The position numbers were made by a program, and so were the translations under genes. A stretch of 64,000 nucleotides of DNA, taken from the IMG/VR virus record IMGVR_UViG_3300043448_000423, positions 6,071-70,070 of that record. One strand, given 5' to 3'. The DNA comes from a virus. Shown here one piece after another: positions 1 to 64,000 of this stretch. A model generated the notes under the pieces. The model was given only the letters and a program-made list of their open reading frames with translations. It made no database searches and was not told where the DNA came from. How positions within the stretch are numbered: the first letter of the stretch is position 1; each line of letters opens with the position of its first letter.

Positions 1-105
1 GCTGTTTCCGAAGTAGGAAACTGGCAAAATAAAACTGACAGTGATTGGAAACACGTTATCAATCGCGCAGCAGATACTCCTGGTTCTAATATTAATCGTC
101 TCTAA
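1..105 (+). CDS. 3' end of an upstream gene (partial), conserved cyanophage protein preceding phoH
   Basis: Open frame from base 1 (AVSEVGNWQNKTDSDWKHVINRAADTPGSNINRL) to TAA at 103-105. Confidence 0.6.
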   Translation, partial: AVSEVGNWQNKTDSDWKHVINRAADTPGSNINRL

Positions 106-107
106 TT

Positions 108-866
108 ATGCCTGTAAGAAATCGTAAGACAAAACAAGCTGTTCCAACGGGAATGAGCGTGAAACAAATGAAGCGTAAGAAGCCTCTCAACGAAGAATAT
201 TTCGCTAAGGATATCGAACCTCTTACAGATTCACAACGTAAGATGTTTGAAGAGTGGGAAAACGATAAGCATCTATTTGCTTATGGTGCCGCTGGAACTG
301 GTAAAACATTCGTAGCACTTTACCTCGCTCTCAAAGATGTTCTTAACGAGAACACTCCATACGAAAAAGTATATATTGTTCGTTCACTTGTAGCGACACG
401 CGAGATTGGTTTCCTTCCTGGCGACCATGAAGATAAGTCATCGCTCTACCAGATTCCATATAAGAATATGGTAAAGTATATGTTTGAACTCCCAACAGAT
501 GAAGAGTTTGAACTACTCTATGGCAATCTAAAGAACCAAGGAACGATTAGCTTCTGGTCTACTTCATTTCTTCGTGGCACCACCATGGATAACTGCATCA
601 TCATCGTAGATGAAATGCAGAATCTAAACTTCCATGAACTTGATTCAATCATCACTCGCGTGGGTCAAGATTGTAAGATTATTTTTTCAGGTGACGTTCA
701 GCAGACCGATCTAATTCGTACCAACGAACGTAATGGTATCCTTGACTTCCAAAAGATTATCAATACAATGGAAGAGTTTGCAACCATTGAATTTGGTGTG
801 CAAGACATCGTTCGTTCTGGTTTAGTTCGCAGTTATATTATTAGCAAAATTAATTTGGGATTCTAA
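108..866 (+). CDS. phoH: PhoH-family ATPase
   Basis: Walker A GAAGTGKT, REIGFLPG, SFLRGTT, IVDEMQN, SGDVQQTDL and DIVRSGLV are PhoH motifs. Confidence 0.95.
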   Translation: MPVRNRKTKQAVPTGMSVKQMKRKKPLNEEYFAKDIEPLTDSQRKMFEEWENDKHLFAYGAAGTGKTFVALYLALKDVLNENTPYEKVYIVRSLVATREIGFLPGDHEDKSSLYQIPYKNMVKYMFELPTDEEFELLYGNLKNQGTISFWSTSFLRGTTMDNCIIIVDEMQNLNFHELDSIITRVGQDCKIIFSGDVQQTDLIRTNERNGILDFQKIINTMEEFATIEFGVQDIVRSGLVRSYIISKINLGF

Positions 867-1540
867 TGTTTATTCATTCTTCGTTATTCACTCCTATTGA
901 ACTTGAACCTGTTATGGTAGATGGTCGTAGGATCTATCCAACACCTTCGGGTGGCAAGTATCCATCTATCACAACTGTTCTCGGAGTGTGTCCGAAGAAG
1001 AAAAAGAAACTCAATGAGTGGAAACAGCGTGTCGGTCATGATAAGGCACAAGCAATCTCAACTCGTGCTGCCACACGCGGCACAAACTTTCACAAGATGG
1101 TTGAAGATTTGCTCAATAACTGCTATAATGAAGGGAACTTCAAAGGGCACCCCCTCCCCCTTATGATGTTTAAAAATGCTGTTCCAACTCTTAATAGAAT
1201 CACTCAGGTCTATTTACAAGAAGCAGCATTATATTCCGACCACTTGGAAGTAGCAGGGCGAGTCGATTGCATCGGTGAGTTTGATGGTATTCCATCCATC
1301 ATTGACTTCAAAACCTCAAAGGAAGAGAAGAAAGAAGAATGGATGGAGGATTATTACATTCAAGAAACTGCATATGGTTGTATGTTTTATGAACTATATA
1401 ATACACGCATCAAACAACTTGTAACTATCGTTGCCTGTGAAGACGGCAATACACAAGTCGTTATCAAGCAACCTAAAAAAGAATACTTAGACCGACTAAT
1501 CGAACTACGCTCTCTCTACCAGGAAATCTATGGAGGATAA
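866..1540 (+). CDS. PD-(D/E)XK Cas4-like exonuclease of T4-like phages
   Basis: YPSITTVL, RGTNFH, AGRVDCIG, IIDFKTS and YYIQETAY motifs; usual position after phoH. Confidence 0.85.
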   Translation: MFIHSSLFTPIELEPVMVDGRRIYPTPSGGKYPSITTVLGVCPKKKKKLNEWKQRVGHDKAQAISTRAATRGTNFHKMVEDLLNNCYNEGNFKGHPLPLMMFKNAVPTLNRITQVYLQEAALYSDHLEVAGRVDCIGEFDGIPSIIDFKTSKEEKKEEWMEDYYIQETAYGCMFYELYNTRIKQLVTIVACEDGNTQVVIKQPKKEYLDRLIELRSLYQEIYGG

Positions 1541-1778
1541 TATACTACAGGAAAAATTTATGACAATTGCAAGATTCTCAGCAGAGGTTGAGACACTTGT
1601 GAACAGTGATTCGATGAGTTACATTGATGCTATCATTCATTATTGTGATACCAATGATATTGAGTTGGAAACTGTGCCCAAGTTGATTTCAAAACCATTA
1701 AAAGAAAAACTAAGGCATGAAGCTCAACAGTTGAACTTCATTAAAAAAACATCCCGTGCAAAACTAATGTTAGTATGA
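1530..1778 (+). CDS. gp33: Late-promoter transcription co-activator gp33
   Basis: FSAEVETLV..SYIDAIIHYC..IELETVPKLISKPLKEKLRHEAQQLNF; synteny with gp32. Confidence 0.9.
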   Translation: MEDNILQEKFMTIARFSAEVETLVNSDSMSYIDAIIHYCDTNDIELETVPKLISKPLKEKLRHEAQQLNFIKKTSRAKLMLV

Positions 1779-2119
1779 GCGACTTTTTTGATTCAGACAT
1801 CGTAAGAGAAGAGGCGAAAGAAATGGAGCGTCTTCAAATGAAAGCGATGGAACTTACACTTTCTGGTCCCATGCGAGGTACTAAGGAAGACCAACTTGAA
1901 TACATTTCAACGGTGCGAGCACTTGTAGAAAAACAACAAGTGTTTTACATGCGTCTGAAACTTTCAGATGATGAAAGAGCACAGGACATGGTGACACAAA
2001 TCGAAGAAGGTGCTAAAATGTTGTATGGATGGTGGGAGACAACTGATGTTCTTTCACTCATGCGTAACATGCTAGACAAGCTCGACGAGTTTGAAAAGGA
2101 AATCGAGGCAGAGGGTTGA
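1775..2119 (+). CDS. Conserved cyanophage protein (DUF1825-like)
   Basis: FFDSDIVREE...LVEKQQVFYMRLKLSDDERA pattern; position upstream of gp32. Confidence 0.65.
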   Translation: MSDFFDSDIVREEAKEMERLQMKAMELTLSGPMRGTKEDQLEYISTVRALVEKQQVFYMRLKLSDDERAQDMVTQIEEGAKMLYGWWETTDVLSLMRNMLDKLDEFEKEIEAEG

Positions 2120-2144
2120 CGCCGCCCCCTGCCCGTGGTATGAT
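2116..2144 (+). promoter_or_regulatory. sigma70-type promoter for gp32
   Basis: TTGACG-N17-TATGAT. Confidence 0.75.
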
Positions 2145-2199
2145 GAACAAGTGATGAGGCGTCACACAGACCAAATCTAAAACAATCCGAGGTAATCCT

Positions 2200-3120
2200 A
2201 TGTCTTTCGCTGACCTTAAGCGCAAATCTCAAAACTCCTTTGCTTCTCTGACCAAGGAACTTGAGAAAGCAAACTCTACTTCCACTAGCGATGACCGCTT
2301 CTGGAAACCTAGCGTTGACGCCGCTGGTAATGGGTATGCTGTTATTCGTTTCCTCCCTGCTCCTGATGGTGAGGAACTGCCCTTCGTGAAACTGTACTCT
2401 CACGCATTTCAGGGTGATGGTGGATGGTATATTGAAAACTCTTTGACTACTCTGGGTCAGAAAGACCCTGTGGGTGAAGTGAACCGCCGCCTGTGGAATA
2501 GTGGTCGTGATTCTGATAAAGAAACTGCCCGCAAGCAGAAGCGTAAACTGACCTACTACTCTAACATCTATGTTGTGAGTGACAAGGCAAATCCTGAGAA
2601 CGAAGGTAAAGTATTCCTGTATAAGTACGGCAAGAAAATCTTTGACAAGATTACTGCTGCTATGCAACCTGAGTTTGAAGATGAAACTCCCGTGAATCCT
2701 TTCGACCTGTGGGAAGGTGCTAACTTCAAACTGAAAATTACTAACGTTGCTGGTTACTGGAATTACGATAAGTCCGAGTTCGCTGCTCCTTCTGCACTCG
2801 CTGCTGATGATTCTAAACTGGAATCTATCTGGAAGCAAGCACATTCTCTCCAAGCATTCGTGTCTCCTGATAACTTCAAGAGCTATGAAGAACTTGAAGA
2901 GCGTCTGAATCTGGTGCTGGGTATCACTCAGACGCCTGCCTCTGCTCGTGCTGCTCAGGTGACTCGCGTGATGGATGAGGAAGAGGATGAAGAGTTCTCT
3001 GCTCCCGTTCCTGTTGCTCGCCGTGAACCTGCCCTGCCTAAGGTTGCAGTCGCTGCTGGTGTGGATGAAGATGAAGATGATGCTCTCAGTTACTTCGCTC
3101 GCCTTGCTGAAGAGGACTGA
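2200..3120 (+). CDS. gp32: Single-stranded DNA-binding protein gp32
   Basis: DDRFWKP..GNGYAVIRFLPAP..WYIENSLTTLGQKDPV..KYGKKIFDKI..NYDKSEF; acidic C-terminal tail. Confidence 0.97.
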   Translation: MSFADLKRKSQNSFASLTKELEKANSTSTSDDRFWKPSVDAAGNGYAVIRFLPAPDGEELPFVKLYSHAFQGDGGWYIENSLTTLGQKDPVGEVNRRLWNSGRDSDKETARKQKRKLTYYSNIYVVSDKANPENEGKVFLYKYGKKIFDKITAAMQPEFEDETPVNPFDLWEGANFKLKITNVAGYWNYDKSEFAAPSALAADDSKLESIWKQAHSLQAFVSPDNFKSYEELEERLNLVLGITQTPASARAAQVTRVMDEEEDEEFSAPVPVARREPALPKVAVAAGVDEDEDDALSYFARLAEED

Positions 3121-3136
3121 AACCAAAATCCATAGT

Positions 3137-3180
3137 TAAAAACCTTTTGGGCGGAAAAAAAATCCGCCCAATTTTTTTGT
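3137..3180. terminator. Bidirectional intrinsic terminator between convergent gp32 and gp53
   Basis: TTGGGCGGA-A7-TCCGCCCAA hairpin followed by T7, with an A-tract upstream. Confidence 0.75.
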
Positions 3181-3189
3181 CTAAAAAGA

Positions 3190-3843
3190 TTATATACCTG
3201 TTTTCTTTGTATTTCTATTAATGTATGCTGATGATTGATCGTATTCAATTTTATTTTCAAATTCAGATACAAATCTATCTATAAATTGGGGCCTTAAAAT
3301 ATAAATTTCTCTACGATCATCATTTAATTTCTTTTCGTATTCATAGTTTGATATTGAAACTACAATTTGCGAACCATTTTTTGTAAATACTGTACCAGAT
3401 CCTCTATCATAAAATTTATGAACCAAGGAAACATATTCACTGTCAACTACATAACCAGATTTTAAAACAATTTCTCCTAAACTATTTGTTACTTCTATTG
3501 TTTCATAGTGATGTAATCCATCTGGATTTGAATAGTTTTTTGCAACAAAATCATATAAAGATCTTTCGGCAATGGGAAATTCAAATAGAGGATTGATAAT
3601 ATTATTTGTCAAAATAACAATCCAGTCGTATTTTGTTGTCCCGTAAAATTTTTCTGAAATAATATCTGGTCTTTCTCCATCAAGTATTGTGTACTTATTA
3701 AAGTACACTGCTGATTTGAAAGCAGTATCTGTTAATTTAAATCGTCTAAAAAAATTATTAACCAATACATATTCCTTAGTTGAAATAGGGAATTTAATTG
3801 GTTTTAAATCGTATTCTATGTTGGGGAGTTTGGAGAAAAACAT
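3190..3843 (-). CDS. gp53: Baseplate wedge subunit gp53
   Basis: MFFSKLPNIEY..YTILDGERPDIISEKFYG..DWIVILTNNIINP..SNYEYE..NDDRREIYILRP. Confidence 0.9.
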   Translation of the reverse strand: MFFSKLPNIEYDLKPIKFPISTKEYVLVNNFFRRFKLTDTAFKSAVYFNKYTILDGERPDIISEKFYGTTKYDWIVILTNNIINPLFEFPIAERSLYDFVAKNYSNPDGLHHYETIEVTNSLGEIVLKSGYVVDSEYVSLVHKFYDRGSGTVFTKNGSQIVVSISNYEYEKKLNDDRREIYILRPQFIDRFVSEFENKIEYDQSSAYINRNTKKTGI

Positions 3844-3845
3844 TT

Positions 3846-4748
3846 TTAGTACCCGTTGTCTACATCTGATTCGTATACTAGTTTTAGTTCTTGAAACTGT
3901 AGAGTTAGTTGTGTTGCTACTGGCGAACCATCTCTATAGGTTGCCCACGATCCATCGGGAGTGTAATTTATATCAACTCCACCTAAAGCACATGTTTTAT
4001 ATTGTGATACCCACGGGTTATTTACTGCTGCTGAATTTTTATCTGCGGCTTGTTTAAATACTACACTAAGAATTTTAGGAACTCCTATCAAATTTTTTTC
4101 TGTGCCAGTTGCTCCAGAAGGTAAAGCTGCTTTTTTAAATTGAGTACAAATATTTTTAATCCCTTCGGCTTCATCTTTAGTTCTAGGAACCATTTTAAAC
4201 GTAAGTGAAAATGTCCTTAGTTGTGGACCCTGATATAAAACTTCCGTATTTGGATTGAGTATTTGTCCTTTAGTTGACGCTAAAATATCATTGGTTGTCA
4301 CGCCACCACCAAATCCAGGAATACTATTCATTGCTCTTGCTATTAAACTTGAACCAACGTATGGTAACATACCTTGTATTCCAATTCCACCAATTTGATT
4401 AGCAATATTTCCCCCCTGAGATTTTATTTGATCTCTGCCCATAGACATAATTTGCCCCGCCCCTGCTAAAGCGATGGGAGCTAATGGACCAAATTCTCTT
4501 CCTCCCCATGTACCTTGATACGAGGTACTAATATCTTCTGGCATGTATAATACAATTGGTTTATATCCTGGTGCTTCTGTTAGATTACTTGTCTGCAAAC
4601 TTTTATTGTATTGCTCAACATAATCAGTGGCATTGGATCCACCGCCTTCATATGGTGGTTTGTAATTATAAAAATTAAATTGCACAAAATCTGAATTGTT
4701 TGTTTTCAGATCTCCAGGATATTGTAGAAAATTTGTAGATGTAGCCAT
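3846..4748 (-). CDS. gp48: Baseplate tail-tube cap gp48
   Basis: LQYP..LYMPEDIS..ILNPNTEVLYQGPQLRTFSLTFKMVP..VDINYTPDG..LQFQELK. Confidence 0.85.
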   Translation of the reverse strand: MATSTNFLQYPGDLKTNNSDFVQFNFYNYKPPYEGGGSNATDYVEQYNKSLQTSNLTEAPGYKPIVLYMPEDISTSYQGTWGGREFGPLAPIALAGAGQIMSMGRDQIKSQGGNIANQIGGIGIQGMLPYVGSSLIARAMNSIPGFGGGVTTNDILASTKGQILNPNTEVLYQGPQLRTFSLTFKMVPRTKDEAEGIKNICTQFKKAALPSGATGTEKNLIGVPKILSVVFKQAADKNSAAVNNPWVSQYKTCALGGVDINYTPDGSWATYRDGSPVATQLTLQFQELKLVYESDVDNGY

Positions 4749-5432
4749 TTATTTTACGTCGGTGATGTCTTCTGGTTTGCCATAACCTTTTATAATTCTT
4801 TTCGCTTTTATTCTGTCACTATATTTTTCGTTAGTTTCTTTCCATACATCAGAGGATTTATAGGGAACTAACACTCCTCCCCTTTCTCGTACAAAATGTT
4901 CAACAGGAAGAACAATTGCAGAATCCCATTCTGCTATAGCAAGATCTAATAAAAATCCATCTATGTGGTCTGTTATATATTTATGGAAACATGAGCGAGG
5001 TAAGTCAATTCTGTTGTCTTTTAATTTTTCTATCGCAATTACTCTTTTTCTTGGCTCAAGGTAATGCAGGTTCGCACCAAAAAAATGATCAGCATTTGCT
5101 TTGATAACATATACCAAAGGAAATGTGTCATAATATGGCAGGTACTTCATTTTTGCTTTGTATTCGAATAAAAAAAGATGTCCCTGTCTAGCATATCTTC
5201 TCAACTTATTTTTGTCTTGCTCATCTTCAACATCATTTTTATCTCTACGTTCATCTCTTTGTAAATGATCTGGATTTTGTTTATATTCCAATGCCATTGT
5301 CTTGACAGTTTTTCTGTACCATTGCCAAGTTTGCTCTTCTTCACCTGCTTTTTCTTTTACTCTTTCAAATAAAGTATTATAACCTTTTGTTTTTGCTTTA
5401 GATTCTTTTTTGAAACCTTTTCCTGCTGGCAT
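4749..5432 (-). CDS. gp2: DNA end protector gp2-like
   Basis: LFEYKAK..LPYYDTFPLV..FFGANLHYL..CFHKY; gp53-48-2-4 synteny. Confidence 0.8.
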   Translation of the reverse strand: MPAGKGFKKESKAKTKGYNTLFERVKEKAGEEEQTWQWYRKTVKTMALEYKQNPDHLQRDERRDKNDVEDEQDKNKLRRYARQGHLFLFEYKAKMKYLPYYDTFPLVYVIKANADHFFGANLHYLEPRKRVIAIEKLKDNRIDLPRSCFHKYITDHIDGFLLDLAIAEWDSAIVLPVEHFVRERGGVLVPYKSSDVWKETNEKYSDRIKAKRIIKGYGKPEDITDVK

Positions 5433-5435
5433 ATG

Positions 5436-5870
5436 TCATACTCCCAAGTGATCTTCGGTGAGAATAAGGAACTGCATCTGTCTATCCTCACACCAGTCAC
5501 TTGCGGCTTCCCATTTCGCTTGGTTTTTTAGAAACGTTAGGACTTTATCTTTGTATAATTTAGTTTGCTTCTTTGAGGGAGGTGGAGGGGTTGTCTGTTT
5601 CTTTGGTTTAATTTCAATGAGATACTTTTTGATTTCATTTGATTTAGTACGAACTTTAATGTAGAAGTCCACATAGTAACGATGAACTCTACCATCCAAA
5701 GGAGAACGATAGGGTATCACAACTTCCTCACTGCCCCATTCAATTACACTTTGATTTTTATCACAGAATATCATAAATTTCTTTTCCCATAACGAACGAT
5801 AAACGATATTCATAGGGTTGCCCCTATACTTCGTGGGATTTATGGGGCGATAAAATCCCGAGTATGCCAT
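5436..5870 (-). CDS. gp4: Head completion nuclease gp4 (likely start MAYSG at 5870)
   Basis: YSGFYRPINPTKYRG..YRSLWE..WGSEE..HRYYVDF..IEIKPKKQT..NQAKWEAA..LTEDHL. Confidence 0.92.
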   Translation of the reverse strand: MAYSGFYRPINPTKYRGNPMNIVYRSLWEKKFMIFCDKNQSVIEWGSEEVVIPYRSPLDGRVHRYYVDFYIKVRTKSNEIKKYLIEIKPKKQTTPPPPSKKQTKLYKDKVLTFLKNQAKWEAASDWCEDRQMQFLILTEDHLGV

Positions 5871-5908
5871 AAATATAAATATAAAACTACTCATAGGTAT
5901 TTAGAAGA

Positions 5909-6664
5909 GTGGGCATTCAAATCAAAGATATAACCGCACTAATTTCTAAAGGCGGTGGCGTTTCCATATCAAATGTATACAAAGTTACTTTTCAGCGACC
6001 ATCAAATAGAAATTCATCTCTCAATACAAATGCACTGTGGGAAAGATGGAAAAAGGAATTACCTAATTTCAACGAATCTGATTTAAGTGGTGACAAAGTT
6101 GGTAGTAGTTCTGCGTCTTGGATTTCTTTGATGGCTGATGAAGTTACATTGCCTGGTATGCAAGCAGCAACAGGGCAGCAGAATGGATTGTATACAGGTA
6201 GTGGACAGTATAATTATGCACACACTAGGATGTATAATGACCTAACAATTTCTTGGGTGTGTGATGCTAACATGACTCCATTAAAATTTTTAAATTCATG
6301 GATGGATAGTATCTTCGTTGAGTATGATGAGTCCAATAAAGAGATAGTAAAAATTTTACAGAATGACAATTCAAACGTACAAACTAGATCTAGAAATAGA
6401 TCTGTGCGTTTAAACTATCCAGATGAATATACTTTACAGATTTCTATTTTAAAAGCAGAGAAAAATAGCAAATCTGAAACTGGTAGGCCATCAGTTCGTT
6501 ATGTAATCGAAGGTGCATACCCATATGCTATTGATAGTGTTCCATTGTCGATGGGAGCTTCGCAATTAGTGAAAGTCAGTGCTAATTTTTACTATGAAAA
6601 ATGGTATAATTATTATATTGATCAGTGGGGCAAACCAACTTCAACTTATAACGATAACTTCTAA
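5909..6664 (+). CDS. Tail-tube-fold protein (gp54/gp19-like tube initiator)
   Basis: DEVTLPG..YNDLTISW..FLNSWMDSI..LNYPDEY..AYPYAIDSVPLS..VKVSANFYYE tube-fold pattern; GTG start. Confidence 0.7.
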   Translation: MGIQIKDITALISKGGGVSISNVYKVTFQRPSNRNSSLNTNALWERWKKELPNFNESDLSGDKVGSSSASWISLMADEVTLPGMQAATGQQNGLYTGSGQYNYAHTRMYNDLTISWVCDANMTPLKFLNSWMDSIFVEYDESNKEIVKILQNDNSNVQTRSRNRSVRLNYPDEYTLQISILKAEKNSKSETGRPSVRYVIEGAYPYAIDSVPLSMGASQLVKVSANFYYEKWYNYYIDQWGKPTSTYNDNF

Positions 6665-6692
6665 ATACTTTTACATATTATAAATTTAAATC

Positions 6693-7409
6693 ATGCCATT
6701 ACCAAAACCACCCGTGCCAACCTATGAGTTGACCGTTCCATCTACAAATAAAGTTATTAAATACAGACCATTCTTAGTTAAAGAGGAAAAACTTCTTTTG
6801 ATTTCTATGGAATCTGAAGATGAAACTATGATTAGAAATGCTGTAATTGATATATTAAAAAATTGTATTCTTACTAGGGGTTTTAAAGTAGAACAACTTT
6901 CTATGTTTGATGTCGAATATATTTTTCTTAAAATTAGATCAAAGTCCGTAGGTGAAAGAGTCGAGATGAAATTACTATGTAAAGATGACAATGAAACTAG
7001 AGTTACATATGAACTTGATCTAGAAAAAGTTGAGGTTCAATTTCCCGAAGGTCACGATAAAAAAATTATGCTTAACGAAAACAGTGGTATTGTAATGAAG
7101 TATCCTGGGTTTGATCAGTTTATTAAGACACAAATTTTACAAAAAAATCCAACTACAGAAGAGGTATTTGATATCGTCATCGATTCCGTTGACAAAATAT
7201 TTGAAGACGAAGAAGTTTGGGAATCTTCTACTACTAGTAGAAAGGAAATTGCTGAATATGTTGAAGGATTAACTACAGCACAGTTTGAGAAGATTCAAAA
7301 GTTTTTTGTTACTATGCCAAAACTATCTCATACTATTAAAATAAAAAATCCAAACACTGGTGTTGAATCTGAGTACGAAATTGAGGGCTTAGTAAATTTT
7401 TTCGGATAA
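6693..7409 (+). CDS. gp26: Baseplate hub assembly protein gp26-like
   Basis: MPLPKPPVPTYELTVPS..KYRPFLVKEEKLLL..FDVEYIFLKIRSKSVGE..MPKLSH..EGLVNFFG. Confidence 0.9.
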   Translation: MPLPKPPVPTYELTVPSTNKVIKYRPFLVKEEKLLLISMESEDETMIRNAVIDILKNCILTRGFKVEQLSMFDVEYIFLKIRSKSVGERVEMKLLCKDDNETRVTYELDLEKVEVQFPEGHDKKIMLNENSGIVMKYPGFDQFIKTQILQKNPTTEEVFDIVIDSVDKIFEDEEVWESSTTSRKEIAEYVEGLTTAQFEKIQKFFVTMPKLSHTIKIKNPNTGVESEYEIEGLVNFFG

Positions 7410-7411
7410 GT

Positions 7412-7579
7412 TTGTTTCATGAAACCCTTGAGAATCATTATAGATCTAATTTTAATTTGATGTATATACACAAATTTTCTTTATCTGAATTAGAAAATAT
7501 GATGCCATGGGAAAGGCAAGTATATGTGATGATGCTCAATCAACATATAGAAGAACAGAATCAAAAAAATAAGCAATGA
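7412..7579 (+). CDS. gp51-like small baseplate/tail assembly ORF in the -1 frame of gp26 (possibly expressed as a frameshift extension)
   Basis: LFHETLENHYRSNFNLMYIHKFSLSELENMMPWERQVYVMML; only a TTG start with no obvious SD; not in the ORF track. Confidence 0.75.
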   Translation: MFHETLENHYRSNFNLMYIHKFSLSELENMMPWERQVYVMMLNQHIEEQNQKNKQ

Positions 7580-10500
7580 GCAATCTACCACAACCACCAG
7601 AAGGAATATTAGATCCTCAGATACCTTGGAGTAGGATTAATCCTAACTCTAGGTTGTGGGTAACATTAAAGGCTCGTCTTACTGGGAGACCTACTGATGG
7701 AGAGCATTATTCTTCGTATGTAAACATATCAGAAGCAGATGCAGATAGATTAATTGCAAATCTAAAGAAGGATCCTCGCGGGTATCCTTCTTTAGATCAG
7801 GCTGGCGGGAATCCCGTTCAGTGGATGGAGAATCAACGTTTATATCAGGAATGGTTGGTAGAAGCGTATCTTGAGAATCCATTCCGCGAAGAAACAAATA
7901 AGAAGATTGAAGATGCTGCAATAGAATCTAGATTAAACGAGATACAGGAACAGAAAAAAAATAAACAAGCACCACCACCAGAACAAAAAGAAGATCAGCA
8001 AGAAGAATTAGATCAAAGTCAGGAAGCGTTAGAAGAAAAGATTGATGACTTAACTGAGGACATTGATTCTCTCGATGAACCATCGCAGCAACAATCTTCT
8101 GATTCGCCAGAGCAAAAACAAGAAACAGAAAAACAAGAAGAACAAGTTGACTCAAATAAAGATCTTGAAAAAATAAAAGGATCTTTAGATGAAATAAAAG
8201 GATCTCTTAAAATACAAGCAGCAGATTTAGAAGTTATTAATAATAATAATTCTAGTTCTATTGCTTCACTTGAGAGTTTAAAACAATTATTTCAATCACA
8301 TACAGATATTCTTCGTAGACAAGCAGAGCAAGCTAAACTACAAGCAGAAGAACAAGCAACTGAAGCAACAAATGATGTTTCTGGCAATCAAGAAGGTACT
8401 GATTTAACCGCAGATAATAAAGCAGAAGGTGTAATACAGGGTGTAGATGGTGAAGTTTTAACTATTAAAACTACAGAGGGACAATTTCAGCAAGGACAAA
8501 CAATCACTCAAGGAGGTGGTGGCGGTGGACTTTTTGATATGCTTAAAGGAATTGCTGGTAAATTCTTAGGTGGTAAGGGCGGCGCTGGTGCTGGGGGTGG
8601 TGGTTCTCCTCTTAAATTATCTTCAGGTGGGTATTCAACATCTCCATCAAAACTTGCCGATGGCGGAACACTAGCGCCAGGAATATACGATAGACCAACT
8701 AGAGGAAATCTAGGTCTCAATCAAATGGCCATTCCTTTGAATAGGAATGTTGGGAAACCATTCAAGAAACGAGATGATAATAAACGGCTCAGAAAATTTG
8801 ATCAACCATTAGTTGATGTTATGTCGCAACCATTGAAAGCAATAGGTCTTTCTGTTCTTGCAATTGCTGGAAATTTTATTAGAGCTTTAGGTCCATTAGG
8901 AGGATTCTTTTTACCATATGCTAAAGGATTGGTGAAAGGATTTGCGGTAGTTCTTGGTGTTCCTGTTGGATTGGTCATGACATTATTAGGTGGTCCAGCA
9001 TATGCAGCATCGGAACAGCAAGATAGACAGGTAAATATTTTTGCTAAGATATGGGATGGATTGATTAATAGATTTGGATTTGATATTTTTGGGGGTGGTG
9101 ATGATAAAAAGAAAAAGAAAAAGAAAGAGGGAAGTACTCCTTCAACCGCAACTGGTCAATGGGGTCCACTACTAGATGTTATTGCTTCTGGAGAAGGCAA
9201 TTATGATTCAGTAAATCCAGGATTAAAACGTCCAGAAATTTTAGATAAAACTATCAGTGAACTAGTTGCTTGGCAGTATCAATCCAAAGCAAAAGACGGT
9301 GGTACTGCTGCATCTGGCAGATATCAAATCTTGCATCCTGAAACGTATGCACAAAATGCTGGGTTATCAATGGATGAAAAGTTTACTCCAGAAAACCAAG
9401 ACAAAATGGCAGCTGCTTATATTGAAAAGAAAAGAGGTGGTAAAGATTGGTTGGCAGGAAAGATAAGTGACGAAGATTTTGGTAAAGAGCTAGCAAAAGA
9501 ATGGGCTGCTCTAGAGTATCCTGGAAAAGGCGGTGGTTTTTATGATGGTGATGGTAGAAACAAAGCAAAGGTTTCTTTTGAAAAAGTAAAAGGAGCTTTG
9601 GAAAAAGTTAAAGCAGAAGAAGGAGTACAAATTAAAGTCAAAGAAGATGCTCCTATGGGCAAGTTTATGGGATGGCAAATTCTTGACGGTCCTCCATCTG
9701 GATATAAGGTCAGTGATAATTTAACAATGCATGGCAAAGAAGCATATCTACAACATGAAAATGGATTTAGTATTCTTCCAATAGAAAATAACGAATATAG
9801 TTTATCAAAAAATCCTGGAGATACATTAAACAGGTGGAAAGAAATACTCGGACCCTCTGCGAAAGTAACTGATACTAAATCTGAGTTTGCGGACGGCGGT
9901 AGCAAAGTTTTTGATCCCAAAAAATATCAAGAGGGTACAGAAAGTTCAAAATATATTACGGTGGGTCAAGGAGATAAAGCAAAATCTTATTCTCTAATGT
10001 ATACAAGAGAGGGAGCAAGTGGTACTTATATTATTAAAGCAATAAGTAAAAAAGTATCGGGCAATTTATTTTCTGGAGATAATTTGACATCTGTTAAATT
10101 AGATAGTGCGGAAGGACAATCTGTTTTAAAATCAACCAACGTCTTGAATTATTTTAAAAGCAGAACGGCAAGATCATTGCAATTGAAATTAAAAGCAGAT
10201 CCAGATGCTTCTATTTTTTATGGTTACAATCAGGCATTTCAGACAACAAAAAATGCTTGGATACAAAAAGGATTAAGTCAACAAGATGCTGAAAAATATG
10301 CTGCAGCTGCAGCAAGAGAGTTTGCTGTGACCAGAAAAACAGGATCGTTTTTACCAGGATCTAAAAATGGTCTGGATCCATCGCTGAAAGATGTTGAGGT
10401 TGCTTCTGGAGATACATCTTCATCTAATTCTTCATCGGAATCTTCTGGGGAAGAAGATCCATTCACTGCGTTACAAAAAGCTATCAGTGGTATCATGGTT

Positions 10501-10779
10501 GGTGCTGGTATCTATGCATTGCAACCAAAATCTAAAACAGAATATGATAGTTTAAAAACAGAATTAGAATCCACTTTTAATATAACGACGCCAACTGCAG
10601 TTCCTTCTAGTAACCCAAAAAATGAACCAGCAGCACAACAAACTACAACACCACAAGTTTCCCCCGTGCCTGCTCCCGCTCCCGCTCCACCAGCATCTTC
10701 TGGATCGGTGGCAGTAGTTGGATCTACTAGAACATTTCATCAGGAATTGGATAATATGACTGCACTATACTTTGCCTAA
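7576..10779 (+). CDS. Tape-measure/hub-like virion protein with lysozyme-like (lytic transglycosylase) domain
   Basis: Coiled-coil N-terminus, Gly-rich hydrophobic segment, LLDVIASGEG..ASGRYQI..FTPENQD..LAKEWAAL lysozyme-like motifs (~9160-9610). Confidence 0.65.
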   Translation: MSNLPQPPEGILDPQIPWSRINPNSRLWVTLKARLTGRPTDGEHYSSYVNISEADADRLIANLKKDPRGYPSLDQAGGNPVQWMENQRLYQEWLVEAYLENPFREETNKKIEDAAIESRLNEIQEQKKNKQAPPPEQKEDQQEELDQSQEALEEKIDDLTEDIDSLDEPSQQQSSDSPEQKQETEKQEEQVDSNKDLEKIKGSLDEIKGSLKIQAADLEVINNNNSSSIASLESLKQLFQSHTDILRRQAEQAKLQAEEQATEATNDVSGNQEGTDLTADNKAEGVIQGVDGEVLTIKTTEGQFQQGQTITQGGGGGGLFDMLKGIAGKFLGGKGGAGAGGGGSPLKLSSGGYSTSPSKLADGGTLAPGIYDRPTRGNLGLNQMAIPLNRNVGKPFKKRDDNKRLRKFDQPLVDVMSQPLKAIGLSVLAIAGNFIRALGPLGGFFLPYAKGLVKGFAVVLGVPVGLVMTLLGGPAYAASEQQDRQVNIFAKIWDGLINRFGFDIFGGGDDKKKKKKKEGSTPSTATGQWGPLLDVIASGEGNYDSVNPGLKRPEILDKTISELVAWQYQSKAKDGGTAASGRYQILHPETYAQNAGLSMDEKFTPENQDKMAAAYIEKKRGGKDWLAGKISDEDFGKELAKEWAALEYPGKGGGFYDGDGRNKAKVSFEKVKGALEKVKAEEGVQIKVKEDAPMGKFMGWQILDGPPSGYKVSDNLTMHGKEAYLQHENGFSILPIENNEYSLSKNPGDTLNRWKEILGPSAKVTDTKSEFADGGSKVFDPKKYQEGTESSKYITVGQGDKAKSYSLMYTREGASGTYIIKAISKKVSGNLFSGDNLTSVKLDSAEGQSVLKSTNVLNYFKSRTARSLQLKLKADPDASIFYGYNQAFQTTKNAWIQKGLSQQDAEKYAAAAAREFAVTRKTGSFLPGSKNGLDPSLKDVEVASGDTSSSNSSSESSGEEDPFTALQKAISGIMVGAGIYALQPKSKTEYDSLKTELESTFNITTPTAVPSSNPKNEPAAQQTTTPQVSPVPAPAPAPPASSGSVAVVGSTRTFHQELDNMTALYFA

Positions 10780-10807
10780 ACTAAATACAAAGAAGGGGTT
10801 ATAACTA

Positions 10808-13800
10808 ATGGCATCAGGAACTACGGGGGCAACGTCTACTTATTCAGAGGGCAAAGGATTTTCATTTGCTAAGAATATTGCTTCGCGTATAGTAGATGCC
10901 GCTGAGGCAGCCAAGAAAGAAAAAAAACATCAGCAAAAAATTATTGCAGATGGAGGAACTGTACCAGAAAAAGATAAGAAAAATTTATTTGTTAAAGCAT
11001 TAAAGCAAGAGTTTATATCTAATCCAGTTAATGATTTAAAAAAAAGTTTTAATAAAAAGATAGATAAGGTAGGAAGATTTGTAGGATTATTTGGATCAAA
11101 GGGAGAAAAACTACAAGAAAAATTAGGTGGAAAAAAATTTAAAACAAAAACTGGATTTGATAGATCTAGATATCAATATGCTGAAGATGATTCTGATAAT
11201 TCTGGTGGAAGTGGAGTTGGTGGTGCTGGTTTAGTTGGTTCTTTTGGAGAATTGGTATTAGATATCCAACAAATTGCATCGCAAATTTCATCTATTCAAG
11301 GATTAATAACGACTCAAATGAATATGTCACTTAAAATGAGTGACAGTTTGGAACAAATTAAAAGTATTTTAACTGAACAGATATCTTTACAACAAGAACA
11401 ATTAAATGATGACGAGATGGCAGCAAGAGAAACCGCATTAGAGTCATCTCAGCAAACATCAGGATCTTCAAAAGCAACATCGACATTTAATGATCCTGCT
11501 ATGGCAGGATTAGATATTTTGGCAATGTTTGGACAGTTGAGTAATTTATTTAATATAATTAAGTCATTGCCATCTATGTTTATGGGGTTATTGAAAGGTA
11601 TTGTATCAAAAATTCCTGGTGGTAAATTTTTAATACAAAAATTTGGTGGTGGTGCTGCTAAAAAAGTTACTGGCGAAGCAGCAGAAGCAGGAGCAAAAGG
11701 ATTGCTAGGAAAAATGTTGCGTCCTATATTCAAACGCATACCTATCATTGGTGGTCTTATAGATTTTGCAGTGAGCTTGGCCTTAGGAGAACCTGTAGGT
11801 AGAGCAGCAGCAAAGGCAGCTGGAGCGATGCTAGGAGGCGCTTTAGGGGGTCTTGTTGGTTCTATCTTGCCAGGACCAGGAACTTTTGTTGGTGGTCTTC
11901 TCGGGGGTATAGCAGGCGACTGGGTGGGTGGTGGATTGTATGATGCCATCTCTGGAGCATTTGGTGGAGACAAAGAAAAGAAAATGGCTCAGGGTGGAGG
12001 GGTGATGGTAGCAGATGCTGGACCAGAATTAGTGACAGGATTGCATTCCGCTGATGCAAAGAAAAAGTTAGGAGGAATGAATAATAAAGGTATCGATGCA
12101 GTACAAGATACATATTATTCTGCTCTTGCTGGTAGTACATTGGCAATTACTAAAGATTTTGTTGAAGGATTAGGTCCAGTTGGATCAGCAGTTGCTCCTG
12201 TTATTCAAGATGAAGTTAGTAAATTAGGTAGAGATTTTGATCTTCCTGCTACTACAACTAAAGTTAGTGTTGGTGGTATGGGATTGAGAGGAGACCCACA
12301 AGCAGCGAAGAAAGGACAAAATTTCTTACAAGAATTAGTTAAAGGAACTCTAGAAAAATTAACAGGCAAGAAAGATAAAGACAAGAAAAAAACTTCTTCT
12401 GGATCTACGTCTTCTGGGGATAGTTCATCACCATCACCATCACCATCACCTTCTCCAAATACCCCAACTGGTGGTGGCAAATCTGATTTAACTTTTGGAG
12501 ATAGTATTGCTTCTGGACTTGTAGGAAGGCAAGGTGCTAATCAACAGACAGTAATGGATGCCAGTGGAGTTAGCAAGGTTGGAGCTAGTCCAGCAGATGT
12601 ACTGGGACAGTTGCAATCATTTGATAAAAGTAAGTTGAAAGGTAAAGTAGTTAGATTATCCAGTGGTATTACTAACAATCCATCTGATTTAAATAGCGTC
12701 GAAGAACAAATAAAATATCTCATCAGTGTAGGTGCTAAGGTTCAGTTGGTTGGAGTCACTAACACACCACCAAAGGCAGGTGCATATAAACATCTCGAAA
12801 AACCTTTGACTGGAATGAATGATAAATTATCTGCGCTTGCTTCTAAGTATAAAGACAAGGGAGTATCATTCTTGGGTGGGTTTACGCCAGGGTCAGATGG
12901 TATTCATCCTTCAAACGCATCCGAATTGAATACTAAATTCAATGTTGATGTGTTGCCTGGTGGTCAGGTTGGCGCTGCAGCAGGATACTCTGGTTCTATT
13001 CGATACTTTAGTAGTAATGATGGGAGAGTAAATAAACCACTGGTGGCGGGACAAACGTATTCATTTAATGATACAAAATGGCACCATGGCGCTCCTGTTG
13101 GACAAGGAAAAAATGCGAAGAGAACCTACGGATGGCCAAGAGATTATACGGTATTAACTGGTCCAGATTTATCTGCTCCTAACGCACCAATTCCAACACC
13201 ATTAGATGGAACTATTGTAGAGAAGAACCCATCTCCAGGTGGAGGATATGGTAATCACGTTGTTATTGATACCTCAATTGGTAAGATGTTGTTTGCTCAC
13301 TTCAGTAAGTTTGGAAATATAAAACAGGGAGAGAAAGTTAGTGCTGGTACTATTCTTGGTGTGCAAGGTAACACGCCAGGAGGAATGGCAGACCACTTAC
13401 ATATTGATGCTCCAGAAGCGGGACACGAAGCGTTCATTAATTTTATAACATCTGGAAAAGCAGTTCATGGTGGAACATCAAGTGGCGAAGATGAAGAAGG
13501 CACTGAAACTGATGGCGAACCAGAAGTAGATCCTTTCACTGCAATAGAAAAAGCAGTTAGTGGCATTCTCACTGGCGCTGCCATGATGAGTCCAGATGCA
13601 AAATTTAATACAAAAGAAGATGCCGATAAGGCACAAAAAGAATTTGAGGAAGTATTTAAAATACAACCAGCAACAACATCAGGTGCAAATCCAACAGCGA
13701 CTGCCAATAAACCTAGCACAACTCCTACATCATCCCAACCAGCAGCAGGAGGAGGTATGAATGGAGGGAGATCTTCTACTCCACCCACACCACCACAGAG

Positions 13801-13921
13801 AACATCAGTCACTAGTATTCCAACTGGTATGCCAACATCTCCATCAGAAGGTTTAGCAGCTCCTTCGCGGGCAGGTGATGGTGTTACTGCTGATGTACTT
13901 AGACCTAAATGGGGGGTTTGA
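10808..13921 (+). CDS. Second tape-measure-like virion protein with SGNH-like and M23 peptidase domains
   Basis: KRIPIIGGLI and Gly/Ala-rich segment; FGDSIA..GITNN..DGIHP (SGNH); GYGNHVVI..FAHFS..V.AG..LG.QGNT..DHLHI (M23). Confidence 0.65.
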   Translation: MASGTTGATSTYSEGKGFSFAKNIASRIVDAAEAAKKEKKHQQKIIADGGTVPEKDKKNLFVKALKQEFISNPVNDLKKSFNKKIDKVGRFVGLFGSKGEKLQEKLGGKKFKTKTGFDRSRYQYAEDDSDNSGGSGVGGAGLVGSFGELVLDIQQIASQISSIQGLITTQMNMSLKMSDSLEQIKSILTEQISLQQEQLNDDEMAARETALESSQQTSGSSKATSTFNDPAMAGLDILAMFGQLSNLFNIIKSLPSMFMGLLKGIVSKIPGGKFLIQKFGGGAAKKVTGEAAEAGAKGLLGKMLRPIFKRIPIIGGLIDFAVSLALGEPVGRAAAKAAGAMLGGALGGLVGSILPGPGTFVGGLLGGIAGDWVGGGLYDAISGAFGGDKEKKMAQGGGVMVADAGPELVTGLHSADAKKKLGGMNNKGIDAVQDTYYSALAGSTLAITKDFVEGLGPVGSAVAPVIQDEVSKLGRDFDLPATTTKVSVGGMGLRGDPQAAKKGQNFLQELVKGTLEKLTGKKDKDKKKTSSGSTSSGDSSSPSPSPSPSPNTPTGGGKSDLTFGDSIASGLVGRQGANQQTVMDASGVSKVGASPADVLGQLQSFDKSKLKGKVVRLSSGITNNPSDLNSVEEQIKYLISVGAKVQLVGVTNTPPKAGAYKHLEKPLTGMNDKLSALASKYKDKGVSFLGGFTPGSDGIHPSNASELNTKFNVDVLPGGQVGAAAGYSGSIRYFSSNDGRVNKPLVAGQTYSFNDTKWHHGAPVGQGKNAKRTYGWPRDYTVLTGPDLSAPNAPIPTPLDGTIVEKNPSPGGGYGNHVVIDTSIGKMLFAHFSKFGNIKQGEKVSAGTILGVQGNTPGGMADHLHIDAPEAGHEAFINFITSGKAVHGGTSSGEDEEGTETDGEPEVDPFTAIEKAVSGILTGAAMMSPDAKFNTKEDADKAQKEFEEVFKIQPATTSGANPTATANKPSTTPTSSQPAAGGGMNGGRSSTPPTPPQRTSVTSIPTGMPTSPSEGLAAPSRAGDGVTADVLRPKWGV

Positions 13922-13923
13922 AC

Positions 13924-15381
13924 ATGACTTCTAATAAAAATGCAGCAAGACCAGATGTTTTTGAAATAGATACTGATATTTTACTAACAGATTTTTCTGG
14001 AAAAGAATATTATTTAACTGGAACTAAAGCTAACGTTCAAGTTATGTCTTTGATTCTTTACGAATCTTTAGAAACTCCATACTTACTTGGTAATTTAACT
14101 GTTACTGATAGTGGAGTCAACTTAATTGGAACGGTTCCTATTAGTGGAATGGAAAAGATTACTTTTAGTATTAAAACACCATACTTCTCTGAAAATAAGT
14201 ATAGTTATACTATGTATGTTTCTGCGGTTAGAAACAGGGTAGGTTCTGGTAGAGTTCAAACTTATACTTTAGATTTAATTTCATACGAAGGATTGCAAAA
14301 TGAAGGATTGAGAATAGGAAAAATGTATGCTGATTATGGTAATAAAATTGTTGAAGATATTATGAAAACTTATTTTAAAACAAATAAAAAAGTGGACACA
14401 GAACCATGCAAATATCAGATGAAATTTATTCCTAGAGGACAAAGACCTTTTGAATTAATTTATTCTATGCTGCATAAATGTATCTCATCAAACTTTTCTT
14501 CCAATACTGATACGGGATCGAAAAGTAATATATTATCTACAGGAACAAAATCAGAGGGACAAACTGATGTAAATCCACAGGAAACTATATCAGGAAGTGC
14601 TGGATATTTTTTCTGGGAAACTTATGATGGATTCCAATTTAAATCTATAGATAAATTATGTGCATCCGAGTATGTATCTGGATCAAGTGGCACGAAAGTA
14701 AAAGATACATTTGTTTCTAGGTTGGGAAAGATTGATGGTAATCAGGATCCAGGTAGAAATATTTTGGAATATCAATACACAAATGAAATTGATGTGATTA
14801 AAAAAATGAGGTATGGGACTTATAGTTCTATGATGGTATTTTTTAATCCATCAACAGGACAGTATGAAGAATATATATTTAATATAGATGAATCATATAA
14901 TTCAATGATTCATTTAGGAAAAGATGAAAAGATACCAGATGGTCCAAAGAGTTTGTCGAAGTATCCTACAAGGATTATGACACAAATTATGGATCACGAA
15001 ACATTTTATAATGGAACTGATATTGCTTCACCAGACCCAAAAGATAATGATCAATCTGGATCTCAGTTTCCAGATTATAAAAAATATTATACGTCACAAT
15101 CTATTGCTAGAAAATTATTATTAAATAATCAAGAGTTGCATGTGACTATTTGCGGCAACTTAACTCTACGAGCAGGTGATAAAGTTAATATTTTGCTACC
15201 TAATTATTCAACTGAAAGTGATAGAGAAACACAGCAATATGATAAGCAACACAGTGGAACATATTTGATTAAAGATATATCATATGAATTTTATTTACAA
15301 AAAAATCAACAGTCAAATATAACTGTGACAAATATGACATTAGTTCGTGATTCTTTTGGGGCATTTACTTTACAAGTATAG
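13924..15381 (+). CDS. Baseplate hub protein (gp27/phage late control D-like)
   Basis: YESLETPYLLG..GYFFWETYDGFQFKSIDKL..GNLTLRAGDKVNI..SGTYLI..LVRDS; position upstream of gp5. Confidence 0.65.
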   Translation: MTSNKNAARPDVFEIDTDILLTDFSGKEYYLTGTKANVQVMSLILYESLETPYLLGNLTVTDSGVNLIGTVPISGMEKITFSIKTPYFSENKYSYTMYVSAVRNRVGSGRVQTYTLDLISYEGLQNEGLRIGKMYADYGNKIVEDIMKTYFKTNKKVDTEPCKYQMKFIPRGQRPFELIYSMLHKCISSNFSSNTDTGSKSNILSTGTKSEGQTDVNPQETISGSAGYFFWETYDGFQFKSIDKLCASEYVSGSSGTKVKDTFVSRLGKIDGNQDPGRNILEYQYTNEIDVIKKMRYGTYSSMMVFFNPSTGQYEEYIFNIDESYNSMIHLGKDEKIPDGPKSLSKYPTRIMTQIMDHETFYNGTDIASPDPKDNDQSGSQFPDYKKYYTSQSIARKLLLNNQELHVTICGNLTLRAGDKVNILLPNYSTESDRETQQYDKQHSGTYLIKDISYEFYLQKNQQSNITVTNMTLVRDSFGAFTLQV

Positions 15382-15394
15382 GAGAAAAAAATAA

Positions 15395-15607
15395 ATGGAA
15401 AACATTCAGAAACACATAGAACATGATAGAAAAATTGTTGGAGATCCTTTAGCATCTTCGCAATCAAGAAGACATGCAGAAGAAGAATTAGAATCATTAG
15501 AAAGATATCATGCAAGACATCCAGAAGATGAACATGATCCAACTCCATTTGAATTATATTGTGATGACAATCCAGACGCAATAGAGTGTAGAGTGTTTGA
15601 CGTATGA
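15395..15607 (+). CDS. cp12: CP12 Calvin-cycle inhibitor (auxiliary metabolic gene)
   Basis: AEEELESL..DPTPFELYCDDNPDAIECRVFD C-terminal CP12 signature with Cys pair. Confidence 0.92.
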   Translation: MENIQKHIEHDRKIVGDPLASSQSRRHAEEELESLERYHARHPEDEHDPTPFELYCDDNPDAIECRVFDV

Positions 15608-18438
15608 TACAAGAATTTCTGGGATCAACTAACTTTGTAGGTAGAGATGGTTTTTACTGGTGGATTGGGCAAGTAGAAACGGAGAAAGGAGAACAGCAAA
15701 AAGGAGATGATCGATACAAAGTTAGAATAGTAGGACAGCATTTGAAAGATTGCAATGCAGTTGCATATGATGATTTGCCATGGGCAATTGTCATGATGCC
15801 GCCTACTGCTCCCAGAAGAGAAGGTGGTGGAGATTACACCAGCGTAAAATACAAAGCTGGCGATTGGGTTATTGGATTTTTTCTAGATGGTAGAGAGGGT
15901 CAGCAACCAGTTATCATTGGATCAATTGGTCAACAATATAAAGCTTCTACTACCCATGTTGGTAAAGATAAACCAGCAGAAAAGTGTTTAGCTTTTACTA
16001 CATTCTTAGAAAGAGATATTAATCCGAGTACTGCTGTCCCCGCTACAGAACAAGATAAATTAAAACAAGGTGGTCTCACAGGAGCTGGTGCAAGCACTGG
16101 CACAGATCAAACCAAACAACCAGATTTAAATGGACCAGTAAACAATAAAAATGAAACAGCGTCTGCTGCGCTTTTAGCAACTAGATGTTGTAATAGTGAA
16201 ACCAATCCAGGTGGTCAATATTTTTGTGTTGAGGTATCAGATGCTAAATGTGATACCACAGACAATGATCAATCTAGATTTGAAAAAGTTTTGTCTGAAC
16301 TATTTGCTAATATACAATCTAGTGATGGTCAGATAGGAACTCAGATTGTTAGTCAATATACTGGAAAGTTATATGATTATGTTGGTATTGCAAATGAATA
16401 TGTAGGGAAACTAGCAAAATTAGGCAACTCTTTAGTTGCCAGAGTCAAGGGAGAAATATTTGCACTGATCAAACAAGGCGCAAAAGAGATATTAAATTTT
16501 TTATTGACCGAAGAAGTTATAGATACTGAAGCAACAGAAGCGGCAAAAAAAGCAGCTACTGCATCTGGTAAAGATCCAAAAGAAGTTCAACCAGTAAAGA
16601 AAAGAGTAGGAAGATTAAGAGGAATTACTGCGTGGATTAATGATCAATTAAAAAATGTTAATTGTGTCATGGAAGATCTCGATCAAAGATTGAGAGAATT
16701 TTTAGAGGATCTTATTTTTGGTGCTCTGGAAACAGTATTTAATTCAGCAAGATGCTTTGTTAGTCAATTGGTCAATGATATTTTTAATCAGATTGCTGCT
16801 TTCTTGGAAGATGCATTAAATAGTATTCTTGGACCTCTACAATCATTACTTGCTGTTATTGCAAGTCCTTTTGATATTCTAGGTACTGCTATTGCACAGT
16901 TATTTGATATTTTAGGAATTACTTGTGGTGGACCAACTCAATCTTGTGCATCTAAAGAACAAACTTCTAATTGTACTGGTCCATGTGGTGATAGTAGCGA
17001 TAATCAAAATTTCTTAGATGAATTAATTAATGCAATAGAAGATGGCAATCTCGATACCAGTGATGGTAATTGTGATACTTCTTCTGTACCAGATATTAAG
17101 GATACCGTTGTTGATCTTGTGGGAGGTACGCCGAATGAAGATAAGTTTTCTGATGAAACAGATGATGGCGCAACTACTTCTCCTGTTGGTGATACCGAAG
17201 ATACAATTACAGATCCAACTCTAGATCCAGATACTTATACTTCTCCAAGTGTAAATGATTATCCACCTACCACTACATTATTACCTGATGATAATCCAAC
17301 AAATATAACTCCAGATAATATAACACCATCTACTAACGCTCCATCAGTATTAAATAAATCAACAGTGGCATTTATTTCTCTTGCTGGTGGGTTGGCAGCA
17401 GATACTGTTGGAAATTTGAAATTAAGATTCACTGACTTTTCTTCTGCTCCTGCAACATCTTTTATTAGTGCAAATAAAAAATTTAATATATCTAATGATA
17501 TTAAACTTCTGTTATCATCTACTTCGGAAGTATCTTTTGTTTCTAATTTAGTAGATGAAGATGCTATTACATATTCTCTAACGGTAAGTAAAACTATTGT
17601 TAATGAAGGAGAAACAATTGTATTTACATTGGTAGCTAACGGTGGTGTTGTTCAAGATTATACTAAATTTAACTATGCATTGTTTGGAACTAACATAACT
17701 GTTTCTGATTTCCAGAATAATTCTACATCAGGTACGATGACTATGATCGGTAACATAGCAAAAACTAGTATCACTATTGCTGATGATGGGTTAGAAGAAC
17801 CTGTAGAAACTGTCACATTTAACATAAAAGATATAGGAAAGACAGTAGCATTTACTATCGCATCGTCAACTAAAACTAATCAACAAACTACACCAACTAA
17901 AACATTCAAAACTCCAAAGATAGGTACACCTGAAGTATGTGACGATGGCAGAATCATGGAGGTTCCTATAATAAGTAAAGGAGATCCTTACTTATCACCA
18001 CCATTAGTTCTCATAACTGGAACTGGATTTGGCGCGTCTGCAAAGGCAATTTTAGATGAGAATGGGTATCTAAGTAAAATTATGATCACTAGATCGGGTG
18101 TAGGATATAAACCATTTAGATCGAGAAAAAACTGTACGATTGGGCAGATAGTAATAGCGTCACAAGGTAATGGATATTATAAAGAGCCCACTGTATTTGT
18201 AAATGGTAAATCAAATGTCGCAAGAGCTATAATTGATACACAAGGAAGAGTAACAAAAATAGAAGTCATAGATAAGACCCAAATTTTTGGTTGTACTCCA
18301 ATTGTAGAAGTGTTTGGCGGAAACGGACTGGGGGCAAGAGCTATTCCAGTTATGGAATGTCGTGATGATATTCTTTACTCAGAATTCCAGAAAGAGATTG
18401 CTCCATCTGGTACAGATAAAGTTATTGATTGTCCATAG
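15604..18438 (+). CDS. gp5: gp5-like baseplate hub/spike protein, N-terminal part
   Basis: GRDGFYWWIGQVE..RYKVRIVGQH..LPWA..GDWVIGFFLDG..QQPVIIG gp5 OB-fold; later Cys-rich and Ig/Calx-like regions. Confidence 0.8.
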   Translation: MIQEFLGSTNFVGRDGFYWWIGQVETEKGEQQKGDDRYKVRIVGQHLKDCNAVAYDDLPWAIVMMPPTAPRREGGGDYTSVKYKAGDWVIGFFLDGREGQQPVIIGSIGQQYKASTTHVGKDKPAEKCLAFTTFLERDINPSTAVPATEQDKLKQGGLTGAGASTGTDQTKQPDLNGPVNNKNETASAALLATRCCNSETNPGGQYFCVEVSDAKCDTTDNDQSRFEKVLSELFANIQSSDGQIGTQIVSQYTGKLYDYVGIANEYVGKLAKLGNSLVARVKGEIFALIKQGAKEILNFLLTEEVIDTEATEAAKKAATASGKDPKEVQPVKKRVGRLRGITAWINDQLKNVNCVMEDLDQRLREFLEDLIFGALETVFNSARCFVSQLVNDIFNQIAAFLEDALNSILGPLQSLLAVIASPFDILGTAIAQLFDILGITCGGPTQSCASKEQTSNCTGPCGDSSDNQNFLDELINAIEDGNLDTSDGNCDTSSVPDIKDTVVDLVGGTPNEDKFSDETDDGATTSPVGDTEDTITDPTLDPDTYTSPSVNDYPPTTTLLPDDNPTNITPDNITPSTNAPSVLNKSTVAFISLAGGLAADTVGNLKLRFTDFSSAPATSFISANKKFNISNDIKLLLSSTSEVSFVSNLVDEDAITYSLTVSKTIVNEGETIVFTLVANGGVVQDYTKFNYALFGTNITVSDFQNNSTSGTMTMIGNIAKTSITIADDGLEEPVETVTFNIKDIGKTVAFTIASSTKTNQQTTPTKTFKTPKIGTPEVCDDGRIMEVPIISKGDPYLSPPLVLITGTGFGASAKAILDENGYLSKIMITRSGVGYKPFRSRKNCTIGQIVIASQGNGYYKEPTVFVNGKSNVARAIIDTQGRVTKIEVIDKTQIFGCTPIVEVFGGNGLGARAIPVMECRDDILYSEFQKEIAPSGTDKVIDCP

Positions 18439-18450
18439 GAGGTATAGATT

Positions 18451-19824
18451 GTGGCATCAACACAGAATAGTTATTTAAATGCAGCTGCTGCTTATGATAG
18501 CGAAAAACCAGATCCGAAATACTTTGCTCAATCTTCAGTAAATTCTGCGACATTAGGATCAGAAGTTGGACAAATCAATGGAGATAGTACTGGATTTACA
18601 GCAACAGAAACTTTAGAGGATAAACAAAAGCAATCGACTGATGGTGGTTGTGGTACATCTTTCACAACTGCTACAGATCCAGCAAAAATAAACGTAAAAC
18701 AATCCTTAGGTGGACATGTAACGAAAGTTGAAACAGTAAACAGTGATGGAGATCCTCTTATCAAAATTATGACTAGTGATGGTAAGTCAGTCACGTTTGA
18801 TGAAGATGGTAGTGTCATATTTACTACTGCTAAAAGAAATAATGATCCCCTTAGTGGTAGGTTTGATGTGCGTTCTCAGGGAAGTACTAGATTGAAAGTA
18901 GGTGAATCATTATTGATAGAAGTTGAAAATAAAAATAATGTTGTTGCTTCAAAAGATGGCAGTACTAAGTCGTCCAAAGCATTTTCTTTAGTTGTTTATG
19001 GTAACGTAGATATTACAGCACATGATGGAGAAATAAATGCTAAAGCTAAAAATATAACATTAAATGCAACTAATGAATTAACTTTACAAGCGGGATCTAA
19101 AATTAGTTTATTGTCTGGCAAAGGAAAAGGACAATCAAATTCTACCACGACTTCATCAAATACACAATCATCAAGTCAGGTTGAGTATGGTGGATTGATA
19201 GAGTTTAAAGGAGGAGATATAAACATTGATGGATTAACAGTGAGACAAAATTCGTCGGTTGATTATAAAATAGTCAGTCACGAAGGAGCAACGTTATCAT
19301 CAGAAAAACTTGCTAATTATGGATTCCAGTCCCCAGGTTCGTTTACTTTAGATATTTCTGGTGATTTTGCAGAACTAATTGGTGGTCTAAAAAGAACAGA
19401 AATATACGCTAAATCAGATGCAGCTTCTACAATTTTACCAGGGCAAACAGATGGGTGGTACACAAGTGTTGCCGCAGTAAAAGGTGATGCATTTGTAGTT
19501 GAAGCTGCTTCGGGTGGTGTCTATATGCATACCACTAAGGGAGATATGATAGTCCAAACAGATTCTGGTTCAGTTTTGATGGATTCTACAACAGCTGGTG
19601 GATTTTCTGCTTTAGATAAAGCCAATCCAGCAGGGAATTCTAAACCTCTCTCTCCAGGAGTATATTTACGAGGATACAATAAAAGTGTCTATATTGGAAC
19701 TTCGCAAGGAGATATTTGTATCGGCATAGGTTCTGCCCAACAAGCAAGCACTGTTACCAATGGAATAAAAATTACTGCAGCAAAATTAGAAATAAAAAAT
19801 TCTACAGGAATTTATTTAAATTAA
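18451..19824 (+). CDS. gp5 C-terminal beta-helix/spike-like protein
   Basis: Follows gp5-N; beta-helix-like repeats (VYGNVDITAHDGEINAKAKNITLNATNELTLQAG), ends TGIYLN. Confidence 0.55.
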   Translation: MASTQNSYLNAAAAYDSEKPDPKYFAQSSVNSATLGSEVGQINGDSTGFTATETLEDKQKQSTDGGCGTSFTTATDPAKINVKQSLGGHVTKVETVNSDGDPLIKIMTSDGKSVTFDEDGSVIFTTAKRNNDPLSGRFDVRSQGSTRLKVGESLLIEVENKNNVVASKDGSTKSSKAFSLVVYGNVDITAHDGEINAKAKNITLNATNELTLQAGSKISLLSGKGKGQSNSTTTSSNTQSSSQVEYGGLIEFKGGDINIDGLTVRQNSSVDYKIVSHEGATLSSEKLANYGFQSPGSFTLDISGDFAELIGGLKRTEIYAKSDAASTILPGQTDGWYTSVAAVKGDAFVVEAASGGVYMHTTKGDMIVQTDSGSVLMDSTTAGGFSALDKANPAGNSKPLSPGVYLRGYNKSVYIGTSQGDICIGIGSAQQASTVTNGIKITAAKLEIKNSTGIYLN

Positions 19825-19904
19825 TAGAGATTTCAAAATTGACCTTTAATTACCAAAAAGGTCGAAAAAAAATTCGGGGTAATTTTTGCTTAAAAAAGTC
19901 GAGC

Positions 19905-19933
19905 TTGACATGACCCCTAAATACCGCTATACT
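19905..19933 (+). promoter_or_regulatory. sigma70-type promoter upstream of small ORF and tRNA cluster
   Basis: TTGACA-N17-TATACT. Confidence 0.75.
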
Positions 19934-19963
19934 AGCAATGTGGCGCTTTGAGGTCTGGGTCTT

Positions 19964-20152
19964 ATGAATCTTCAAAATCCTTCTGAATCAGCTCTTGACA
20001 AAATCACGGTTGACCTTTATAATAAGAAGGTAATCATCAGAGGAGAACATGGAACGACTCTTACCTTTCGATGTGCTACAATCAACGAGTTGGTTGAACT
20101 AAAGGAAAAATGTGGTAAACTATTGAAGACAGACAACTTCATTTATCGTTGA
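19964..20152 (+). CDS. Hypothetical protein
   Basis: 62-aa ORF with GAGG SD, downstream of a promoter. Confidence 0.6.
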   Translation: MNLQNPSESALDKITVDLYNKKVIIRGEHGTTLTFRCATINELVELKEKCGKLLKTDNFIYR

Positions 20153-20225
20153 GCTCCTTTAGCAATCTGGTGAATGCACCGAACTCATAATTCGGCTAAG
20201 GTGGGTTCGATCCCCTCAAGGAGCA
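20153..20225 (+). tRNA. tRNA with CAT anticodon (Met or lysidine-modified Ile2)
   Basis: Acceptor GCTCCTT/AAGGAGC-A, anticodon arm CCGAA-CTCATAA-TTCGG, T-loop GTTCGATCC. Confidence 0.9.
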
Positions 20226-20228
20226 TTT

Positions 20229-20300
20229 GGGTCATTAACTCAGCGGTAGAGTATTCGGCTTTTAACCGATTAGCCGTTGGTTCAAATCCAACATGACCCA
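20229..20300 (+). tRNA. tRNA-Lys(TTT)
   Basis: GGGTCAT/ATGACCC-A, TCGG-CTTTTAA-CCGA, GTTCAAATCC. Confidence 0.92.
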
Positions 20301-20301
20301 C

Positions 20302-20330
20302 TTGACAATCTGAGCACTTGCTGCTATGAT
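20302..20330 (+). promoter_or_regulatory. sigma70-type promoter for tRNA-Leu
   Basis: TTGACA-N17-TATGAT. Confidence 0.7.
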
Positions 20331-20344
20331 TGTCTCATGTCCAA

Positions 20345-20427
20345 GGGAGCGTGGCGTAATCGGTAGCCGCATCGGACTTAAAATCCGCTGGTCTTAGACC
20401 GTGGGGGTTCGAGTCCCCCCGCTCCTA
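20345..20427 (+). tRNA. tRNA-Leu(TAA)
   Basis: GGGAGCG/CGCTCCT-A, CGGA-CTTAAAA-TCCG, long variable arm, GTTCGAGTCC. Confidence 0.92.
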
Positions 20428-20459
20428 TTTCCCACTAAATATAATGTAGTGGGAATGTT

Positions 20460-20726
20460 ATGAAATACACATTATCACAAGCATATGTCTTTTATATGGG
20501 ACAGGTTGTGCGTATGTATTTCATACAAGGTCTTCCTTATACATTTGATGAACTTCCTCAAATTATACAAGACCACCCATCAGTTCAAACAGAAGCCCTT
20601 CATCATAAAGATTATGATGATGAAGAGTTATATAAATATTCTAACTATCTTATTATGGAGGAAATGCATCCTTTAATGTTTGATATTCAAATAGAAAACC
20701 CCGATTTACTTCCGAAAGATGATTGA
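20460..20726 (+). CDS. Conserved cyanophage hypothetical protein
   Basis: VVRMYFIQGLPYTFDELP..YLIMEEMHPLMF; overlaps the cpeT start. Confidence 0.7.
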   Translation: MKYTLSQAYVFYMGQVVRMYFIQGLPYTFDELPQIIQDHPSVQTEALHHKDYDDEELYKYSNYLIMEEMHPLMFDIQIENPDLLPKDD

Positions 20727-21225
20727 TAAATTCTGTAATTGGTTTGAAGGAGAATACAATAATCAACGCCAGGCATTTGAAAATCCTACGCGATTTGCCA
20801 TGATTGAAATTTTTCATGAAAAAATTGGTGAATTGTCATTTTCCATCACTCAACAATATATGGTAGATAAAGTGCCATATAGAAAAGCAATTATTGAAGT
20901 AATTCAATTAGATGAACTTAATTTAATTCTTAAAAATTATCGTGAGGACTTGACGCCTCTCCCAGGATGTGATATAATGGTATCATATTCACCAGAAAAT
21001 GATGAATTTGTTGGTGGTATTCAGGGTACAGAATGTATAGTTCCATGGTCACAAAATGGTCAAATCATTCAAACATATCTTTCTACACAATTTATTCTTT
21101 CTGAATTAAGTTATAAAGTTCAAGATAAAGGATACGATAATCAAGGAAATAGAGTTTGGGGTTCTGAACATGGATTTTTTAATTTTATAAAACAATCTTC
21201 CAATCAATTTAAATTGCCTCAGTAG
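20719..21225 (+). CDS. cpeT: T-type phycobilin lyase (CpeT/CpcT-like)
   Basis: GEYNNQRQAFENPTRFAMI..PYR..GCD..F.G....EC....GYD..GNRVWGS..GFFNF is the CpcT/CpeT pattern. Confidence 0.88.
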   Translation: MIDKFCNWFEGEYNNQRQAFENPTRFAMIEIFHEKIGELSFSITQQYMVDKVPYRKAIIEVIQLDELNLILKNYREDLTPLPGCDIMVSYSPENDEFVGGIQGTECIVPWSQNGQIIQTYLSTQFILSELSYKVQDKGYDNQGNRVWGSEHGFFNFIKQSSNQFKLPQ

Positions 21226-21287
21226 CACAGTGGTAGTGCAGCCGCCTTGTAAGCGGCAGGTCGTTGGTTCAAATCCGATCTGGGGCT
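21216..21287 (+). tRNA. tRNA-Thr(TGT)
   Basis: GCCTCAG/CTGGGGC-T, CCGC-CTTGTAA-GCGG, GTTCAAATCC; overlaps the last 10 nt of cpeT. Confidence 0.92.
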
Positions 21288-21311
21288 CTCCGTGTGAAGG
21301 AAGTCAAATAT

Positions 21312-21337
21312 ACCTGAGGATCCCCTCAGGTTTTTTT
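21312..21337 (+). terminator. Intrinsic terminator
   Basis: CCTGAGG-ATCC-CCTCAGG followed by T7. Confidence 0.85.
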
Positions 21338-21338
21338 G

Positions 21339-21346
21339 TATAAATA
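21339..21346 (+). promoter_or_regulatory. T4-type late promoter (gp55)
   Basis: TATAAATA 40 nt upstream of the giant structural gene. Confidence 0.75.
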
Positions 21347-21385
21347 ACTCAGAAGAAATCACCATAATTACGGGTTACTGAGAAG

Positions 21386-24300
21386 ATGCCATTAACCAGA
21401 TTAGATAATCTACTTTCAAGTAAAACTGGTAAGTACATATATGTCTCTCCTGATGACTTTAACGCTACAGATGCATTAGATAATAGAGGAAACACTCCGT
21501 TAAGACCTTTTGTTACAATCCAGAGAGCTTTCTTGGAAGTAGCTCGTTATTCATATGTTCCTGGCGTCGATAATGATCGTTTTGATCAATTTACGATCAT
21601 GCTTGCTCCTGGAACACACTATGTTGACAATAGGCCAGGTGATTTAGATGTAGCAAATATTCCCGTTTTTAATTTTGATTCTAATACTGGGGAGTGGAAC
21701 GATTCTTCAATCTTAGATCTATCAAACCCCAACAACATTCTTTATCGTTTCAATGGTCGTGATGGTGGTGCGACTATTCCTAGAGGAACTTCTCTTGTTG
21801 GTACAGACCTTCGTAGAACTCAGGTTCGTGCTCTCTATATTCCAGATCCTGCCGACAAAGATGTTCCGCGATGTGCATTATTCAATGTAACTGGTGGATG
21901 CTATTTTTGGCAATTTACCATTCTTGATTCACAAGTAGAAGGTGGACCTCTTAACGGTAAAGTATACAGTCAACCAGGATCAACTCAATCAGCGACACCT
22001 CTTTTCTCTCACCACAAAATGACAAACTTTGTCTTTGCGGACAGAGATGATTTAAGTTTACTTTATAGGAAAATTGCAAAATGCTTTAGTAAGTATCAAA
22101 CTGCAATTGATGATGTTTATGCTAAAGAAGTAACGGCAAACAACGGTAGAGTATCTGATACTTGGGATGCTAGCACATCAAAGACATATGCTCAAAACGA
22201 TACTGTAGTATTTGGTGGAAATGCATATCAAGCTGTAATTGCTCACACTTCATCTTCCGACAAGAGACCTGATAAAAACAAAACATATTGGAAGATTCTC
22301 ACCACAACTTCAAGAGAATTTGATTACGCTGTTCAAGAGAATAGAATTGTTGGTCCTCTTGCGGATACAATTCAAATTGATGATATTACAATTAGCGAAT
22401 ATAACACAGAAACATTAAATGTTAAAGTAAGAACTAAAATTAATCATAATTTATTCCCAACACAATATGTTGTTGTTGCAAATACTGGTTTCAGTAATTT
22501 ACTACACGGTTCTTTTGAAGTAGTAAGCATTAGTGAAACAAATCCAAAAGAATTTACATATAGAACTAAGGCAACACTTGCTCAGGTCAGTTTTGCCAAT
22601 AACGAAACTCAAATTCCACCAGATGCGAATGCCAGCATTCAAGCAGAAGTTGACTCTGTAGAATCAGCATCACCATACGTCTTCAACGTTTCGATTCGTT
22701 CAACTTGGGGTATTTGTGGTATCTGGGCTGATGGTCGCAAGGCGACTGGTTTCAAATCGATGGTTATCGCCCAGTATACGGGTGTTTCGCTACAGAAAGA
22801 CGACCGTGCGTTTATTCGCTACGATGAATTTACCAACACTTGGAATGAAGCTCCTCTAACTGATGCATTTGCTACCACTCCTTATCACATCAAGGGAGAT
22901 GCATATTGGAAGGATGACTGGAGAAACTTCCACGTTCGTGCTTCGGACGACTCTTTCATTCAGAACGTTTCTATCTTCGCTGTAGGTTTTGCTGACCACT
23001 TCCTGCTTGAGTCAGGTGGTGACATGTCTATCACCAACTCAAACTCGAACTTTGGTAACACTTCGATGCACTCGAAGGGATTTAAAGGGTTTGCGTTCAA
23101 CCAAGACAAGGGTGGATACATCACTGATATTATTCCACCACAGTCATTTTCTAGCACACCAACTACAACTAAAGTTTCCTATTATCCATTTGATGTTCAA
23201 TTAACTAGAGGAAGTCAAGATACTGGTGGATCTTGGTTGTCTCAACCAAAATTATATTTGACAGGTGATAAAGCAAATAATTACTTAGACAGACCAGCTG
23301 TAAGTATTAATGGATACAGATTAGGTGCTAGAACCTATATTAATTCAAGTAAAGCAGAAAAAATTTATACTAAAATTAGTGCCGATACTGCAGCGGGAGA
23401 AACCCAACCAACTGTCAAGGAAGCTTTCTTGTATCCACAAGGATTTAAAAAATGGACTGCAACTTTAACAACTTTAAGTCCAGGTAATTTAGGAGTTGGT
23501 AATTTTGATAATAACCCAGCAACAAATGAAACAGCAGATAAAGCATTTTATAATAGATGTCAAGATGCTGCAAATTTAATTGATGCTAATAAAACTTTTA
23601 TTCAAGCAGAAACTTTTGGTTATATTATTGAAAAATATCCATATTTACAGGATAGACCATATGTAAATCCAAATATTACTGCAGAAACTGGAAGATATAG
23701 AGATGGTAGTAATTTAATTAAAGCTAACCGTGCTGAGATTGTTGATTATGCATTTACTCAAATGCAAACAGCATTCCCCACATTTACTGTTCCTGGTAAT
23801 GATAACGATAAGTGTAAGCGCGACATTGGATATATTGTAGATGCTATTGCTCAAGATTTATATGATGGTGGTAACGAAAATATTATTAACGCCACAAAAT
23901 CATATTTTGGTGCATATGCTAGTATTTCTTCAGTATCTAGAACAAATAATGTAGCTACAATTACTACATCAACTCCACATAATTTAGCTGTAGGAGCAGT
24001 AGTTGCAATCAATTGTAGTATTGACGCTTTTGATGATCCATCTGCAACAGTATTATCAGTTCCATCTACTACAACCTTTACCTATACTAACGTTGGAACT
24101 AATTTATCTAATACTGCTACTGGTACGGTAAGCACAGAATCTGGATCTCCAATTTCCAATGGATTGGTGGGCGAAGAAACACAATCAATCTTTGCTTTTA
24201 ATAGAGTTAAAGATTGGGCAAAGAAAGCAATTTCTAACCAGTTAACATATAAATCTCTTCTTAATGTTACTTCAATTACTGCTAGTGGAACAACTGTAAC

Positions 24301-27300
24301 GGTAACTGTAAATTCATCAAATCCACATGGATTGAAAGTTGGCGATGAAGTTACTATTGGTGGAGCAACTCAAACAGGATATAATGGTAAGTGGAAGGTT
24401 TTAGCATCTGGTCTAACAACTACTGTTTTCAGAGTAACTGTAAATACAACTCCAGCAGCATCCCCAGCAACTGGTGCTTATTATGTTTCAAATATTACTA
24501 TTGATCCAGAAAATGCACTAGAAGAAGCTGGTCGTTACAAAGATGCTAGCAACTTAGTCACTGCAAACCGCCAAGAAATTATTGATAGAGCGTTTGCTGA
24601 GGTTTCACTGCAGTATGACGAATCGGCGTGGGGTACTAATTGGGTAGTACCTGGAGATTCAACTACAGATGACAACAACCGTTATAGAGATGCATATCGC
24701 CTGATTCAAAGGAATCGTCAGGAAGTTATTGATAGAGCATTTGGTGAGATTGCTGTTCAATATACTGAAGCATCTTGGGGAACTAACTGGGTTGTTCCTG
24801 GTGATTCTGTAACTACTACTCTTTCTCGTTATCTAGATGCATATCGTCTCATTCAAAGAAACAGAAACATCATTGTTGAGACAGCTTATGCAACAGTAGT
24901 TGCCAATCCACCATCACCAGCACCAACAAATCTTCTTTCTAAGTGTAAGAGAGATATTGGATATTTTGTTGATGCTGTTTCTCTTGATATTTTACTTGGT
25001 GGTGGAAACGTATACACTCGTAAGTTTACTCAATCATACTTCTCCAACAACACCACATTACTAACCAATGGTCTTGCTGGTGAAGTAACTCAATCTAACA
25101 CAGCATTCAACAAAGCTCGTGATGCGATGAAGTCAGCAATCAAGAATCTACTCGGTTCTTTTGCTGGTGTTGTTACATCATCTCCAGCTGGTGGAACATG
25201 GATTGATGGAAGTTCAGGCACAAAAACTGTCTATACTGATGGCACTATCACTACTGATAGTACACCTGGAACTCAGGGAGTTTGCACCAACGTTCAAGAT
25301 GCAATTGATACTTTAACATCAGTCGTTACTACTGCTCTAACTAACGTTAATCTCGGCACTCTTCCTGCCGAATCGAACGGTATCACAGAAGGAGCTGGCG
25401 AACTCAAGTGTATGCGTGATATTGGTTACTTTATCGATGCTGTGTCTCTTGATATTGCTCAAGCTGGTGGAAACAGATATTCACGCAAATTCATTCAGCA
25501 GTATTTCACAAATAGCACCACTCTTCTAACAAATGGTCTTGCTGGAGAAACATCACAGTCAGTGATTGCCTTCAATATGGCAAGAGACATGATGAAGAAG
25601 GCGTTGACTAATCAGTTGTATGTCAAGGATCTAACTTTATCTGCTGGTCCTGCAACTTATGGTGGCGGTGGTGGAAACATTACGGTTGATCAATCAGGTA
25701 ATGCTGCATCTTGTGCTGATGTACAATCTACCGTAGATACTCTAACTGCAGTTATAACATCTCCACTAACTGCTGGAAATCTCACCTCTCTTCCTGCAGA
25801 AACAGTTGGCACAGTTCCAGCTGGAGAAACTAAGTGTAAGCGTGATCTTGGTTACATTGTAGATTCCATCGCTCAGGATCTCTTCTGGGGTGGTAACGAG
25901 TTTACGATTGATGCGGTCAAAGAATATTTCACTAACACAACTACATTATTAACCAACGGTTTAACTGGAGAATTAACACAATCTGTTGTTGCATTTAATG
26001 CTGCAAAAGAGATGGTCAAGAAAGCAGTATCCAACCAACTATATTCTAAGAATTTAACACTGTCATATGGTCCTGCTAATTATGGTGGAACTGGTGGCAA
26101 TGTAACTTATAATCAATCTGGTAACTCTGCTACATGTACTGATGTACAAGCAACAGTTGATACTTTATTTGGTATCGTTACTTCAACACTCAATGCTGGA
26201 AGTTTGTCGAGTTTACCACAGCTTTCAAATGGTCAGTGGGATTGCGCTAACGTAAGAGCAACTATTGATACTTTAACTGCTATTATTACTACAACATTAA
26301 AAGAAGGATCATTAGCTAATCTTCCAGCGGTTTCTCCTGGATTGTGGTCTCAGGTAAATGAATACAGCAAATGTAAGAGAGATATTGGTTATATTGTTGA
26401 AGCGATTACTTCTGATTTACGCCTGGGTGGAAACGAAGCTACAGTAAATGCTGCTGAGGCATATTATACTGGAACAGGCAATTTTACTGTTACTGGTACT
26501 TTATCAACTTCGGGTATAATTACTGGTATTTCTAGCACAGCTGGATTACTTGCAGGAATGTCGGTAACTAAAACTTCAGGTGCTGGTGCCTTCGGTGATA
26601 ATGCTGTAATTCAATCTGTTGATAGTTCATCACAAATTACCGTTGCTATTTCTTCTGGTAGTTTTACTGCTGGTTCTATAACATTTACTGCAAACCAACT
26701 TGATTATATTGAAAACGAGAGAGTAGAAACTCTTGATGCATATGATTATGTTAAACAACTTATGATTTCTTCTATGAGAAATCATAATACTTATATTCCA
26801 ACTGCTAATGTATCATTTAGTACTTCTTCTTCTATTGTCACATTGACTGGCGGCAGAACTACTGCTGGTTTGGTAGTTGGTATGAAGGTTCAAAGTGTTA
26901 CTACAATTCCTAGTGATACTGGTAGCAACTCAACAACAAATTATAATGATTCTCTCGAAGAAATTGTAGATGGTAGAGTTGTTCCAAAAGCATCAAACGT
27001 AAGTACAAGAATTTCCACTGGAACTTATATCAAGAATATTATTAGTTCAACTCAATTTGAGTTGGGTGAAAAAGGAAGTAAGTTAAATATTGGACTAAGC
27101 AAGAAACCATCTTCTAATACTACTGCAAATCTTTTCTTCTCAATGGAAGAAGGAACATGGTCAACTGCAGTTGAACCATCAGTAGATAATACTGTTATTC
27201 AAGTATACAATGAGTATACAAATACAAACGGAGAATGTGCTAATATTAAGAGCGCACTTGACACATATTTTACATCTATCAATACAATTATTAATAATGG

Positions 27301-30300
27301 TATAGGTCAAGTAACTAGAATTCCATCTACTATTAACACAGGTACTTTTGCTCAAAGAGCAACTTTATTTACTCTGAAAGATATTGGATCTCCAACAGAT
27401 CCTCACTTCTTACAAACAGGAACCCCAGTAAGATTGGTTCCTAGAGCAAAAGAAGGAGTTTCTGTTGATAAGCGTTTAATTCGTCTTCCAAAAGGATTTG
27501 ATACAAATACAGTTTATTATATTATTGCTCCTGGTAGGATAACAGATCCATATGATTATTCTACTACCACATCATTTAATGCTACATCTGGATCTCTACA
27601 GAATTTAATGCTAGCAACAAGTATCGAAAATGCTGCAGCAGGTATTTTTGTTTATTCTCCAGAAACAGAAGCAGTTGATCCTGACGTAGAAATTGATGTT
27701 TATCAATATCTTTTAGATTTAAAATATGATTTAAGTAAGTATGAAACTACTGTCAAAGCAAGTAATTTAGAAATATTAACTACAACAGAACCACATATTT
27801 TTGACGTTCCAACAACTTCTGATACATTAACTGATACACAAAGATTTACTTCTGTATTCTTTAAACCCATTGGTAGTGGTGGTCTTCCATCTATTTCTGG
27901 TGGAACTACTTTAAATCCAAATAAAGAATATTATGTTAGATATGTAAGTAAATATGAATTTAAAGTTTATGATACTTTAAATGCAGCTATTAACAATCCA
28001 GGTTCGCCTTTAGTATTTACTTCTGGATTTACACAAAAGTTTTATGTTCTCTCCAATAAGAGAAGATCTCCATTGAGATATGATCCAGCAGCTACTACAG
28101 CAAATACAAGTGATGGTACTTGGTATCTTCAAACTGATACAAGTAAAACTAATAGTATTTTAACTAGAATCAGATCAAATGATTTTGAGACAAAAGATAA
28201 AACACCAGATAGCTGGTTTGAAAGATTGTCTGACGATAGATCTAAAGAAGATAGAGTATATAGATTACGTTATGTAATTCCTAAGTACCTTAAATCTGTT
28301 CGTGATCCTCTTCGTGGATTTGTAATTAAATCTAGAACAGATTCCACAAGAAAATTACAACCTCAAAAGATACTTTTAAAACCAACTGCTAGCGGAAATT
28401 CTTTTGCCCAATTTAGTATTCCAAATACTACTGCTGCCGCTCCTGGATTGACATCTGGTAAAGAATATCTTGGTCTAGATGTTAATTCGCAAGGTCCAAA
28501 CTTTATCTCTGCTTATGATCCATATAATCCAGAATTACAGGATCCTACACAACCAACCACTTCTTCTCCAAGATTTAGAGTAAGAAAAACTACAAGTGCA
28601 AAAGTTACATTTTATGTACAATCTTCGAGAAAAAGAACAGTTAATAATAAAGATTATCTAGAGTTAACAGTATTTGATATTGGAATTGAGGAGCAAGGAT
28701 ATAAACAAAAAATCTTTACCAGTGTAGAAATTACTCCACCTCAAGGTGGCGATGGAATATTTGTTTCAAATACATCTAATTTACCATCGAATGATACTTC
28801 AACAGATATTACATGGTCTGGCGCTACTGAAGGTAGTGCAAGAGTACATGCATATTACGAATATGAAGGCAAGCATTATTTAATTTTGAAAGATGTAAAT
28901 ACAATTACATCTACTTTAGAGTATAGTCCTTTCCAAGTAACTACCTTTACACAAGGATTAGTATCTGCCAAATTACTAACTGAGCCAGATTTTGGTAGAT
29001 CATCTAGAGATAGATACTTATATGTAACTGAAGGAGCAAATGTATATACAATGACTCCAGGTGATACATTGACAGATGATACTGGAGTTTCTTATACTAT
29101 TGCAGAGGTTGAAGATGTACAGGATTTTGACAAAACATTTTACATTTATGATGTTAATACTATTCGCAGAAGAATTTATGGTCAGCAAGATGGTATTTAC
29201 TATCTAACTTGCATTAGAGGAGATATTAGTCCATATCCAACTGGATCTGGAGTTGGAGAAAACTTCAAGAATTTCAAATTTAGTCAACCAATTTCAAAAT
29301 TATATCCAGAGTTTTATAAAAATGATCCAGAGTGGTATAAACAAATAGATTCTACATTGACGGATCCTCCAGAAACTATTTCTGCTGCTGACAATTATAT
29401 ACATGGTTTAGTTACAGTTAATGATTCTAAAGGATCTACTACTAAAGAAGCAATCCTTGATTTTATCTCTGATCCAGGATCTAAACAGTACTATTTTAGT
29501 GGAAATGTTGTAAAAGATAGTAAAATAATTAATGTTGATATAGCTGCACAAGAAGGAACCGCTTCCGCTGGTTCTGAAGGAAGAAAGATTCCTATTTCTG
29601 GTAATTCTTTATATCCAACGGAAGGGAGATTGTATGTAGAACTTCGTAGACCATCTATTGCTCGTTCTGGTAACCACACGTTTGAATATCTTGGTTTTGG
29701 TCCTGGTAACTACTCAACTGGTTTCCCACTTCGTCAAGAAGTTGTTCTATCTGATATTCAAGATTTCTATGCTCAGGCAAAGAGAGAAAATGCTGGTATT
29801 GTATTCTATACTGGATTAAACTCCAATGGTGATTTGTATATTGGTAACAGAAAGATTAATGCTATTACAGGGGAGGAAACGTATTTAGAATCTGCTGCTC
29901 TAGTAACTAGTGCTGACGAAGGAGATACGATAGGAAATTTTGTAACAACTTTTGATGGTCCAGTTACATTTAATGATAAGGTTTCATTCCTTGCTCCTAT
30001 TTCGAAGAGTCCTATGGTATCCCAAGCTCCATGGCAATGGGATGTACCAGCTCAAGATCCAGCAAGTCCTACACTTGCATTGTCACCACCTTCTATTGAA
30101 ATTCTATCTAACACTGCAACTGGTGATGATAGCAGTTTAACCAGTAATACTAAAACTGGTAAAACTACAGGATCTATTACTTTAACAGGAAATAGAATAT
30201 CATCGGCAATTTACAATTTTAATAATAGAGGTATACAGACCTATAGCATAAGAACTGCGGTAGAGCAGTGGACTCCAAATCAATTAAATCCATATGGAAA

Positions 30301-33300
30301 TTCATCACAAAGTCAAGTAATTAACTTTGGATCAAGATTCCCATTAATATCTGGAGATATTTTATTCAAAGGAGAACAGGTAGGATTCTCTGGATCTTTG
30401 GGATGGATTTATGCAAGTAATTTTGTAACAATTTCTCACACATCACTTTCTGACAAATTAAGTACATTAATTGGATATGGATCTGGTTCTGGAAATAACA
30501 AAATAAGATTAAATTGGGCAGTTAATCCACAAACTAGCGTAGCGTATACTAATGCTGAAATTGGTATTACATCTTCTGAATATCAAGTTAGGATTGCTGG
30601 ATCATTTAGTTCAACTCAAGCATCTTTAGGACAAAAAGTTTTAGGAACTTGGCCTATAATTAGCAGTAGTTTTGTTGCAAGTAATTCATATATTGATTTA
30701 CAGATAACAGATACTGTTAGTGTTGGAACATATATTATAACTTATGCTCAAGAACCAAATATTAGTATTTCTTTCTCAAATAATCAATGGAAAGAAGTCG
30801 GTGTTCTGGGTGCGGAAGTAATTAGAACGGAAACAGATAGTATTGGTAATTATAAATTAGGAATCAATACAGTTGCTAGATCTGCTACATCTGCATATCT
30901 GACTGCGTTTGTTGATCCTGCTACCACAAATCCGAGAGCAAATCTTGACGTGGTAGGTGACGCATTTATTAGCGGAAAATCACAACCATCTGGATCATCT
31001 TTTGAAACTTCTACAACAAAAACAGAAACTGGATTAATCAATGCTTTCTTAGTTGGTGGATTTAGTTCTGCGCCATCAAGATTTGCAACTCTAAGAGTAG
31101 ATACATTAAATAATCGTGTTGGTATTAACACAACCAAACAACTTTCTATTTCACAGGTTGCTCGTTCTAGCAACGTTGCTACTATAACGACCTCAACTGC
31201 TCATGGATTAGTTGCTGGTAATCAAGTTACAATTGATATAACTGGAACTACCTATGCATCGTTTGATGCTACTGCTGCTACAATTCTTGCAAGTCCAGCA
31301 CCTACAACTACTTCGTTTAGTTATAGTAATACTGGAAGCACTGTGAGTGTTACGGCATTACCTAACGGAACAACTGGTACAGTAATTAAACCATCAAATG
31401 ATTTAGATAGAACACTTGTTGTTGATGGAACTTCTAGATTTACTGATAATGTAAGATTTGAAAAAGATATTGAAATTAATGGTGGTGATATTGAAACAAC
31501 ATTAACTACTCAAAATTTCAATTTCTTAAATCAGAGTACATATACTGGAAGTGTTACAGAATCTAGTGGCGTTTATACAACAACTGGTGTAAACATTGCA
31601 AATTATGCTGCTTCAATTAATATTGGTACTAGTAGAACTGATGATCAGTTTATTAATATTGCAAATTCTTCTGATCATGTAAATATCAGAATTGCCAATA
31701 ATGTTTCAACAGGCACTTCTGCGACATCTAATATTTCTAAAGTTAATATTGGTGGAGCATATGGAAATAACGAAACTAACAGTTATGTTTCTTTGGATTC
31801 TAAATCAACTAGAATTGCTGGTGATGTAACTATTGGTTATCAGAAAGGATTGACTGAAGCATTAACAATTGCTAGCACAGCTGGCACAGTTAATTTCTTT
31901 AACACCATCACATCAACTATGAATTTTGGTGGGGGTGTTTCTACTCTTACAATGGGTGGACAAGGTGGACAAACTAGAATTAAGAATGCTCTTACTGTTG
32001 ATGCTTCGTTGACAGTAAAATCAAATATTACTTTAGTTGGTGGTTTATTATCGCTTAATTTCTCTGCAAACAGAGGAGCACTTGGGTCAACGGCAACTGC
32101 ACATACAGGAACAGCAACAGGTACACCAGCATCAAATACAGTTGATATTATTACAATTGTTAGCACTGATTCTGGGTATACTAATCAAGTTGATACTGCT
32201 ACTTCTGGTGTATGGGGTTCGTCTGCTACTGATGCATCGTATCAGCAATCATTTAATACTGGAGCTACTGCGGAACCAATTACTTTACCTGCTTTAACTG
32301 GAAATTTCTATTACTTACCTCTGAAATATGCTCCTACTGGAAACAGAGCTCTTGCAATTGGAGATTATTTGTTAATTGATAGTACTCCAGGAGCAAATAG
32401 ATGGCCAGAAATTGTAAGAATTTCTTCTTTACCACAAAATGCTTCTACTTATAGTTCTGCAACTGGTCCATACTGGGTTGCAGTTGAAAGATTATCAATT
32501 GGTACATTTTTACCAAAACCAAGTAATGGACATTTAGATGATACTACTATTTACAGAGTAAATATTCAATTTGATGCTACTTGGTTAACTAATAGTCCAA
32601 CATCTTCTTCAACATCTTTCTCTCTTGCTGAAATTGGTGGAAGTATTAATAATGGAGATTATATAATTGTTGATAGAAATGATTCTGGAACTTCTGGCGA
32701 AGCAGTTAAAATTACTGGAACAACACAATCAACTCCTAAAAAATTAACAGTCAATAATGGTGCTGCTACACCTCTGACAGTTTTTGAAGTTGATTCGACA
32801 AATGGAAATACTATTATTGGCAATCCGAATTTAACTACTGCCAATGGTAGTGTGACAATGTATGGAGGATTGACACTTGTAGGTGGAACTCCATCTGGAG
32901 GAACATGTGAAGTATTGAAAATTACTGATGGAGTTAATACTACTTTATCGGTAAACACTTGCACAGGTGATACTGTAATAGGAAATGCTATTGGTGAGAT
33001 TACTGCTAATAGAGCAGAATTTGGAACAACTGCCGCCGCTCATAGTGCTGGCGCAACTGCCACAGTTATATTAACTTCTCCTGCTACAGATAATGCTGTT
33101 GGTTCTACGTTATTGAGTCAGGCAATTACTTCTACAACTGCAACTACAATTTACGTTAATGATATAACTGGTTTTAAATATGATGCAGAAACTGGTGGAA
33201 ATATTTACATTCTAGTAAGTCAGGAATCTGGCGGTGAATTTATGAGAATTACTGCAACTCCAGTTAAAACTGGAACGGCAGATAACTCTGGATATCTCAT

Positions 33301-34423
33301 TGTTGCTAGAGGACAGTTATCGACTACTGCTAAAACTCATAGTGCAAATGCGGCTGTTAAAGAAATGTATCTCCGCGAGGAGACAACAACTATTATTGAT
33401 GCAATTAATGGAACAGCAACAAGTGGTTTAATAACTATTAAATTAACGAATTCAGATTTAGTTCCTAAGTATCTAGATAGACAACATTATGTTTTAATTG
33501 ATAGTGAGTGGTTTATTGTTAATAGTAGCACAGTAAATGCTCTTAATATTAAATTAGTTAAAACAAATTATGAAAGAGGGGATTTAACTGTTCATGATGA
33601 TGTAACGGTTAAGGGTGGAAATTTTGATATTAAGGGCACTGAAGGATTAATTTCATTGTTCCGTGTAGAAAATAATGATGAACACCATTATGAGCCAGGT
33701 AGGGTTGGGATTTTTGCTGATACAAAAATAAGTGGAAACTTACGTCTATATCCAGCGTTGTGTGTTGAAGATCCAGCTGCTACACAACTCAATTCTCCAA
33801 ACCCATTTGAAAATACTACTGATCCAGTTTTCTCTATTGATTCAGTATATGGTGATACATCTGTTGGTAGATTATTAACTGTAAAGGGCATCTCCTCTAC
33901 ATCTCCATCTGCTGCTCAGGCAATATTCGACGTACAAAAACTCGGTGTAAATGGTGCAAATAACTTTACAATAAGACAAGATGGTTCTATTGATAGTTTT
34001 GGTCAAACTGGATTCTATACTAAAACTGGTGGAAGAAAGTGGCAATTTGTAAATACTTCAGGAACTAATCTACAATCTAACGTAAATTATGCAGTTGCAG
34101 TTGTTTCTGGCACAGGAACATTTATTTTAAATCTACCTTCCACTCCGAATACAGGAGATATGATAAGATTTGTTGAAGTTGCTGGTGCATTATCATATAA
34201 TAATACTTTGGTAATTAGAGCTCCAATTGTAAATGGAAACCCAGTTCCTATTCAAGGAGACACTATTGGAACTACATTAGGTGGATTGACAACACCATAT
34301 GCAAGTGGAGAATTAGTTGTTCAAACAAGAAATGCTGGATTTGGATTGCTATATATTGGACCAACAGATGGAACTAATTTTATCCCATCTGCTTATCAAG
34401 GTTGGTGGTTAGTGGAGGTTTGA
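21386..34423 (+). CDS. Giant (4345 aa) virion structural/fibre protein with CBM5/12-like module, H-x-L-x-x-G beta modules and five nested phycobiliprotein-like domains
   Basis: MPLTRLDN..YVSPDDFNATD N-terminus and GWWLVEV C-terminus as in large cyanomyovirus structural proteins; late promoter; repeated KCxRDIGY motifs. Confidence 0.85.
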   Translation: MPLTRLDNLLSSKTGKYIYVSPDDFNATDALDNRGNTPLRPFVTIQRAFLEVARYSYVPGVDNDRFDQFTIMLAPGTHYVDNRPGDLDVANIPVFNFDSNTGEWNDSSILDLSNPNNILYRFNGRDGGATIPRGTSLVGTDLRRTQVRALYIPDPADKDVPRCALFNVTGGCYFWQFTILDSQVEGGPLNGKVYSQPGSTQSATPLFSHHKMTNFVFADRDDLSLLYRKIAKCFSKYQTAIDDVYAKEVTANNGRVSDTWDASTSKTYAQNDTVVFGGNAYQAVIAHTSSSDKRPDKNKTYWKILTTTSREFDYAVQENRIVGPLADTIQIDDITISEYNTETLNVKVRTKINHNLFPTQYVVVANTGFSNLLHGSFEVVSISETNPKEFTYRTKATLAQVSFANNETQIPPDANASIQAEVDSVESASPYVFNVSIRSTWGICGIWADGRKATGFKSMVIAQYTGVSLQKDDRAFIRYDEFTNTWNEAPLTDAFATTPYHIKGDAYWKDDWRNFHVRASDDSFIQNVSIFAVGFADHFLLESGGDMSITNSNSNFGNTSMHSKGFKGFAFNQDKGGYITDIIPPQSFSSTPTTTKVSYYPFDVQLTRGSQDTGGSWLSQPKLYLTGDKANNYLDRPAVSINGYRLGARTYINSSKAEKIYTKISADTAAGETQPTVKEAFLYPQGFKKWTATLTTLSPGNLGVGNFDNNPATNETADKAFYNRCQDAANLIDANKTFIQAETFGYIIEKYPYLQDRPYVNPNITAETGRYRDGSNLIKANRAEIVDYAFTQMQTAFPTFTVPGNDNDKCKRDIGYIVDAIAQDLYDGGNENIINATKSYFGAYASISSVSRTNNVATITTSTPHNLAVGAVVAINCSIDAFDDPSATVLSVPSTTTFTYTNVGTNLSNTATGTVSTESGSPISNGLVGEETQSIFAFNRVKDWAKKAISNQLTYKSLLNVTSITASGTTVTVTVNSSNPHGLKVGDEVTIGGATQTGYNGKWKVLASGLTTTVFRVTVNTTPAASPATGAYYVSNITIDPENALEEAGRYKDASNLVTANRQEIIDRAFAEVSLQYDESAWGTNWVVPGDSTTDDNNRYRDAYRLIQRNRQEVIDRAFGEIAVQYTEASWGTNWVVPGDSVTTTLSRYLDAYRLIQRNRNIIVETAYATVVANPPSPAPTNLLSKCKRDIGYFVDAVSLDILLGGGNVYTRKFTQSYFSNNTTLLTNGLAGEVTQSNTAFNKARDAMKSAIKNLLGSFAGVVTSSPAGGTWIDGSSGTKTVYTDGTITTDSTPGTQGVCTNVQDAIDTLTSVVTTALTNVNLGTLPAESNGITEGAGELKCMRDIGYFIDAVSLDIAQAGGNRYSRKFIQQYFTNSTTLLTNGLAGETSQSVIAFNMARDMMKKALTNQLYVKDLTLSAGPATYGGGGGNITVDQSGNAASCADVQSTVDTLTAVITSPLTAGNLTSLPAETVGTVPAGETKCKRDLGYIVDSIAQDLFWGGNEFTIDAVKEYFTNTTTLLTNGLTGELTQSVVAFNAAKEMVKKAVSNQLYSKNLTLSYGPANYGGTGGNVTYNQSGNSATCTDVQATVDTLFGIVTSTLNAGSLSSLPQLSNGQWDCANVRATIDTLTAIITTTLKEGSLANLPAVSPGLWSQVNEYSKCKRDIGYIVEAITSDLRLGGNEATVNAAEAYYTGTGNFTVTGTLSTSGIITGISSTAGLLAGMSVTKTSGAGAFGDNAVIQSVDSSSQITVAISSGSFTAGSITFTANQLDYIENERVETLDAYDYVKQLMISSMRNHNTYIPTANVSFSTSSSIVTLTGGRTTAGLVVGMKVQSVTTIPSDTGSNSTTNYNDSLEEIVDGRVVPKASNVSTRISTGTYIKNIISSTQFELGEKGSKLNIGLSKKPSSNTTANLFFSMEEGTWSTAVEPSVDNTVIQVYNEYTNTNGECANIKSALDTYFTSINTIINNGIGQVTRIPSTINTGTFAQRATLFTLKDIGSPTDPHFLQTGTPVRLVPRAKEGVSVDKRLIRLPKGFDTNTVYYIIAPGRITDPYDYSTTTSFNATSGSLQNLMLATSIENAAAGIFVYSPETEAVDPDVEIDVYQYLLDLKYDLSKYETTVKASNLEILTTTEPHIFDVPTTSDTLTDTQRFTSVFFKPIGSGGLPSISGGTTLNPNKEYYVRYVSKYEFKVYDTLNAAINNPGSPLVFTSGFTQKFYVLSNKRRSPLRYDPAATTANTSDGTWYLQTDTSKTNSILTRIRSNDFETKDKTPDSWFERLSDDRSKEDRVYRLRYVIPKYLKSVRDPLRGFVIKSRTDSTRKLQPQKILLKPTASGNSFAQFSIPNTTAAAPGLTSGKEYLGLDVNSQGPNFISAYDPYNPELQDPTQPTTSSPRFRVRKTTSAKVTFYVQSSRKRTVNNKDYLELTVFDIGIEEQGYKQKIFTSVEITPPQGGDGIFVSNTSNLPSNDTSTDITWSGATEGSARVHAYYEYEGKHYLILKDVNTITSTLEYSPFQVTTFTQGLVSAKLLTEPDFGRSSRDRYLYVTEGANVYTMTPGDTLTDDTGVSYTIAEVEDVQDFDKTFYIYDVNTIRRRIYGQQDGIYYLTCIRGDISPYPTGSGVGENFKNFKFSQPISKLYPEFYKNDPEWYKQIDSTLTDPPETISAADNYIHGLVTVNDSKGSTTKEAILDFISDPGSKQYYFSGNVVKDSKIINVDIAAQEGTASAGSEGRKIPISGNSLYPTEGRLYVELRRPSIARSGNHTFEYLGFGPGNYSTGFPLRQEVVLSDIQDFYAQAKRENAGIVFYTGLNSNGDLYIGNRKINAITGEETYLESAALVTSADEGDTIGNFVTTFDGPVTFNDKVSFLAPISKSPMVSQAPWQWDVPAQDPASPTLALSPPSIEILSNTATGDDSSLTSNTKTGKTTGSITLTGNRISSAIYNFNNRGIQTYSIRTAVEQWTPNQLNPYGNSSQSQVINFGSRFPLISGDILFKGEQVGFSGSLGWIYASNFVTISHTSLSDKLSTLIGYGSGSGNNKIRLNWAVNPQTSVAYTNAEIGITSSEYQVRIAGSFSSTQASLGQKVLGTWPIISSSFVASNSYIDLQITDTVSVGTYIITYAQEPNISISFSNNQWKEVGVLGAEVIRTETDSIGNYKLGINTVARSATSAYLTAFVDPATTNPRANLDVVGDAFISGKSQPSGSSFETSTTKTETGLINAFLVGGFSSAPSRFATLRVDTLNNRVGINTTKQLSISQVARSSNVATITTSTAHGLVAGNQVTIDITGTTYASFDATAATILASPAPTTTSFSYSNTGSTVSVTALPNGTTGTVIKPSNDLDRTLVVDGTSRFTDNVRFEKDIEINGGDIETTLTTQNFNFLNQSTYTGSVTESSGVYTTTGVNIANYAASINIGTSRTDDQFINIANSSDHVNIRIANNVSTGTSATSNISKVNIGGAYGNNETNSYVSLDSKSTRIAGDVTIGYQKGLTEALTIASTAGTVNFFNTITSTMNFGGGVSTLTMGGQGGQTRIKNALTVDASLTVKSNITLVGGLLSLNFSANRGALGSTATAHTGTATGTPASNTVDIITIVSTDSGYTNQVDTATSGVWGSSATDASYQQSFNTGATAEPITLPALTGNFYYLPLKYAPTGNRALAIGDYLLIDSTPGANRWPEIVRISSLPQNASTYSSATGPYWVAVERLSIGTFLPKPSNGHLDDTTIYRVNIQFDATWLTNSPTSSSTSFSLAEIGGSINNGDYIIVDRNDSGTSGEAVKITGTTQSTPKKLTVNNGAATPLTVFEVDSTNGNTIIGNPNLTTANGSVTMYGGLTLVGGTPSGGTCEVLKITDGVNTTLSVNTCTGDTVIGNAIGEITANRAEFGTTAAAHSAGATATVILTSPATDNAVGSTLLSQAITSTTATTIYVNDITGFKYDAETGGNIYILVSQESGGEFMRITATPVKTGTADNSGYLIVARGQLSTTAKTHSANAAVKEMYLREETTTIIDAINGTATSGLITIKLTNSDLVPKYLDRQHYVLIDSEWFIVNSSTVNALNIKLVKTNYERGDLTVHDDVTVKGGNFDIKGTEGLISLFRVENNDEHHYEPGRVGIFADTKISGNLRLYPALCVEDPAATQLNSPNPFENTTDPVFSIDSVYGDTSVGRLLTVKGISSTSPSAAQAIFDVQKLGVNGANNFTIRQDGSIDSFGQTGFYTKTGGRKWQFVNTSGTNLQSNVNYAVAVVSGTGTFILNLPSTPNTGDMIRFVEVAGALSYNNTLVIRAPIVNGNPVPIQGDTIGTTLGGLTTPYASGELVVQTRNAGFGLLYIGPTDGTNFIPSAYQGWWLVEV

Positions 34424-34424
34424 T

Positions 34425-35687
34425 ATGGTATCATATAATAGAGTAAAAACTTTAAAAAATATGCCAATAGGCACTATAATGCCTTGGACTGGCAATTCTT
34501 CTTTTGGTAACTTTGAAGCTAATGTGCCACATGGTTGGGTAATATGTGACGGCAAAACGTGGCTAGCAAAACAACTGCCGCTACTTGCATCTGTGATTGG
34601 TAATACTTATGGACCAACTTCTGATGGCATAAAAAATAATTATCCAAATTATAATGATGATGATATATTTCAGGTTCCAAATCTGACTAACAGAGCACTT
34701 ATAGATCATGAAAATTCTTATTTAAATGAAACACAATATCAGTATGGACAAAGTGATGCACAAACTGTAGTTGGTGCTTTGATTAATGGAGACGGAACTT
34801 CGATTACACCTCCAACAATATATTCTGGTGATGGCGATTTGCAATTTACTATGCAAAATAGTAATACTCTTGCTGGTGTTATTAATGGGTTTACTTTGAA
34901 TCCTCCTACATGGTCTAAAACTTATTACATATTAGGAAGAAAACTGGGATTAAAACATACTCCTGCTCATACTCATAAAGGTAAGTATAGTTCTGCGATA
35001 CCAGATGGAAAATATGCAGAAGCTTTCCAAGCTCCTAGTGTTGATATTGAAGGTGGTAAATGGACTAGTGCAAACTTAAAGGGAGTTGGATCGGATAATC
35101 CAGATGCATGGGCAGGTGGATATGGAAAGGTGACATATTATGACGCAAATACTCAGGTTCTTACTGATAGCAAAAAAGATTTTTATGGTAATTATAATAC
35201 GGGTGCATCTATAATTGCTGGAGTTAAAGCTAATCAAACATTATCATATGAAACAATACCTCCAGTTGGAGTTCAAAGAAGCATCGAACAATCTGCTCCA
35301 CAAACACCTACTTTTAACGATACTTACAATTATGGGCATCAAATGAAAGCTGTGTATGGGACTGCAGCAGGAGGATCTGGTGTTTTTCCACCGCCAAATA
35401 CTTTTTTTGGTAGAAGAAATTATTTAAATAATGATAAAACCACTACATATCCCACAACTCTTTCTCATTCGGCAGAAGATCCTACTTCTAGTGCTTGGAC
35501 TGCTCACAATCATTTTACATTTGATTTGACCATGAATATTGGTAGTTTAAGACCTCCAACTAATATTTCTGTATCAAATATGCAAACTTATAATGTACAA
35601 CCTATTGATATACCATCTGCGGTTAATATATTGGCGGATGTTTCTACAGCATCACAAACAATTATAACTATTATAAGAGCGTTTTAA
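34425..35687 (+). CDS. Tail collar-domain fibre/baseplate protein
   Basis: PIGTIMPW..PHGWVICDG..PLLASVIGNTYG..FQVPNL collar motif; HTPAHTH; IIRAF end. Confidence 0.8.
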   Translation: MVSYNRVKTLKNMPIGTIMPWTGNSSFGNFEANVPHGWVICDGKTWLAKQLPLLASVIGNTYGPTSDGIKNNYPNYNDDDIFQVPNLTNRALIDHENSYLNETQYQYGQSDAQTVVGALINGDGTSITPPTIYSGDGDLQFTMQNSNTLAGVINGFTLNPPTWSKTYYILGRKLGLKHTPAHTHKGKYSSAIPDGKYAEAFQAPSVDIEGGKWTSANLKGVGSDNPDAWAGGYGKVTYYDANTQVLTDSKKDFYGNYNTGASIIAGVKANQTLSYETIPPVGVQRSIEQSAPQTPTFNDTYNYGHQMKAVYGTAAGGSGVFPPPNTFFGRRNYLNNDKTTTYPTTLSHSAEDPTSSAWTAHNHFTFDLTMNIGSLRPPTNISVSNMQTYNVQPIDIPSAVNILADVSTASQTIITIIRAF

Positions 35688-35688
35688 G

Positions 35689-37008
35689 ATGCCAGTTTTT
35701 TACCAAAAAGAAAAATCTAAATTTGGCACAACATCTGGAACAATTATAGCATTTCCAGTTGATTTAATTTCTACAGATCCAAATGATGCGGATAACGTCG
35801 CTAAATTACCAGCTGGTTATTTGCGATGTGATGGTTCTGTTCAATCAGCAATAATTTATCCAACACTCGCAGAAGTTTTGGGAACTGGTGATGCTTCTGT
35901 ATTTCGTCAACCAGATAAAACATTAAATGCAAATCAATTTCAATTACCAGATTTAAGATCAAAGTATTTAAAAGCAACTGCTACTTCTAACCAAGGTCTT
36001 ATTAATAATCACACAACTGTAAATGCATCTGGACAAACAGTTTCTAAAGCAGGAATTGGAGTTTCTATTACTACCAATGTCGGCAATTCTGCTACTGTAT
36101 CATTTCAGGGTTTATTTAGAATTCCACCTCAAACAGCAAATTTATTAGGAAATCTTAGTTTTACAAAACCAAAATACACAGAAGAAGAAGTAGTTGACAT
36201 TAAGAGTATGGCACCTCATGTGCATTATACTAATACTAGTAGATGTAGAATTAAACCTAAAAATTTAAATAATATATATTTAGAGGATAATTATTATGTC
36301 AATGCTACTACTATAGGAGTTAATAATTGGTTTGATGCCACTGGTCAACCATCTGAGGGTGGTTATTTAGAAGCTCAACCAGCTTGTAATTTTTATTTAA
36401 TAGGTCAGGATTCAAATGCGGGTAATTTGTTACCTACTTTGAATGGATGCAGTATTGAATACTGGGAAGTTTGTTATTCTGGATGTTCAGGAATGATTCA
36501 AAATTGTTTAGTTCCTAATAATAAAACATATACTTTTGAAAGTGAAGCTCAAGCAGAGCAAACATGTTTAGGATTTATTAAAACAAATTTTACTATTGGT
36601 ATTGGCGGTTCTATAAGTGGCAGTAGTTCTGATGGATATAATTCTACTAATAATAATGTCGGATCTGATGATATACCTCAGAGTGGCGATAATGGTTATT
36701 CTCACACGGCAAAATTGAATAATGTTTTGCCATTTGATCCATCTGCAGACACAGATATTGAAGCGGCTATTACTGTATCGAACGTAGTACAAATAACAGA
36801 TGACTATAATTATGAAGATGATCCTACCCTGCACAAACATACTATAAATTATACTGTTGATCCAACATCATATACAATGACGACAGGAGAACTTTTTATT
36901 CCCACGGATGGATTGAAAGCTACTATTAGTATTAGTCCAGAAAATACAGTTGCGTTGGATGATATGGTTCCTCCTTTTACAATAGTAGAATATCTAATTA
37001 AAATATAA
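35689..37008 (+). CDS. Tail collar-domain protein
   Basis: GTIIAF..PAGYLRCDGS..YPTLAEVLG..FQLPDLRSK; PPFTIVEYLIKI end. Confidence 0.8.
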   Translation: MPVFYQKEKSKFGTTSGTIIAFPVDLISTDPNDADNVAKLPAGYLRCDGSVQSAIIYPTLAEVLGTGDASVFRQPDKTLNANQFQLPDLRSKYLKATATSNQGLINNHTTVNASGQTVSKAGIGVSITTNVGNSATVSFQGLFRIPPQTANLLGNLSFTKPKYTEEEVVDIKSMAPHVHYTNTSRCRIKPKNLNNIYLEDNYYVNATTIGVNNWFDATGQPSEGGYLEAQPACNFYLIGQDSNAGNLLPTLNGCSIEYWEVCYSGCSGMIQNCLVPNNKTYTFESEAQAEQTCLGFIKTNFTIGIGGSISGSSSDGYNSTNNNVGSDDIPQSGDNGYSHTAKLNNVLPFDPSADTDIEAAITVSNVVQITDDYNYEDDPTLHKHTINYTVDPTSYTMTTGELFIPTDGLKATISISPENTVALDDMVPPFTIVEYLIKI

Positions 37009-37010
37009 AA

Positions 37011-40000
37011 ATGGCAAGAAACGTAAGATCAAATTATTTAACAGATAAAGTTTCTAGATCTTCTACAGCTCCTATAGGAAGTATTGTTCCTGTATTTGAT
37101 GCTAGTGGAACTAATATTGCTGATACGGGAGTCATAGATTCTTATTCTTCTCCTTTATCATCTGGATCTGGATATAATACTACGGGATCTAATAATAATC
37201 CTTATGGTTTATTCATGCTTCCTAAATCATATGCAGTAAACAGCACGGGAAGTTCGGGATCGACATCGACAAACGGGATTAATACCACAAATAATACTTT
37301 TTATGTTGCCAATCATGGATTATCTAATGGTGATAAACTAATAGTTAAAAGTAACACTCAAGGAACGATTTGTGTTGTTGGCACATATTCTTTAATATAT
37401 GGAAGAACATTTTATGCTGCTTCTGTGACTACTAACACTTTTAAATTGTCGTTAACATATGCCCAAGCGACTGCAGCTACCCCAACTACTCAAACTATAG
37501 ATACACTTGGAACTAGTGGAACTATAACTTTTGTTGGTAGTATTGGATATGGTGCTACTGTTTTTGCAATTGCAAATGCGTCAAATCAAATTAGTGGAAT
37601 TACGATTAAAAATCCAGGATATGGATATGCTGTTGATGATGTTTTGTATGTTCAGCAACCTGGAAGCGGAAATAATGCAAAATTTAGAGTTGTAACTGTT
37701 TTGAACTTAAATTCAGTTAGTGATCAATATGAAGGTTGGTTATATTGCGATGGATCTACATATAATGCAAATGATTATCCATTATTATTTAAAATAATAG
37801 GAACACAATATGGAGGAACTGCTGGAAATTCTCAACAATTAAGTGCTTTTGGTAGTATGACTGGAACTTTTAAAGTTCCAGATTATAAGACAAGAACTCT
37901 TGTTGGAACTGGTGCTGTTGCTGGGGGATCTACTCCAATATATGGAAATGTCATATCTGCGGTGGGCAATAGTGGTGGAAAATGGTATTTTTCTAAAACT
38001 AGTCAGGAAAGTAAATTTTCCATTGGAAATGTAGTCATAACTGGATATAGTAATATTACCGATATTGCAACTGCTACTTTAAGTGGATCTCAAAAATTGA
38101 GAGTTGGACCTTTATCGGAAAAATTATTGACTGGAATTCCAGAACATAATCATGACGTATTGTGTAGTGAATCTAATGAAGTAGGTGTTCGTCAAGGCAA
38201 TACATTGGCTAATGATTATTATTGTGCTAGTTATAAAACTTCAAGTACAGGAATACAATACTTCTTTCCGCCAGATTCTGCTTCTATTACACATACTCAT
38301 GGATTTGTTGATTATGTTTCCACCGATCCAACTACCTCTACTTATGGAGAATTTATTGGTCCTGGAGAAAAAAATGAAATTACCGTTACTGCATCAAATA
38401 TATCTTCAAATCAAATTACTTCCAGTTCCCATGGATTGGTTACTGGCAATCGCATAGTAGTTAAAGAAAATACACAATCTACGAAAGCAACTACTCAAAT
38501 AACGGGGCAATCAGCGGTTGCTATAGAAACAGATTTATTTTATTATGTTATAAAAATAAATGATAATACTTTTAAATTAGCTAGTACTAAAAACGAAGCG
38601 GCTTCTAATACAGCATTAACTTTAACATCTGGTACTGGTGGAAATATTGTTTTTTATACTTCGTATAAAGCTGCTGGACAATTACCACAAACTCCAGTTA
38701 CTACAATATCTACTCCTTCTCCGTTGGTATATGATTTTGATAATAATTCAGTTGTTGGTGGAAAAACAATAATTACTCAGGGGCAGACAACATATACTTA
38801 TGAAATAAAGTATAATTCTGCTACTCAGGGAGCAGGAACGTTTAACATTGCTGCTCCAACAGTTAGTGGAACTGAAATAGAAGTTAGATTGCAGGGTGAT
38901 AACGGGACTGGGGCATCAACTAATAGTGATGGAACAAATGGAAGTTCTGCTTCTTTTACTATATCTGGTACTACATGGACCGCTGGTGGAGGGGGCAAGG
39001 GATTTAAACCATCATCCGCTACTTCTACCACTGGTGGCGCTGGTGGATCTGCTGGCGCGACAACAACACCAGCATCAGCACCTACTGGAGGGACATATAC
39101 TGGAACGCCATCATATGTTTCTGGAAATGCTGGTGGTGCTGGGGGTGGATATATAGGATCTAGTGCTCCTCAAGGAGGTCAAGGAGGTCAAGATCCTCAA
39201 GGATTTACTGGAAATGGTGGTGATGGATCCAGTAGTTATATTTCAAATGTCGTTTCTTTTTCTTCGTCATATACTAGTTCAACTAGTTTGGGGTCTACTA
39301 GTACTACCTATACTATCCCTGGTACTGGATATCCTTTAACCAGCTTAACTATTAATGTAAGAGGAGGTGGTGGTGGTAATGGTGCTGGTGGTGGCGGTGG
39401 TATTGGTAATGGTGGAAAACGTGTTATTGCTACAGCAAAAGTTGGTACTGGTGGATTAAACACTGGAAATGTTTTGGTAATATATGTTGGTGGCGGTGGT
39501 GGGTCTGGCAGTGGACTTACTGGAGGTTCTGCTTCACAAACAGGATTCTCTAGGGGTGGTAATGGTGGTAATGGTAATGGTGGATTAGGTGGCGGTGCTG
39601 GTGGATCATCCAGTGCAGTTGGATTACAATCTCCTGCAACAACTTTAGTTGGAGCTGGCGGCGGTGGCGGCGGCGGTGGACAGGGTGATGGTGTTGCTGA
39701 TAGTTATCAAACTGGTCAACTAAATGGTACGGATGATGCTCAAGGATTATCATCGGTTTTTGCTGGAACTGGAGCAAATGGTGCTGGTGCATCATGTACT
39801 TCTGCAGGCGGCGGCGGCGGTGGTGGTGGTGTAGGAACTACCTCTGGATCTGGCGGAGGCGGAGGCGGAACTGTAGTTCATAATGGTGATGGATATGGAG
39901 GAAGCAGAGGTCAATCTGCATATGATACCGATTATATACAATCAGTTACGAATTCTGGTGGACAAAATAGTAGTGGTGGAACAGGATCTGTTGATATAAG

Positions 40001-40913
40001 CGGTAGTTATGATGCTTCTTATTATGGTGCAGCTGGCGGCGGCGGCGGTTCTGGATCTTATGTATTTTTCCGTCTCACTGGCATATTAGCTGGGTCTTCA
40101 GTTACAGTTGGTTCGGGTGCATATGCAATGGTTAGATATGGTACTCCAAGTACAACAACAGGAACTAGCACTTCAGTTACAGTTGGATTGATTGATAGTT
40201 CTAGTGATGGAGTCGATTATGTTTCTTCTGGAACTGGTAGTGGTTCTACTGGTGGTTTCACGAGTCCAGATTCTCAATTGTACCTGAGATTTAGTGGTAA
40301 TGGAACTGCTGGAGTAAGATTTGCAAATACTATAGAATTAAATGGTCAAAATATAAACAATATGGTTGTTAGAGCAATAGTTGGAAATAATAGTAATGGA
40401 GGGGAAATACCAGAAGAACCATTGAGTATATATTATAGTGTCGATAATGGCACGTCTTGGACTGTTGCTGGGCAATTAATTCCTGCTTACACTACAGCAA
40501 CAGAAGTCAATGCTGCTGGAGCAAACGTTTGGAAAGATTATACTTTTAATTTTCTCCCTGAAATGCAAGATCCTGATGTATTGTTAAGTTTTAGACAGAA
40601 TCATAGTGGAGGTGACAGCACATCAACTAATGATAATTTTGGCATAGAAAAAGTAACATTTAATTATAATCAAGTTGAAACTACTACATATGTTACGCAA
40701 GCAGGAAAACTTCCAATGAATATCGATTTTATTGATGAAGATATACCACCATCTGGAAATCCTATATCTTCTGCTGGTGTTGAAATTAATGATGGTACAT
40801 TTAAAATGTCATCCTCTGTTCCTCTTAGCATAACTTCGGATTTAGTTCCTAAGATTGACATTCCTTTGATAACGAGGTATCATAGAGTTAAATACATGAT
40901 AAAAGCATTTTGA
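37011..40913 (+). CDS. Long Gly-rich tail fibre with collar domain and C-terminal reelin/BNR-like module
   Basis: PIGSIVP..GWLYCDGS..YPLLFKIIG..FKVPDY collar; extensive GGGGG repeats; YSVDNGTSW Asp-box; KYMIKAF end. Confidence 0.8.
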   Translation: MARNVRSNYLTDKVSRSSTAPIGSIVPVFDASGTNIADTGVIDSYSSPLSSGSGYNTTGSNNNPYGLFMLPKSYAVNSTGSSGSTSTNGINTTNNTFYVANHGLSNGDKLIVKSNTQGTICVVGTYSLIYGRTFYAASVTTNTFKLSLTYAQATAATPTTQTIDTLGTSGTITFVGSIGYGATVFAIANASNQISGITIKNPGYGYAVDDVLYVQQPGSGNNAKFRVVTVLNLNSVSDQYEGWLYCDGSTYNANDYPLLFKIIGTQYGGTAGNSQQLSAFGSMTGTFKVPDYKTRTLVGTGAVAGGSTPIYGNVISAVGNSGGKWYFSKTSQESKFSIGNVVITGYSNITDIATATLSGSQKLRVGPLSEKLLTGIPEHNHDVLCSESNEVGVRQGNTLANDYYCASYKTSSTGIQYFFPPDSASITHTHGFVDYVSTDPTTSTYGEFIGPGEKNEITVTASNISSNQITSSSHGLVTGNRIVVKENTQSTKATTQITGQSAVAIETDLFYYVIKINDNTFKLASTKNEAASNTALTLTSGTGGNIVFYTSYKAAGQLPQTPVTTISTPSPLVYDFDNNSVVGGKTIITQGQTTYTYEIKYNSATQGAGTFNIAAPTVSGTEIEVRLQGDNGTGASTNSDGTNGSSASFTISGTTWTAGGGGKGFKPSSATSTTGGAGGSAGATTTPASAPTGGTYTGTPSYVSGNAGGAGGGYIGSSAPQGGQGGQDPQGFTGNGGDGSSSYISNVVSFSSSYTSSTSLGSTSTTYTIPGTGYPLTSLTINVRGGGGGNGAGGGGGIGNGGKRVIATAKVGTGGLNTGNVLVIYVGGGGGSGSGLTGGSASQTGFSRGGNGGNGNGGLGGGAGGSSSAVGLQSPATTLVGAGGGGGGGGQGDGVADSYQTGQLNGTDDAQGLSSVFAGTGANGAGASCTSAGGGGGGGGVGTTSGSGGGGGGTVVHNGDGYGGSRGQSAYDTDYIQSVTNSGGQNSSGGTGSVDISGSYDASYYGAAGGGGGSGSYVFFRLTGILAGSSVTVGSGAYAMVRYGTPSTTTGTSTSVTVGLIDSSSDGVDYVSSGTGSGSTGGFTSPDSQLYLRFSGNGTAGVRFANTIELNGQNINNMVVRAIVGNNSNGGEIPEEPLSIYYSVDNGTSWTVAGQLIPAYTTATEVNAAGANVWKDYTFNFLPEMQDPDVLLSFRQNHSGGDSTSTNDNFGIEKVTFNYNQVETTTYVTQAGKLPMNIDFIDEDIPPSGNPISSAGVEINDGTFKMSSSVPLSITSDLVPKIDIPLITRYHRVKYMIKAF

Positions 40914-40916
40914 GTT

Positions 40917-41531
40917 ATGAGTGTAGAACCTATAGTTGATCCTTTTTCCATTCCTTGTGAGTTTAATGATTTTATAGGTATATGGAAAAATTTTGTAAGT
41001 CCTATTTTGTGTGATAAAATTATAGAAGTTTTTGATGCTGGGTTGGATAATAGTAGCATTATGTATGGAGAAGGGCATCATCAATTTGAAAACAGAACTG
41101 GAAAATTGGGAAGAAATGATTTATCGATGTTGCTCAATCATGTTGATCATGAACTAACAAATCATATCAATCAATACTTACATACTTGTTTTTTACGATA
41201 TGTTGATGAATACAATCAATTATCCATTGTAAATTTAATGTCAACAAATGTAAAAATACAAAAAACTAGTCCCAATGGTGGTTATCACACTTGGCATTAC
41301 GAAAATTCTGGATATCATGTTTCCGATAGAGAACTTACTTGGATGATATACCTTAATGATATGCCCGAAGGAGAAGCAGAAACAGAATTTATGTATCAAA
41401 AATTAAGAATATCTCCATCTAAAGGAACACTATTAATATGGCCAGCTGGAATGACTCATGTTCATCGAGGGTTAACGGTTTATTCGCAAGATAAATACAT
41501 TGCGACAGGATGGTTCAACAAATTACCATAA
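40917..41531 (+). CDS. 2OG-Fe(II) oxygenase
   Basis: GYHTWHYE..WMIYLND..GEAETEF..WPAGMTHVHRG..KYIATGW. Confidence 0.88.
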   Translation: MSVEPIVDPFSIPCEFNDFIGIWKNFVSPILCDKIIEVFDAGLDNSSIMYGEGHHQFENRTGKLGRNDLSMLLNHVDHELTNHINQYLHTCFLRYVDEYNQLSIVNLMSTNVKIQKTSPNGGYHTWHYENSGYHVSDRELTWMIYLNDMPEGEAETEFMYQKLRISPSKGTLLIWPAGMTHVHRGLTVYSQDKYIATGWFNKLP

Positions 41532-41535
41532 AAAT

Positions 41536-42357
41536 ATGGATACTATAGTTTTACAAGTCAATGCTTTGCAAAGACAAATTAAATATGGAAGTGAAATTAA
41601 GATTATTGATGATCAATTTTGGGTAGATTATATTTATCCAAAATTGTATCCTTTTTGGGACTCAGAAAATGATCGATTGACGGCTTTTTCTTTGTATGAA
41701 AATGGATATTGTTATATTGAAAGAAAAAAATATGTGAAAAATTTCCAAACAAACGAATTTGTTTGGAAAACGTATGAATGGACAGAAGTAACTAAAGAAG
41801 ATATTGATAATTTTGTTGAAACAATAAAATCTTGTTTATTTGCTTATATAGATTTTAAACAAGAAGATATTAAAGAAGAAATTTATAGAAGATATGGTAA
41901 AAATACATCTGTTTCCTGGGTAGGAATAAAATGTATTAGAAATTTTTTATTGTCAGAATCTGATTGGCCTTTCATTGAAGATTCAGATTGTTCTGCTGAG
42001 GATAAAGAATTGTGGAAATTGTATCGTACAAAATTGAGAAATATTCCACAAGAGCAACAGGATCTTTTACCAAATCAAGTTTTATTTCCTATAGATCCAT
42101 TATCATACAAAAATGAATTTTTATTAAAGAATGAAGGAGTGGAATATTTGTCAACGATTGAACAATTTGTGACAATAGATAAGGCGTATTATTCCCAAAT
42201 TCAACAACTAGTTGTTGATTATCTTTCTGCTAGACATTTAGTAAGATTGAATAAATTTAATCCAATACCTGTGTCTGAGCAGTTAACATCTGATGCCCCA
42301 GAGGATGCTTTGGATCAGATGATTCAGGCAGTTGAGGATGGTACATATATAGGATAA
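41536..42357 (+). CDS. Tail fibre assembly chaperone-like protein
   Basis: RNFLLSESDW..WKLYRTKLRNIP..FP motif of Tfa-type chaperones; likely ATG at 41536. Confidence 0.7.
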   Translation: MDTIVLQVNALQRQIKYGSEIKIIDDQFWVDYIYPKLYPFWDSENDRLTAFSLYENGYCYIERKKYVKNFQTNEFVWKTYEWTEVTKEDIDNFVETIKSCLFAYIDFKQEDIKEEIYRRYGKNTSVSWVGIKCIRNFLLSESDWPFIEDSDCSAEDKELWKLYRTKLRNIPQEQQDLLPNQVLFPIDPLSYKNEFLLKNEGVEYLSTIEQFVTIDKAYYSQIQQLVVDYLSARHLVRLNKFNPIPVSEQLTSDAPEDALDQMIQAVEDGTYIG

Positions 42358-42372
42358 AATCGTGTTAATATT

Positions 42373-42708
42373 ATGGATAATTCAGAAATTTCTGTTGTTA
42401 CACTAACAACTGGTCAGAGAATAATCACATACTTGCAAAATATTGTAAACAAAGAAAATAATATTGAAAAAAATATTTGTTATTTGTTTAATTACCCAAT
42501 GGAACTTCATTTAGGTGAACAATCTGATGGTGAATTTGAATTGAATATGAGAAGATGGAATCCTTATACTCCAGAAATTTCATTTAGAATTCCATATTCT
42601 TTTGTTGCAAATATTTGCTATCCATTTGATAGTGTTAAAAAAACATATTTGGAAGCAGTACAACAGTTTACAAATCTTGGTAATGAAGAATATAAGGAGA
42701 TGATTTAA
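42373..42708 (+). CDS. Hypothetical protein (possible Sm-like fold)
   Basis: LTTGQRII..YP...WNPYT pattern; coupled to neighbours. Confidence 0.55.
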   Translation: MDNSEISVVTLTTGQRIITYLQNIVNKENNIEKNICYLFNYPMELHLGEQSDGEFELNMRRWNPYTPEISFRIPYSFVANICYPFDSVKKTYLEAVQQFTNLGNEEYKEMI

Positions 42709-42709
42709 A

Positions 42710-43384
42710 ATGTTTTTTGAATATGAATTGTTGAATATACATCGAATTAGGCAATTGATGGGATACTTTGAAACTGCTGAGTGGATTAGAAGTCAATCTG
42801 GTCCCAAATCTTTTACTCGTCGCGGAAATATGCACACAAAAGTAAAAGAATGTTGGACATTGGAAGATATCCATCAAAGAGAAGATGTTCAATTAATAAG
42901 CAGAAAAGTATTTGAAGACATCAATAGTACTGATATTAGAGCAGATTTATTAATAGATGATGCTAATCCTCCCACGTTTTTAAAATATGATATGGGTGAC
43001 TATTATGACTGGCATGTTGATAGTTATATCATGAATGGAATCAGAGCAGATTATTCCGTTACTATTTTTTTAAATGATAATTATGAAGGTGGTGAGTTGG
43101 TTTTAGATCTAGGCACTGAAAAAATAGAAAAAAAATGTAAACCAGGGACAGCTTTTATTTACCCAACAAACTTTGCTCATAAAATAAATCCTGTAACTTC
43201 TGGATCTAGATATGTTATAGTTCTTTGGATGTCTTCCTTGGTTAGAGATATTACGGTAAGACAATCAGCAATAGAACTTACATCATTTATAAAAAAATAT
43301 GAAAATGAATTGACTTACTCTCAAAAAATGGAAATAGAAAAAACTAGAACGACTTTAATAAGAAATTTTGGAGATTTTGTATGA
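42710..43384 (+). CDS. PKHD-type 2OG-Fe(II) hydroxylase
   Basis: PPTFLKY..YYDWHVD..RADYSVTIFLN..YEGGEL..YPT..HKINPVTSGSR..WMSSLVRD. Confidence 0.88.
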   Translation: MFFEYELLNIHRIRQLMGYFETAEWIRSQSGPKSFTRRGNMHTKVKECWTLEDIHQREDVQLISRKVFEDINSTDIRADLLIDDANPPTFLKYDMGDYYDWHVDSYIMNGIRADYSVTIFLNDNYEGGELVLDLGTEKIEKKCKPGTAFIYPTNFAHKINPVTSGSRYVIVLWMSSLVRDITVRQSAIELTSFIKKYENELTYSQKMEIEKTRTTLIRNFGDFV

Positions 43385-43893
43385 GTGATTTGTCTAATTT
43401 GAAATTTTTTGATAGTTATTTTGATGAGCAAATAGTTGATGATGCATTAAAATATCTTAGTAAACCAAGATGGAGATTTGGATATTTTGACTCAGATGAA
43501 AAACCACATAAAAAGTATTGGGTATCACCATTAAGTGAATTTGATATTTTTAATAAGCATATTTATGAAATGGTTGTCAGAAATTTACCTAACAAATACC
43601 AGCTCTTGGAAGTTTATGCTGCTGGACATACTTATGGAATGAATGGATCACTGAGTACAGTAGATGACCCAAATATTCATTTAGCAATGATATTTTTAAA
43701 CAAACAGTGGGATATTGAATGGGGTGGAAAAACAATTTTAGTACAAGAAGATGGTAAATATGAAGCAATTTTCCCCAAACCAGGATCTATGATAGTTTTT
43801 CCTTCAGATTTGTATTTTTATACGGAAGATATTTGTAGAGAATTTTATGGATTGAAAATAACTTTAATATATAAATTAAGAAAAATAGGATAG
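43381..43893 (+). CDS. 2OG-Fe(II) oxygenase-fold protein, metal ligands apparently lost
   Basis: WDIEWGGKT..PKPGSMIVFPS scaffold, but no HxD or distal His visible. Confidence 0.65.
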   Translation: MSDLSNLKFFDSYFDEQIVDDALKYLSKPRWRFGYFDSDEKPHKKYWVSPLSEFDIFNKHIYEMVVRNLPNKYQLLEVYAAGHTYGMNGSLSTVDDPNIHLAMIFLNKQWDIEWGGKTILVQEDGKYEAIFPKPGSMIVFPSDLYFYTEDICREFYGLKITLIYKLRKIG

Positions 43894-43897
43894 TTAC

Positions 43898-44269
43898 ATG
43901 GAAATTAAACATTTGAATGATTTAATTGAGTATTATGTTAAAACTAAAAGTACTGCTCTAGTATTTTTTAGAAATCAATCTCTAGAACGTTGCTCAGACG
44001 TAAATTTAATTAATGAAGTTTGGTCTTATTATAAAGAACACCTTTCAGACAATGCATATTATGCAATTACACACTCGGAATATAATTATATTGAATTTAT
44101 GAATGCTGATTCTGCAATTGAATTTGTTGAAGATAATTTTCCAAGAAGAGACCAAGTTCCTAGTTTACTACATTGGTTTCATTGTTCAGTGTATGATTCT
44201 AATGGTGTTATGGTATATGAAAATGAGCAAATTCGTCCTGGGTTAAATATTTCTGAAGAGGGGGCTTGA
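43898..44269 (+). CDS. Hypothetical protein
   Basis: 123-aa ORF ending the late operon. Confidence 0.65.
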   Translation: MEIKHLNDLIEYYVKTKSTALVFFRNQSLERCSDVNLINEVWSYYKEHLSDNAYYAITHSEYNYIEFMNADSAIEFVEDNFPRRDQVPSLLHWFHCSVYDSNGVMVYENEQIRPGLNISEEGA

Positions 44270-44295
44270 CAGGGGGTTGACGCCTGTGCTACAGT
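44266..44295 (+). promoter_or_regulatory. Early promoter marking the start of the small-ORF region
   Basis: TTGACA-N18-TACAGT. Confidence 0.6.
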
Positions 44296-44319
44296 AGCAG
44301 AGCACTGAACAGGACACCC

Positions 44320-44553
44320 ATGAAAGGTATCATCGATTACGGTGACGACGGCGTAGTTCCGATGATTGACTCGGATGACGTTGAAACCGTTGTTGAAAAC
44401 ATTCTTGAATATGTAGAAGCACGGTTCGAAATCCTTGATAAGATGGGTGACCGTGACCGTGACATCTTTGCTCTTGTTGAAGAGTTTCATGAATGGGGTG
44501 CTGCTGAACAAGGCGACGAAGTTTCCTATTTTGTCTGCCCAACTTTTGAATAA
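44320..44553 (+). CDS. Acidic hypothetical protein
   Basis: AGGA SD, directly after a promoter. Confidence 0.7.
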   Translation: MKGIIDYGDDGVVPMIDSDDVETVVENILEYVEARFEILDKMGDRDRDIFALVEEFHEWGAAEQGDEVSYFVCPTFE

Positions 44554-44582
44554 TCCTACATAATAACACACTCAACAGGACA

Positions 44583-44708
44583 ATGACTACGCCCAACTGG
44601 CAACATCACTCTAAAAAAGAGCAGAAACGTACACTGAAACCACAGGCAATGCGTCAAGCAAAAGCTCGTAAGCAGGCGCTCAAGCGTCAACTGGAGGTAA
44701 TCAAATGA
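44583..44708 (+). CDS. Small basic hypothetical protein (MTTPNWQHHSKK...)
   Basis: AGGA SD; ATGA overlap with next ORF; below the ORF-track size cutoff. Confidence 0.6.
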   Translation: MTTPNWQHHSKKEQKRTLKPQAMRQAKARKQALKRQLEVIK

Positions 44709-44890
44709 CCCACTATGACAAACTGATTGATTCTATCGTTGATGAAATCTATTATGTGTGGACTGAAGTTTCCAGTTGGAATGAAGACGACCAAGAAACT
44801 GCAAAAGAAGCAGCACATCGTATTCTTCAGCATGTAGAAGAGTTTCAAACCGTTCGCACTAAAATTTCACAATGGAGAGCAACTGACTGA
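44705..44890 (+). CDS. Hypothetical protein
   Basis: GGAGG SD, translational coupling. Confidence 0.65.
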   Translation: MTHYDKLIDSIVDEIYYVWTEVSSWNEDDQETAKEAAHRILQHVEEFQTVRTKISQWRATD

Positions 44891-45096
44891 TGGCATTATC
44901 TAAACAAGTAGAAGAATCGCTTGACGAAGCACAAGCAGCACTGCGTAATGCACTTGCATTTGCAGCACGAAATGAGCGTCCTGTAGTGAATCAGGGTATC
45001 GCAGAATTGATGTGTGATATTGAAAAACTGAAATCTGTGGACAAACTGTTTGACACTCTTGACTCTTGGAAAGATGAATCTTCTAAAAATCAATAA
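44890..45096 (+). CDS. Hypothetical protein
   Basis: MALSKQVEESL..LRNALAFAARNE; TGATG coupling. Confidence 0.7.
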   Translation: MALSKQVEESLDEAQAALRNALAFAARNERPVVNQGIAELMCDIEKLKSVDKLFDTLDSWKDESSKNQ

Positions 45097-45301
45097 GACA
45101 GCACTATACCAACCACCAGTTAAAACAACTCCTCAGAATGTCAGGGAGGCAAATGAGGGGTTGTTTAACTGCACAATGACACTTCCTGCTGCTGCAGCTC
45201 ACTGTGGTATGACACAAAAAGAAATGAAACTCACATTCTTTGAGTATCTAAAATATCATCCACCCACATATGTAAGCGAACCACAACACAACCGTGATTG
45301 A
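45074..45301 (+). CDS. Hypothetical protein (possible HTH: MTLPAAAAHCGMT)
   Basis: Same-strand tiling with neighbours. Confidence 0.6.
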   Translation: MNLLKINKTALYQPPVKTTPQNVREANEGLFNCTMTLPAAAAHCGMTQKEMKLTFFEYLKYHPPTYVSEPQHNRD

Positions 45302-45596
45302 TTATGGTAACGAGCGTCTCAATCAAATATATAGAGACACATGGCCTAATCTGGGGTGGGCAAGAATGGATAGAATCAAAGCAGGAGACACGGTAAAGTA
45401 TCTCGGATGCACTATAGAGCAGGTAAGATGGGGGTCTAACGATGACCCAAACGGGATTCTAATAGTAGGTGACAAATACTATGTTGAGCATGTGCATGTT
45501 CACTCTCAACATACTAAAATAGAACTCAGAGGAGTCAAAGGTAAATTTAATTCAGTATGTTTTGAGGTGACACATGACACACGAAGAAATGCTTGA
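45294..45596 (+). CDS. Hypothetical protein
   Basis: Tiling ORF; true start may be internal. Confidence 0.55.
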   Translation: MIDYGNERLNQIYRDTWPNLGWARMDRIKAGDTVKYLGCTIEQVRWGSNDDPNGILIVGDKYYVEHVHVHSQHTKIELRGVKGKFNSVCFEVTHDTRRNA

Positions 45597-46071
45597 AGAA
45601 GCAGCACGAAGAGAAGCAGCACTTAAAGCAGTAGATAAACTCTACGAAGAAAATGGTGATGCTCTGAAACAACTTGCAGAGATTGAAAAACAAGAAAGAG
45701 AGGTAATCAACATTGCTAAAGAAGCAATTGAAGAATATAAACCAGCACTAGAAGAGCTTGCTAAAACTGAGCGACCATTCTATCGCTTCTTTGCTATTGA
45801 ATACTTTGCCACTGGTGAGGGTATGTCTTTCTGGTTGAAAATATGCCGTAACTATGCTATACATGATGGTAAAGATTATGACCTAGAGCGATTCGTTAAG
45901 TTTATTGGTGTGGGCGCAGAGCACTACATTCATGGTCTTACAATGCCCACACAAGAAGAGTTTATGACTCAGTATGCTAATCTGATTCCTGCATATATTG
46001 TGAAGATGATTGAGCGTAGAGACCAACCAGCATTAGATTGGGAAACCCACTTTTACTTTAACTACTCATGA
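45574..46071 (+). CDS. Hypothetical protein
   Basis: GAGG SD, 165 aa. Confidence 0.7.
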   Translation: MTHEEMLEEAARREAALKAVDKLYEENGDALKQLAEIEKQEREVINIAKEAIEEYKPALEELAKTERPFYRFFAIEYFATGEGMSFWLKICRNYAIHDGKDYDLERFVKFIGVGAEHYIHGLTMPTQEEFMTQYANLIPAYIVKMIERRDQPALDWETHFYFNYS

Positions 46072-46250
46072 TTGACAAGGAATTACTTAACTCATTACAA
46101 GGAACGATGGCAACAATTGATCCAATGTCAATTAAACGAGAATCTATTACAGAGTATCGTTTGGATATGCTTGAAGATCAACTTCAACGAGTGAGTGACA
46201 AACTGGATTTGCTGATCACACAACTCAAAATTGAATTCTACAAGAAATGA
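46068..46250 (+). CDS. Hypothetical protein
   Basis: ATGA coupling. Confidence 0.6.
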   Translation: MIDKELLNSLQGTMATIDPMSIKRESITEYRLDMLEDQLQRVSDKLDLLITQLKIEFYKK

Positions 46251-46429
46251 ACGACGAAAAGAACCCTGATGAGATTGTCGTCAGGGATATTGATATGATA
46301 CACTTTGAGATGATGGATGATGGATTCCTCTGGTGTGGAATCTATCACAAGGATGGTCAGATTGACCATTTCAACATCACTGCAAAAGGAAAGAAACTCT
46401 CTACTTTATGGATGCCCAACTGCGGATGA
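46247..46429 (+). CDS. Hypothetical protein
   Basis: ATGA coupling. Confidence 0.6.
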   Translation: MNDEKNPDEIVVRDIDMIHFEMMDDGFLWCGIYHKDGQIDHFNITAKGKKLSTLWMPNCG

Positions 46430-46433
46430 TACT

Positions 46434-46634
46434 ATGAGATTTGAAGAACCAACAAGATTAGAGCTTTTCCTTGACGGATTCCACAACTTCATGTATGCTT
46501 GGGATAGTTACAACACACCAGAATTCTGGGAAGCATTGTGCCATGGATGGTATGATGAATACATCTATCCATACGATGACCCGTTTCTTATTCACATTCC
46601 TTCACCTGAGCGTAAACTGAGATTAGCAGAATGA
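46434..46634 (+). CDS. Hypothetical protein
   Basis: Likely start MRFEE at 46434 within the tracked ORF. Confidence 0.55.
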   Translation: MRFEEPTRLELFLDGFHNFMYAWDSYNTPEFWEALCHGWYDEYIYPYDDPFLIHIPSPERKLRLAE

Positions 46635-46900
46635 AACTCTTCAACTACTATCACTACGAAGATTACGGGCACGAATGGTATTACCAACTGCTCTCATGGT
46701 ATCCACATTTTGCACTGTTGGATATGACTATTCAATGGGATGAATACCCTGCCACTGAAATATTCCCAATGCTGCTGATTAGTTTCGGTAGTAGGTCACT
46801 CACAGGATTCTCATTCCGCTGGAAGTGGTTTGAGATTCGCTGTGATTTTCTCACATCAGCACCACGAAACTATGGTAGATATGGAGAATCATATCAATGA
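46631..46900 (+). CDS. Hypothetical protein
   Basis: ATGA coupling. Confidence 0.65.
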   Translation: MKLFNYYHYEDYGHEWYYQLLSWYPHFALLDMTIQWDEYPATEIFPMLLISFGSRSLTGFSFRWKWFEIRCDFLTSAPRNYGRYGESYQ

Positions 46901-47103
46901 CACAACTGATTCCTAAATCATCACCAGAATATTTTGAGCAGAGTTGCTATAAAACATATGACAGGCACAAATACAAAGTATTCTATGCTAGTGGTAGGGT
47001 AGAAACATACGAATGGTATGATGAAGTAATTGCACGATGGATGCAAACACCAGCAGGGCATTTAACACATGTAGAAGTTATTGACAGGAAAAAAAAGCGA
47101 TGA
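46897..47103 (+). CDS. Hypothetical protein
   Basis: ATGA coupling, GGAG SD. Confidence 0.65.
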   Translation: MTQLIPKSSPEYFEQSCYKTYDRHKYKVFYASGRVETYEWYDEVIARWMQTPAGHLTHVEVIDRKKKR

Positions 47104-47606
47104 GCAATCCACTACTTGACAAATACGAAGAAATCTACGGCGAAAAGAAAGAAGAGGTAGTAGAAGAAAAAAAGGATTATGGCACCGCCGCCGAATACTT
47201 CTCTCCCCTTTATGGAGGTATGGGAAATGATATTATTAGTATTAACCCACCTAACACCAATCCAGGATTAACTATCAATGGTGGGCAAGAAATCATGGAT
47301 AGTGGTGCATTTGTCATTCCTGCTGCCACTGTAAATAATGGTGCTATCAGTATGGATGGTAGCTATTTCAAACCTGATGCACTGATTAGTAATGGCAAAA
47401 CTACATCATCTGTAAATAGAACACCAACATGTTTTGCTTTTGACGCACCAAAAACACAAATGGAAAAACATTTCCTCAAAGTATTAGAAGATGTTGCTAA
47501 CAAGAAAGCAGTGTTATCTGCTATCTCAGCAGATATTGACCAATCATTTACTGGATTTGGTGGGCAAATAAAATATACTATTGAGATTGTCGGCAGGTAT
47601 CCATGA
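47100..47606 (+). CDS. Hypothetical protein
   Basis: ATGA coupling, 168 aa. Confidence 0.7.
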   Translation: MSNPLLDKYEEIYGEKKEEVVEEKKDYGTAAEYFSPLYGGMGNDIISINPPNTNPGLTINGGQEIMDSGAFVIPAATVNNGAISMDGSYFKPDALISNGKTTSSVNRTPTCFAFDAPKTQMEKHFLKVLEDVANKKAVLSAISADIDQSFTGFGGQIKYTIEIVGRYP

Positions 47607-47663
47607 ACCCGTCTGATAAGGATAAGTTATACATCACATTATTTTTAGTAATCCTTTTCCTAC

Positions 47664-47693
47664 TTGACATGTGCGTGGTGGGTGGGGTATTAT
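47664..47693 (+). promoter_or_regulatory. Early promoter
   Basis: TTGACA-N18-TATTAT followed by TACATGGTAA, similar to the other cassettes. Confidence 0.65.
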
Positions 47694-47739
47694 TACATGG
47701 TAAAGCAAACTTCCCTGAACTGCTCAAGCATCTAAAACA

Positions 47740-47976
47740 ATGAGAAAGGTCGTTGTAAAACCTAAGAGTAGCAAGGCAAAGAATCGCCTCGCTAACACAA
47801 TGGAGGGCAACCCCGTTTGTGTTGTGGAGCAGGATACTGGCGGTGAGTTGTTTCTCGCTGCTGAGAATCGTAAATACTTTTTCTGGGTCAGCACTCGCAC
47901 TGGTAGCAATCGCTTCGGTGATAAAGCTGACGCACACTGGGAAGTTATCACTGAAATCAAGGATGTAATACTATGA
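47740..47976 (+). CDS. Hypothetical protein
   Basis: Downstream of promoter; VKPKSSKAKNRLANTM. Confidence 0.7.
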   Translation: MRKVVVKPKSSKAKNRLANTMEGNPVCVVEQDTGGELFLAAENRKYFFWVSTRTGSNRFGDKADAHWEVITEIKDVIL

Positions 47977-48152
47977 AACCTAAAACTCGTGTCATCTTAG
48001 AGATGGCGATTGAACAAGGTGTGCGTCGTGGTTGGCATCTTGCACACAAACATGTAGAGAATCCTTTGCCAAGTGCCATTATGGAGCGCATTGACGATGC
48101 TGTAATGTCTGAAATCTACGAATACTTTACTTTTGAGGAGGAGGACTTTTGA
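47973..48152 (+). CDS. Hypothetical protein
   Basis: MKPKTRVILEMAIEQG..., 59 aa, coupled on both sides. Confidence 0.6.
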   Translation: MKPKTRVILEMAIEQGVRRGWHLAHKHVENPLPSAIMERIDDAVMSEIYEYFTFEEEDF

Positions 48153-48454
48153 TTATTGCTGGTCTTGTGTGTGGAATCGCTACATTCTATGGAATGGGTG
48201 ACGGATTTCATGGTAATATGACTGCAAATGGAGAGAGGTTTAGTGCTTATCGTTGGACTGCTGCTCATCCTTACTTGCCTATGGGAAGTAAGATTAGGGT
48301 TACAAACCAAGACAACGGTAAACAAGTAATTGTTCGTGTAAATGACCGCGGCCCCTATTCTCATGCAGACCTTGACTTAAGTTATGCTGCATTTGCTCAC
48401 ATTGAATCCACCCGTAAGGGAAATGCTACTGTATGTTGGAGGGTAATTGGATGA
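48149..48454 (+). CDS. RlpA-like double-psi beta-barrel protein (lytic transglycosylase family)
   Basis: ATFYG..FHG..TANGERF..TAAHPYLPMGSKIRVTN..VRVNDRGPY..DLSYAAF. Confidence 0.88.
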   Translation: MIIAGLVCGIATFYGMGDGFHGNMTANGERFSAYRWTAAHPYLPMGSKIRVTNQDNGKQVIVRVNDRGPYSHADLDLSYAAFAHIESTRKGNATVCWRVIG

Positions 48455-48822
48455 ACAAACTTATCTTTGCTGCTGCTATTCTTCTTTCTGCACCTGCATT
48501 TGCAGCACCAGAACAAACCTATCGCCCCTTTGTATACGAAACTCCTTGTGCTTTAGAAGCAAAGAATGAGTTTGAAATGGATACATGTAAGGTAGTCGAA
48601 ACCCGTGAAAAGGGTGGTGCCCTTCGCACTCGCAATATCTATTCTAATCGGTTTGCTTTGACTATTAAATCTCGCTTTGATAAAGAGAAGGGATTTGTGA
48701 CATGGGATAGTCACAATAAGTTTGAATATAAGTTTGAGTATAAAGTTGGCGGTGTTGATGGTCTTGGTGCATATACTTATGTAATGCCTGGTTTTCTTCT
48801 TCAAAATGTTTCCTGGGATTGA
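48451..48822 (+). CDS. Secreted/periplasmic hypothetical protein
   Basis: Signal peptide MNKLIFAAAILLSAPAFA; ATGA coupling. Confidence 0.7.
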   Translation: MNKLIFAAAILLSAPAFAAPEQTYRPFVYETPCALEAKNEFEMDTCKVVETREKGGALRTRNIYSNRFALTIKSRFDKEKGFVTWDSHNKFEYKFEYKVGGVDGLGAYTYVMPGFLLQNVSWD

Positions 48823-49037
48823 TTATGACTTACGACGAACTCTACGAGCACATTGTTGCCTATGTTGCTCTGCCCCACACAACTATCACCGAGCATGACA
48901 AACGACGTGCTTGTCTGATTCTTGGTGCTGTGATGGAGTTTAACCTTGATTGTCTTGATGAAGGTGTAGATCCACGCACACTTGATATGACTGGTTTTGT
49001 GAATGAGAAACTTGATGAACTGGAGGCAGTAAAATGA
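48819..49037 (+). CDS. Hypothetical protein
   Basis: Tiling ORF. Confidence 0.6.
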   Translation: MIMTYDELYEHIVAYVALPHTTITEHDKRRACLILGAVMEFNLDCLDEGVDPRTLDMTGFVNEKLDELEAVK

Positions 49038-49333
49038 GCGGCGGACACTTTGGAGATTGTGGTTACGATTACCACAAGGTATCGCAGTTTGCTGATGAGT
49101 TGGAAGTAGAGATTGAGAATAATGGTAAAGCAAAAGATGGTAGTGGATATTATGGTGAGAAATGGTATCCTAACCATGACCCTGATGTGATTGATGTGTT
49201 GCGAGAGCAGATTCCCAAACTGCGTAAGATGGCAACGATTATGAGAGACATTGATTATCTCTACAGTGGTGACATTGGTGATGATGGTTTCCTGCTGCGT
49301 ATGAAAGAAACGGAGGCTAAGTATGATTTCTGA
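49034..49333 (+). CDS. Hypothetical protein (MSGGHF..IDYLYSGDIGDD type)
   Basis: GGAGG SD; ATGA coupling. Confidence 0.7.
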   Translation: MSGGHFGDCGYDYHKVSQFADELEVEIENNGKAKDGSGYYGEKWYPNHDPDVIDVLREQIPKLRKMATIMRDIDYLYSGDIGDDGFLLRMKETEAKYDF

Positions 49334-49508
49334 TATGAAAGAAAAAGCAGACAAAGTGTTTTCTCATTATTATTATGACCCACAACACGACCCTAACCTA
49401 CATCTTGCTGCTACTCTCCGTGAGGTGATTAACCAACTACAGGTTTCTCCTGGTGTTATTATGTGTGCTGACCTTCTATCGTTGTGTGAGGAGATTGAAA
49501 ACCTATGA
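49323..49508 (+). CDS. Hypothetical protein
   Basis: GGAGG SD. Confidence 0.55.
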   Translation: MISDMKEKADKVFSHYYYDPQHDPNLHLAATLREVINQLQVSPGVIMCADLLSLCEEIENL

Positions 49509-49723
49509 AATTTGATGGATTTGATTGGGTATTTTTGACTATCCCTATTTTTATAATCGTTGCTGCTGCTGTTCTTACCTATGGTGATCAACAACAACGA
49601 GTATTATTCCAACAAACATACAATAAAAACTTGGAGTGTCGTCAAGCACTCAAAGACCAAACAGTGGGAAGAGTGAATGAGATTTGTGGTGATGTTCCTG
49701 CTATTGGGGCTTTTGTAAAATGA
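49505..49723 (+). CDS. Small membrane protein
   Basis: N-terminal hydrophobic helix; ATGA coupling. Confidence 0.6.
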   Translation: MKFDGFDWVFLTIPIFIIVAAAVLTYGDQQQRVLFQQTYNKNLECRQALKDQTVGRVNEICGDVPAIGAFVK

Positions 49724-50218
49724 ATAAAGTAAAGTTTGTTTATGTGACTCGCACGATTGACCCTAAGACACGCATTCATTACTTGGATGCGATTGATGAA
49801 AACGGGCAGCATTGGATGGCAGAAATGTCACACAAAGAAGAGCCTTGGTTGTGCTTTACTGATGTTTGGAAAAAAGATGTGCAGGTGCCTTATGACTGAA
49901 TCACTGTGGCATGTAATGAGAGACAAACTTGGTTTCTCTGTTGATATGAGTTATGAGATTGTAGATGCTGTTGAGGAATGGTTACCGAAAGAGCATGACA
50001 CAAACTCCTACAAATGGAATGAATGTCTCAAAATGATACGAGGTAAGTTGTATGACTAAAGAGCAGATTGAGCAACTGAGAGCACTGATTCAGTGTGAGA
50101 TTGACTATGCCATGCAAGAAGAAAGTGGTTATCGTTTCTCATACGAAACTAAAGAGTTTAATGATGGAGCATGGGAAACCTTTATAGATAGTTTCAACAA
50201 ACTTAGGATGACAACGAC

Positions 50219-50494
50219 ATGACCGAGATTCACTTATTCGTGCAGGAAGGTTGTAGACCTTGCATGTATGCCGAAACACAACTGAAGAAGGTTGATGGTT
50301 GGGAGAATGTTGTAACTATCACTAATGCCAAAGAGAATGGCGTGTGGTCTGAGTTTGCTATGCAATGTGGTGTTGAAGCTACACCAACGCTTGTGGCGTT
50401 GACTGATGGCAACATTGTTGCTAAAATAGCAGGGTCGCAAGAAATGACAACTGATTTCTGGAGGGCTACGGTAGAGAAACATGGGAATGTTTGA
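50219..50494 (+). CDS. Thioredoxin/glutaredoxin-like protein
   Basis: CRPC active-site motif and ATPTL cis-Pro motif. Confidence 0.85.
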   Translation: MTEIHLFVQEGCRPCMYAETQLKKVDGWENVVTITNAKENGVWSEFAMQCGVEATPTLVALTDGNIVAKIAGSQEMTTDFWRATVEKHGNV

Positions 50495-50876
50495 TTACTT
50501 TCGCTCATCGTATGATTTGGGTGAGCAGTTTACAAATGTAGTGTGCCAAACTAAAGATATCGAAGAAGGTATTGGTGGCACAATGACTGACTATTGGTTA
50601 GACCCCAATGGTCTATTGTGGTATCCGAGCTATGTTGGTTGCCACACCTTTGAAGTATATGAAGAAGGGCATCCTAAGTATGACCCTAACATCAAATGGG
50701 GCAATCACGAATGGATTCCAACTGGCGTACATGGTAAGTATCAACCACACTTGTTGACAAAGTATATTGAAATCCATCCCGAAGGATGGGGAGGATTGTG
50801 GGAAGATTGGCCACGCTTGCGTATTCACTTCAAATATGGTAAACTACAAGATTATGAGGATGTGACAGGACGATGA
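50481..50876 (+). CDS. Conserved phage protein (MGMFD..QTKD type)
   Basis: MGMFDY..CQTKD..F.YGKL pattern. Confidence 0.7.
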   Translation: MGMFDYFRSSYDLGEQFTNVVCQTKDIEEGIGGTMTDYWLDPNGLLWYPSYVGCHTFEVYEEGHPKYDPNIKWGNHEWIPTGVHGKYQPHLLTKYIEIHPEGWGGLWEDWPRLRIHFKYGKLQDYEDVTGR

Positions 50877-51190
50877 GCACAACAACTTTCACTTACAAAA
50901 ACGACGAACTGGTGTGTATGGGTGAACGCTACCCATCCAAGACACTGACAATCTCAACAAAGTGCGACGACCTTGACGCACATGAGTTGCTTGACATTTT
51001 TAAATCTTTCATGTTAGGATGTGGTTATGCCGAAAAAAGTTTCTATGACGCCTGCTACGAAGCCTGCCAAGAACACCCGCGCTACCGTAAAAGCGGAAAC
51101 GGACACCAACTGGGCACAACTGGGATCGACTCAGAAAAAATCTGGCAAGGAGGATACCAAGACCCCCACAAATATCCAACAGGGATGTAG
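50873..51190 (+). CDS. Hypothetical protein
   Basis: ATGA coupling; FKSFMLGCGY. Confidence 0.6.
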   Translation: MSTTTFTYKNDELVCMGERYPSKTLTISTKCDDLDAHELLDIFKSFMLGCGYAEKSFYDACYEACQEHPRYRKSGNGHQLGTTGIDSEKIWQGGYQDPHKYPTGM

Positions 51191-51339
51191 TATTAAACTT
51201 AGCAATGACCCTGATAAGTTTCCTCACACTGGATTTCCTATTCGCCTAGAATACAAAGATGGTAACGACAAGAAAACTTGTTGGTTTCAATGCTATGACC
51301 ACTACATCAAACATATCACACGATACAAAATAACTGAGT

Positions 51340-51666
51340 ATGAAGCAACAACGAATGATGTGGCGCTGGTGGGCGAAAGCACTGGGGCAAAAAGCAAGCA
51401 ACAAAGACCACGAAGCAGATAAGGTTGCTATCATTCGCACCCTTATCTTTACTACATATCTTGTTACTAACTGTTTTATTGTAGCAGGTGTGATTCGACA
51501 CTGGAATGACGAACAAATCATTAACATTGAAATCTATGAAAATCCAACTTATTCAGAAGTCCTACACACAAAAGGATGGAACAATCTGGGAATGGGAAGA
51601 GACACCAGAATTGAGGGCATATATCACTCAGCAACAGTCAAAAATCGCAATGGTGAATTTGAATGA
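51340..51666 (+). CDS. Hypothetical membrane protein
   Basis: WRWWAKALG.KA..ADKVAIIRT..NCFIVAGVIRHW. Confidence 0.65.
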   Translation: MKQQRMMWRWWAKALGQKASNKDHEADKVAIIRTLIFTTYLVTNCFIVAGVIRHWNDEQIINIEIYENPTYSEVLHTKGWNNLGMGRDTRIEGIYHSATVKNRNGEFE

Positions 51667-51899
51667 ACCTCCCAAACGAGCATCCTGAAATCGCAGAACA
51701 TGAATGGATTGATGATACATTCCGCATTGAAGAAACTCGCTGGAAAACTTGGAAAAGTTTTCACAAAGATGGGAGAACACTCATCACCTCATTACAGCGA
51801 GACACTTGTATTAATGCAACCAGATTTTACCTTAAAGGATGCCAAGAAGGCTGGACTGCTACCACAACATACGAGGGAACAGTAGGTGGAAAACTCTAA
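51663..51899 (+). CDS. Hypothetical protein
   Basis: ATGA coupling; ends YEGTVGGKL. Confidence 0.65.
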   Translation: MNLPNEHPEIAEHEWIDDTFRIEETRWKTWKSFHKDGRTLITSLQRDTCINATRFYLKGCQEGWTATTTYEGTVGGKL

Positions 51900-52468
51900 A
51901 GAATACCCATACCATGTGCTAGATGAAACTACGCCATGGTATGAATTTTTGATGTATTGTGAGATATGTCATCAGTTGAATGTTCCTGGGCAACCATCGA
52001 TTGGTAGATATCACGCATATCGTAGATATCTCAAATACATGGGAATTATATAATTGTAACTTTTTGTTACATGAAAAAAAAGAGAATATTAAGAAATCCC
52101 CATTTGTGTGGATTTGCTGATAAATTACTATGGTAATCGCCAAAGAACTCCATGACCGACCAAGAATGGCAACAACTAGTAGAAATGAGAGAGTGTATCA
52201 TGACAAGTAATGGTATGCAAGCATTTGATGCTGAATATATGGATTCTTTCGCTCAGTTATTGGCTAAATCTTTACAGGGTAAAGGCAATGGAGTAGTTTC
52301 TGATGGAAATGAATGAACGATTAACATACCTTGAGAATCGTGTCAAGATACTTGAGGAAGAAAATGTAGAGACAACCAACGCATTGTATGAACTGGAGAA
52401 TCGTCTTCAGGCACAGATCGATGCGTTGATTAACTATACTATGATGAATAGATATTGGGAGGAACCTA

Positions 52469-52657
52469 ATGACGTATACTGAAGATTCTCTTAGAGTTAG
52501 TGAAAATGATGATGGCACACTTGCTATTGAATGGGATCCAAACGACCCCAAATATGCAATTTTTAATAGTATGACACAAGATGAATTGCAAGATTATATT
52601 ACCAAAGCATTAGAACAATTCATCGCAGAACATGAATCAAACTATTCAGGATCTTAA
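52469..52657 (+). CDS. Hypothetical protein
   Basis: GGAGG SD; ENDDGTLAIEWDPNDP. Confidence 0.7.
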   Translation: MTYTEDSLRVSENDDGTLAIEWDPNDPKYAIFNSMTQDELQDYITKALEQFIAEHESNYSGS

Positions 52658-52961
52658 ATACATGGCACAATACAGTGATGAAGTTCTTATGAAAATGGAA
52701 TACGATGCCATGAAGAAAGAGCGTGATTCTTGGCGTCGTAACTTTGAAGAACTCAAAATTAAATACGAAGAACTTCAAAATCTATTTGTAGAGACAGATG
52801 ATGAACTCAATGAGTATCGTGATAAATTTGTCAATGAAGCTATTCAGCATGAGTATTTGAAGAACGATTATGAATATCTTCAGCAGGATATGTTGGAAGT
52901 TAAGTCACGCTTATCGGTCGTTGAGGCATTCATGAGAAACACTAATGGGTGGAGTGCTTGA
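52632..52961 (+). CDS. Coiled-coil hypothetical protein
   Basis: Heptad-rich ORF. Confidence 0.65.
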   Translation: MNQTIQDLKYMAQYSDEVLMKMEYDAMKKERDSWRRNFEELKIKYEELQNLFVETDDELNEYRDKFVNEAIQHEYLKNDYEYLQQDMLEVKSRLSVVEAFMRNTNGWSA

Positions 52962-53000
52962 CACGCCACCTGTTTCCATGTATATTACATAGGTAATCGA
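52958..53000 (+). promoter_or_regulatory. Early promoter cassette
   Basis: TTGACA-N17-TATATT-ACATAGGTAATCGA. Confidence 0.8.
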
Positions 53001-53011
53001 CGGAACGCCAA

Positions 53012-53401
53012 GTGACTGCCACCTTCGCTGACTTTCAAGCAGAGCAAGATGCTCGCAACACTCTGTATCTGAATGTTGTAAAGTATGGTATGATGCTGTG
53101 TGATGCTCTCCAGCAGGATTTCCAGAAGCGTAACTATGCTTATCGTGCTGGTCTTCCTCACTCTAACTATTCTTACGAACTGGATTCTTCGGGTCGTAAG
53201 TATCACAAAATCTTTATGTGCATCAATGGCAAGCGTGATAGCATTCATGCTTTTATTGACAAGAAAACTGGTGAACTCTACAAACCTGCTAGTTTGAAAG
53301 CACCTGCCAAAGGTGTTCGTTATGATCTGCGCCTGATCAAAGATCGTGAATGGTTGTTTGAAAATGCCGATTGGGCTGGTTCTTATCTGTACGCTCGCTG
53401 A
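53012..53401 (+). CDS. Conserved phage early protein
   Basis: GRKYHKI..SIHAFIDKKTGELYKPAS.KAPAKGVRY..DWAGSYLY. Confidence 0.8.
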   Translation: MTATFADFQAEQDARNTLYLNVVKYGMMLCDALQQDFQKRNYAYRAGLPHSNYSYELDSSGRKYHKIFMCINGKRDSIHAFIDKKTGELYKPASLKAPAKGVRYDLRLIKDREWLFENADWAGSYLYAR

Positions 53402-53408
53402 TTAAATC

Positions 53409-53549
53409 ATGACATACGTTGTTAAACTCTACGTTGGTGGTAAAGTGTTTGAAGAAGAAGTGCAGGCAACCAATTCACAAGATGCTCGGCAAACTGCACT
53501 TGCTCGCAATCCAAAAGCAAAGGTAGTGGGAGTTAATGTGAGGTTCTGA
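53409..53549 (+). CDS. Small hypothetical protein
   Basis: MTYVVKLYVGGKVFEEEVQA..ARNPKAKVVGVN, 46 aa. Confidence 0.6.
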   Translation: MTYVVKLYVGGKVFEEEVQATNSQDARQTALARNPKAKVVGVNVRF

Positions 53550-53553
53550 ATCG

Positions 53554-53623
53554 ATAAGCAACGCTGATCGATCAACCCCTTGACTCCAGCGCCCAAATCC
53601 AGTATATTACATAGGTAATCGAG
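53554..53623 (+). promoter_or_regulatory. Early promoter cassette with upstream ATAAG-N5-CTGAT box
   Basis: ATAAGCAACGCTGAT-N11-TTGACT-N17-TATATT-ACATAGGTAATCGAG. Confidence 0.8.
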
Positions 53624-53633
53624 AGACGCCCCG

Positions 53634-53852
53634 ATGGTCTTCCACTACGTCACCAACTGGAAAGAAGGCACTGTTCGTCAAATGTTCATTCAGCAAGTGA
53701 CTCCTGAATGGCAAGAATGTGACCACAAATACGTTGCTGTTGCTCTCAATCCTGACAACAACACCAGCATGGTGATGTCTAAACCTCGCAGTCACTATGA
53801 TACTCTTCAGTGGGTTCGTAAGTTCTGTGGTTCTTTCTCTCTGCTCTACTGA
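53634..53852 (+). CDS. Hypothetical protein
   Basis: Directly behind a promoter cassette. Confidence 0.7.
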   Translation: MVFHYVTNWKEGTVRQMFIQQVTPEWQECDHKYVAVALNPDNNTSMVMSKPRSHYDTLQWVRKFCGSFSLLY

Positions 53853-53943
53853 TGGATGTAGTTAATCTTTCTGTTCTCGCCACCTTCATTCTTTTAGTTG
53901 GTGGCATCGTATTCTTTTTCAAAGCAATTTACCGCTGAACATC

Positions 53944-54336
53944 ATGGCAACTCGCTCTCGCATTGGCATTCAACTCGCTGACGAATCTGTACTGTCAGTG
54001 TATCATCATTGGGATGGTTATCCCGAATGGTTGGGACGTATTCTGAAGACGCATTACAACACCAAAGATAAAGTTGCTGAACTGATTGATGGTGGTGACA
54101 TGAGCACTTGCTGGAACGATAATAACAAACCTGAATATTATACTGATCGTGGCGAAGAGTTTATTCCTCCTCGCCTTGATGAAAACAAATACGATTATCT
54201 TGGTAACAACAACTCTGGCGAAGAGTATGCTTACCTGTTTGTAAATGGTGACTGGGTGTGCTATAATCTTCATCTGTTTGAAGAGAACACTATGCCCACT
54301 ATTGCTGAAATCCCTACTGGAGCACTCGCATGTTGA
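53944..54336 (+). CDS. Conserved phage protein (MATRSRIG..YHHWDGYP type)
   Basis: TRSRIG..SVYHHWDGYPEWLG..GGDMS..EEYAYLF. Confidence 0.8.
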   Translation: MATRSRIGIQLADESVLSVYHHWDGYPEWLGRILKTHYNTKDKVAELIDGGDMSTCWNDNNKPEYYTDRGEEFIPPRLDENKYDYLGNNNSGEEYAYLFVNGDWVCYNLHLFEENTMPTIAEIPTGALAC

Positions 54337-54539
54337 ATGAAGAAGTAATTGATGTAGTATCCGAAGAAGTTGTTGAACAGGAACCTGAACAACCAACTCT
54401 TCAAACTTATCTCGATGAGTATCGTGAATATAAACGTACTCAACGCAAGATGAAACAACTTAAGCAACAGATTCAAAACAACATCAAATCCCAACGTGGA
54501 TTTGGTTATACCTACAAGGAGATTTCTTATGACTCGTAA
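54330..54539 (+). CDS. Hypothetical protein
   Basis: GGAG SD, tiling. Confidence 0.55.
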   Translation: MLNEEVIDVVSEEVVEQEPEQPTLQTYLDEYREYKRTQRKMKQLKQQIQNNIKSQRGFGYTYKEISYDS

Positions 54540-54936
54540 TTCTGGTTTTATTGACCCCACTGGTGTATTTGTTGTGCTTAGTGTGGGTGCATTTGCTGCA
54601 ATTCTGTTTATTGGTGGACCACAATATAATGTGTGGCAACAATCTCTTGCTGGTAAAGCAGAACTGCAAAAGGCAGAATATACTCGTCAGGTAGCAGTGT
54701 TGGAAGCACAAGCAAAGAAAGATTCTGCATCACAGCTTGCTGATGCTGAAATCATCCGCGCTCAAGGTGTTGCCAAAGCAAATCAAATCATCGGTGATTC
54801 GCTGAAAGATAACCGTGAGTATCTTCAGTATCTGTATATCACTGGTCTGGAAGAAGGATCAAACAAAGGTAACGTGACCATCTACGTTCCTACTGAAGGT
54901 GGAATGCCTGTTCCCACACTTTCGATGAATAAGTGA
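54529..54936 (+). CDS. Membrane-anchored coiled-coil protein (SPFH/band-7 tail-like)
   Basis: AAGGAG SD; TM helix then AE/AQ-rich coil (AEIIRAQGVAKANQII), IYVPTE. Confidence 0.65.
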   Translation: MTRNSGFIDPTGVFVVLSVGAFAAILFIGGPQYNVWQQSLAGKAELQKAEYTRQVAVLEAQAKKDSASQLADAEIIRAQGVAKANQIIGDSLKDNREYLQYLYITGLEEGSNKGNVTIYVPTEGGMPVPTLSMNK

Positions 54937-54945
54937 TACATGGGG

Positions 54946-54974
54946 TTGCCAGATCCCCTCAAAACTGGTATAAT
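54946..54974 (+). promoter_or_regulatory. sigma70-type promoter
   Basis: TTGCCA-N17-TATAAT. Confidence 0.7.
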
Positions 54975-54998
54975 AACTTCATTCAATCTATTTGACAC

Positions 54999-56051
54999 AT
55001 GACGACAACTTTTGAAATTCAAGACATTGAAGACGCTCTGCAATATGTTTGTCAATACTTTGATGAAAAGCTGATGGATCCCGAGAACTGGACTTTTCCA
55101 GTTACTGACAAAGGCATTCCTGGTGTTGAGATTATCAAGAAAGAATACGGACTTTGGAAAAACGTTGTAAAACAAAATAACATCGGACGCTATCTTGGCA
55201 CGGACCAAAAGAAAGTGACCTTGATTAAGGAAGATATTGAACAGAATGGTATTGATTGTACTCAACCACCTGCTTATGTCGATATTGATACTGGTGACGT
55301 TGTTACTGGTGGACACCGTTATGATGCCTGTTCATATCTCGGAATTCCTGGTTATATGTTTGTCTTTGTTCGTTGCGAAAACGAATGGGCTCGTAAACGT
55401 TTTGCCAAAGCACTGAACAACGAGCGTGTGTTTCACGCAACTCTCAACAACGAAGATGAAGTGATTGAGCACATCAAATTTGGTGTTGCTGCTGGTGAAA
55501 TTATCTGCCAACAACAAATTGAAGATGAAATTCGTTTGATTGCTAACAACTCTCTCAGTAAAACTGTGCAGGGTCGTTTGGTGAAGGAAATGATTAGTTT
55601 TATTCACAACAGTGGCAATACTACTGTGAAACTGGAACGTTTCACTGCACATAACGAAAAAACATATGAGGAGTTCGTTGAGCGTTCTACTGACCCATAT
55701 GTGAAGAACGTACTTCACAATCCTGATGTGCGTAACTATTACATCAACATGGATAACTGGGGTTCTCGTACTAATCCTCTGATTACTGAAGCAGCAAAAA
55801 CTCCTCTCGATTCTTGGATGAATATTCAAGCATCTGTTGCTCTCCCCTCTCGTATTGAATCTCTTGATGTGAAGCGTGAGAAAGTGCATAGTGTAGCACT
55901 TGCTAATCTTGAATCTGCACTTGATAAAGTGTTTATTTACAAGGTAACGAATGGATGCTATCCATGGAAGCATTCTAAGTGTCAACATGCTTTTCTTGCA
56001 CAAGATCACCACCAAGAAGAAGTGCAAGCAGGACAATTTATCACCCTGTAA
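54999..56051 (+). CDS. ParB/Srx-like N-terminal domain protein
   Basis: IKEDIEQNG....PP..V.....VVTGGHRYDAC..LG resembles the ParB-N G(H)R motif. Confidence 0.6.
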   Translation: MTTTFEIQDIEDALQYVCQYFDEKLMDPENWTFPVTDKGIPGVEIIKKEYGLWKNVVKQNNIGRYLGTDQKKVTLIKEDIEQNGIDCTQPPAYVDIDTGDVVTGGHRYDACSYLGIPGYMFVFVRCENEWARKRFAKALNNERVFHATLNNEDEVIEHIKFGVAAGEIICQQQIEDEIRLIANNSLSKTVQGRLVKEMISFIHNSGNTTVKLERFTAHNEKTYEEFVERSTDPYVKNVLHNPDVRNYYINMDNWGSRTNPLITEAAKTPLDSWMNIQASVALPSRIESLDVKREKVHSVALANLESALDKVFIYKVTNGCYPWKHSKCQHAFLAQDHHQEEVQAGQFITL

Positions 56052-56058
56052 TGATTTG

Positions 56059-56113
56059 ATAAGCAACGCTAATGGGCAGGGGTCTTGACGGCTCCTGCCT
56101 TTTCCTGTATATT
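56059..56113 (+). promoter_or_regulatory. Early promoter with upstream ATAAG-N5-CTAAT box
   Basis: ATAAGCAACGCTAAT-N11-TTGACG-N17-TATATT. Confidence 0.8.
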
Positions 56114-56136
56114 ATATCTGTTGAAACGAACTGGTT

Positions 56137-57393
56137 ATGACTCTTCGCCTTCGCTCTCACCAACCTCGCACCATTGCTGCCATGCAGAGCGCCTGCAAGG
56201 GCATCGTAATTCAACCTACGGGTGCTGGCAAGACACTGGAGCAAATTCTGCACTTGCAGGGTCTTCTGGATGCCTCTGAGCGTGGTCTGACTGCTGTTAT
56301 CGTTGCCCCTCGTATTCTGCTCGCTGAGCAACTGTGCTCTGAGTATCTTGAGGTGATTGATACCAAGAACGTTCACATTCTGCACGTTCACAGTGGTGAA
56401 ACTCATCACTTTAGCAGCACCAAATCTGATACGATTGCACTGTATAATAATACTGCTCGTGCTGCTGGTGAGTCCTGCTTGATCTTCACCACCTATCATT
56501 CTCTGCACCGTATTGTAGAGGCAGGTATTGACATTGATGTTGCTTACTTCGATGAAGCACACAATGCTACCAGCAAGCAATTCTTTCCTAAAACTGCACT
56601 GGTATCTGAAATGGCAGACAACTGCTATTTCTTCACTGCAACTCCTCGTCATTCCAAGAATCCTAAGGGTCGTGGCATGAATAACAAACTGGTGTTTGGT
56701 GATGTGATTGAGATCACTCCTGCACAGGAACTGATTGAATCGGGCAGCATCATTCCTCCTTCGATTGTTATTCACGAACAGCCCGCAGTTGCTCGCACCA
56801 AAGCAAATGCTGCTGACTGCGATGCTAACACTGTGCTGGAGATTGTAGACAATCTTGATGCTGAATCTGGTCAGAAAGTGCTGGTAGCAGCACCTAGCAG
56901 CAAAATCATTTGGAATATGGTTGCTGCTACTTCTATGCTGCAGGAACTGTCTGAGCGTGGATATGATGTGATGCACATCACTGCTAAGCACGGTGCATAT
57001 GTCAACAAGCAGAAAGTGAACCGTGAGGTATTCTTTGACACGCTGACTGCGTGGGGCAAGGATCCCAATCGTAAGTTTGTGGTGTTTCACTATAGCATTC
57101 TCAGCGAGGGTATCAATGTGCCTGGTCTGACGCATTGTGTGCTGCTGCGTAACCTCAACATCGTAGAGATGGCACAAACCATTGGTCGTGTAATCCGCAT
57201 GAATGTGGATGATGCGCGTGATATTGCGGAAGGCAAACTCACTGCTGGTGATCTGGGTAACTATCGCAAACCGTTTGGTTTCGTGACTGTGCCTATCTAC
57301 GGCAACTATGGTGCTCAAATTCAGAAGCGTCTGCAGAATGTTGTTGATGCTATCTTCGTCAAAGGTGTGCCGCCGACCTCTATTATTGCATGA
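56137..57393 (+). CDS. Superfamily 2 DEAH-box helicase (ResIII-like)
   Basis: LRSHQ, PTGAGKT, APRILLAEQ, TTYHSL, FDEAH, FTATP, LSEGINVP, QTIGRVIR. Confidence 0.92.
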   Translation: MTLRLRSHQPRTIAAMQSACKGIVIQPTGAGKTLEQILHLQGLLDASERGLTAVIVAPRILLAEQLCSEYLEVIDTKNVHILHVHSGETHHFSSTKSDTIALYNNTARAAGESCLIFTTYHSLHRIVEAGIDIDVAYFDEAHNATSKQFFPKTALVSEMADNCYFFTATPRHSKNPKGRGMNNKLVFGDVIEITPAQELIESGSIIPPSIVIHEQPAVARTKANAADCDANTVLEIVDNLDAESGQKVLVAAPSSKIIWNMVAATSMLQELSERGYDVMHITAKHGAYVNKQKVNREVFFDTLTAWGKDPNRKFVVFHYSILSEGINVPGLTHCVLLRNLNIVEMAQTIGRVIRMNVDDARDIAEGKLTAGDLGNYRKPFGFVTVPIYGNYGAQIQKRLQNVVDAIFVKGVPPTSIIA

Positions 57394-57687
57394 GTGTCAA
57401 GGGGGCAGCAGCATGACCTGTTGCCCCCTCCTCGCAGCCAAATCATCGAAAAATACCAAAGTATAAAACAACGCCTATGATTACCAAAGATGGATATGCA
57501 GCAGTGCCCTGGTATGGCACGAAATACGTTATACTTTACAATGGAGAGCAAATCGCGGATGCTGACACGGCAGAGGACGCCGTGGCCTACATACGAAATC
57601 AACAAAAAATCACGAAAACCAATGGCAAGGGGCGCTTGCGTTTTGACGCCTGATGCCCTACAATATCCAAGCAAGCGACGCCACCCC

Positions 57688-58218
57688 ATGACTGCCAGCA
57701 ATTTCACCTGCTCCTGCTGCAACACTATCAAACCAGACAATGAGTTTATTCTTTCTAAGTTTGGTTTTCCGTTGATTTCTGTTTGCAACACATGTTCAGA
57801 TGAGCATTTCATTGAGAAGGTAGATTGCACTTGTTCAGTATGTAAGAGGAAGCTGCCATCAGAGTATTTTCAACACTATCGCACACGTTTCAAAAAGAAT
57901 GGTATGCGGTTGCGTGTAAATACAAATTGTAAGGATTGCTCTAGTAAAGAATCTTCAATTGTATCAAAATTGAAGAAAGACAATCCCGCACCAGAGTATT
58001 TGACACCATGCCCTCAGTGTAATAAAATTTGCTATGAAAAGGTAGAAGATATTCCAGAGGGTGTGGATGGCACAAATGGTCCGTGGCAATGTGATCATGA
58101 TCATAAAACAAAAGAGTTTCGTGGGTATCTTTGCAAGCGTTGTAATACTGGTACTGGATTGATTGGCGACAATGTAGAGTATTTTCAAATGGCTGTCAAG
58201 AATAAAAAGGTAAAATAA
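57688..58218 (+). CDS. Zn-finger plus endonuclease VII-type HNH nuclease (possible free-standing homing endonuclease)
   Basis: Multiple CxxC pairs; CDHDHKTKEFRGYLCKRCNTGTGLIGDN EndoVII motif; probable ATG at 57688. Confidence 0.82.
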   Translation: MTASNFTCSCCNTIKPDNEFILSKFGFPLISVCNTCSDEHFIEKVDCTCSVCKRKLPSEYFQHYRTRFKKNGMRLRVNTNCKDCSSKESSIVSKLKKDNPAPEYLTPCPQCNKICYEKVEDIPEGVDGTNGPWQCDHDHKTKEFRGYLCKRCNTGTGLIGDNVEYFQMAVKNKKVK

Positions 58219-58236
58219 TGAGCGAACTGTGTAACC

Positions 58237-58305
58237 ATAAGCAACATTAATCAATGAATGCTTGACACAGCACCCCTGAGCATCTATACTACATAGGTAA
58301 TCGAG
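58237..58305 (+). promoter_or_regulatory. Early promoter cassette with upstream ATAAG-N5-TTAAT box
   Basis: ATAAGCAACATTAAT-N10-TTGACA-N17-TATACT-ACATAGGTAATCGAG. Confidence 0.8.
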
Positions 58306-58313
58306 ACACAGCG

Positions 58314-58574
58314 ATGCAAACGCCTCAACTCACCAGCAAAGATGGTAACATGGTTGTTGATTACTATCCTGTAAAAACTCCCTACGGTGATATTTCCACC
58401 AACTGGGTATTTCGGATGGTAACATTCATGCCACACGGTCAGGTCTCCAAAAAGTTTCTGAATCGTGTAGAATTGATCCTGGATATTCGTGAGCGTCTTG
58501 CTTACGGTTATACTCAAACCCGTGACAATTCTAATCTGCCTCAACTTGGTAATCCTTTTCATGGTGCTTGCTGA
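58314..58574 (+). CDS. Hypothetical protein
   Basis: Directly behind a promoter cassette. Confidence 0.7.
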   Translation: MQTPQLTSKDGNMVVDYYPVKTPYGDISTNWVFRMVTFMPHGQVSKKFLNRVELILDIRERLAYGYTQTRDNSNLPQLGNPFHGAC

Positions 58575-59013
58575 TGAAACCTACTTACATTTTCCTTGCC
58601 TTTATTGGCATTTTGATGTATAATGTCTTTCTCATTCAACGTGATCAAAAACTCTTTGATGCCTACGATCAAGCGTGTGCTTCACTTCCTCAACCTCACC
58701 CCGATTGTCGCTATGCAAAATAACAATATGGATGATATTCTGCTTGACATCGATGAGTATCGTGAAAAAGAATTGATTGATTATTACGTTGAAGATCTTG
58801 AGCGTCTTGCTGCAGAAGCAGAAGTCACTGTAGATTATTACATTGCAGAGTTCACATGACACCATCACTTACAATTCCACATCTGCTGTATGAAGAACTC
58901 ATCATGCTGCAAGATATTATGGTGATGCTTGATAGCTCTGACTTTGCATCAAACCTTGATCCAACAGAGCGTGAAATCTTCACTGATCTCTACAATAAGA
59001 TTATCACATCATA

Positions 59014-59214
59014 ATGGAAAAACTCTCACACTGCCCAGCATGTAATACGTTGTGGCATACAATTCCTATTCCTGAACACCTTCATCACAACTACTCTCCA
59101 CCCTATTTCTATTCTCGCGTGATTGCTCTACAATCATGGGAAACAGACAAAACACACTCATATCATTGCCCTGAGTGTGGCACAATTTTCAACCTTGACG
59201 GTACACCACAATGA
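59014..59214 (+). CDS. Small Zn-ribbon protein
   Basis: CPAC...CPEC. Confidence 0.65.
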   Translation: MEKLSHCPACNTLWHTIPIPEHLHHNYSPPYFYSRVIALQSWETDKTHSYHCPECGTIFNLDGTPQ

Positions 59215-59322
59215 TTACTACTATTATGGCTGGATTTGCTTTTGGTTATTGTGTAATGGACATCATTCGCAATTATCAATCAGAGCAACGTATCAATGAA
59301 TTTATGAAGGAGTTTAACAATC

Positions 59323-59526
59323 ATGATTGATCTACAACCACTCACTGACAACTCATACAAAGTTGTTATTCAATCCGATGATCTTACAGAAGAAGATCGT
59401 ATTAAACTACTAAGGAAACGTGATCTATTCCCTGCTGAGTTTGTGCATATGCTGATTGATCTTATTCCAACACACCAAACATTTGATCAATATGATCATT
59501 ACAATATGACACTCTATGTTAGATAA
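59323..59526 (+). CDS. Hypothetical protein
   Basis: AAGGAG SD. Confidence 0.6.
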   Translation: MIDLQPLTDNSYKVVIQSDDLTEEDRIKLLRKRDLFPAEFVHMLIDLIPTHQTFDQYDHYNMTLYVR

Positions 59527-59737
59527 AGAATCACAATACAATGACCTCATTGACTGGGCGGGTAATCGTATAGATTATCTGCTCAGTCGTTCTCGTGCAT
59601 GTAAAAACAAAACATTAAAAGCAAAGCATAGATTGAATGCACAAGCACTAGAAGAAGAGTATTTTGAATGGTTTCATGCTAGACATTCATATACTAAATC
59701 AAATGTGTTATTCATACCATATCATAAGATAGTATAG
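59516..59737 (+). CDS. Hypothetical protein
   Basis: Overlaps previous ORF and ends at the non-coding region. Confidence 0.55.
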   Translation: MLDKESQYNDLIDWAGNRIDYLLSRSRACKNKTLKAKHRLNAQALEEEYFEWFHARHSYTKSNVLFIPYHKIV

Positions 59738-59796
59738 TTTTCCACAGAGTTGTGGAAAAAATGGTATAGTTTTCCACAGATTAAAAATGTGTAAAA
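59738..59796. promoter_or_regulatory. DnaA-box cluster 1
   Basis: TTTTCCACA at 59738 and 59770, TGTGGAAAA at 59751, variant TGTGTAAAA at 59788. Confidence 0.65.
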
Positions 59797-59929
59797 AAAT
59801 AGTATTTGGTTTTCTATGTGCCTTGTAGAATGTGTCTACAAATGGTCTGATGTTTCTGTGAAAGGTCTCAGAATGTTCAGAGTTGTTGTTGTCTTAGCAC
59901 GCGACCTACCGAGTTGTCAAGCTTTGTCA

Positions 59930-60070
59930 GAAAACCCAAAAATCTCAAAAATCTCAAAATCTCAAAAACGCCAAAACTGAGATTTCTGTATTTCCAAGGG
60001 TTTTTGAGGTTTTTTGAGTTTTTAAAATCTTAATTTTTGTAGTTTTTGAGATTTTTGAGATTTTTGAGGA
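59930..60070. repeat. Tandem AAAATCTC units facing inverted GAGATTTTT units (phased A/T tracts)
   Basis: aaaaatctcaaaaatctcaaaatctcaaaa ... tttttgagatttttgagatttttgag. Confidence 0.8.
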
Positions 60071-60130
60071 TTTATAATTATAACTTATCTTATAACTTAT
60101 CTATTATAAGGATTACTAATCTGAAAAACC

Positions 60131-60173
60131 TTGACAAACCATCGAAACCATTGTATTATTACTAAGTAATCGA
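60131..60173 (+). promoter_or_regulatory. Early promoter
   Basis: TTGACA-N17-TATTAT-TACTAAGTAATCGA. Confidence 0.75.
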
Positions 60174-60186
60174 TCAAAACAATCGA

Positions 60187-60447
60187 ATGACTGTCAAAAA
60201 CTACCAAGAAATTCCTAGTTCTGCTATTGATTCTGTTGAAATCAATACTGATAATAACACTGTATTGATTCAATATAAGTCCAGTTCTAAGAACTATACT
60301 TATAGTGTTGAGAATGCTGAGCAATTTGAACAGCAATTCTTGGCAGAAATTCCTTTCAGTGATTCTCCTGAAGAGGATGATAAATCGGTTGGTGCATTTA
60401 TCAATCAGAGTGTGCAGAATGGCGTTCTGCAACTCCTGAAAGATTAA
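60187..60447 (+). CDS. KTSC-like domain protein
   Basis: SSAIDSVEI....TVLIQYKSS.K.YTY...SVGAFIN resembles the KTSC pattern. Confidence 0.6.
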   Translation: MTVKNYQEIPSSAIDSVEINTDNNTVLIQYKSSSKNYTYSVENAEQFEQQFLAEIPFSDSPEEDDKSVGAFINQSVQNGVLQLLKD

Positions 60448-60527
60448 TACCACGACTAAATACGTTTGTCAAGGGGGAAACCCCTTACAGACGATTCTAG
60501 ACACCTCTCAGAGAACATTTCGAACCA

Positions 60528-60692
60528 ATGGCTAAAGCAAAGGGAAACAACTTCAAAGAATTCTACAACGATTTCGATGAATTTGATGAGCAAGATGTAG
60601 AATACCAGTATGGCGTGAAAGTACAAAACAAGGGAAGGACACCAAAGAAACAGAAAAAGATTAAATTCGACGGCGACGATATCCAATGGTAG
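60528..60692 (+). CDS. Small hypothetical protein
   Basis: MAKAKGNNFKEFYNDFDEFDEQD..KTPKKQKKIKF-like 54-aa ORF. Confidence 0.55.
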   Translation: MAKAKGNNFKEFYNDFDEFDEQDVEYQYGVKVQNKGRTPKKQKKIKFDGDDIQW

Positions 60693-60700
60693 CATAAAAG

Positions 60701-60764
60701 TTTTCCACAGATAATATTAAACCTGTGGAAAACTATCAAAAGTTTTCCACAACCCTGTGGAAAA
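60701..60764. promoter_or_regulatory. DnaA-box cluster 2
   Basis: TTTTCCACA at 60701 and 60743, TGTGGAAAA at 60724 and 60756. Confidence 0.65.
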
Positions 60765-60791
60765 CTCTCATAAGCCCCCCTAATCTGACTC

Positions 60792-60846
60792 ATAAGCAAC
60801 GATGATGGTTAAGGGGGTTGACTTTTGCCCCGATCCCGTCCATACT
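60792..60846 (+). promoter_or_regulatory. Early promoter with upstream ATAAG-N5-ATGAT box
   Basis: ATAAGCAACGATGAT-N11-TTGACT-N17-CATACT. Confidence 0.75.
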
Positions 60847-60871
60847 ACCTAAGTCAACGCGATTCAAACCA

Positions 60872-61189
60872 ATGCGTGTCATCGAACGTGAAATGAACGC
60901 CGCCATCACTGAGCAGCGCGAGTGGAAGAAAGACAACACCATGGTTACTAACAACAATGGTGTGTCGTTTGTGTTCCTGCATGGCAACCTGATTGCTGAG
61001 GTGGGTGAGAATTTTGTCAAACTGCATGATGGCGGTTGGCAAACCAACACCACCAAATCTCGCCTGAATGCTATCCTGCGTGTGCATGGTATCGGTTCCG
61101 AAGGTGTTTTTCAAAAGCAACATGTTTGGCATTTCCGTTGTGCTGATGGTTCTGTGATTCCTTTCTTTTCTGGAATGCGCCTGAACTGA
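60872..61189 (+). CDS. Conserved phage early protein
   Basis: MRVIEREMNAAI..LHGNLIA..GGWQTNTTKSRLNAIL..VFQK..W. Confidence 0.75.
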   Translation: MRVIEREMNAAITEQREWKKDNTMVTNNNGVSFVFLHGNLIAEVGENFVKLHDGGWQTNTTKSRLNAILRVHGIGSEGVFQKQHVWHFRCADGSVIPFFSGMRLN

Positions 61190-61320
61190 AGATTCTGAGG
61201 TTTCTGAGAATTTTCAAGAATATTGAATTCTCAGAAATCTTGAAAATTTAAAATTCTCAGAAACCTCAGAATCTTCAAATTTTAAGAAATTTAAAATTTA
61301 TAACTTTAAAGTTATAAATT
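61187..61320. repeat. Perfect 28-bp inverted repeat plus perfect 26-bp palindrome
   Basis: TGAAGATTCTGAGGTTTCTGAGAATTTT (61187-61214) / AAAATTCTCAGAAACCTCAGAATCTTCA (61250-61277); AATTTATAACTTTAAAGTTATAAATT (61295-61320). Confidence 0.9.
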
Positions 61321-61346
61321 AATGTAAACCTACTAAACTTCAAACA

Positions 61347-61475
61347 ATGACAATTTCTGAAATGTATCAAGAAATCGTAGAACAAGAAGTTGCAGATATC
61401 TTCATGGATGAAGATGGTTATATCATCGATGATTATACTATCGATGATACAATGACAATTGAATATGATGTATAA
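61347..61475 (+). CDS. Very acidic 42-aa peptide
   Basis: MTISEMYQEIVEQEVADIFMDEDGYIIDDYTIDDTMTIEYDV. Confidence 0.5.
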   Translation: MTISEMYQEIVEQEVADIFMDEDGYIIDDYTIDDTMTIEYDV

Positions 61476-61516
61476 TCATATTCAATCCCTTTAGTATACC
61501 CTACCACACCAACACT

Positions 61517-61681
61517 ATGAACAAAGAACTGATGCTTTCCCTGCTCAATCGTGCTACTAATGGTAGCGAACTGCTGGCAGTTCTTGACACTTTGACCGAC
61601 GATGTTGTGGTCGAAAGTGACACTAACTATATGCCCATTCTTGATCAGAATGTGCCCACACTTGAAGCTATCGCATTCTGA
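61517..61681 (+). CDS. Small hypothetical protein
   Basis: MNKELMLSLLNRATNGSELLAVLDTL... Confidence 0.55.
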   Translation: MNKELMLSLLNRATNGSELLAVLDTLTDDVVVESDTNYMPILDQNVPTLEAIAF

Positions 61682-61715
61682 TCATATTGTCAAATAGCTA
61701 TCTTTAATATGTAAC

Positions 61716-61770
61716 ATAAGCAATGCTTATCACTCAGGGGGTTGACTTTCACCCCCTGTTGTTCTATTCT
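61716..61770 (+). promoter_or_regulatory. Early promoter with perfect ATAAG-N5-CTTAT palindrome
   Basis: ATAAGCAATGCTTAT-N11-TTGACT-N17-TATTCT. Confidence 0.75.
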
Positions 61771-61797
61771 ACCTTTGTTGAAACAAACACACACATT

Positions 61798-62007
61798 ATG
61801 TGGGACGAGATTCAAGACATGCCTGGTGAAATCTTCGATGTTCCCGATAACATCGAAACTGTGCCTGATTCTCTCACATTTGAGCAAATTGATGCCCTGC
61901 TCGCTCTCATCGAGTTTCATGATGATTGGGATGAGGTGAGTGAGCAAGTGGGCACAAATGTTGCTCTGTTGCATGACATCCTTTCTGAAATGCGTGACGC
62001 TGCCTGA
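61798..62007 (+). CDS. Acidic hypothetical protein
   Basis: MWDEIQDMPGEIFD.. start behind a promoter. Confidence 0.65.
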   Translation: MWDEIQDMPGEIFDVPDNIETVPDSLTFEQIDALLALIEFHDDWDEVSEQVGTNVALLHDILSEMRDAA

Positions 62008-62009
62008 TT

Positions 62010-62135
62010 ATGCCTGACACTTACACTTTCACTGGTGACGCTGTAACCTACCTCGGTTTGGTTGGTGTCATCTCCACTACGATTATCATCGTAACCGCCT
62101 TCACTCGCTACTACAATTCTCCCCTCAGGAAATGA
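62010..62135 (+). CDS. Single-helix membrane peptide (41 aa)
   Basis: MPDTYTFTGDAVTYLGLVGVISTTIIIVTAFTRYYNSPLRK. Confidence 0.55.
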   Translation: MPDTYTFTGDAVTYLGLVGVISTTIIIVTAFTRYYNSPLRK

Positions 62136-62308
62136 TCAACCGTAAAGAGCTTCAGGATCAACTTGTCCAGCAAATGTTGGATGACATGGATCTCAAGACA
62201 ATGACCTGCCTTTGTTATGATTATCTCATGGAGGGTTATGATAAGTATGATGATGCAGAATTGACTGAAGAGGTTCAACAATACTATCCTGAATTGCTGG
62301 AGGCATGA
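62132..62308 (+). CDS. Acidic hypothetical protein
   Basis: MINRKELQDQLVQQMLDDMDLKT..YYPELLEA; ATGA coupling. Confidence 0.6.
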   Translation: MINRKELQDQLVQQMLDDMDLKTMTCLCYDYLMEGYDKYDDAELTEEVQQYYPELLEA

Positions 62309-62502
62309 TGTTGTACCAAATCACTGATGTTGAGTTTGATTTTGATGATGAAGAACTCACAGATGCAGAGCGTGATGACATCATCGGTGACACAGTAGGA
62401 CACATCTGGGAGGCAGATGATGAAGACGATCTCATTGAAGAGGTGACATGTGCATTTGGTTGGTGTATTAAATCAATCGACTATCGCCACGTATTAGTAT
62501 AA
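62305..62502 (+). CDS. Acidic hypothetical protein
   Basis: GGAGG SD; WEADDEDDLIEEVT..GWCIKSIDY. Confidence 0.7.
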   Translation: MMLYQITDVEFDFDDEELTDAERDDIIGDTVGHIWEADDEDDLIEEVTCAFGWCIKSIDYRHVLV

Positions 62503-62605
62503 CAAACTGGGCGGCCGCCCCTGTGCCAGTTGAGAAGGTGGCACAACCCCCCTTGTGGATCGCCCCGATCGGTGCAATACTAAGGCATACCAAACGAAAC
62601 GACTC

Positions 62606-62767
62606 ATGACCCGCTACGACGTGATCTGCCCCTCCGCTCCCTGGGAGAACACCACCACCGATGAGGATCGTGCCTGGGATCTGTGCCTGTCGCTCTCTGA
62701 AGAGTACGGGTACGCTCAGGTTCGCTGCAACGGGGTGATCATCGGAGATTACACCAACGGCATGTGA
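62606..62767 (+). CDS. Hypothetical protein
   Basis: MTRYDVICPSAPWEN..; follows a CAAACGAAAC leader. Confidence 0.65.
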   Translation: MTRYDVICPSAPWENTTTDEDRAWDLCLSLSEEYGYAQVRCNGVIIGDYTNGM

Positions 62768-62842
62768 CAGTCAAGGGGGTGTCCACTGATGCCCCCACCC
62801 CGCCCCAATCCGTTCTATCATTCTCTCAGTTCAAACAAACAC

Positions 62843-63271
62843 ATGTCCATCACCTTGACTGCCAACTACAAAGAAGTTCTCTCCGCTGCTGCTGTTGAGA
62901 AGATCGATGAATTGATCGATGAGAACTATGCTCTCGATGACATGCTTGAGTTCATCGATGAGCGTAATGAGAACGATTTTGTTAACTATTACGAAGAGTA
63001 TTGCCGCTGTGGTGAGGCAATCGGTTACGATGCTGTAGATGCTCTCATCGATGAGATGGGGTGCGTTTCTGACATCGAAGGATGCGATGAGCGTTTCCGT
63101 GGTTGGTACGAATCCACCGCTGATTTCGCTGAAGAGTTTTACACTGACATGCACGATGTTCCCTGTGCATTGGTTGTAGATTGGGAGGCAACCTACGATT
63201 CCTCCCTGCGTTACGATTACACCGCCTGTGAGAAGGGATACCGTCAGGTGGCGATCTTCAGCGACTACTGA
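62843..63271 (+). CDS. ArdA-like acidic antirestriction (DNA-mimic) protein
   Basis: Very acidic; FRGWYESTADFAEEF..VP....VDWEATY..LRYDY resembles the ArdA C-terminal pattern. Confidence 0.6.
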   Translation: MSITLTANYKEVLSAAAVEKIDELIDENYALDDMLEFIDERNENDFVNYYEEYCRCGEAIGYDAVDALIDEMGCVSDIEGCDERFRGWYESTADFAEEFYTDMHDVPCALVVDWEATYDSSLRYDYTACEKGYRQVAIFSDY

Positions 63272-63351
63272 GGACAGTTGAGGGGGTGGCACACGCTGCC
63301 CCCGATGCCCCCAGCCCTGCCTCTATACTGACCTCAGTTCAAACAAACGCA

Positions 63352-63567
63352 ATGCGCTTCCCCATCCGTCGCAACAGCACCGCTGTTCACCGCCTGACCG
63401 TCAATCCTATCACGGGCACCGCTCGCGTACAGTTCACCAGCAGCAGCAAGGTCTACCGCTTCGAAGGTGTCTCCCGTCGCGCCTGCCTCGCTGCAGCATG
63501 GCACTCCCCCGAGTCGCTGGGACAGTGGGTGAACTGGCACTGCCTGCAGTCGCATGTGACCCTCTGA
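63352..63567 (+). CDS. KTSC-like domain protein
   Basis: STAVHRL....GTARVQFTSSSKVYRFEGVS....ESLGQWVN. Confidence 0.6.
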   Translation: MRFPIRRNSTAVHRLTVNPITGTARVQFTSSSKVYRFEGVSRRACLAAAWHSPESLGQWVNWHCLQSHVTL

Positions 63568-63601
63568 CCCTATACTGACATCAGTTCAAACGACCTGACC
63601 C

Positions 63602-63778
63602 ATGATCAAGACCGTCGCCCTTCTGATTCTCGGTGCTGCCTTCTATGCCCCCATCATGGCAGTGGGCAGCGCCGCTGTCGGGTTCGCTGCTGACACTGTG
63701 CAGAGCGTTAACGCTGCCACCGAGCGCCGCTGTGCCACCTACAACAGTGTCCTCCCAGGCGCTTGCGAGATGCCCTGA
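63602..63778 (+). CDS. Small secreted/membrane protein
   Basis: MIKTVALLILGAAFYAPIMAVG..C..C; preceded by a TATACT..TCAGTTCAAAC leader. Confidence 0.55.
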   Translation: MIKTVALLILGAAFYAPIMAVGSAAVGFAADTVQSVNAATERRCATYNSVLPGACEMP

Positions 63779-64000
63779 CCCTGTAGGATACACACATCAA
63801 ACGAACCGAGACCATGACCAACAACGACCTGACCAACGACCTGACCTTCCCCCAGTGGGGCGCTGCCCTCGGGCAGTGGGGTGAGGATCTGGAGCATGAT
63901 GACCTCATGACCGCTGACGACTACGACCGCCGCCGCTGGGAGCGTGACGGTTGGAATGATCGCTACTGAGGCGACCCCCCCCCCCCCTGCCCCCCTACCC

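What the first reader, a model, noticed from the sequence alone, without database searches (positions are those of the whole stretch)
20719..27300. Candidate bilin-decorated virion: giant structural protein with five phycobiliprotein-like domains encoded next to a T-type bilin lyase
Seen in sequence: the 4345-aa late protein has five copies each of three motifs. (a) An R-x-x-D-A-x-x-L-[IV]-x-x-N-x3-[IV] helix, several ending in P/PG, e.g. RYKDASNLVTANRQEIIDRAF..VVPG. (b) KCxRD[IL]GY[IF][VI]..D...GG, with Cys codons at 23813, 24944, 25409, 25835 and 26372. (c) A terminal Cys helix at 25283, 25712, 26135, 26243 and 27236, e.g. GECANIKSALDTYF. Established knowledge, recalled from memory: these resemble beta-phycocyanin RLD.VNRITSNA..IV..A......P....PG, the alpha-phycocyanin Cys84 site KCARDIGYYLR...AGG, and the beta-Cys155 site GDC....SE...YFD. 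T-type lyases (CpcT/CpeT) attach bilin at beta-Cys155, and to my knowledge the substrate of phage CpeT is unresolved. Inference: cpeT, the nearest protein gene upstream, may chromophorylate this virion protein. That could give a pigmented, light-responsive or phycobilisome-mimicking fibre, relevant to light-dependent cyanophage adsorption.
Basis: partly seen in the sequence, partly recalled or inferred. Interest (0 to 1): 0.92.

Follow-up and report, generated by a model that had tools for sequence, protein, structure and literature searches.

The report
Nested phycobiliprotein-like domains in cyanophage fibre
A giant tail-fibre-type protein of a marine cyanobacterial virus contains five copies, nested inside one another, of the fold of its host's light-harvesting pigment proteins with both pigment-attachment sites kept, so one can now test whether the virus particle carries pigment and senses light; pigment binding itself is not shown.

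Summary
They are real phycobiliprotein (PBP) relatives: Pfam PF00502 38.5 bits, a 71-domain profile hits solved PBPs at 8e-08, and the AlphaFold model (pLDDT 91) superposes on PBP beta subunits at Z 16.8, rmsd 2.5 A. The five domains are recursively nested. The residues that bind both beta-subunit bilins (Cys82/84, Arg, Asp, Asp39, Cys153/155 equivalents) are 97-100% conserved over more than 750 domain copies. The link to cpeT is weaker than proposed. cpeT is adjacent, but a terminator and the fibre's own late promoter separate the two genes. In 28 complete genomes cpeT never occurs without the domain (18 both, 8 neither, 2 domain only), yet a gp32 tree reduces this to about two coincident events. 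Bilin attachment is not shown. This scan had already noted such domains in at least 47 other genomes. My paper searches found no published description.

The parts
20719..21225 (+). cpeT: phage T-type bilin lyase homologue (168 aa)
   Evidence: Pfam PF06206 E 1.9e-23, 83.7 bits against cut-off 21. PHROG 488 'CpeT-like antenna protein' E 1.6e-35.
21216..21288 (+). tRNA-Thr (TGT), overlapping the cpeT stop
   Evidence: ARAGORN.
21312..21338 (+). Intrinsic-terminator-like hairpin plus T run between cpeT/tRNA-Thr and the fibre gene
   Evidence: Stem of 8 pairs, loop of 4, then TTTTTTT.
21339..21346 (+). T4-type late promoter TATAAATA, 47 nt before the fibre ATG
   Evidence: The same box lies 45-50 nt before the ATG in 22 of the 23 related loci examined. 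In the 23rd the ORF start was mis-set.
21386..34423 (+). Giant late fibre/baseplate-module protein, 4345 aa
   Evidence: phrog_4527 'short tail fiber' E 0 and phrog_529 'tail fiber' 1.8e-293. It lies between a gp5-like baseplate hub and short-tail-fibre/tail-collar genes.
24815..25375 (+). Domain 1 (innermost, contiguous): helix a (aa 1148), Cys1 aa 1187, Cys2 aa 1300
   Evidence: AF2 pLDDT 91.1, pTM 0.90. VIA Z 16.8, rmsd 2.5 A, 147 aligned to phycoerythrin beta 7ap5_BBB residues 30..184.
24668..24814 (+). Domain 2, N-terminal piece (helix a, aa 1095-1143)
   Evidence: In the 3-domain model, residues 52..417 align as one PBP fold to 5y6p_jI 34..177 (Z 14.4, 143 aligned).
25388..25789 (+). Domain 2, C-terminal piece (helices E to H, Cys1 aa 1342, Cys2 aa 1443)
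24521..24667 (+). Domain 3, N-terminal piece (helix a, aa 1046-1094)
   Evidence: Model residues 1..557 align as one PBP fold to 8u0f_C 32..176 (Z 16.7, rmsd 2.5, 142 aligned).
25814..26212 (+). Domain 3, C-terminal piece (Cys1 aa 1484, Cys2 aa 1584)
23684..24361 (+). Domain 4: helix a (aa 767-806) and helices E to G (Cys1 aa 810), interrupted by inserted beta-rich segments
   Evidence: HMM hits at aa 804-848 and 908-979. This stretch gives the best Pfam PF00502 match, aa 776-818. Pairing with its H helix is inferred from bracket order, not modelled.
26219..26320 (+). Domain 4, closing H helix (Cys2 aa 1620)
   Evidence: HMM hit at aa 1617-1644 to the H-helix part only. Bracket order.
23549..23671 (+). 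Domain 5 (outermost), helix a (aa 722-762)
   Evidence: Helix-a HMM hit. Assignment by bracket order only.
26351..27310 (+). Domain 5, helices E to H (Cys1 aa 1663, Cys2 aa 1951) with large insertions
   Evidence: HMM hit at aa 1658-1715. Cys positions. Assignment by bracket order.

Best explanation
Shown: the 4345-aa gene is a late-promoter-driven virion gene of a T4-like cyanomyovirus and sits in the baseplate/tail-fibre module. Residues about 722-1975 form a helical stalk made of five phycobiliprotein (PBP) beta-type domains inserted one inside another. Each domain takes its first helix (PBP helix B) from the outgoing part of the chain and helices E to H from the returning part. Inferred, and my preferred mechanism: the domains still bind bilin. 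Cys1 with the adjacent Arg-Asp corresponds to the beta-82/84 site. Cys2 with the helix-a Asp corresponds to the beta-153/155 site. Bilin made in the infected cell (PEB or PCB) would be attached in the cytoplasm before assembly. The phage T-type lyase CpeT would serve Cys2. A host S-type lyase or autocatalysis would serve Cys1. This would give a chromophore-bearing fibre that could make adsorption depend on light. My odds: anatomy and homology about 0.95; some bilin bound in native virions about 0.45; phage CpeT as the responsible lyase about 0.3.
For: - **Homology and fold.** Pfam PF00502 scores 38.5 bits against a cut-off of 22.2. About 104 of the 120 listed homologues carry a precomputed PF00502 hit (my count of the table). 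The A2 profile scores 8e-08 against solved PBPs, aligning profile positions 5-60 to PBP residues 39-104. In the Foldseek listing (ranks to 50, some chains omitted) every row is a PBP, nearly all beta subunits. VIA gives Z 16.8-14.4, rmsd 2.1-2.5 A, with model 1..176 matched to chain 30/32..172/177/184.
- **Nesting.** Counts of helix a and helix E are equal in 73 of 120 homologues and fully bracket-balanced in 72. The count never goes negative in 118. The three-domain model has pTM 0.86. It shows inner, middle and outer PBP folds spanning 97..274, 52..417 and 1..557.
- **Site conservation.** The invariant columns in 71 diverse domains are D8, N16, C44, R46, D47 and D58, and C157 is kept in at least 90%. 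Over 120 proteins, Cys1, Arg and Asp are 100% of 803 copies, helix-a Asp is 96.8% and Asn 100% of 857, and Cys2 is 99.3% of 758. In solved phycocyanin the beta bilins sit on Cys82 and Cys153. Beta-Asp39 H-bonds the pyrrole nitrogens of the Cys153 bilin. The two bilins are 38.7 A apart (PMC6614406, passages and Table 3). A Cys1-Cys2 disulfide within one domain is therefore unlikely.
- **cpeT.** It is adjacent here and lies upstream on the same strand in 23 of 56 related loci that have at least 1.5 kb of upstream DNA. In 28 complete cyanomyovirus genomes there are 18 with both, 8 with neither, 2 with the domain only and 0 with cpeT only.
- **Phenotype.** P-HM1 and P-HM2 do not adsorb in the dark. 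S-PM2 adsorption needs light but not photosynthesis. P-SSM2 does adsorb in the dark (PMC6628666 passages). P-HM2 and S-PM2 have both genes and P-SSM2 has neither.
Against: - No tool here can show a bound bilin.
- The domain lacks the PBP N-terminal X/Y/A helices: the match starts at residue 30-33.
- The loop between helices B and E is 8-10 residues shorter than in PBPs (alignments), so the Cys84-type pocket cannot be identical.
- cpeT is not co-transcribed with the fibre gene. A terminator and the fibre's own conserved late promoter lie between them. No TATAAATA lies within 200 nt before cpeT in 0 of 23 loci.
- In Syn9-type phages the domain gene is about 50 kb from cpeT.
- B23 and DSL-LC03 have the domains with both Cys in every copy examined, but no CpeT- or CpeS-family gene.
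- Four cluster-C phages carry an S-type lyase yet have no such domain. A phage lyase therefore need not have a phage substrate.
- On a gp32 tree the co-occurrence amounts to about two coincident changes and one discordant clade.
- The last 9 of the 28 genomes were picked with bias.
- The adsorption link rests on four phages.
- My searches found no paper reporting coloured virions; this absence is weak evidence.
Confidence: 0.45

Rival explanations
1. Structural exaptation only. A host phycobiliprotein gene was captured and recursively duplicated because the compact helical domain makes a stiff stalk of adjustable length. No bilin is bound. The conserved Cys, Arg and Asp hold the apo-domain or the inter-domain joints together, for example through disulfides between neighbouring domains or chains once the particle is in oxidising seawater. 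cpeT acts on host phycobiliproteins and is a neighbour by the general synteny of the gp5/tRNA hot-spot.
For: - Copy number runs from 3 to about 15 per protein, always in matched sets, as expected for a length-setting building block.
- The X/Y/A helices are missing and the B-E loop is shortened.
- The next helix a occupies the place of the PBP N-terminal helices, which suggests packing between domains: rows with model 66..274 matched to chain 7..177.
- cpeT is a separate, non-late transcription unit and is often far from the domain gene.
- Some phages have the domains without a lyase.
- Sullivan 2010 lists 'near gp5 with tRNAs' as a hot-spot for variable genes (PMC3037559 passage).
Against: - The invariant residues are not core hydrophobics or glycines. 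They are exactly the polar bilin ligands of PBPs, Cys-x-Arg-Asp and Asp39, plus the second attachment Cys. They stay at 97-100% while overall identity falls to about 25%.
- An intradomain disulfide is geometrically unlikely.
- Cys1 is kept in 803 of 803 copies even though Cys2 is missing in about 0.7% of 758. That is not the pattern of an obligatory pair, though the cases are few.
- Assembly takes place in the reducing cytoplasm.
Confidence: 0.35
2. The pockets bind something other than a host-type bilin, or the thiols do other chemistry, such as a metal, another tetrapyrrole or small molecule, or a covalent link to another virion protein. This would serve receptor recognition or stability.
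For: Strict conservation of the two thiols and neighbouring charged residues points to a ligand or reaction without saying which. The pocket loop differs from that of PBPs.
Against: The conserved set matches the bilin ligands of PBP beta subunits one for one. No metal-site pattern such as a His or Cys cluster appears among the invariant columns.
Confidence: 0.12
3. The domains act inside the infected cell as phycobiliprotein mimics, for example as a sink for bilins or a decoy for host lyases, linkers or proteases. They would not act as part of the particle.
For: The homology to host antenna proteins. Phage genes that manipulate the phycobilisome exist, such as viral NblA (search listing only).
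Against: The gene has a T4-type late promoter. Its N-terminal 659 residues match tail-fibre families. It lies in the baseplate/fibre module. The domains lack the helices that PBPs use to pair and assemble.
Confidence: 0.05

Closest known systems
Phycobiliprotein beta subunits (CpeB, CpcB, cryptophyte beta chains; Pfam PF00502)
   Same: Same globin-like core, helices B to H: Z 14-17, rmsd 2.1-2.5 A over 132-147 residues. Significant profile match. Cys-x-Arg-Asp on helix E, Asp on helix B and a Cys at the start of helix H at the places of beta-82/84, beta-39 and beta-153/155.
   Different: No X/Y/A helices, a shorter B-E loop and a long G-H loop. The domains are recursively nested in a 4345-aa virion protein, not free 170-aa subunits forming (alpha-beta)3 discs. 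Bilin content is unknown.
PBP-like domain of the phycobilisome core-membrane linker ApcE (chain 8imi_0, 1045 residues, listed as part of a phycobilisome core cylinder; the ApcE name is recalled)
   Same: A PBP fold embedded in a large multidomain protein with an inserted loop. It matches the outer domain of the model at Z 14.8, 128 aligned, model 1..563 to chain 48..247.
   Different: ApcE has a single PBP domain followed by linker repeats, in a cellular antenna. Here there are up to 15 domains nested in a phage fibre.
'Bacterial fluorescent protein' 8u0f chain C
   Same: Best or second-best structural match: Z 16.3 and Z 16.7. It is the only solved protein aligned by sequence over nearly the whole profile, positions 5-137.
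   Different: I know only the PDB title and did not read the paper. It is a free-standing protein of 176 residues.
Cyanophage T-type lyase PhiCpeT of P-HM1 (Gasper et al. 2017, J Biol Chem)
   Same: P0002 belongs to the same CpeT family. The role of the phage copy is called unresolved in PMC3037559 (passage).
   Different: I could not read the paper (not held). What I know of it is recalled.
Recursively nested domains such as the Si3 insertion of cyanobacterial RNA polymerase beta'
   Same: An architecture of domains inserted within domains. This parallel comes from earlier notes of this scan (e1-5874453) and I did not test it.
   Different: A different fold and a cellular enzyme, not a phage fibre.

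Membership tests
Phycobiliprotein family (Pfam PF00502) | Sequence match to the family model above its curated cut-off | tested here: met
   The whole protein scores 38.5 bits against 22.2, E 1.4e-09. Single stretches score 19.2 and 18.7 bits, each below the cut-off alone. The 71-domain profile scores 8e-08 against solved PBPs.
Phycobiliprotein family (Pfam PF00502) | Globin-like helical core (helices B, E, F', F, G, H) | tested here: met
   AF2 pLDDT 91.1. Every Foldseek row listed is a PBP. VIA Z up to 16.8, rmsd 2.5 A, 147 aligned.
Phycobiliprotein family (Pfam PF00502) | N-terminal X-Y helix hairpin that pairs alpha with beta subunits | tested here: not met
   Structural matches start at PBP residue 30-33. 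In the nested model the neighbouring helix a lies where residues 7-31 lie.
Phycobiliprotein family (Pfam PF00502) | Cys82/84 attachment site with Arg and Asp two and three residues later | tested here: met
   KCxRD occurs five times here. Cys, Arg and Asp are each 100% of 803 copies. The motif aligns to KCxRD of solved PBPs.
Phycobiliprotein beta subunits | Second attachment Cys (beta-153/155) before helix H, with Asp39 on helix B | tested here: met
   Cys2 is 99.3% of 758 copies and helix-a Asp is 96.8% of 857. The Asp aligns to PBP residue 39. Cys157 of the model sits 19 residues before the aligned C-terminus. Counting back gives residue 153 in 172-residue chains and 158 in 177-residue chains. 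This is an offset argument that assumes an ungapped helix H. The role of Asp39 is from PMC6614406.
Phycobiliprotein family (Pfam PF00502) | Covalently bound bilin chromophore | not testable with these tools
   No experiment was possible and no model coordinates or ligand modelling were available.
Phycobiliprotein family (Pfam PF00502) | Assembly into (alpha-beta)3 rings and phycobilisomes | not tested
   Unlikely given the missing X/Y helices and the fibre context. This is inference only.
CpeT/CpcT T-type bilin lyases (Pfam PF06206), for ORF 20719-21225 | Sequence match above the curated cut-off | tested here: met
   83.7 bits against 21. tblastn finds homologues in 167 phage records.
CpeT/CpcT T-type bilin lyases (Pfam PF06206) | Lyase activity at a beta-153/155-type Cys | not testable with these tools
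   Site specificity of T-type lyases is from the review PMC10452541 (passage).
Enzyme-substrate gene pair (cpeT with the PBP-like fibre) | Shared transcription unit | tested here: not met
   A terminator at 21312-21338 is followed by the late promoter at 21339-21346. The layout is conserved in related loci.
Enzyme-substrate gene pair (cpeT with the PBP-like fibre) | Co-occurrence across genomes beyond shared ancestry | tested here: inconclusive
   Of 28 genomes, 18 have both, 8 neither, 2 the domain only and 0 cpeT only. On a gp32 tree this is only about two coincident transitions.
Cyanomyovirus giant 'short tail fibre' family (phrog_4527 / phrog_529) | Full-length similarity to the family profiles | tested here: met
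   phrog_4527 E 0, 3469.7 bits. phrog_529 E 1.8e-293 over aa 1-659. The family name is an annotation, not a tested function.

The most novel reading that the evidence does not exclude
The virion carries its own photoreceptor. Host-type bilins are covalently attached to the nested phycobiliprotein-like domains of a baseplate or tail fibre, at the Cys155-type site by the phage's CpeT. Light absorbed by this pigmented stalk changes the fibre so that the phage adsorbs only in the light. This would name the long-sought substrate of phage CpeT and the mechanism of light-dependent cyanophage adsorption.
Probability: 0.27. Interest if true: 0.95.

Novelty: new variant of a known kind. Interest (0 to 1): 0.8.

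Why it matters
Two open questions in marine virology become directly testable with one protein. The first is what the widespread phage cpeT gene is for; its role is called unresolved in PMC3037559. The second is why some cyanophages adsorb only in the light, independently of host photosynthesis (PMC6628666).

If bilins are attached, this would be, as far as I know, the first virus particle shown to carry a photosynthetic-type chromophore, and a new type of light sensor.

Even without pigment, the recursive nesting of up to about 15 copies of a globin-like domain is an unusual way to build a fibre of set length. The family is large: 1474 representative clusters at E <= 0.001.

Tried and rejected
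- **Complex prediction.** Complex prediction with CpeT (A3, 19 rows) and domain 1 (A2, 71 rows) gave 'no answer', score 0.01 against a mark of 0.32, and the controls were not folded. This counts neither for nor against binding.
- **Unbiased genome sample.** I tried to get one from IMG/VR with gp32 as bait. Nearly all of the 80 loci came from contigs of 4-30 kb, with a handful longer, so they were useless for presence/absence. I dropped them and used named complete genomes instead.
- **CpeT as bait.** The search for related loci with CpeT alone found only 2 loci.
- **Weak single queries.** phmmer of aa 719-895 against PDB sequences was only suggestive (best E 0.14; 15 of 16 rows PBP alpha). So was the 3-sequence profile A1 (best E 0.11; 26 of 28 rows PBPs). 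The 71-sequence profile was needed.
- **Foldseek E-values.** They were modest (best 2.3e-03, none <= 0.001), so I relied on the VIA Z-scores.
- **A late promoter for cpeT.** The window has a TATAAATA at 20631, 89 nt before cpeT. None of the 23 related loci has one there, so I reject it.
- **Intradomain disulfide.** Rejected on geometry.
- **Does Cys2 depend on a phage cpeT?** The two cpeT-less phages keep Cys2 in every domain I examined, one protein each. This test did not support the link.
- **Literature.** Search listings, plus passages of the papers I opened, gave no description of phycobiliprotein-like domains in a phage structural protein or of pigmented virions. PF00502 together with 'phage' gave 0 papers. 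Gasper et al. 2017 is not held. Jia et al. 2010 and Clokie et al. 2008 were seen only as citations. Supplementary tables, such as Table S8 of PMC3037559 with virion proteomes, are closed and may show whether relatives of this protein are in virions.

Full report
**What is there.** The window is part of a 70-kb IMG/VR virus record. It belongs to a T4-like cyanomyovirus. The closest named relatives by DNA are Synechococcus phages S-CAM3, S-CAM1 and S-RSM4, and only short stretches match: 29 records, none covering 80% of the 8-kb query. ORF 21386-34423 encodes 4345 aa. Upstream lie a tail protein, a gp5-like baseplate hub/lysozyme, a second hub-like gene and three tRNAs. Then come a small conserved ORF (phrog_4134), cpeT (20719-21225) and tRNA-Thr. 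Downstream lie short-tail-fibre and tail-collar genes. S-PM2 has the same order. The giant protein matches PHROG families annotated as tail fibre, phrog_4527 at E 0 and phrog_529 over aa 1-659.

**Homology to phycobiliproteins.**
- Pfam PF00502 matches the whole protein above its curated cut-off: 38.5 against 22.2 bits, best stretch aa 776-818 on profile positions 36-84.
- About 104 of the 120 listed homologues carry the same precomputed hit. They include the S-RSM4 'putative short tail fibre' (my count of the table).
- I collected 91 distinct contiguous domain copies from 80 related IMG/VR loci. I thinned them to 70 at roughly 90% similarity and aligned them with window domain 1 to make A2.
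- The A2 profile hits solved phycobiliproteins at E 8e-08. All 60 rows shown are phycobiliproteins. The alignment puts helix a on PBP helix B (residues 39-62) and KCxRD on the Cys84 helix.
- AlphaFold2 with A2 gives pLDDT 91.1 and pTM 0.90.
- Every Foldseek row listed is a phycobiliprotein, nearly all beta subunits. E-values are modest, 2e-03 and weaker, with TM 0.46-0.59.
- VIA-align gives Z 16.8 to 14.4, rmsd 2.1-2.5 A and 132-147 aligned residues. Model 1..176 corresponds to chain residues 30/32 to the C-terminus.
- The domain is therefore a PBP core, helices B to H, without the N-terminal X/Y/A helices, and is closest to beta subunits.

**Nested architecture.**
- I built HMMs for helix a, helix E and helix H from the window and ran them on 120 homologues. 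Counts of a and E are equal in 73 of them. In 72 the order is a balanced bracket word. In 118 the running count never goes negative. Most of the rest carry one extra a.
- The window reads aaEaaaEHEHEHHE, and its last H is too diverged for the HMM. Proteins with 12 copies read a x10, (EH) x7, a x2, (EH) x5.
- A model of aa 1046-1609 (alignment A4, 23 rows) has pLDDT 82.4 and pTM 0.86.
- Structural alignment finds whole PBP folds spanning model 97/100..274 (inner), 52..417 (middle; Z 14.4, 143 aligned) and 1..557 (outer; Z 16.7, 142 aligned). This proves the nesting in the model.
- Domains 4 and 5 of the window are assigned by bracket order only.

**The bilin sites.**
- In A2 the only invariant columns are D8, N16, C44, R46, D47 and D58. 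C157 is among the columns kept in at least 90%.
- Over all HMM-detected copies in 120 proteins: Cys1, Arg and Asp are each 100% of 803. Helix-a Asp is 96.8% and Asn 100% of 857. Cys2 is 99.3% of 758. Detection by HMM favours motif-bearing copies.
- D8 aligns with PBP residue 39.
- Counting back from the aligned C-terminus, Cys157 falls at residue 153 of 172-residue phycocyanin beta chains and at 158 of 177-residue phycoerythrin beta chains. This offset argument assumes an ungapped helix H.
- In a solved phycocyanin the beta bilins are on Cys82 and Cys153. Asp39 H-bonds the pyrrole nitrogens of the Cys153 bilin. The two bilins are 38.7 A apart (PMC6614406, passages and Table 3).
- Each phage domain thus keeps the ligand residues of both beta-subunit sites, and the two Cys should be too far apart for a disulfide within a domain.
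- Against an identical pocket: the B-E loop is 8-10 residues shorter and the N-terminal helices are absent.

**The cpeT link.**
- Adjacency is real but does not indicate an operon. Sigma-70-like promoters lie upstream among the tRNAs. A hairpin plus T-run follows tRNA-Thr. A perfect T4 late box, TATAAATA, sits 47 nt before the fibre ATG.
- That box is present at -45 to -50 in 22 of the 23 related loci examined. The 23rd has a mis-set ORF start, and 2 of the 25 cpeT-bearing loci were skipped for broken ORFs. None of the 23 has such a box before cpeT.
- Of 56 related loci with at least 1.5 kb upstream, 23 have cpeT upstream on the same strand and 33 do not. Loci are not independent, because some are near-duplicates.
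- All five long IMG/VR records tested have a CpeT gene somewhere. It is adjacent in two, just beyond the fibre locus in one, and 50-80 kb away in two.
- I then tested 28 complete named genomes with the A2 profile and PF06206:

| Group | Genomes |
|---|---|
| Both present (18) | P-SSM4, P-HM2, Syn9, S-PM2, S-ShM2, S-SM1, P-RSM4, Syn33, Syn19, S-SSM5, P-SSM7, S-WAM1, Sf-CH3, S-RSM4, S-H9-1, S-CREM1, S-MbCM7, Sf-CH1b |
| Neither (8) | P-SSM2, S-SM2, S-SSM7, S-CREM2, S-B68, S-N03, S-H34, S-CRM01 |
| Domain only (2) | B23, DSL-LC03 |
| cpeT only (0) | none |

- The last nine genomes were chosen with bias. Five were chosen because they had the domain and were not in the 60 cpeT rows shown. Four were chosen for the converse reason.
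- Four of the five cluster-C phages carry a CpeS-type lyase, three of them above the cut-off, without any such domain.
- B23 and DSL-LC03 lack both lyase families yet keep both Cys in every domain of the protein examined.
- A gp32 tree puts P-SSM2, S-SM2 and S-SSM7 next to each other near the midpoint root. Cluster C forms one clade, and B23 with DSL-LC03 forms another. The table therefore reflects about two coincident changes and one discordant clade. It is a single-gene tree with a long B23 branch.

**Phenotype lead.** Passages of PMC6628666 say four things. P-HM1 and P-HM2 do not adsorb in the dark. P-SSM2 does, though less than in light. S-PM2 adsorption needs light but not photosynthesis. 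Light-sensitive receptors or tail fibres were proposed as the cause. P-HM2 and S-PM2 have domain and cpeT, and P-SSM2 has neither. With so few phages this is a lead, not a test.

**Spread.** The A2 profile finds 1474 representative clusters at E <= 0.001 among 1.84 billion, of which 515 are at E <= 1e-30. The best 150 are all proteins of 479-7903 aa with up to 36 matched stretches.

**Comparison and novelty.**
- The domain passes the sequence, fold and site tests for the PBP family. It fails the X/Y-helix feature. Chromophore and assembly could not be tested.
- I therefore call it a diverged PBP-fold domain in a new context, not a phycobiliprotein in the functional sense.
- Databases already flag PF00502 on these proteins. 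My ten literature searches found no paper that discusses it (in particular).
- Earlier notes of this scan report the same domains in at least 47 other genomes and the nesting in at least 12, all without evidence of pigment. A sister note covers the nesting on this very stretch. I met these notes after my own tests, and they agree with them.

**Verdict.**
- Anatomy and homology are secure.
- Pigment attachment is plausible. Its main support is the strict conservation of exactly the bilin-ligand residues.
- The specific role of CpeT rests on adjacency, on 0 of 18 cpeT genomes lacking the domain, and on site equivalence. It is weakened by separate transcription, by the phages that have the domains but no lyase, and by phylogenetic non-independence.

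Noticed in passing
window 19905-20330: Three near-consensus sigma-70-type promoters lie among the tRNA genes upstream of cpeT: TTGACA-17-TATACT at 19905, TTGACA-17-TATAAT at 19995 and TTGACA-17-TATGAT at 20302. This suggests early, host-polymerase transcription of the tRNA/cpeT block. The total count of such sites in the region is no higher than in shuffles (7 against a mean of 6.5).
   Followed up: partly
window 20401-20460: An inverted repeat CCCACTA...TAGTGGG lies directly after tRNA-Leu and just before the phrog_4134 ORF. I saw it by eye. Its function is unknown.
   Followed up: no
window 20460-20726: A small conserved ORF (88 aa, phrog_4134, unknown function) overlaps the cpeT start by 8 bases (ATGA-type overlap). 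Its homologue also directly precedes cpeT in S-PM2 (p216, T4-GC 730) and S-MbCM7. It may be a partner of CpeT.
   Followed up: partly
giant protein aa 846-920, 958-1040, 1700-1770, 1805-1940 and about aa 3300: Beta-rich segments with a recurring ...NVATITTSTxHGL..G..V.I... motif are inserted into loops of PBP-like domains 4 and 5 and recur far downstream. Domains of another fold are thus nested inside the nested PBP domains.
   Followed up: no
giant protein aa 260-302 (window about 22163-22291): A sub-threshold match to carbohydrate-binding module CBM_5_12 (E 3e-04, 21.2 bits against a cut-off of 26.2). Some homologues carry the same precomputed hit (PF02839).
   Followed up: no
model mfda239afa826 (window aa 1046-1609): In several structural alignments the helix a of the next outer domain occupies the position of the PBP N-terminal helices: model 66..274 matched to chain 7..177. 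Each domain may borrow its missing N-terminal helices from its neighbour.
   Followed up: partly
phage records OR473000, MK016664, MT162466, MT162467 (handles W15-W18): Cluster-C cyanomyoviruses carry a CpeS-type (S-type) bilin lyase but no PBP-like fibre domain and no CpeT. The target of that lyase must lie elsewhere.
   Followed up: partly
L089 (NC_006820 S-PM2, 165928-177267): The RefSeq table lists 16 tRNA features at coordinates inside the giant fibre CDS, all with the CDS's locus tag S-PM2t009. This looks like an annotation error in the record.
   Followed up: no
phage record NC_006820 (W05), 55.5-58.1 kb; FM207411 (W24), 102, 124 and 170-173 kb: Several phages carry two to four different giant proteins with PBP-like domains: S-PM2 has two, and S-RSM4 has ORFs of 4495, 3515 and 2924 aa. 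The domain is used in more than one virion component.
   Followed up: no
window 5874-5881: Only three TATAAATA boxes occur in the 64-kb window, fewer than the shuffle mean of 6.6. Two of them lie just upstream of late structural genes: the tail tube ORF at 5909 and the giant fibre gene.
   Followed up: partly

What the first reader, a model, noticed from the sequence alone, without database searches (positions are those of the whole stretch)
23555..27300. Matryoshka (recursively nested) domain architecture in the giant protein
The halves of the five helical domains are not tandem. Order: N1(23555), N2(23693), C2a(23810), N3(24533), N4(24680), N5(24827), C5(24941), C4(25406), C3(25832), final helix of domain 2 (26243), C1(26369-27300). 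This parses as N1[N2 C2a[N3[N4[N5 C5]C4]C3]C2b]C1, with each domain inserted into a loop of the previous one. Small beta modules (PHNL.VG, PHGLKVG) are also inserted into loops. Counts balance at 5 N-helices, 5 KCxRD motifs and 5 terminal Cys helices. Inference: the chain runs out and back, forming a rigid stalk whose length can evolve by recursive insertion.
Basis: partly seen in the sequence, partly recalled or inferred. Interest (0 to 1): 0.72.

Follow-up and report, generated by a model that had tools for sequence, protein, structure and literature searches.

The report
Nested phycobiliprotein-like domains in cyanophage fibre
A giant tail-fibre-like protein of a marine cyanobacterial virus contains five helical domains that look derived from light-harvesting phycobiliproteins. 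Their halves are ordered like Russian dolls, and relatives stack 3 to 12 such domains in the same way.

Summary
In the 4345-aa ORF 21386-34423 (+), four helix types occur five times each: A (N helix), B (KCxRD), C (LxGE..Q) and D (Cys helix). Their order is AABCAAABCDBCDBCDDBCD and they occur nowhere else in the protein.

This order fits a bracket grammar in which each domain is A-B-C-D and may host other domains in its loops. Among 120 homologues the grammar holds strictly in 48. It holds in 97 after two stated relaxations, with 3-12 domains and depth 3-10. None is a plain tandem array, and r(A,B) is 0.97.

A profile of the intact domain hits the query as complementary fragments: A-only, BCD-only, AB, C and D. 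The domain is phycobiliprotein-like.

AlphaFold2 gives pTM 0.75 for 889 residues, but no contacts were available, so pairing was never seen directly. Indirect tests were mixed. Similarity and mirror-tree tests favour nesting. A trans-docking test gave weak support. One truncation test and one best-match test were uninformative.

Recursive nesting is already known in cyanobacterial RNA polymerase Si3. A cpeT bilin-lyase gene lies directly upstream.

The parts
21386..34423 (+). Giant ORF, 4345 aa (P0001), tail-fibre/virion structural protein of a T4-like cyanomyovirus
   Evidence: phrog_4527 'short tail fiber protein' E 0 and phrog_529 'tail fiber protein' E 1.8e-293. tblastn matched 299 phage records, all cyanophages or marine virus.
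23549..23647 (+). A1: N-terminal helix pair of domain 1, the outermost domain (aa 722-754)
   Evidence: HMM A hit
23687..23911 (+). A2 + B2 (aa 768-842): contiguous N-helix pair and KCxRD helix of domain 2
   Evidence: Pfam PF00502 profile 36-86, 21.6 bits. Domain profile A3 positions 2-93.
23921..24133 (+). Beta module 1 (PHNLAVG, aa 846-916), inserted between B2 and C2
   Evidence: DSSP strands; jackhmmer family E 1.4e-15
24158..24250 (+). C2 (aa 925-955)
   Evidence: profile A3 positions 76-136
24251..24511 (+). Beta module 2 (PHGLKVG, aa 956-1042), in the C2-D2 loop ahead of the inner nest
   Evidence: Probably the part that matches the phi92 endosialidase chain 4hiz_C in Foldseek (84 columns, prob 1.00, E 0.058). 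The tool gives no query range, so this assignment is inferred.
24527..24622 (+). A3 (aa 1048-1079): an isolated N-helix pair
   Evidence: profile A3 positions 3-37 only
24674..24769 (+). A4 (aa 1097-1128): an isolated N-helix pair
   Evidence: profile A3 positions 2-39 only
24821..25363 (+). Domain 5 (aa 1146-1326): the only fully contiguous A-B-C-D domain, at the tip of the nest
   Evidence: Profile A3 positions 2-170, E 1e-68. Pfam PF00502 profile 27-99, 24.7 bits. phmmer against PDB: 20 of 21 matches at E up to 10 are phycocyanin chains.
25403..25792 (+). B4-C4-D4 (aa 1340-1469): a domain body lacking its own adjacent A
   Evidence: Profile A3 positions 39-171 only
25829..26215 (+). B3-C3-D3 (aa 1482-1610): a domain body lacking its own adjacent A
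   Evidence: Profile A3 positions 37-170 only; used as chain 1
26237..26323 (+). D2 (aa 1618-1646): a lone Cys helix, read as the closing helix of domain 2
   Evidence: Profile A3 positions 140-170 only
26366..27316 (+). B1 (aa 1661-1695), C1 (1773-1803) and D1 (1949-1977), with non-helical inserts between them; closes domain 1
   Evidence: B1 matches profile A3 positions 40-87. C1 and D1 were found only by the iterated HMMs. This part was not modelled.
20719..21225 (+). cpeT-like gene (T-type bilin lyase family), 160 nt upstream of the giant ORF on the same strand
   Evidence: PF06206 E 1.9e-23, 83.7 bits against a cut-off of 21; phrog_488 E 1.6e-35

Best explanation
Residues ~720-1977 of the giant virion protein consist of five copies of one four-element helical domain. 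Element A is a kinked helix pair, B is the KCxRD helix, C is the LxGE..Q helix and D is the Cys-capped helix. The domain is a trimmed relative of the phycobiliprotein (globin-like) fold.

The copies are not tandem; they are recursively inserted into each other:
- Domain 1 is split after A and hosts domain 2.
- Domain 2 is split after C and hosts domain 3.
- Domains 3 and 4 are split after A and host domains 4 and 5.
- Domain 5 is contiguous.
- Small beta modules sit in the B-C and C-D loops of domain 2. Further non-helical inserts sit at the same two loops of domain 1.

The chain therefore runs out through the A helices, turns at domain 5, and returns through the B-C-D units. Neighbouring domains are tied by two short linkers. 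The start and end of the whole module lie in the same domain (domain 1). The module is thus a blind-ended projection from the fibre, and its length is set by the number of nested domains (3-12 in relatives).

What is shown:
- the order, the counts and the grammar, in the query and in relatives;
- the complementary fragments;
- the sequence link to phycobiliproteins, with a weaker, sub-threshold fold match;
- a confident global model score.

What is inferred:
- that A(k) physically completes B-C-D(k);
- the rigidity of the stack;
- the projection geometry.
For: **1. Order and counts.** The query reads AABCAAABCDBCDBCDDBCD, with 5/5/5/5 elements and none elsewhere.

**2. The same grammar in relatives.**
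- Of 120 homologues, 48 parse strictly, 60 if a missing final D is allowed, and 97 if a divergent inserted domain is also allowed. That divergent domain was seen by eye in the S-RSM4 protein.
- Depths among the 97: depth 3 in 1, 4 in 24, 5 in 14, 6 in 41 and 10 in 17.
- 17 proteins read A x10, (BCD) x7, AA, (BCD) x5.
- None of the 120 is purely tandem. A equals B in 70, |A-B| <= 1 in 116, #A >= #B in every prefix in 116, and r(A,B) = 0.97 over a range of 3-15.

**3. Complementary fragments.** A 171-position profile of ten contiguous domains hits the query as follows:
- one full copy (positions 2-170);
- two bodies lacking positions 1-36/38;
- two pieces covering only positions 2-39;
- AB (2-93), C (76-136) and D (140-170) pieces of domain 2.

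**4. Same constraints on split and unsplit elements.** 460 unique A helices followed by another A keep the same near-invariant residues (R3, D6, L10, I11, N14, I18) as 244 A helices directly followed by B.

**5. Coupled indels.** In alignment A1, 15 of 34 homologues lack one A period and, separately, at least the whole B4-C4-D4 unit.

**6. Linkers.** Medians are 11 aa for A->A, 15 aa for D->B and 8 aa for A->B. With the innermost A joined to its B by ~8 aa, only antiparallel (nested) pairing keeps every linker short. This step is inference.

**7. Paralogue similarity.** The A-similarity and BCD-similarity matrices correlate better under nested pairing (r 0.56-0.95) than under parallel pairing in 12 of 12 proteins tested, out of 48 strictly valid ones.

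**8. Mirror-tree residuals.** Tested on 17 orthologues with 12 domains:
- Nested pairing gives a mean r of 0.179 and parallel pairing -0.128. None of 20,000 random pairings reach the nested value.
- For the 10 non-contiguous domains only, nested gives 0.133 and the fraction reaching it is 0.0041.

**9. AlphaFold2, aa 762-1650, 35-row alignment.** Mean pLDDT 81.6 and pTM 0.75. All A, B, C and D elements are helical.

**10. Trans docking of A3 (56 aa) onto B3-C3-D3 (135 aa).** The verdict was weak support.
- The score was 0.50 (runs 0.50, 0.48, 0.54) and the best of 3 controls was 0.00.
- In the tool's calibration the mark was reached by 58 of 80 solved complexes and 2 of 110 mismatched pairs. 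At a score of 0.60 or under it was reached by only 7 of those 80 solved complexes and by both mismatches that passed.
- The runs agree in at least 61% of contacts, and the partner's pLDDT is at least 57.
- My own alignment was used, so these counts hold only roughly. A pass may also reflect likeness to solved phycobiliproteins.

**11. Fold identity.**
- Pfam PF00502 E 1.4e-9, 38.5 bits against a cut-off of 22.2.
- 101 of 120 homologues carry PF00502 precomputed.
- The domain profile against PDB gives 55 phycobiliproteins among 56 hits. The best is C-phycocyanin alpha, E 1.1e-4, with K-C-x-R-D aligned on the K-C-x-R-D of the bilin site.
- Foldseek gives phycoerythrin beta at TM 0.60 (normalised to target), prob 1.00, over 189 columns.
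Against: **No contact map, PAE or coordinates were available.** I never saw A(k) touching B-C-D(k).

**The truncation test did not discriminate.** The fragment covered aa 1040-1472 (A3 A4 A5 BCD5 BCD4).
- The A3 helix pair, expected to be orphaned, kept pLDDT 78/87/76. A4 had 85/93/79 and A5 had 86/81/58.
- The alignment was also shallower (15 rows against 35), so the comparison is confounded.

**A best-match test across seven architectures did not favour nesting.** Of 90 comparisons, 46 were uninformative, 35 matched neither pairing, 8 matched the parallel partner and 1 matched the nested partner. The helices are short and paralogues are 40-60% alike.

**The mirror-tree test lacked power for the query's own architecture.**
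- Over all domains the fraction of random pairings reaching the nested value was 0.056 for nine orthologues with five domains and 0.086 for the four-domain group.
- For the non-contiguous domains only, the fractions were 0.51 and 0.50.
- The positive result in the 12-domain group could partly reflect exchange of central DNA segments rather than physical contact.

**Foldseek found no PDB match at E <= 0.001.**

**Sequence similarity to phycobiliproteins is partial.** It covers only Pfam profile positions ~27-99 of 155. Single domains score 19-25 bits, around the 22.2-bit cut-off.

**Other gaps.**
- 23 of 120 homologues still fail the relaxed grammar by one or a few tokens.
- Domain 1 closure (A1 with B1-C1-D1, ~900 aa apart) was not modelled, because the whole module (1256 aa) exceeds the 1200-aa limit.
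Confidence: 0.8

Rival explanations
1. There are two independent repeat arrays. The A helix pairs form their own helical stack or spacer, and the B-C-D units are self-sufficient three-helix modules. Only the innermost A happens to adjoin a B. The equal numbers reflect side-by-side packing or chance, not shared domains.
For: Runs of A (up to 10) and runs of BCD look like ordinary tandem arrays. The orphan A3 kept a high pLDDT in the truncated model. The best-match test did not pick nested partners. No contacts were seen.
Against: - A and B counts track each other from 3 to 15 (r 0.97; |A-B| <= 1 in 116 of 120).
- An A period and a BCD unit are gained or lost together at separate sites in 15 of 34 aligned homologues.
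- The BCD-only matches lack exactly the profile positions that the A-only matches supply.
- The phycobiliprotein alignment runs through A and B as one unit.
- Outer A helices keep the invariant residues of inner ones.
- Docking of A3 on BCD3 gave weak support: score 0.50, best of 3 controls 0.00. The mark was reached by 58 of 80 solved complexes and 2 of 110 mismatched pairs, but at 0.60 or under by only 7 of those 80 and by both mismatches.
- pTM 0.75 over 889 aa is not what beads on a string usually give (the comparison is from general experience).
Confidence: 0.08
2. The halves do pair one to one, but between subunits of an oligomeric fibre. The A(k) of one chain completes the B-C-D(k) of a neighbouring chain (domain swapping), so the module is an intertwined bundle rather than a single-chain hairpin.
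For: Phage fibres are commonly trimers (general knowledge). A3 and BCD3 dock as separate chains, with weak support (score 0.50, best of 3 controls 0.00; the mark was reached by 58 of 80 solved complexes and 2 of 110 mismatched pairs, but at 0.60 or under by only 7 of those 80 and by both mismatches). Nothing here tests oligomeric state.
Against: The monomer model is already confident (pTM 0.75). Linkers of 8-15 aa suffice for in-chain pairing. No oligomer prediction was run.
Confidence: 0.07
3. One-to-one pairing occurs in another register: parallel (first A with first BCD) or shifted by one.
For: Eight of 90 best-match comparisons fell on the parallel partner against one on the nested partner.
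Against: - The last A of a run is joined to the first B by ~8 aa. In the intact domain these belong together.
- Parallel pairing in a run of 10 would need 8-15-aa linkers to span the whole array (inference).
- Nested pairing beats parallel in 12 of 12 similarity tests.
- Nested also beats parallel in all three mirror-tree groups: 0.179 vs -0.128, 0.330 vs -0.013 and 0.220 vs 0.043.
Confidence: 0.03

Closest known systems
Si3 insertion of cyanobacterial RNA polymerase beta' (recursively nested hybrid-motif domains)
   Same: Both show recursive insertion of copies of one small domain family into each other. This gives discontinuous domains, several nesting levels, and nodes where one host carries more than one insert. 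Si3 is described as eight domains in a six-level recursive architecture in Prochlorococcus rpoC2 (PMC13114784; abstract and passages read).
   Different: Si3 is built from beta-rich hybrid-motif domains in a cellular enzyme. The module here is a helical phycobiliprotein-like domain in a virion protein. Its insertion sites are the loop after the A helix pair and the C-D loop. Depth reaches 10 and the number of domains reaches 12 in relatives. The nesting here is inferred from sequence grammar and was not seen in a structure.
Phycobiliproteins (Pfam PF00502; phycocyanin, phycoerythrin, allophycocyanin)
   Same: - HMM match above the family cut-off for the whole protein.
- 55 of 56 PDB hits of the domain profile are phycobiliproteins.
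- K-C-x-R-D aligns on the bilin-attachment site of C-phycocyanin alpha, residues ~83-87 (the residue roles are recalled).
- Foldseek TM 0.60 to phycoerythrin beta.
   Different: - Only profile positions ~27-99 of 155 match by sequence.
- The first ~26 profile positions are unmatched. These are recalled to be the helices used for alpha-beta pairing.
- The domains are fused, nested and part of a virion protein.
- No bilin is shown.
- No relative was found in 185,579 cellular genomes by the pattern scan.
ApcE (core-membrane linker) phycobiliprotein domain with its loop insertion
   Same: A phycobiliprotein-type domain that tolerates an insertion in the loop between the early helices and the Cys-bearing helix. 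This is recalled and was not tested here.
   Different: The ApcE loop is a short disordered insert, not a whole domain, and there is no recursion.
Flagellin-type out-and-back architecture
   Same: The chain leaves through N-terminal halves and returns through C-terminal halves, so the outermost part lies in the middle of the sequence. Length varies through changes to the middle. This is recalled.
   Different: Flagellin domains are of different folds, not copies of one domain. There is no sequence relation, and this comparison was not tested here.

Membership tests
Phycobiliprotein family (Pfam PF00502) | Profile match above the curated cut-off | tested here: met
   Whole protein: E 1.4e-9, 38.5 bits against a cut-off of 22.2. 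Single pieces score 21.6 and 24.7 bits. The single contiguous domain scores 19.1 bits, and 4 of 10 domains match at E <= 0.01. The pass therefore comes from summed copies.
Phycobiliprotein family (Pfam PF00502) | Cys-x-Arg-Asp bilin-site motif on the Cys-bearing helix | tested here: met
   K-C-x-R-D aligns with K-C-x-R-D of C-phycocyanin alpha. In 690 unique B elements: K 93%, C 99%, R 99%, D 99%.
Phycobiliprotein family (Pfam PF00502) | Globin-like fold over the whole domain | tested here: inconclusive
   Foldseek: phycoerythrin beta 7ap5_BBB at TM 0.60 (normalised to target), prob 1.00, 189 columns, but E 0.10, and no PDB match at E <= 0.001. Sequence matches stop at profile position ~99 of 155.
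Phycobiliprotein family (Pfam PF00502) | N-terminal helices used for alpha-beta monomer assembly | tested here: not met
   Matches start at profile positions 27-36 and at residue 37 of phycocyanin alpha. Nothing corresponds to the first ~26 positions.
Phycobiliprotein family (Pfam PF00502) | Covalently bound bilin | not testable with these tools
   Needs spectroscopy or mass spectrometry of virions or recombinant protein.
Recursively nested domain insertion (as in RNA polymerase Si3) | Discontinuous domains whose pieces are complementary parts of one domain family | tested here: met
   Profile A3 hits positions 2-39 only (x2), 37/39-171 only (x2), 2-93, 76-136 and 140-170, and 2-170 once.
Recursively nested domain insertion (as in RNA polymerase Si3) | Order of pieces obeys balanced brackets, with variable depth in relatives | tested here: met
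   The query is valid. 48 of 120 homologues are valid strictly and 97 of 120 after relaxation, with depth 3-10.
Recursively nested domain insertion (as in RNA polymerase Si3) | The pieces of each bracket pair are in contact in three dimensions | tested here: inconclusive
   pTM 0.75 but no contacts returned. The truncation test was not discriminating. Docking gave weak support: score 0.50, best of 3 controls 0.00. The mark was reached by 58 of 80 solved complexes and 2 of 110 mismatched pairs, but at 0.60 or under by only 7 of those 80 and by both mismatches.
Cyanomyovirus giant tail-fibre-like proteins (phrog_4527 / phrog_529) | Profile match over most of the protein | tested here: met
   phrog_4527 E 0, 3469.7 bits; phrog_529 E 1.8e-293 over aa 1-659. 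The family names are annotations, not tested functions.

The most novel reading that the evidence does not exclude
The nested domains may be working biliproteins on the virion.

**Sequence basis.**
- Each domain keeps the K-C-x-R-D bilin site (99% in 690 unique copies).
- Each also keeps a second Cys that is invariant in 675 unique copies. This Cys sits just before the last helix, roughly where T-type lyases attach bilin in beta subunits (recalled).

**Position of cpeT, a T-type lyase gene whose role in phages is unresolved.**
- It lies 160 nt upstream of the giant gene in this window.
- It lies 1.3-1.5 kb upstream of the orthologous giant gene in S-WAM2 and S-PM2.
- It also lies close upstream, by coordinates, in S-RSM4, S-CAM1, S-CAM3, S-RIM32, S-RIM44 and Sf-CH1a.

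**What it would explain.** A projecting stack of 5-12 chromophore-bearing domains would be a light antenna or light sensor on the tail. This could explain why cyanophages, even those of hosts without phycobilisomes, carry bilin synthesis genes. It could also explain why adsorption of several cyanomyoviruses needs light.
Probability: 0.12. Interest if true: 0.95.

Novelty: new variant of a known kind. Interest (0 to 1): 0.72.

Why it matters
If the nesting is right, this is the deepest known recursive self-insertion of a protein domain. It reaches ten levels in relatives, against six reported for RNA polymerase Si3 (PMC13114784). It would also be the first built from a helical, globin-like domain.

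It offers a natural series of 3 to 12 domains for studying three questions:
- how discontinuous domains fold;
- how two repeat arrays are kept in balance during evolution;
- how a phage tunes the reach of a tail appendage.

It also shows that the largest structural proteins of marine T4-like cyanophages are built partly from a domain related to the host's light-harvesting proteins. Two or three such giant genes were found in each of three phages checked. I found no paper that says this. Pfam PF00502 hits on these proteins are, however, already in public precomputed annotation.

The conserved bilin-site residues and the neighbouring cpeT gene make a long-standing puzzle directly testable: what phage bilin genes are for. 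Sullivan et al. 2010 (PMC3037559; passages read) call the role of the phage bilin-synthesis genes a mystery and that of phage cpeT unresolved.

Tried and rejected
- **Megablast of the region against phage records:** no match.
- **PDB sequence searches:** phmmer of the whole protein found nothing at E <= 0.01. A full-length profile also found nothing at E <= 0.01. No solved relative exists, and only a single-domain profile reaches phycobiliproteins.
- **Truncated AlphaFold2 fragment** (A3 A4 A5 BCD5 BCD4), meant to expose the orphan helix by a drop in pLDDT: not discriminating, and confounded by a shallower alignment.
- **Best-match test** using contiguous domains of one architecture to find partners in another: 1 nested, 8 parallel, 35 neither and 46 uninformative of 90. 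I dropped it as a pairing test because paralogues are too alike and the A helices too short.
- **Mirror-tree test in the four- and five-domain groups:** no power for non-contiguous domains (fractions 0.50 and 0.51).
- **Foldseek output gives no query ranges.** It could not show a split alignment.
- **Pattern scan of 185,579 cellular genomes with the domain alignment:** 34 pattern matches, none confirmed by tblastn.
- **S-PM2 and cpeT:** I first took S-PM2 as an exception to cpeT adjacency, because its best nest match (p091) is far from cpeT and the 168-aa gene before p091 is unrelated to CpeT. That was wrong. S-PM2 has a second giant gene with these domains, 1.4 kb downstream of cpeT.
- **Bilin reductase and haem oxygenase families:** not found in the window's own record. 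The record is a 70-kb fragment estimated 36% complete, so this says nothing.
- **Closed or unavailable:** The paper on phage CpeT (PMC5336146) is not held, so what I say about it is recalled. Supplementary files were not consulted.

Full report
**What is there**

The window comes from a T4-like cyanomyovirus. A tblastn search with the region matched 299 phage records, all named Synechococcus (228), Cyanophage (58), Prochlorococcus (12) or Marine virus (1). Megablast found no near-identical record.

The finding lies inside one uninterrupted ORF, 21386-34423 on the + strand, of 4345 aa. The ORF matches the PHROG families named 'short tail fiber protein' and 'tail fiber protein'. It sits in a baseplate/fibre gene block. 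A baseplate hub/lysozyme-like gene lies at 15604-18438. A 'short tail fiber' family gene lies at 34425-35687, and further virion structural genes follow.

**Check of the observation**

I defined four element types from the query:
- A: the N helix.
- B: KCxRD...GGN...YF.
- C: LxGE..QS..AFN.
- D: the helix that starts at a Cys.

I built an HMM for each type and re-trained them three times on the 120 homologous proteins returned by the protein search. The query reads AABCAAABCDBCDBCDDBCD, which is five of each type, with no further copy in the other ~3100 residues.

The grammar treats a domain as A then B then C then D, and allows any loop to hold complete domains.

Chance was estimated by shuffling. 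A free shuffle of the tokens is valid in 0 of 2,000,000 trials. A conservative shuffle of whole units is valid in 2.4% of trials. One protein alone is therefore suggestive, not decisive.

**Relatives**

The 120 proteins give 31 different strings. None is a plain tandem (ABCD)n array.

Counts across the 120:
- The number of A elements ranges from 3 to 15 and tracks the number of B elements (r 0.97).
- A equals B in 70 proteins, and they differ by at most one in 116.
- The running count of A never falls below that of B in 116.

Grammar:
- 48 proteins are strictly valid.
- 60 are valid if a missed final D is allowed. The outermost D is the most divergent element.
- 97 are valid if I also allow an A followed by more than 120 residues before the next D to stand for a divergent complete domain.
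- The other 23 miss by one or a few tokens.

I verified the divergent-domain case by eye in the S-RSM4 protein. The stretch contains recognisable but divergent A, B, C and D elements, with C-L-D-D in place of C-x-R-D.

Architectures among the 97 valid proteins:
- Depth 3 in 1 protein, 4 in 24, 5 in 14 (the query's class), 6 in 41 and 10 in 17.
- The depth-10 proteins read ten A, seven BCD, two A, five BCD.
- Two side-by-side sub-nests inside one host loop also occur (P0005).

**Independent view with a whole-domain profile**

I aligned ten contiguous domains that are less than 50% identical to each other and searched the window's own record with that profile. The profile has 171 positions.

| Window position | Profile positions | Reading |
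|---|---|---|
| 24815-25366 | 2-170 | whole domain 5 |
| 25394-25798 | 39-171 | body 4 |
| 25814-26218 | 37-170 | body 3 |
| 24524-24631 | 3-37 | A3 |
| 24668-24784 | 2-39 | A4 |
| 23681-23962 | 2-93 | A2-B2 |
| 24137-24301 | 76-136 | C2 |
| 26234-26326 | 140-170 | D2 |
| 26360-26497 | 40-87 | B1 |

The bodies lack exactly what the isolated A pieces supply. Domain 2 is recovered in three pieces. A1, C1 and D1 are too divergent for this profile and rest on the iterated HMMs only.

**What the domain is**

Pfam finds the phycobiliprotein family PF00502 (E 1.4e-9, 38.5 bits, cut-off 22.2). The matches fall where A directly adjoins B, covering profile positions 27-99 of 155. Of the 120 homologues, 101 carry the same precomputed hit.

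The ten-domain profile searched against PDB sequences returns 56 sequences at E <= 1. Of these, 55 are phycobiliproteins or engineered derivatives. The best is C-phycocyanin alpha at E 1.1e-4. The K-C-x-R-D of the phage domain aligns on the K-C-x-R-D that carries the bilin in phycocyanin alpha (the role of these residues is recalled).

The AlphaFold2 model matches phycoerythrin beta in Foldseek with TM 0.60 (normalised to target) over 189 columns and prob 1.00. The E-value is 0.10, and nothing in PDB reaches E 0.001.

The link is therefore real but partial. The first ~26 profile positions and the last third have no sequence counterpart. Single domains score around the Pfam cut-off.

No relative was found in one genome per species of 185,579 prokaryotes by the pattern scan, and there is no solved relative.

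**Does A(k) really complete B-C-D(k)?**

I could not read this directly, because the structure tool returns confidence and secondary structure only.

Evidence that favours nested pairing:
- **Model confidence.** The model of aa 762-1650 (domains 2-5 with both beta modules, 35-row alignment) has mean pLDDT 81.6 and pTM 0.75. Each A is a kinked helix pair. A pTM of this size for 889 residues implies that all parts are placed confidently relative to each other. Loosely linked modules do not usually give this (general experience, not a control I ran).
- **Shared invariants.** 460 unique A helices that are followed by another A keep the same near-invariant residues as 244 that are followed directly by B.
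- **Coupled indels.** In 15 of 34 aligned homologues a missing A period is accompanied by at least a missing whole BCD4 unit several hundred nucleotides downstream. These are two indels, not one.
- **Short linkers.** Medians are 11 aa for A to A, 15 for D to B and 8 for A to B. Since the last A of a run belongs with the B that follows it, only the antiparallel register keeps every linker short in runs of up to ten. This step is inference.
- **Paralogue similarity.** Within single proteins, the pattern of similarity among A helices mirrors that among BCD units better under nested than under parallel pairing, in 12 of 12 proteins tested out of 48 strictly valid. The 12 represent only seven architectures.
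- **Mirror tree.** Across 17 orthologues with 12 domains, residual evolutionary distances of A(k) correlate with those of its bracket partner (mean r 0.179) more than in any of 20,000 random pairings. Parallel pairing gives -0.128. For the ten non-contiguous domains alone, the fraction of random pairings reaching the nested value is 0.0041.
- **Trans docking.** As separate chains, A3 and B3-C3-D3 dock with 'weak support'. The score was 0.50 and the best of 3 controls was 0.00. In the tool's calibration the mark was reached by 58 of 80 solved complexes and 2 of 110 mismatched pairs. At 0.60 or under it was reached by only 7 of those 80 solved complexes and by both mismatches that passed. The runs agree in at least 61% of contacts, and the partner's pLDDT is at least 57. 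My own alignment was used, and a pass may reflect likeness to solved phycobiliproteins.

Evidence against, or uninformative:
- **Truncation test.** A truncated model lacking BCD3 did not single out A3 as orphan.
- **Best-match test.** A test across architectures gave 1 nested, 8 parallel and 35 neither, with 46 uninformative of 90.
- **Power.** The mirror-tree test has no power in the query's own five-domain class.
- **Alternative cause.** The positive mirror-tree result could partly come from exchange of central DNA segments rather than from contact.

On balance I put the nested topology at about 0.8.

**How it probably works**

The chain goes out through the A helix pairs, turns at the one contiguous domain, and comes back through the B-C-D units. 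Each neighbouring pair of domains is held by two linkers.

Because A1 and D1 belong to the same domain, the module begins and ends at the same place. It is therefore a side projection with a free tip (domain 5), not a spacer between the N-terminal ~700 aa and the C-terminal ~2370 aa. Its reach is set by the number of domains.

Beta modules of a family that recurs at aa 340-411 and 3253-3331 decorate domain 2, near the base of the projection. An 84-column part of the model resembles a domain of phage phi92 endosialidase. This is probably one of these modules, but the tool gives no query range.

The geometry and the rigidity are inferred.

**How depth changes**

Whole contiguous domains inserted into a loop exist (S-RSM4 type; P0005 type). 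Between close relatives, however, depth changes by one A period and one BCD unit at separate places. This suggests separate expansion or contraction of the two arrays with selection for balance.

In the query, A4 looks mosaic by my own count on the sequences printed:
- Its first 16 residues match A5 at 12 positions and A3 at 8.
- Its last 17 residues match A3 at 10 positions and A5 at 1.

An out-of-register tandem duplication in the A array would give this pattern.

**Comparison with what is known**

The closest architecture in print is the Si3 insertion of cyanobacterial RNA polymerase beta'. It is described as eight hybrid-motif domains in a six-level recursive insertion, with nodes that host more than one insert (PMC13114784; abstract and passages read). 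That paper states that most insertions are single-level.

Recursive nesting is therefore a known kind. This would be a helical, deeper, viral variant.

I found no paper describing phycobiliprotein-like domains in cyanophage structural proteins, and none describing nesting in phage fibres. The searches were full-text queries of the held library only, and supplements were not seen. The Pfam hits themselves are already in public precomputed annotation.

**A lead beyond the finding**

The gene 160 nt upstream (20719-21225) is a CpeT/CpcT-family bilin lyase homologue.

Position of cpeT relative to the orthologous giant gene in other phages:
- In S-PM2 it lies 1.4 kb upstream, in the same hub - cpeT - giant gene - short-fibre order.
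- In S-WAM2 it lies 1.3 kb upstream.
- By coordinates it is also close upstream in S-RSM4, S-CAM1, S-CAM3, S-RIM32, S-RIM44 and Sf-CH1a.
- In P-HM1 cpeT sits at the same place after gp5, but the genes that follow it lack these domains. Its two giant genes with the domains lie 35 and 63 kb away.

Gene order is generally conserved in these phages, so adjacency alone is weak evidence.

The K-C-x-R-D residues are 93-99% conserved in 690 unique copies that are otherwise about 45% identical. A Cys just before the last helix is invariant in 675 unique copies. Either these residues serve the fold (for instance as a disulfide, which I could not measure), or the domains bind a bilin.

The role of phage cpeT, pebS and pcyA is described as unresolved (PMC3037559; passages read). 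Adsorption of several cyanomyoviruses is reported to depend on light (PMC2984593; passage read). I put the bilin-bearing-fibre reading at about 0.12.

**Verdict**

- The nested reading is well supported by comparative evidence but was not seen in three dimensions.
- The domain is identified as phycobiliprotein-like.
- The architecture is a new variant of a known kind.

Noticed in passing
window 20719-21225 (+): A CpeT/CpcT-family bilin lyase homologue (PF06206, E 1.9e-23) lies 160 nt upstream of the giant gene on the same strand. The same order (baseplate hub, cpeT, giant gene, short-fibre-like gene) is seen in S-PM2 and S-WAM2.
   Followed up: partly
window 23807-27316, all B and D elements: Two cysteines per domain are almost never lost: the KCxRD Cys (99% of 690 unique copies) and the Cys that caps the last helix (100% of 675). 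Also near-invariant are Asp6 and Asn14 of A, and Asp17 of B. Whether the two Cys form a disulfide or are bilin sites could not be told without coordinates.
   Followed up: partly
window 22403-22618 and 31142-31378 (aa 340-411 and 3253-3331): Two more copies of the PH.L.VG beta-module family lie outside the nested region (jackhmmer E 6.9e-18 and 6.1e-14).
   Followed up: partly
S-PM2 (L001, L006), S-WAM2 (L002), P-HM1 (L005) records: Each phage carries several giant ORFs with these domains. S-PM2 has two (open frames of 3340 and 3792 aa). S-WAM2 has three (4781, 3446 and 3226 aa). P-HM1 has two (4448 and 3681 aa).
   Followed up: partly
window 24674-24769 (A4): A4 looks mosaic. Its first half resembles A5 (12 of 16 identical) and its second half plus the following WGTNWVVPGD linker resembles A3 (10 of 17). 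An out-of-register tandem duplication would give this pattern. B4 resembles B5, whereas the C4-D4 loop resembles that of domain 3.
   Followed up: no
window 7576-13921 (+): Two adjacent ORFs of 1067 and 1037 aa have endolysin- and peptidase-like stretches (phrog_90, phrog_12490, phrog_7767). They lie upstream of the baseplate genes.
   Followed up: no
window 22163-22291 (aa 260-302): A weak carbohydrate-binding module match (CBM_5_12, E 3e-4, 21.2 bits, below the cut-off of 26.2) lies in the N-terminal part of the giant protein.
   Followed up: no
window 40917-41531 (+): A 2OG-Fe(II) oxygenase gene lies downstream of the fibre genes. In S-PM2 a gene of that family lies between cpeT and the giant gene.
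   Followed up: no
window 62001-64000: G+C rises to 0.537, against 0.29-0.46 in the rest of the window.
   Followed up: no
L006 (S-PM2 record 168556-173383): The RefSeq annotation lists 16 tRNA features inside the coordinates of the giant 'short tail fiber protein' CDS. This looks like an annotation or coordinate problem in that record.
   Followed up: no
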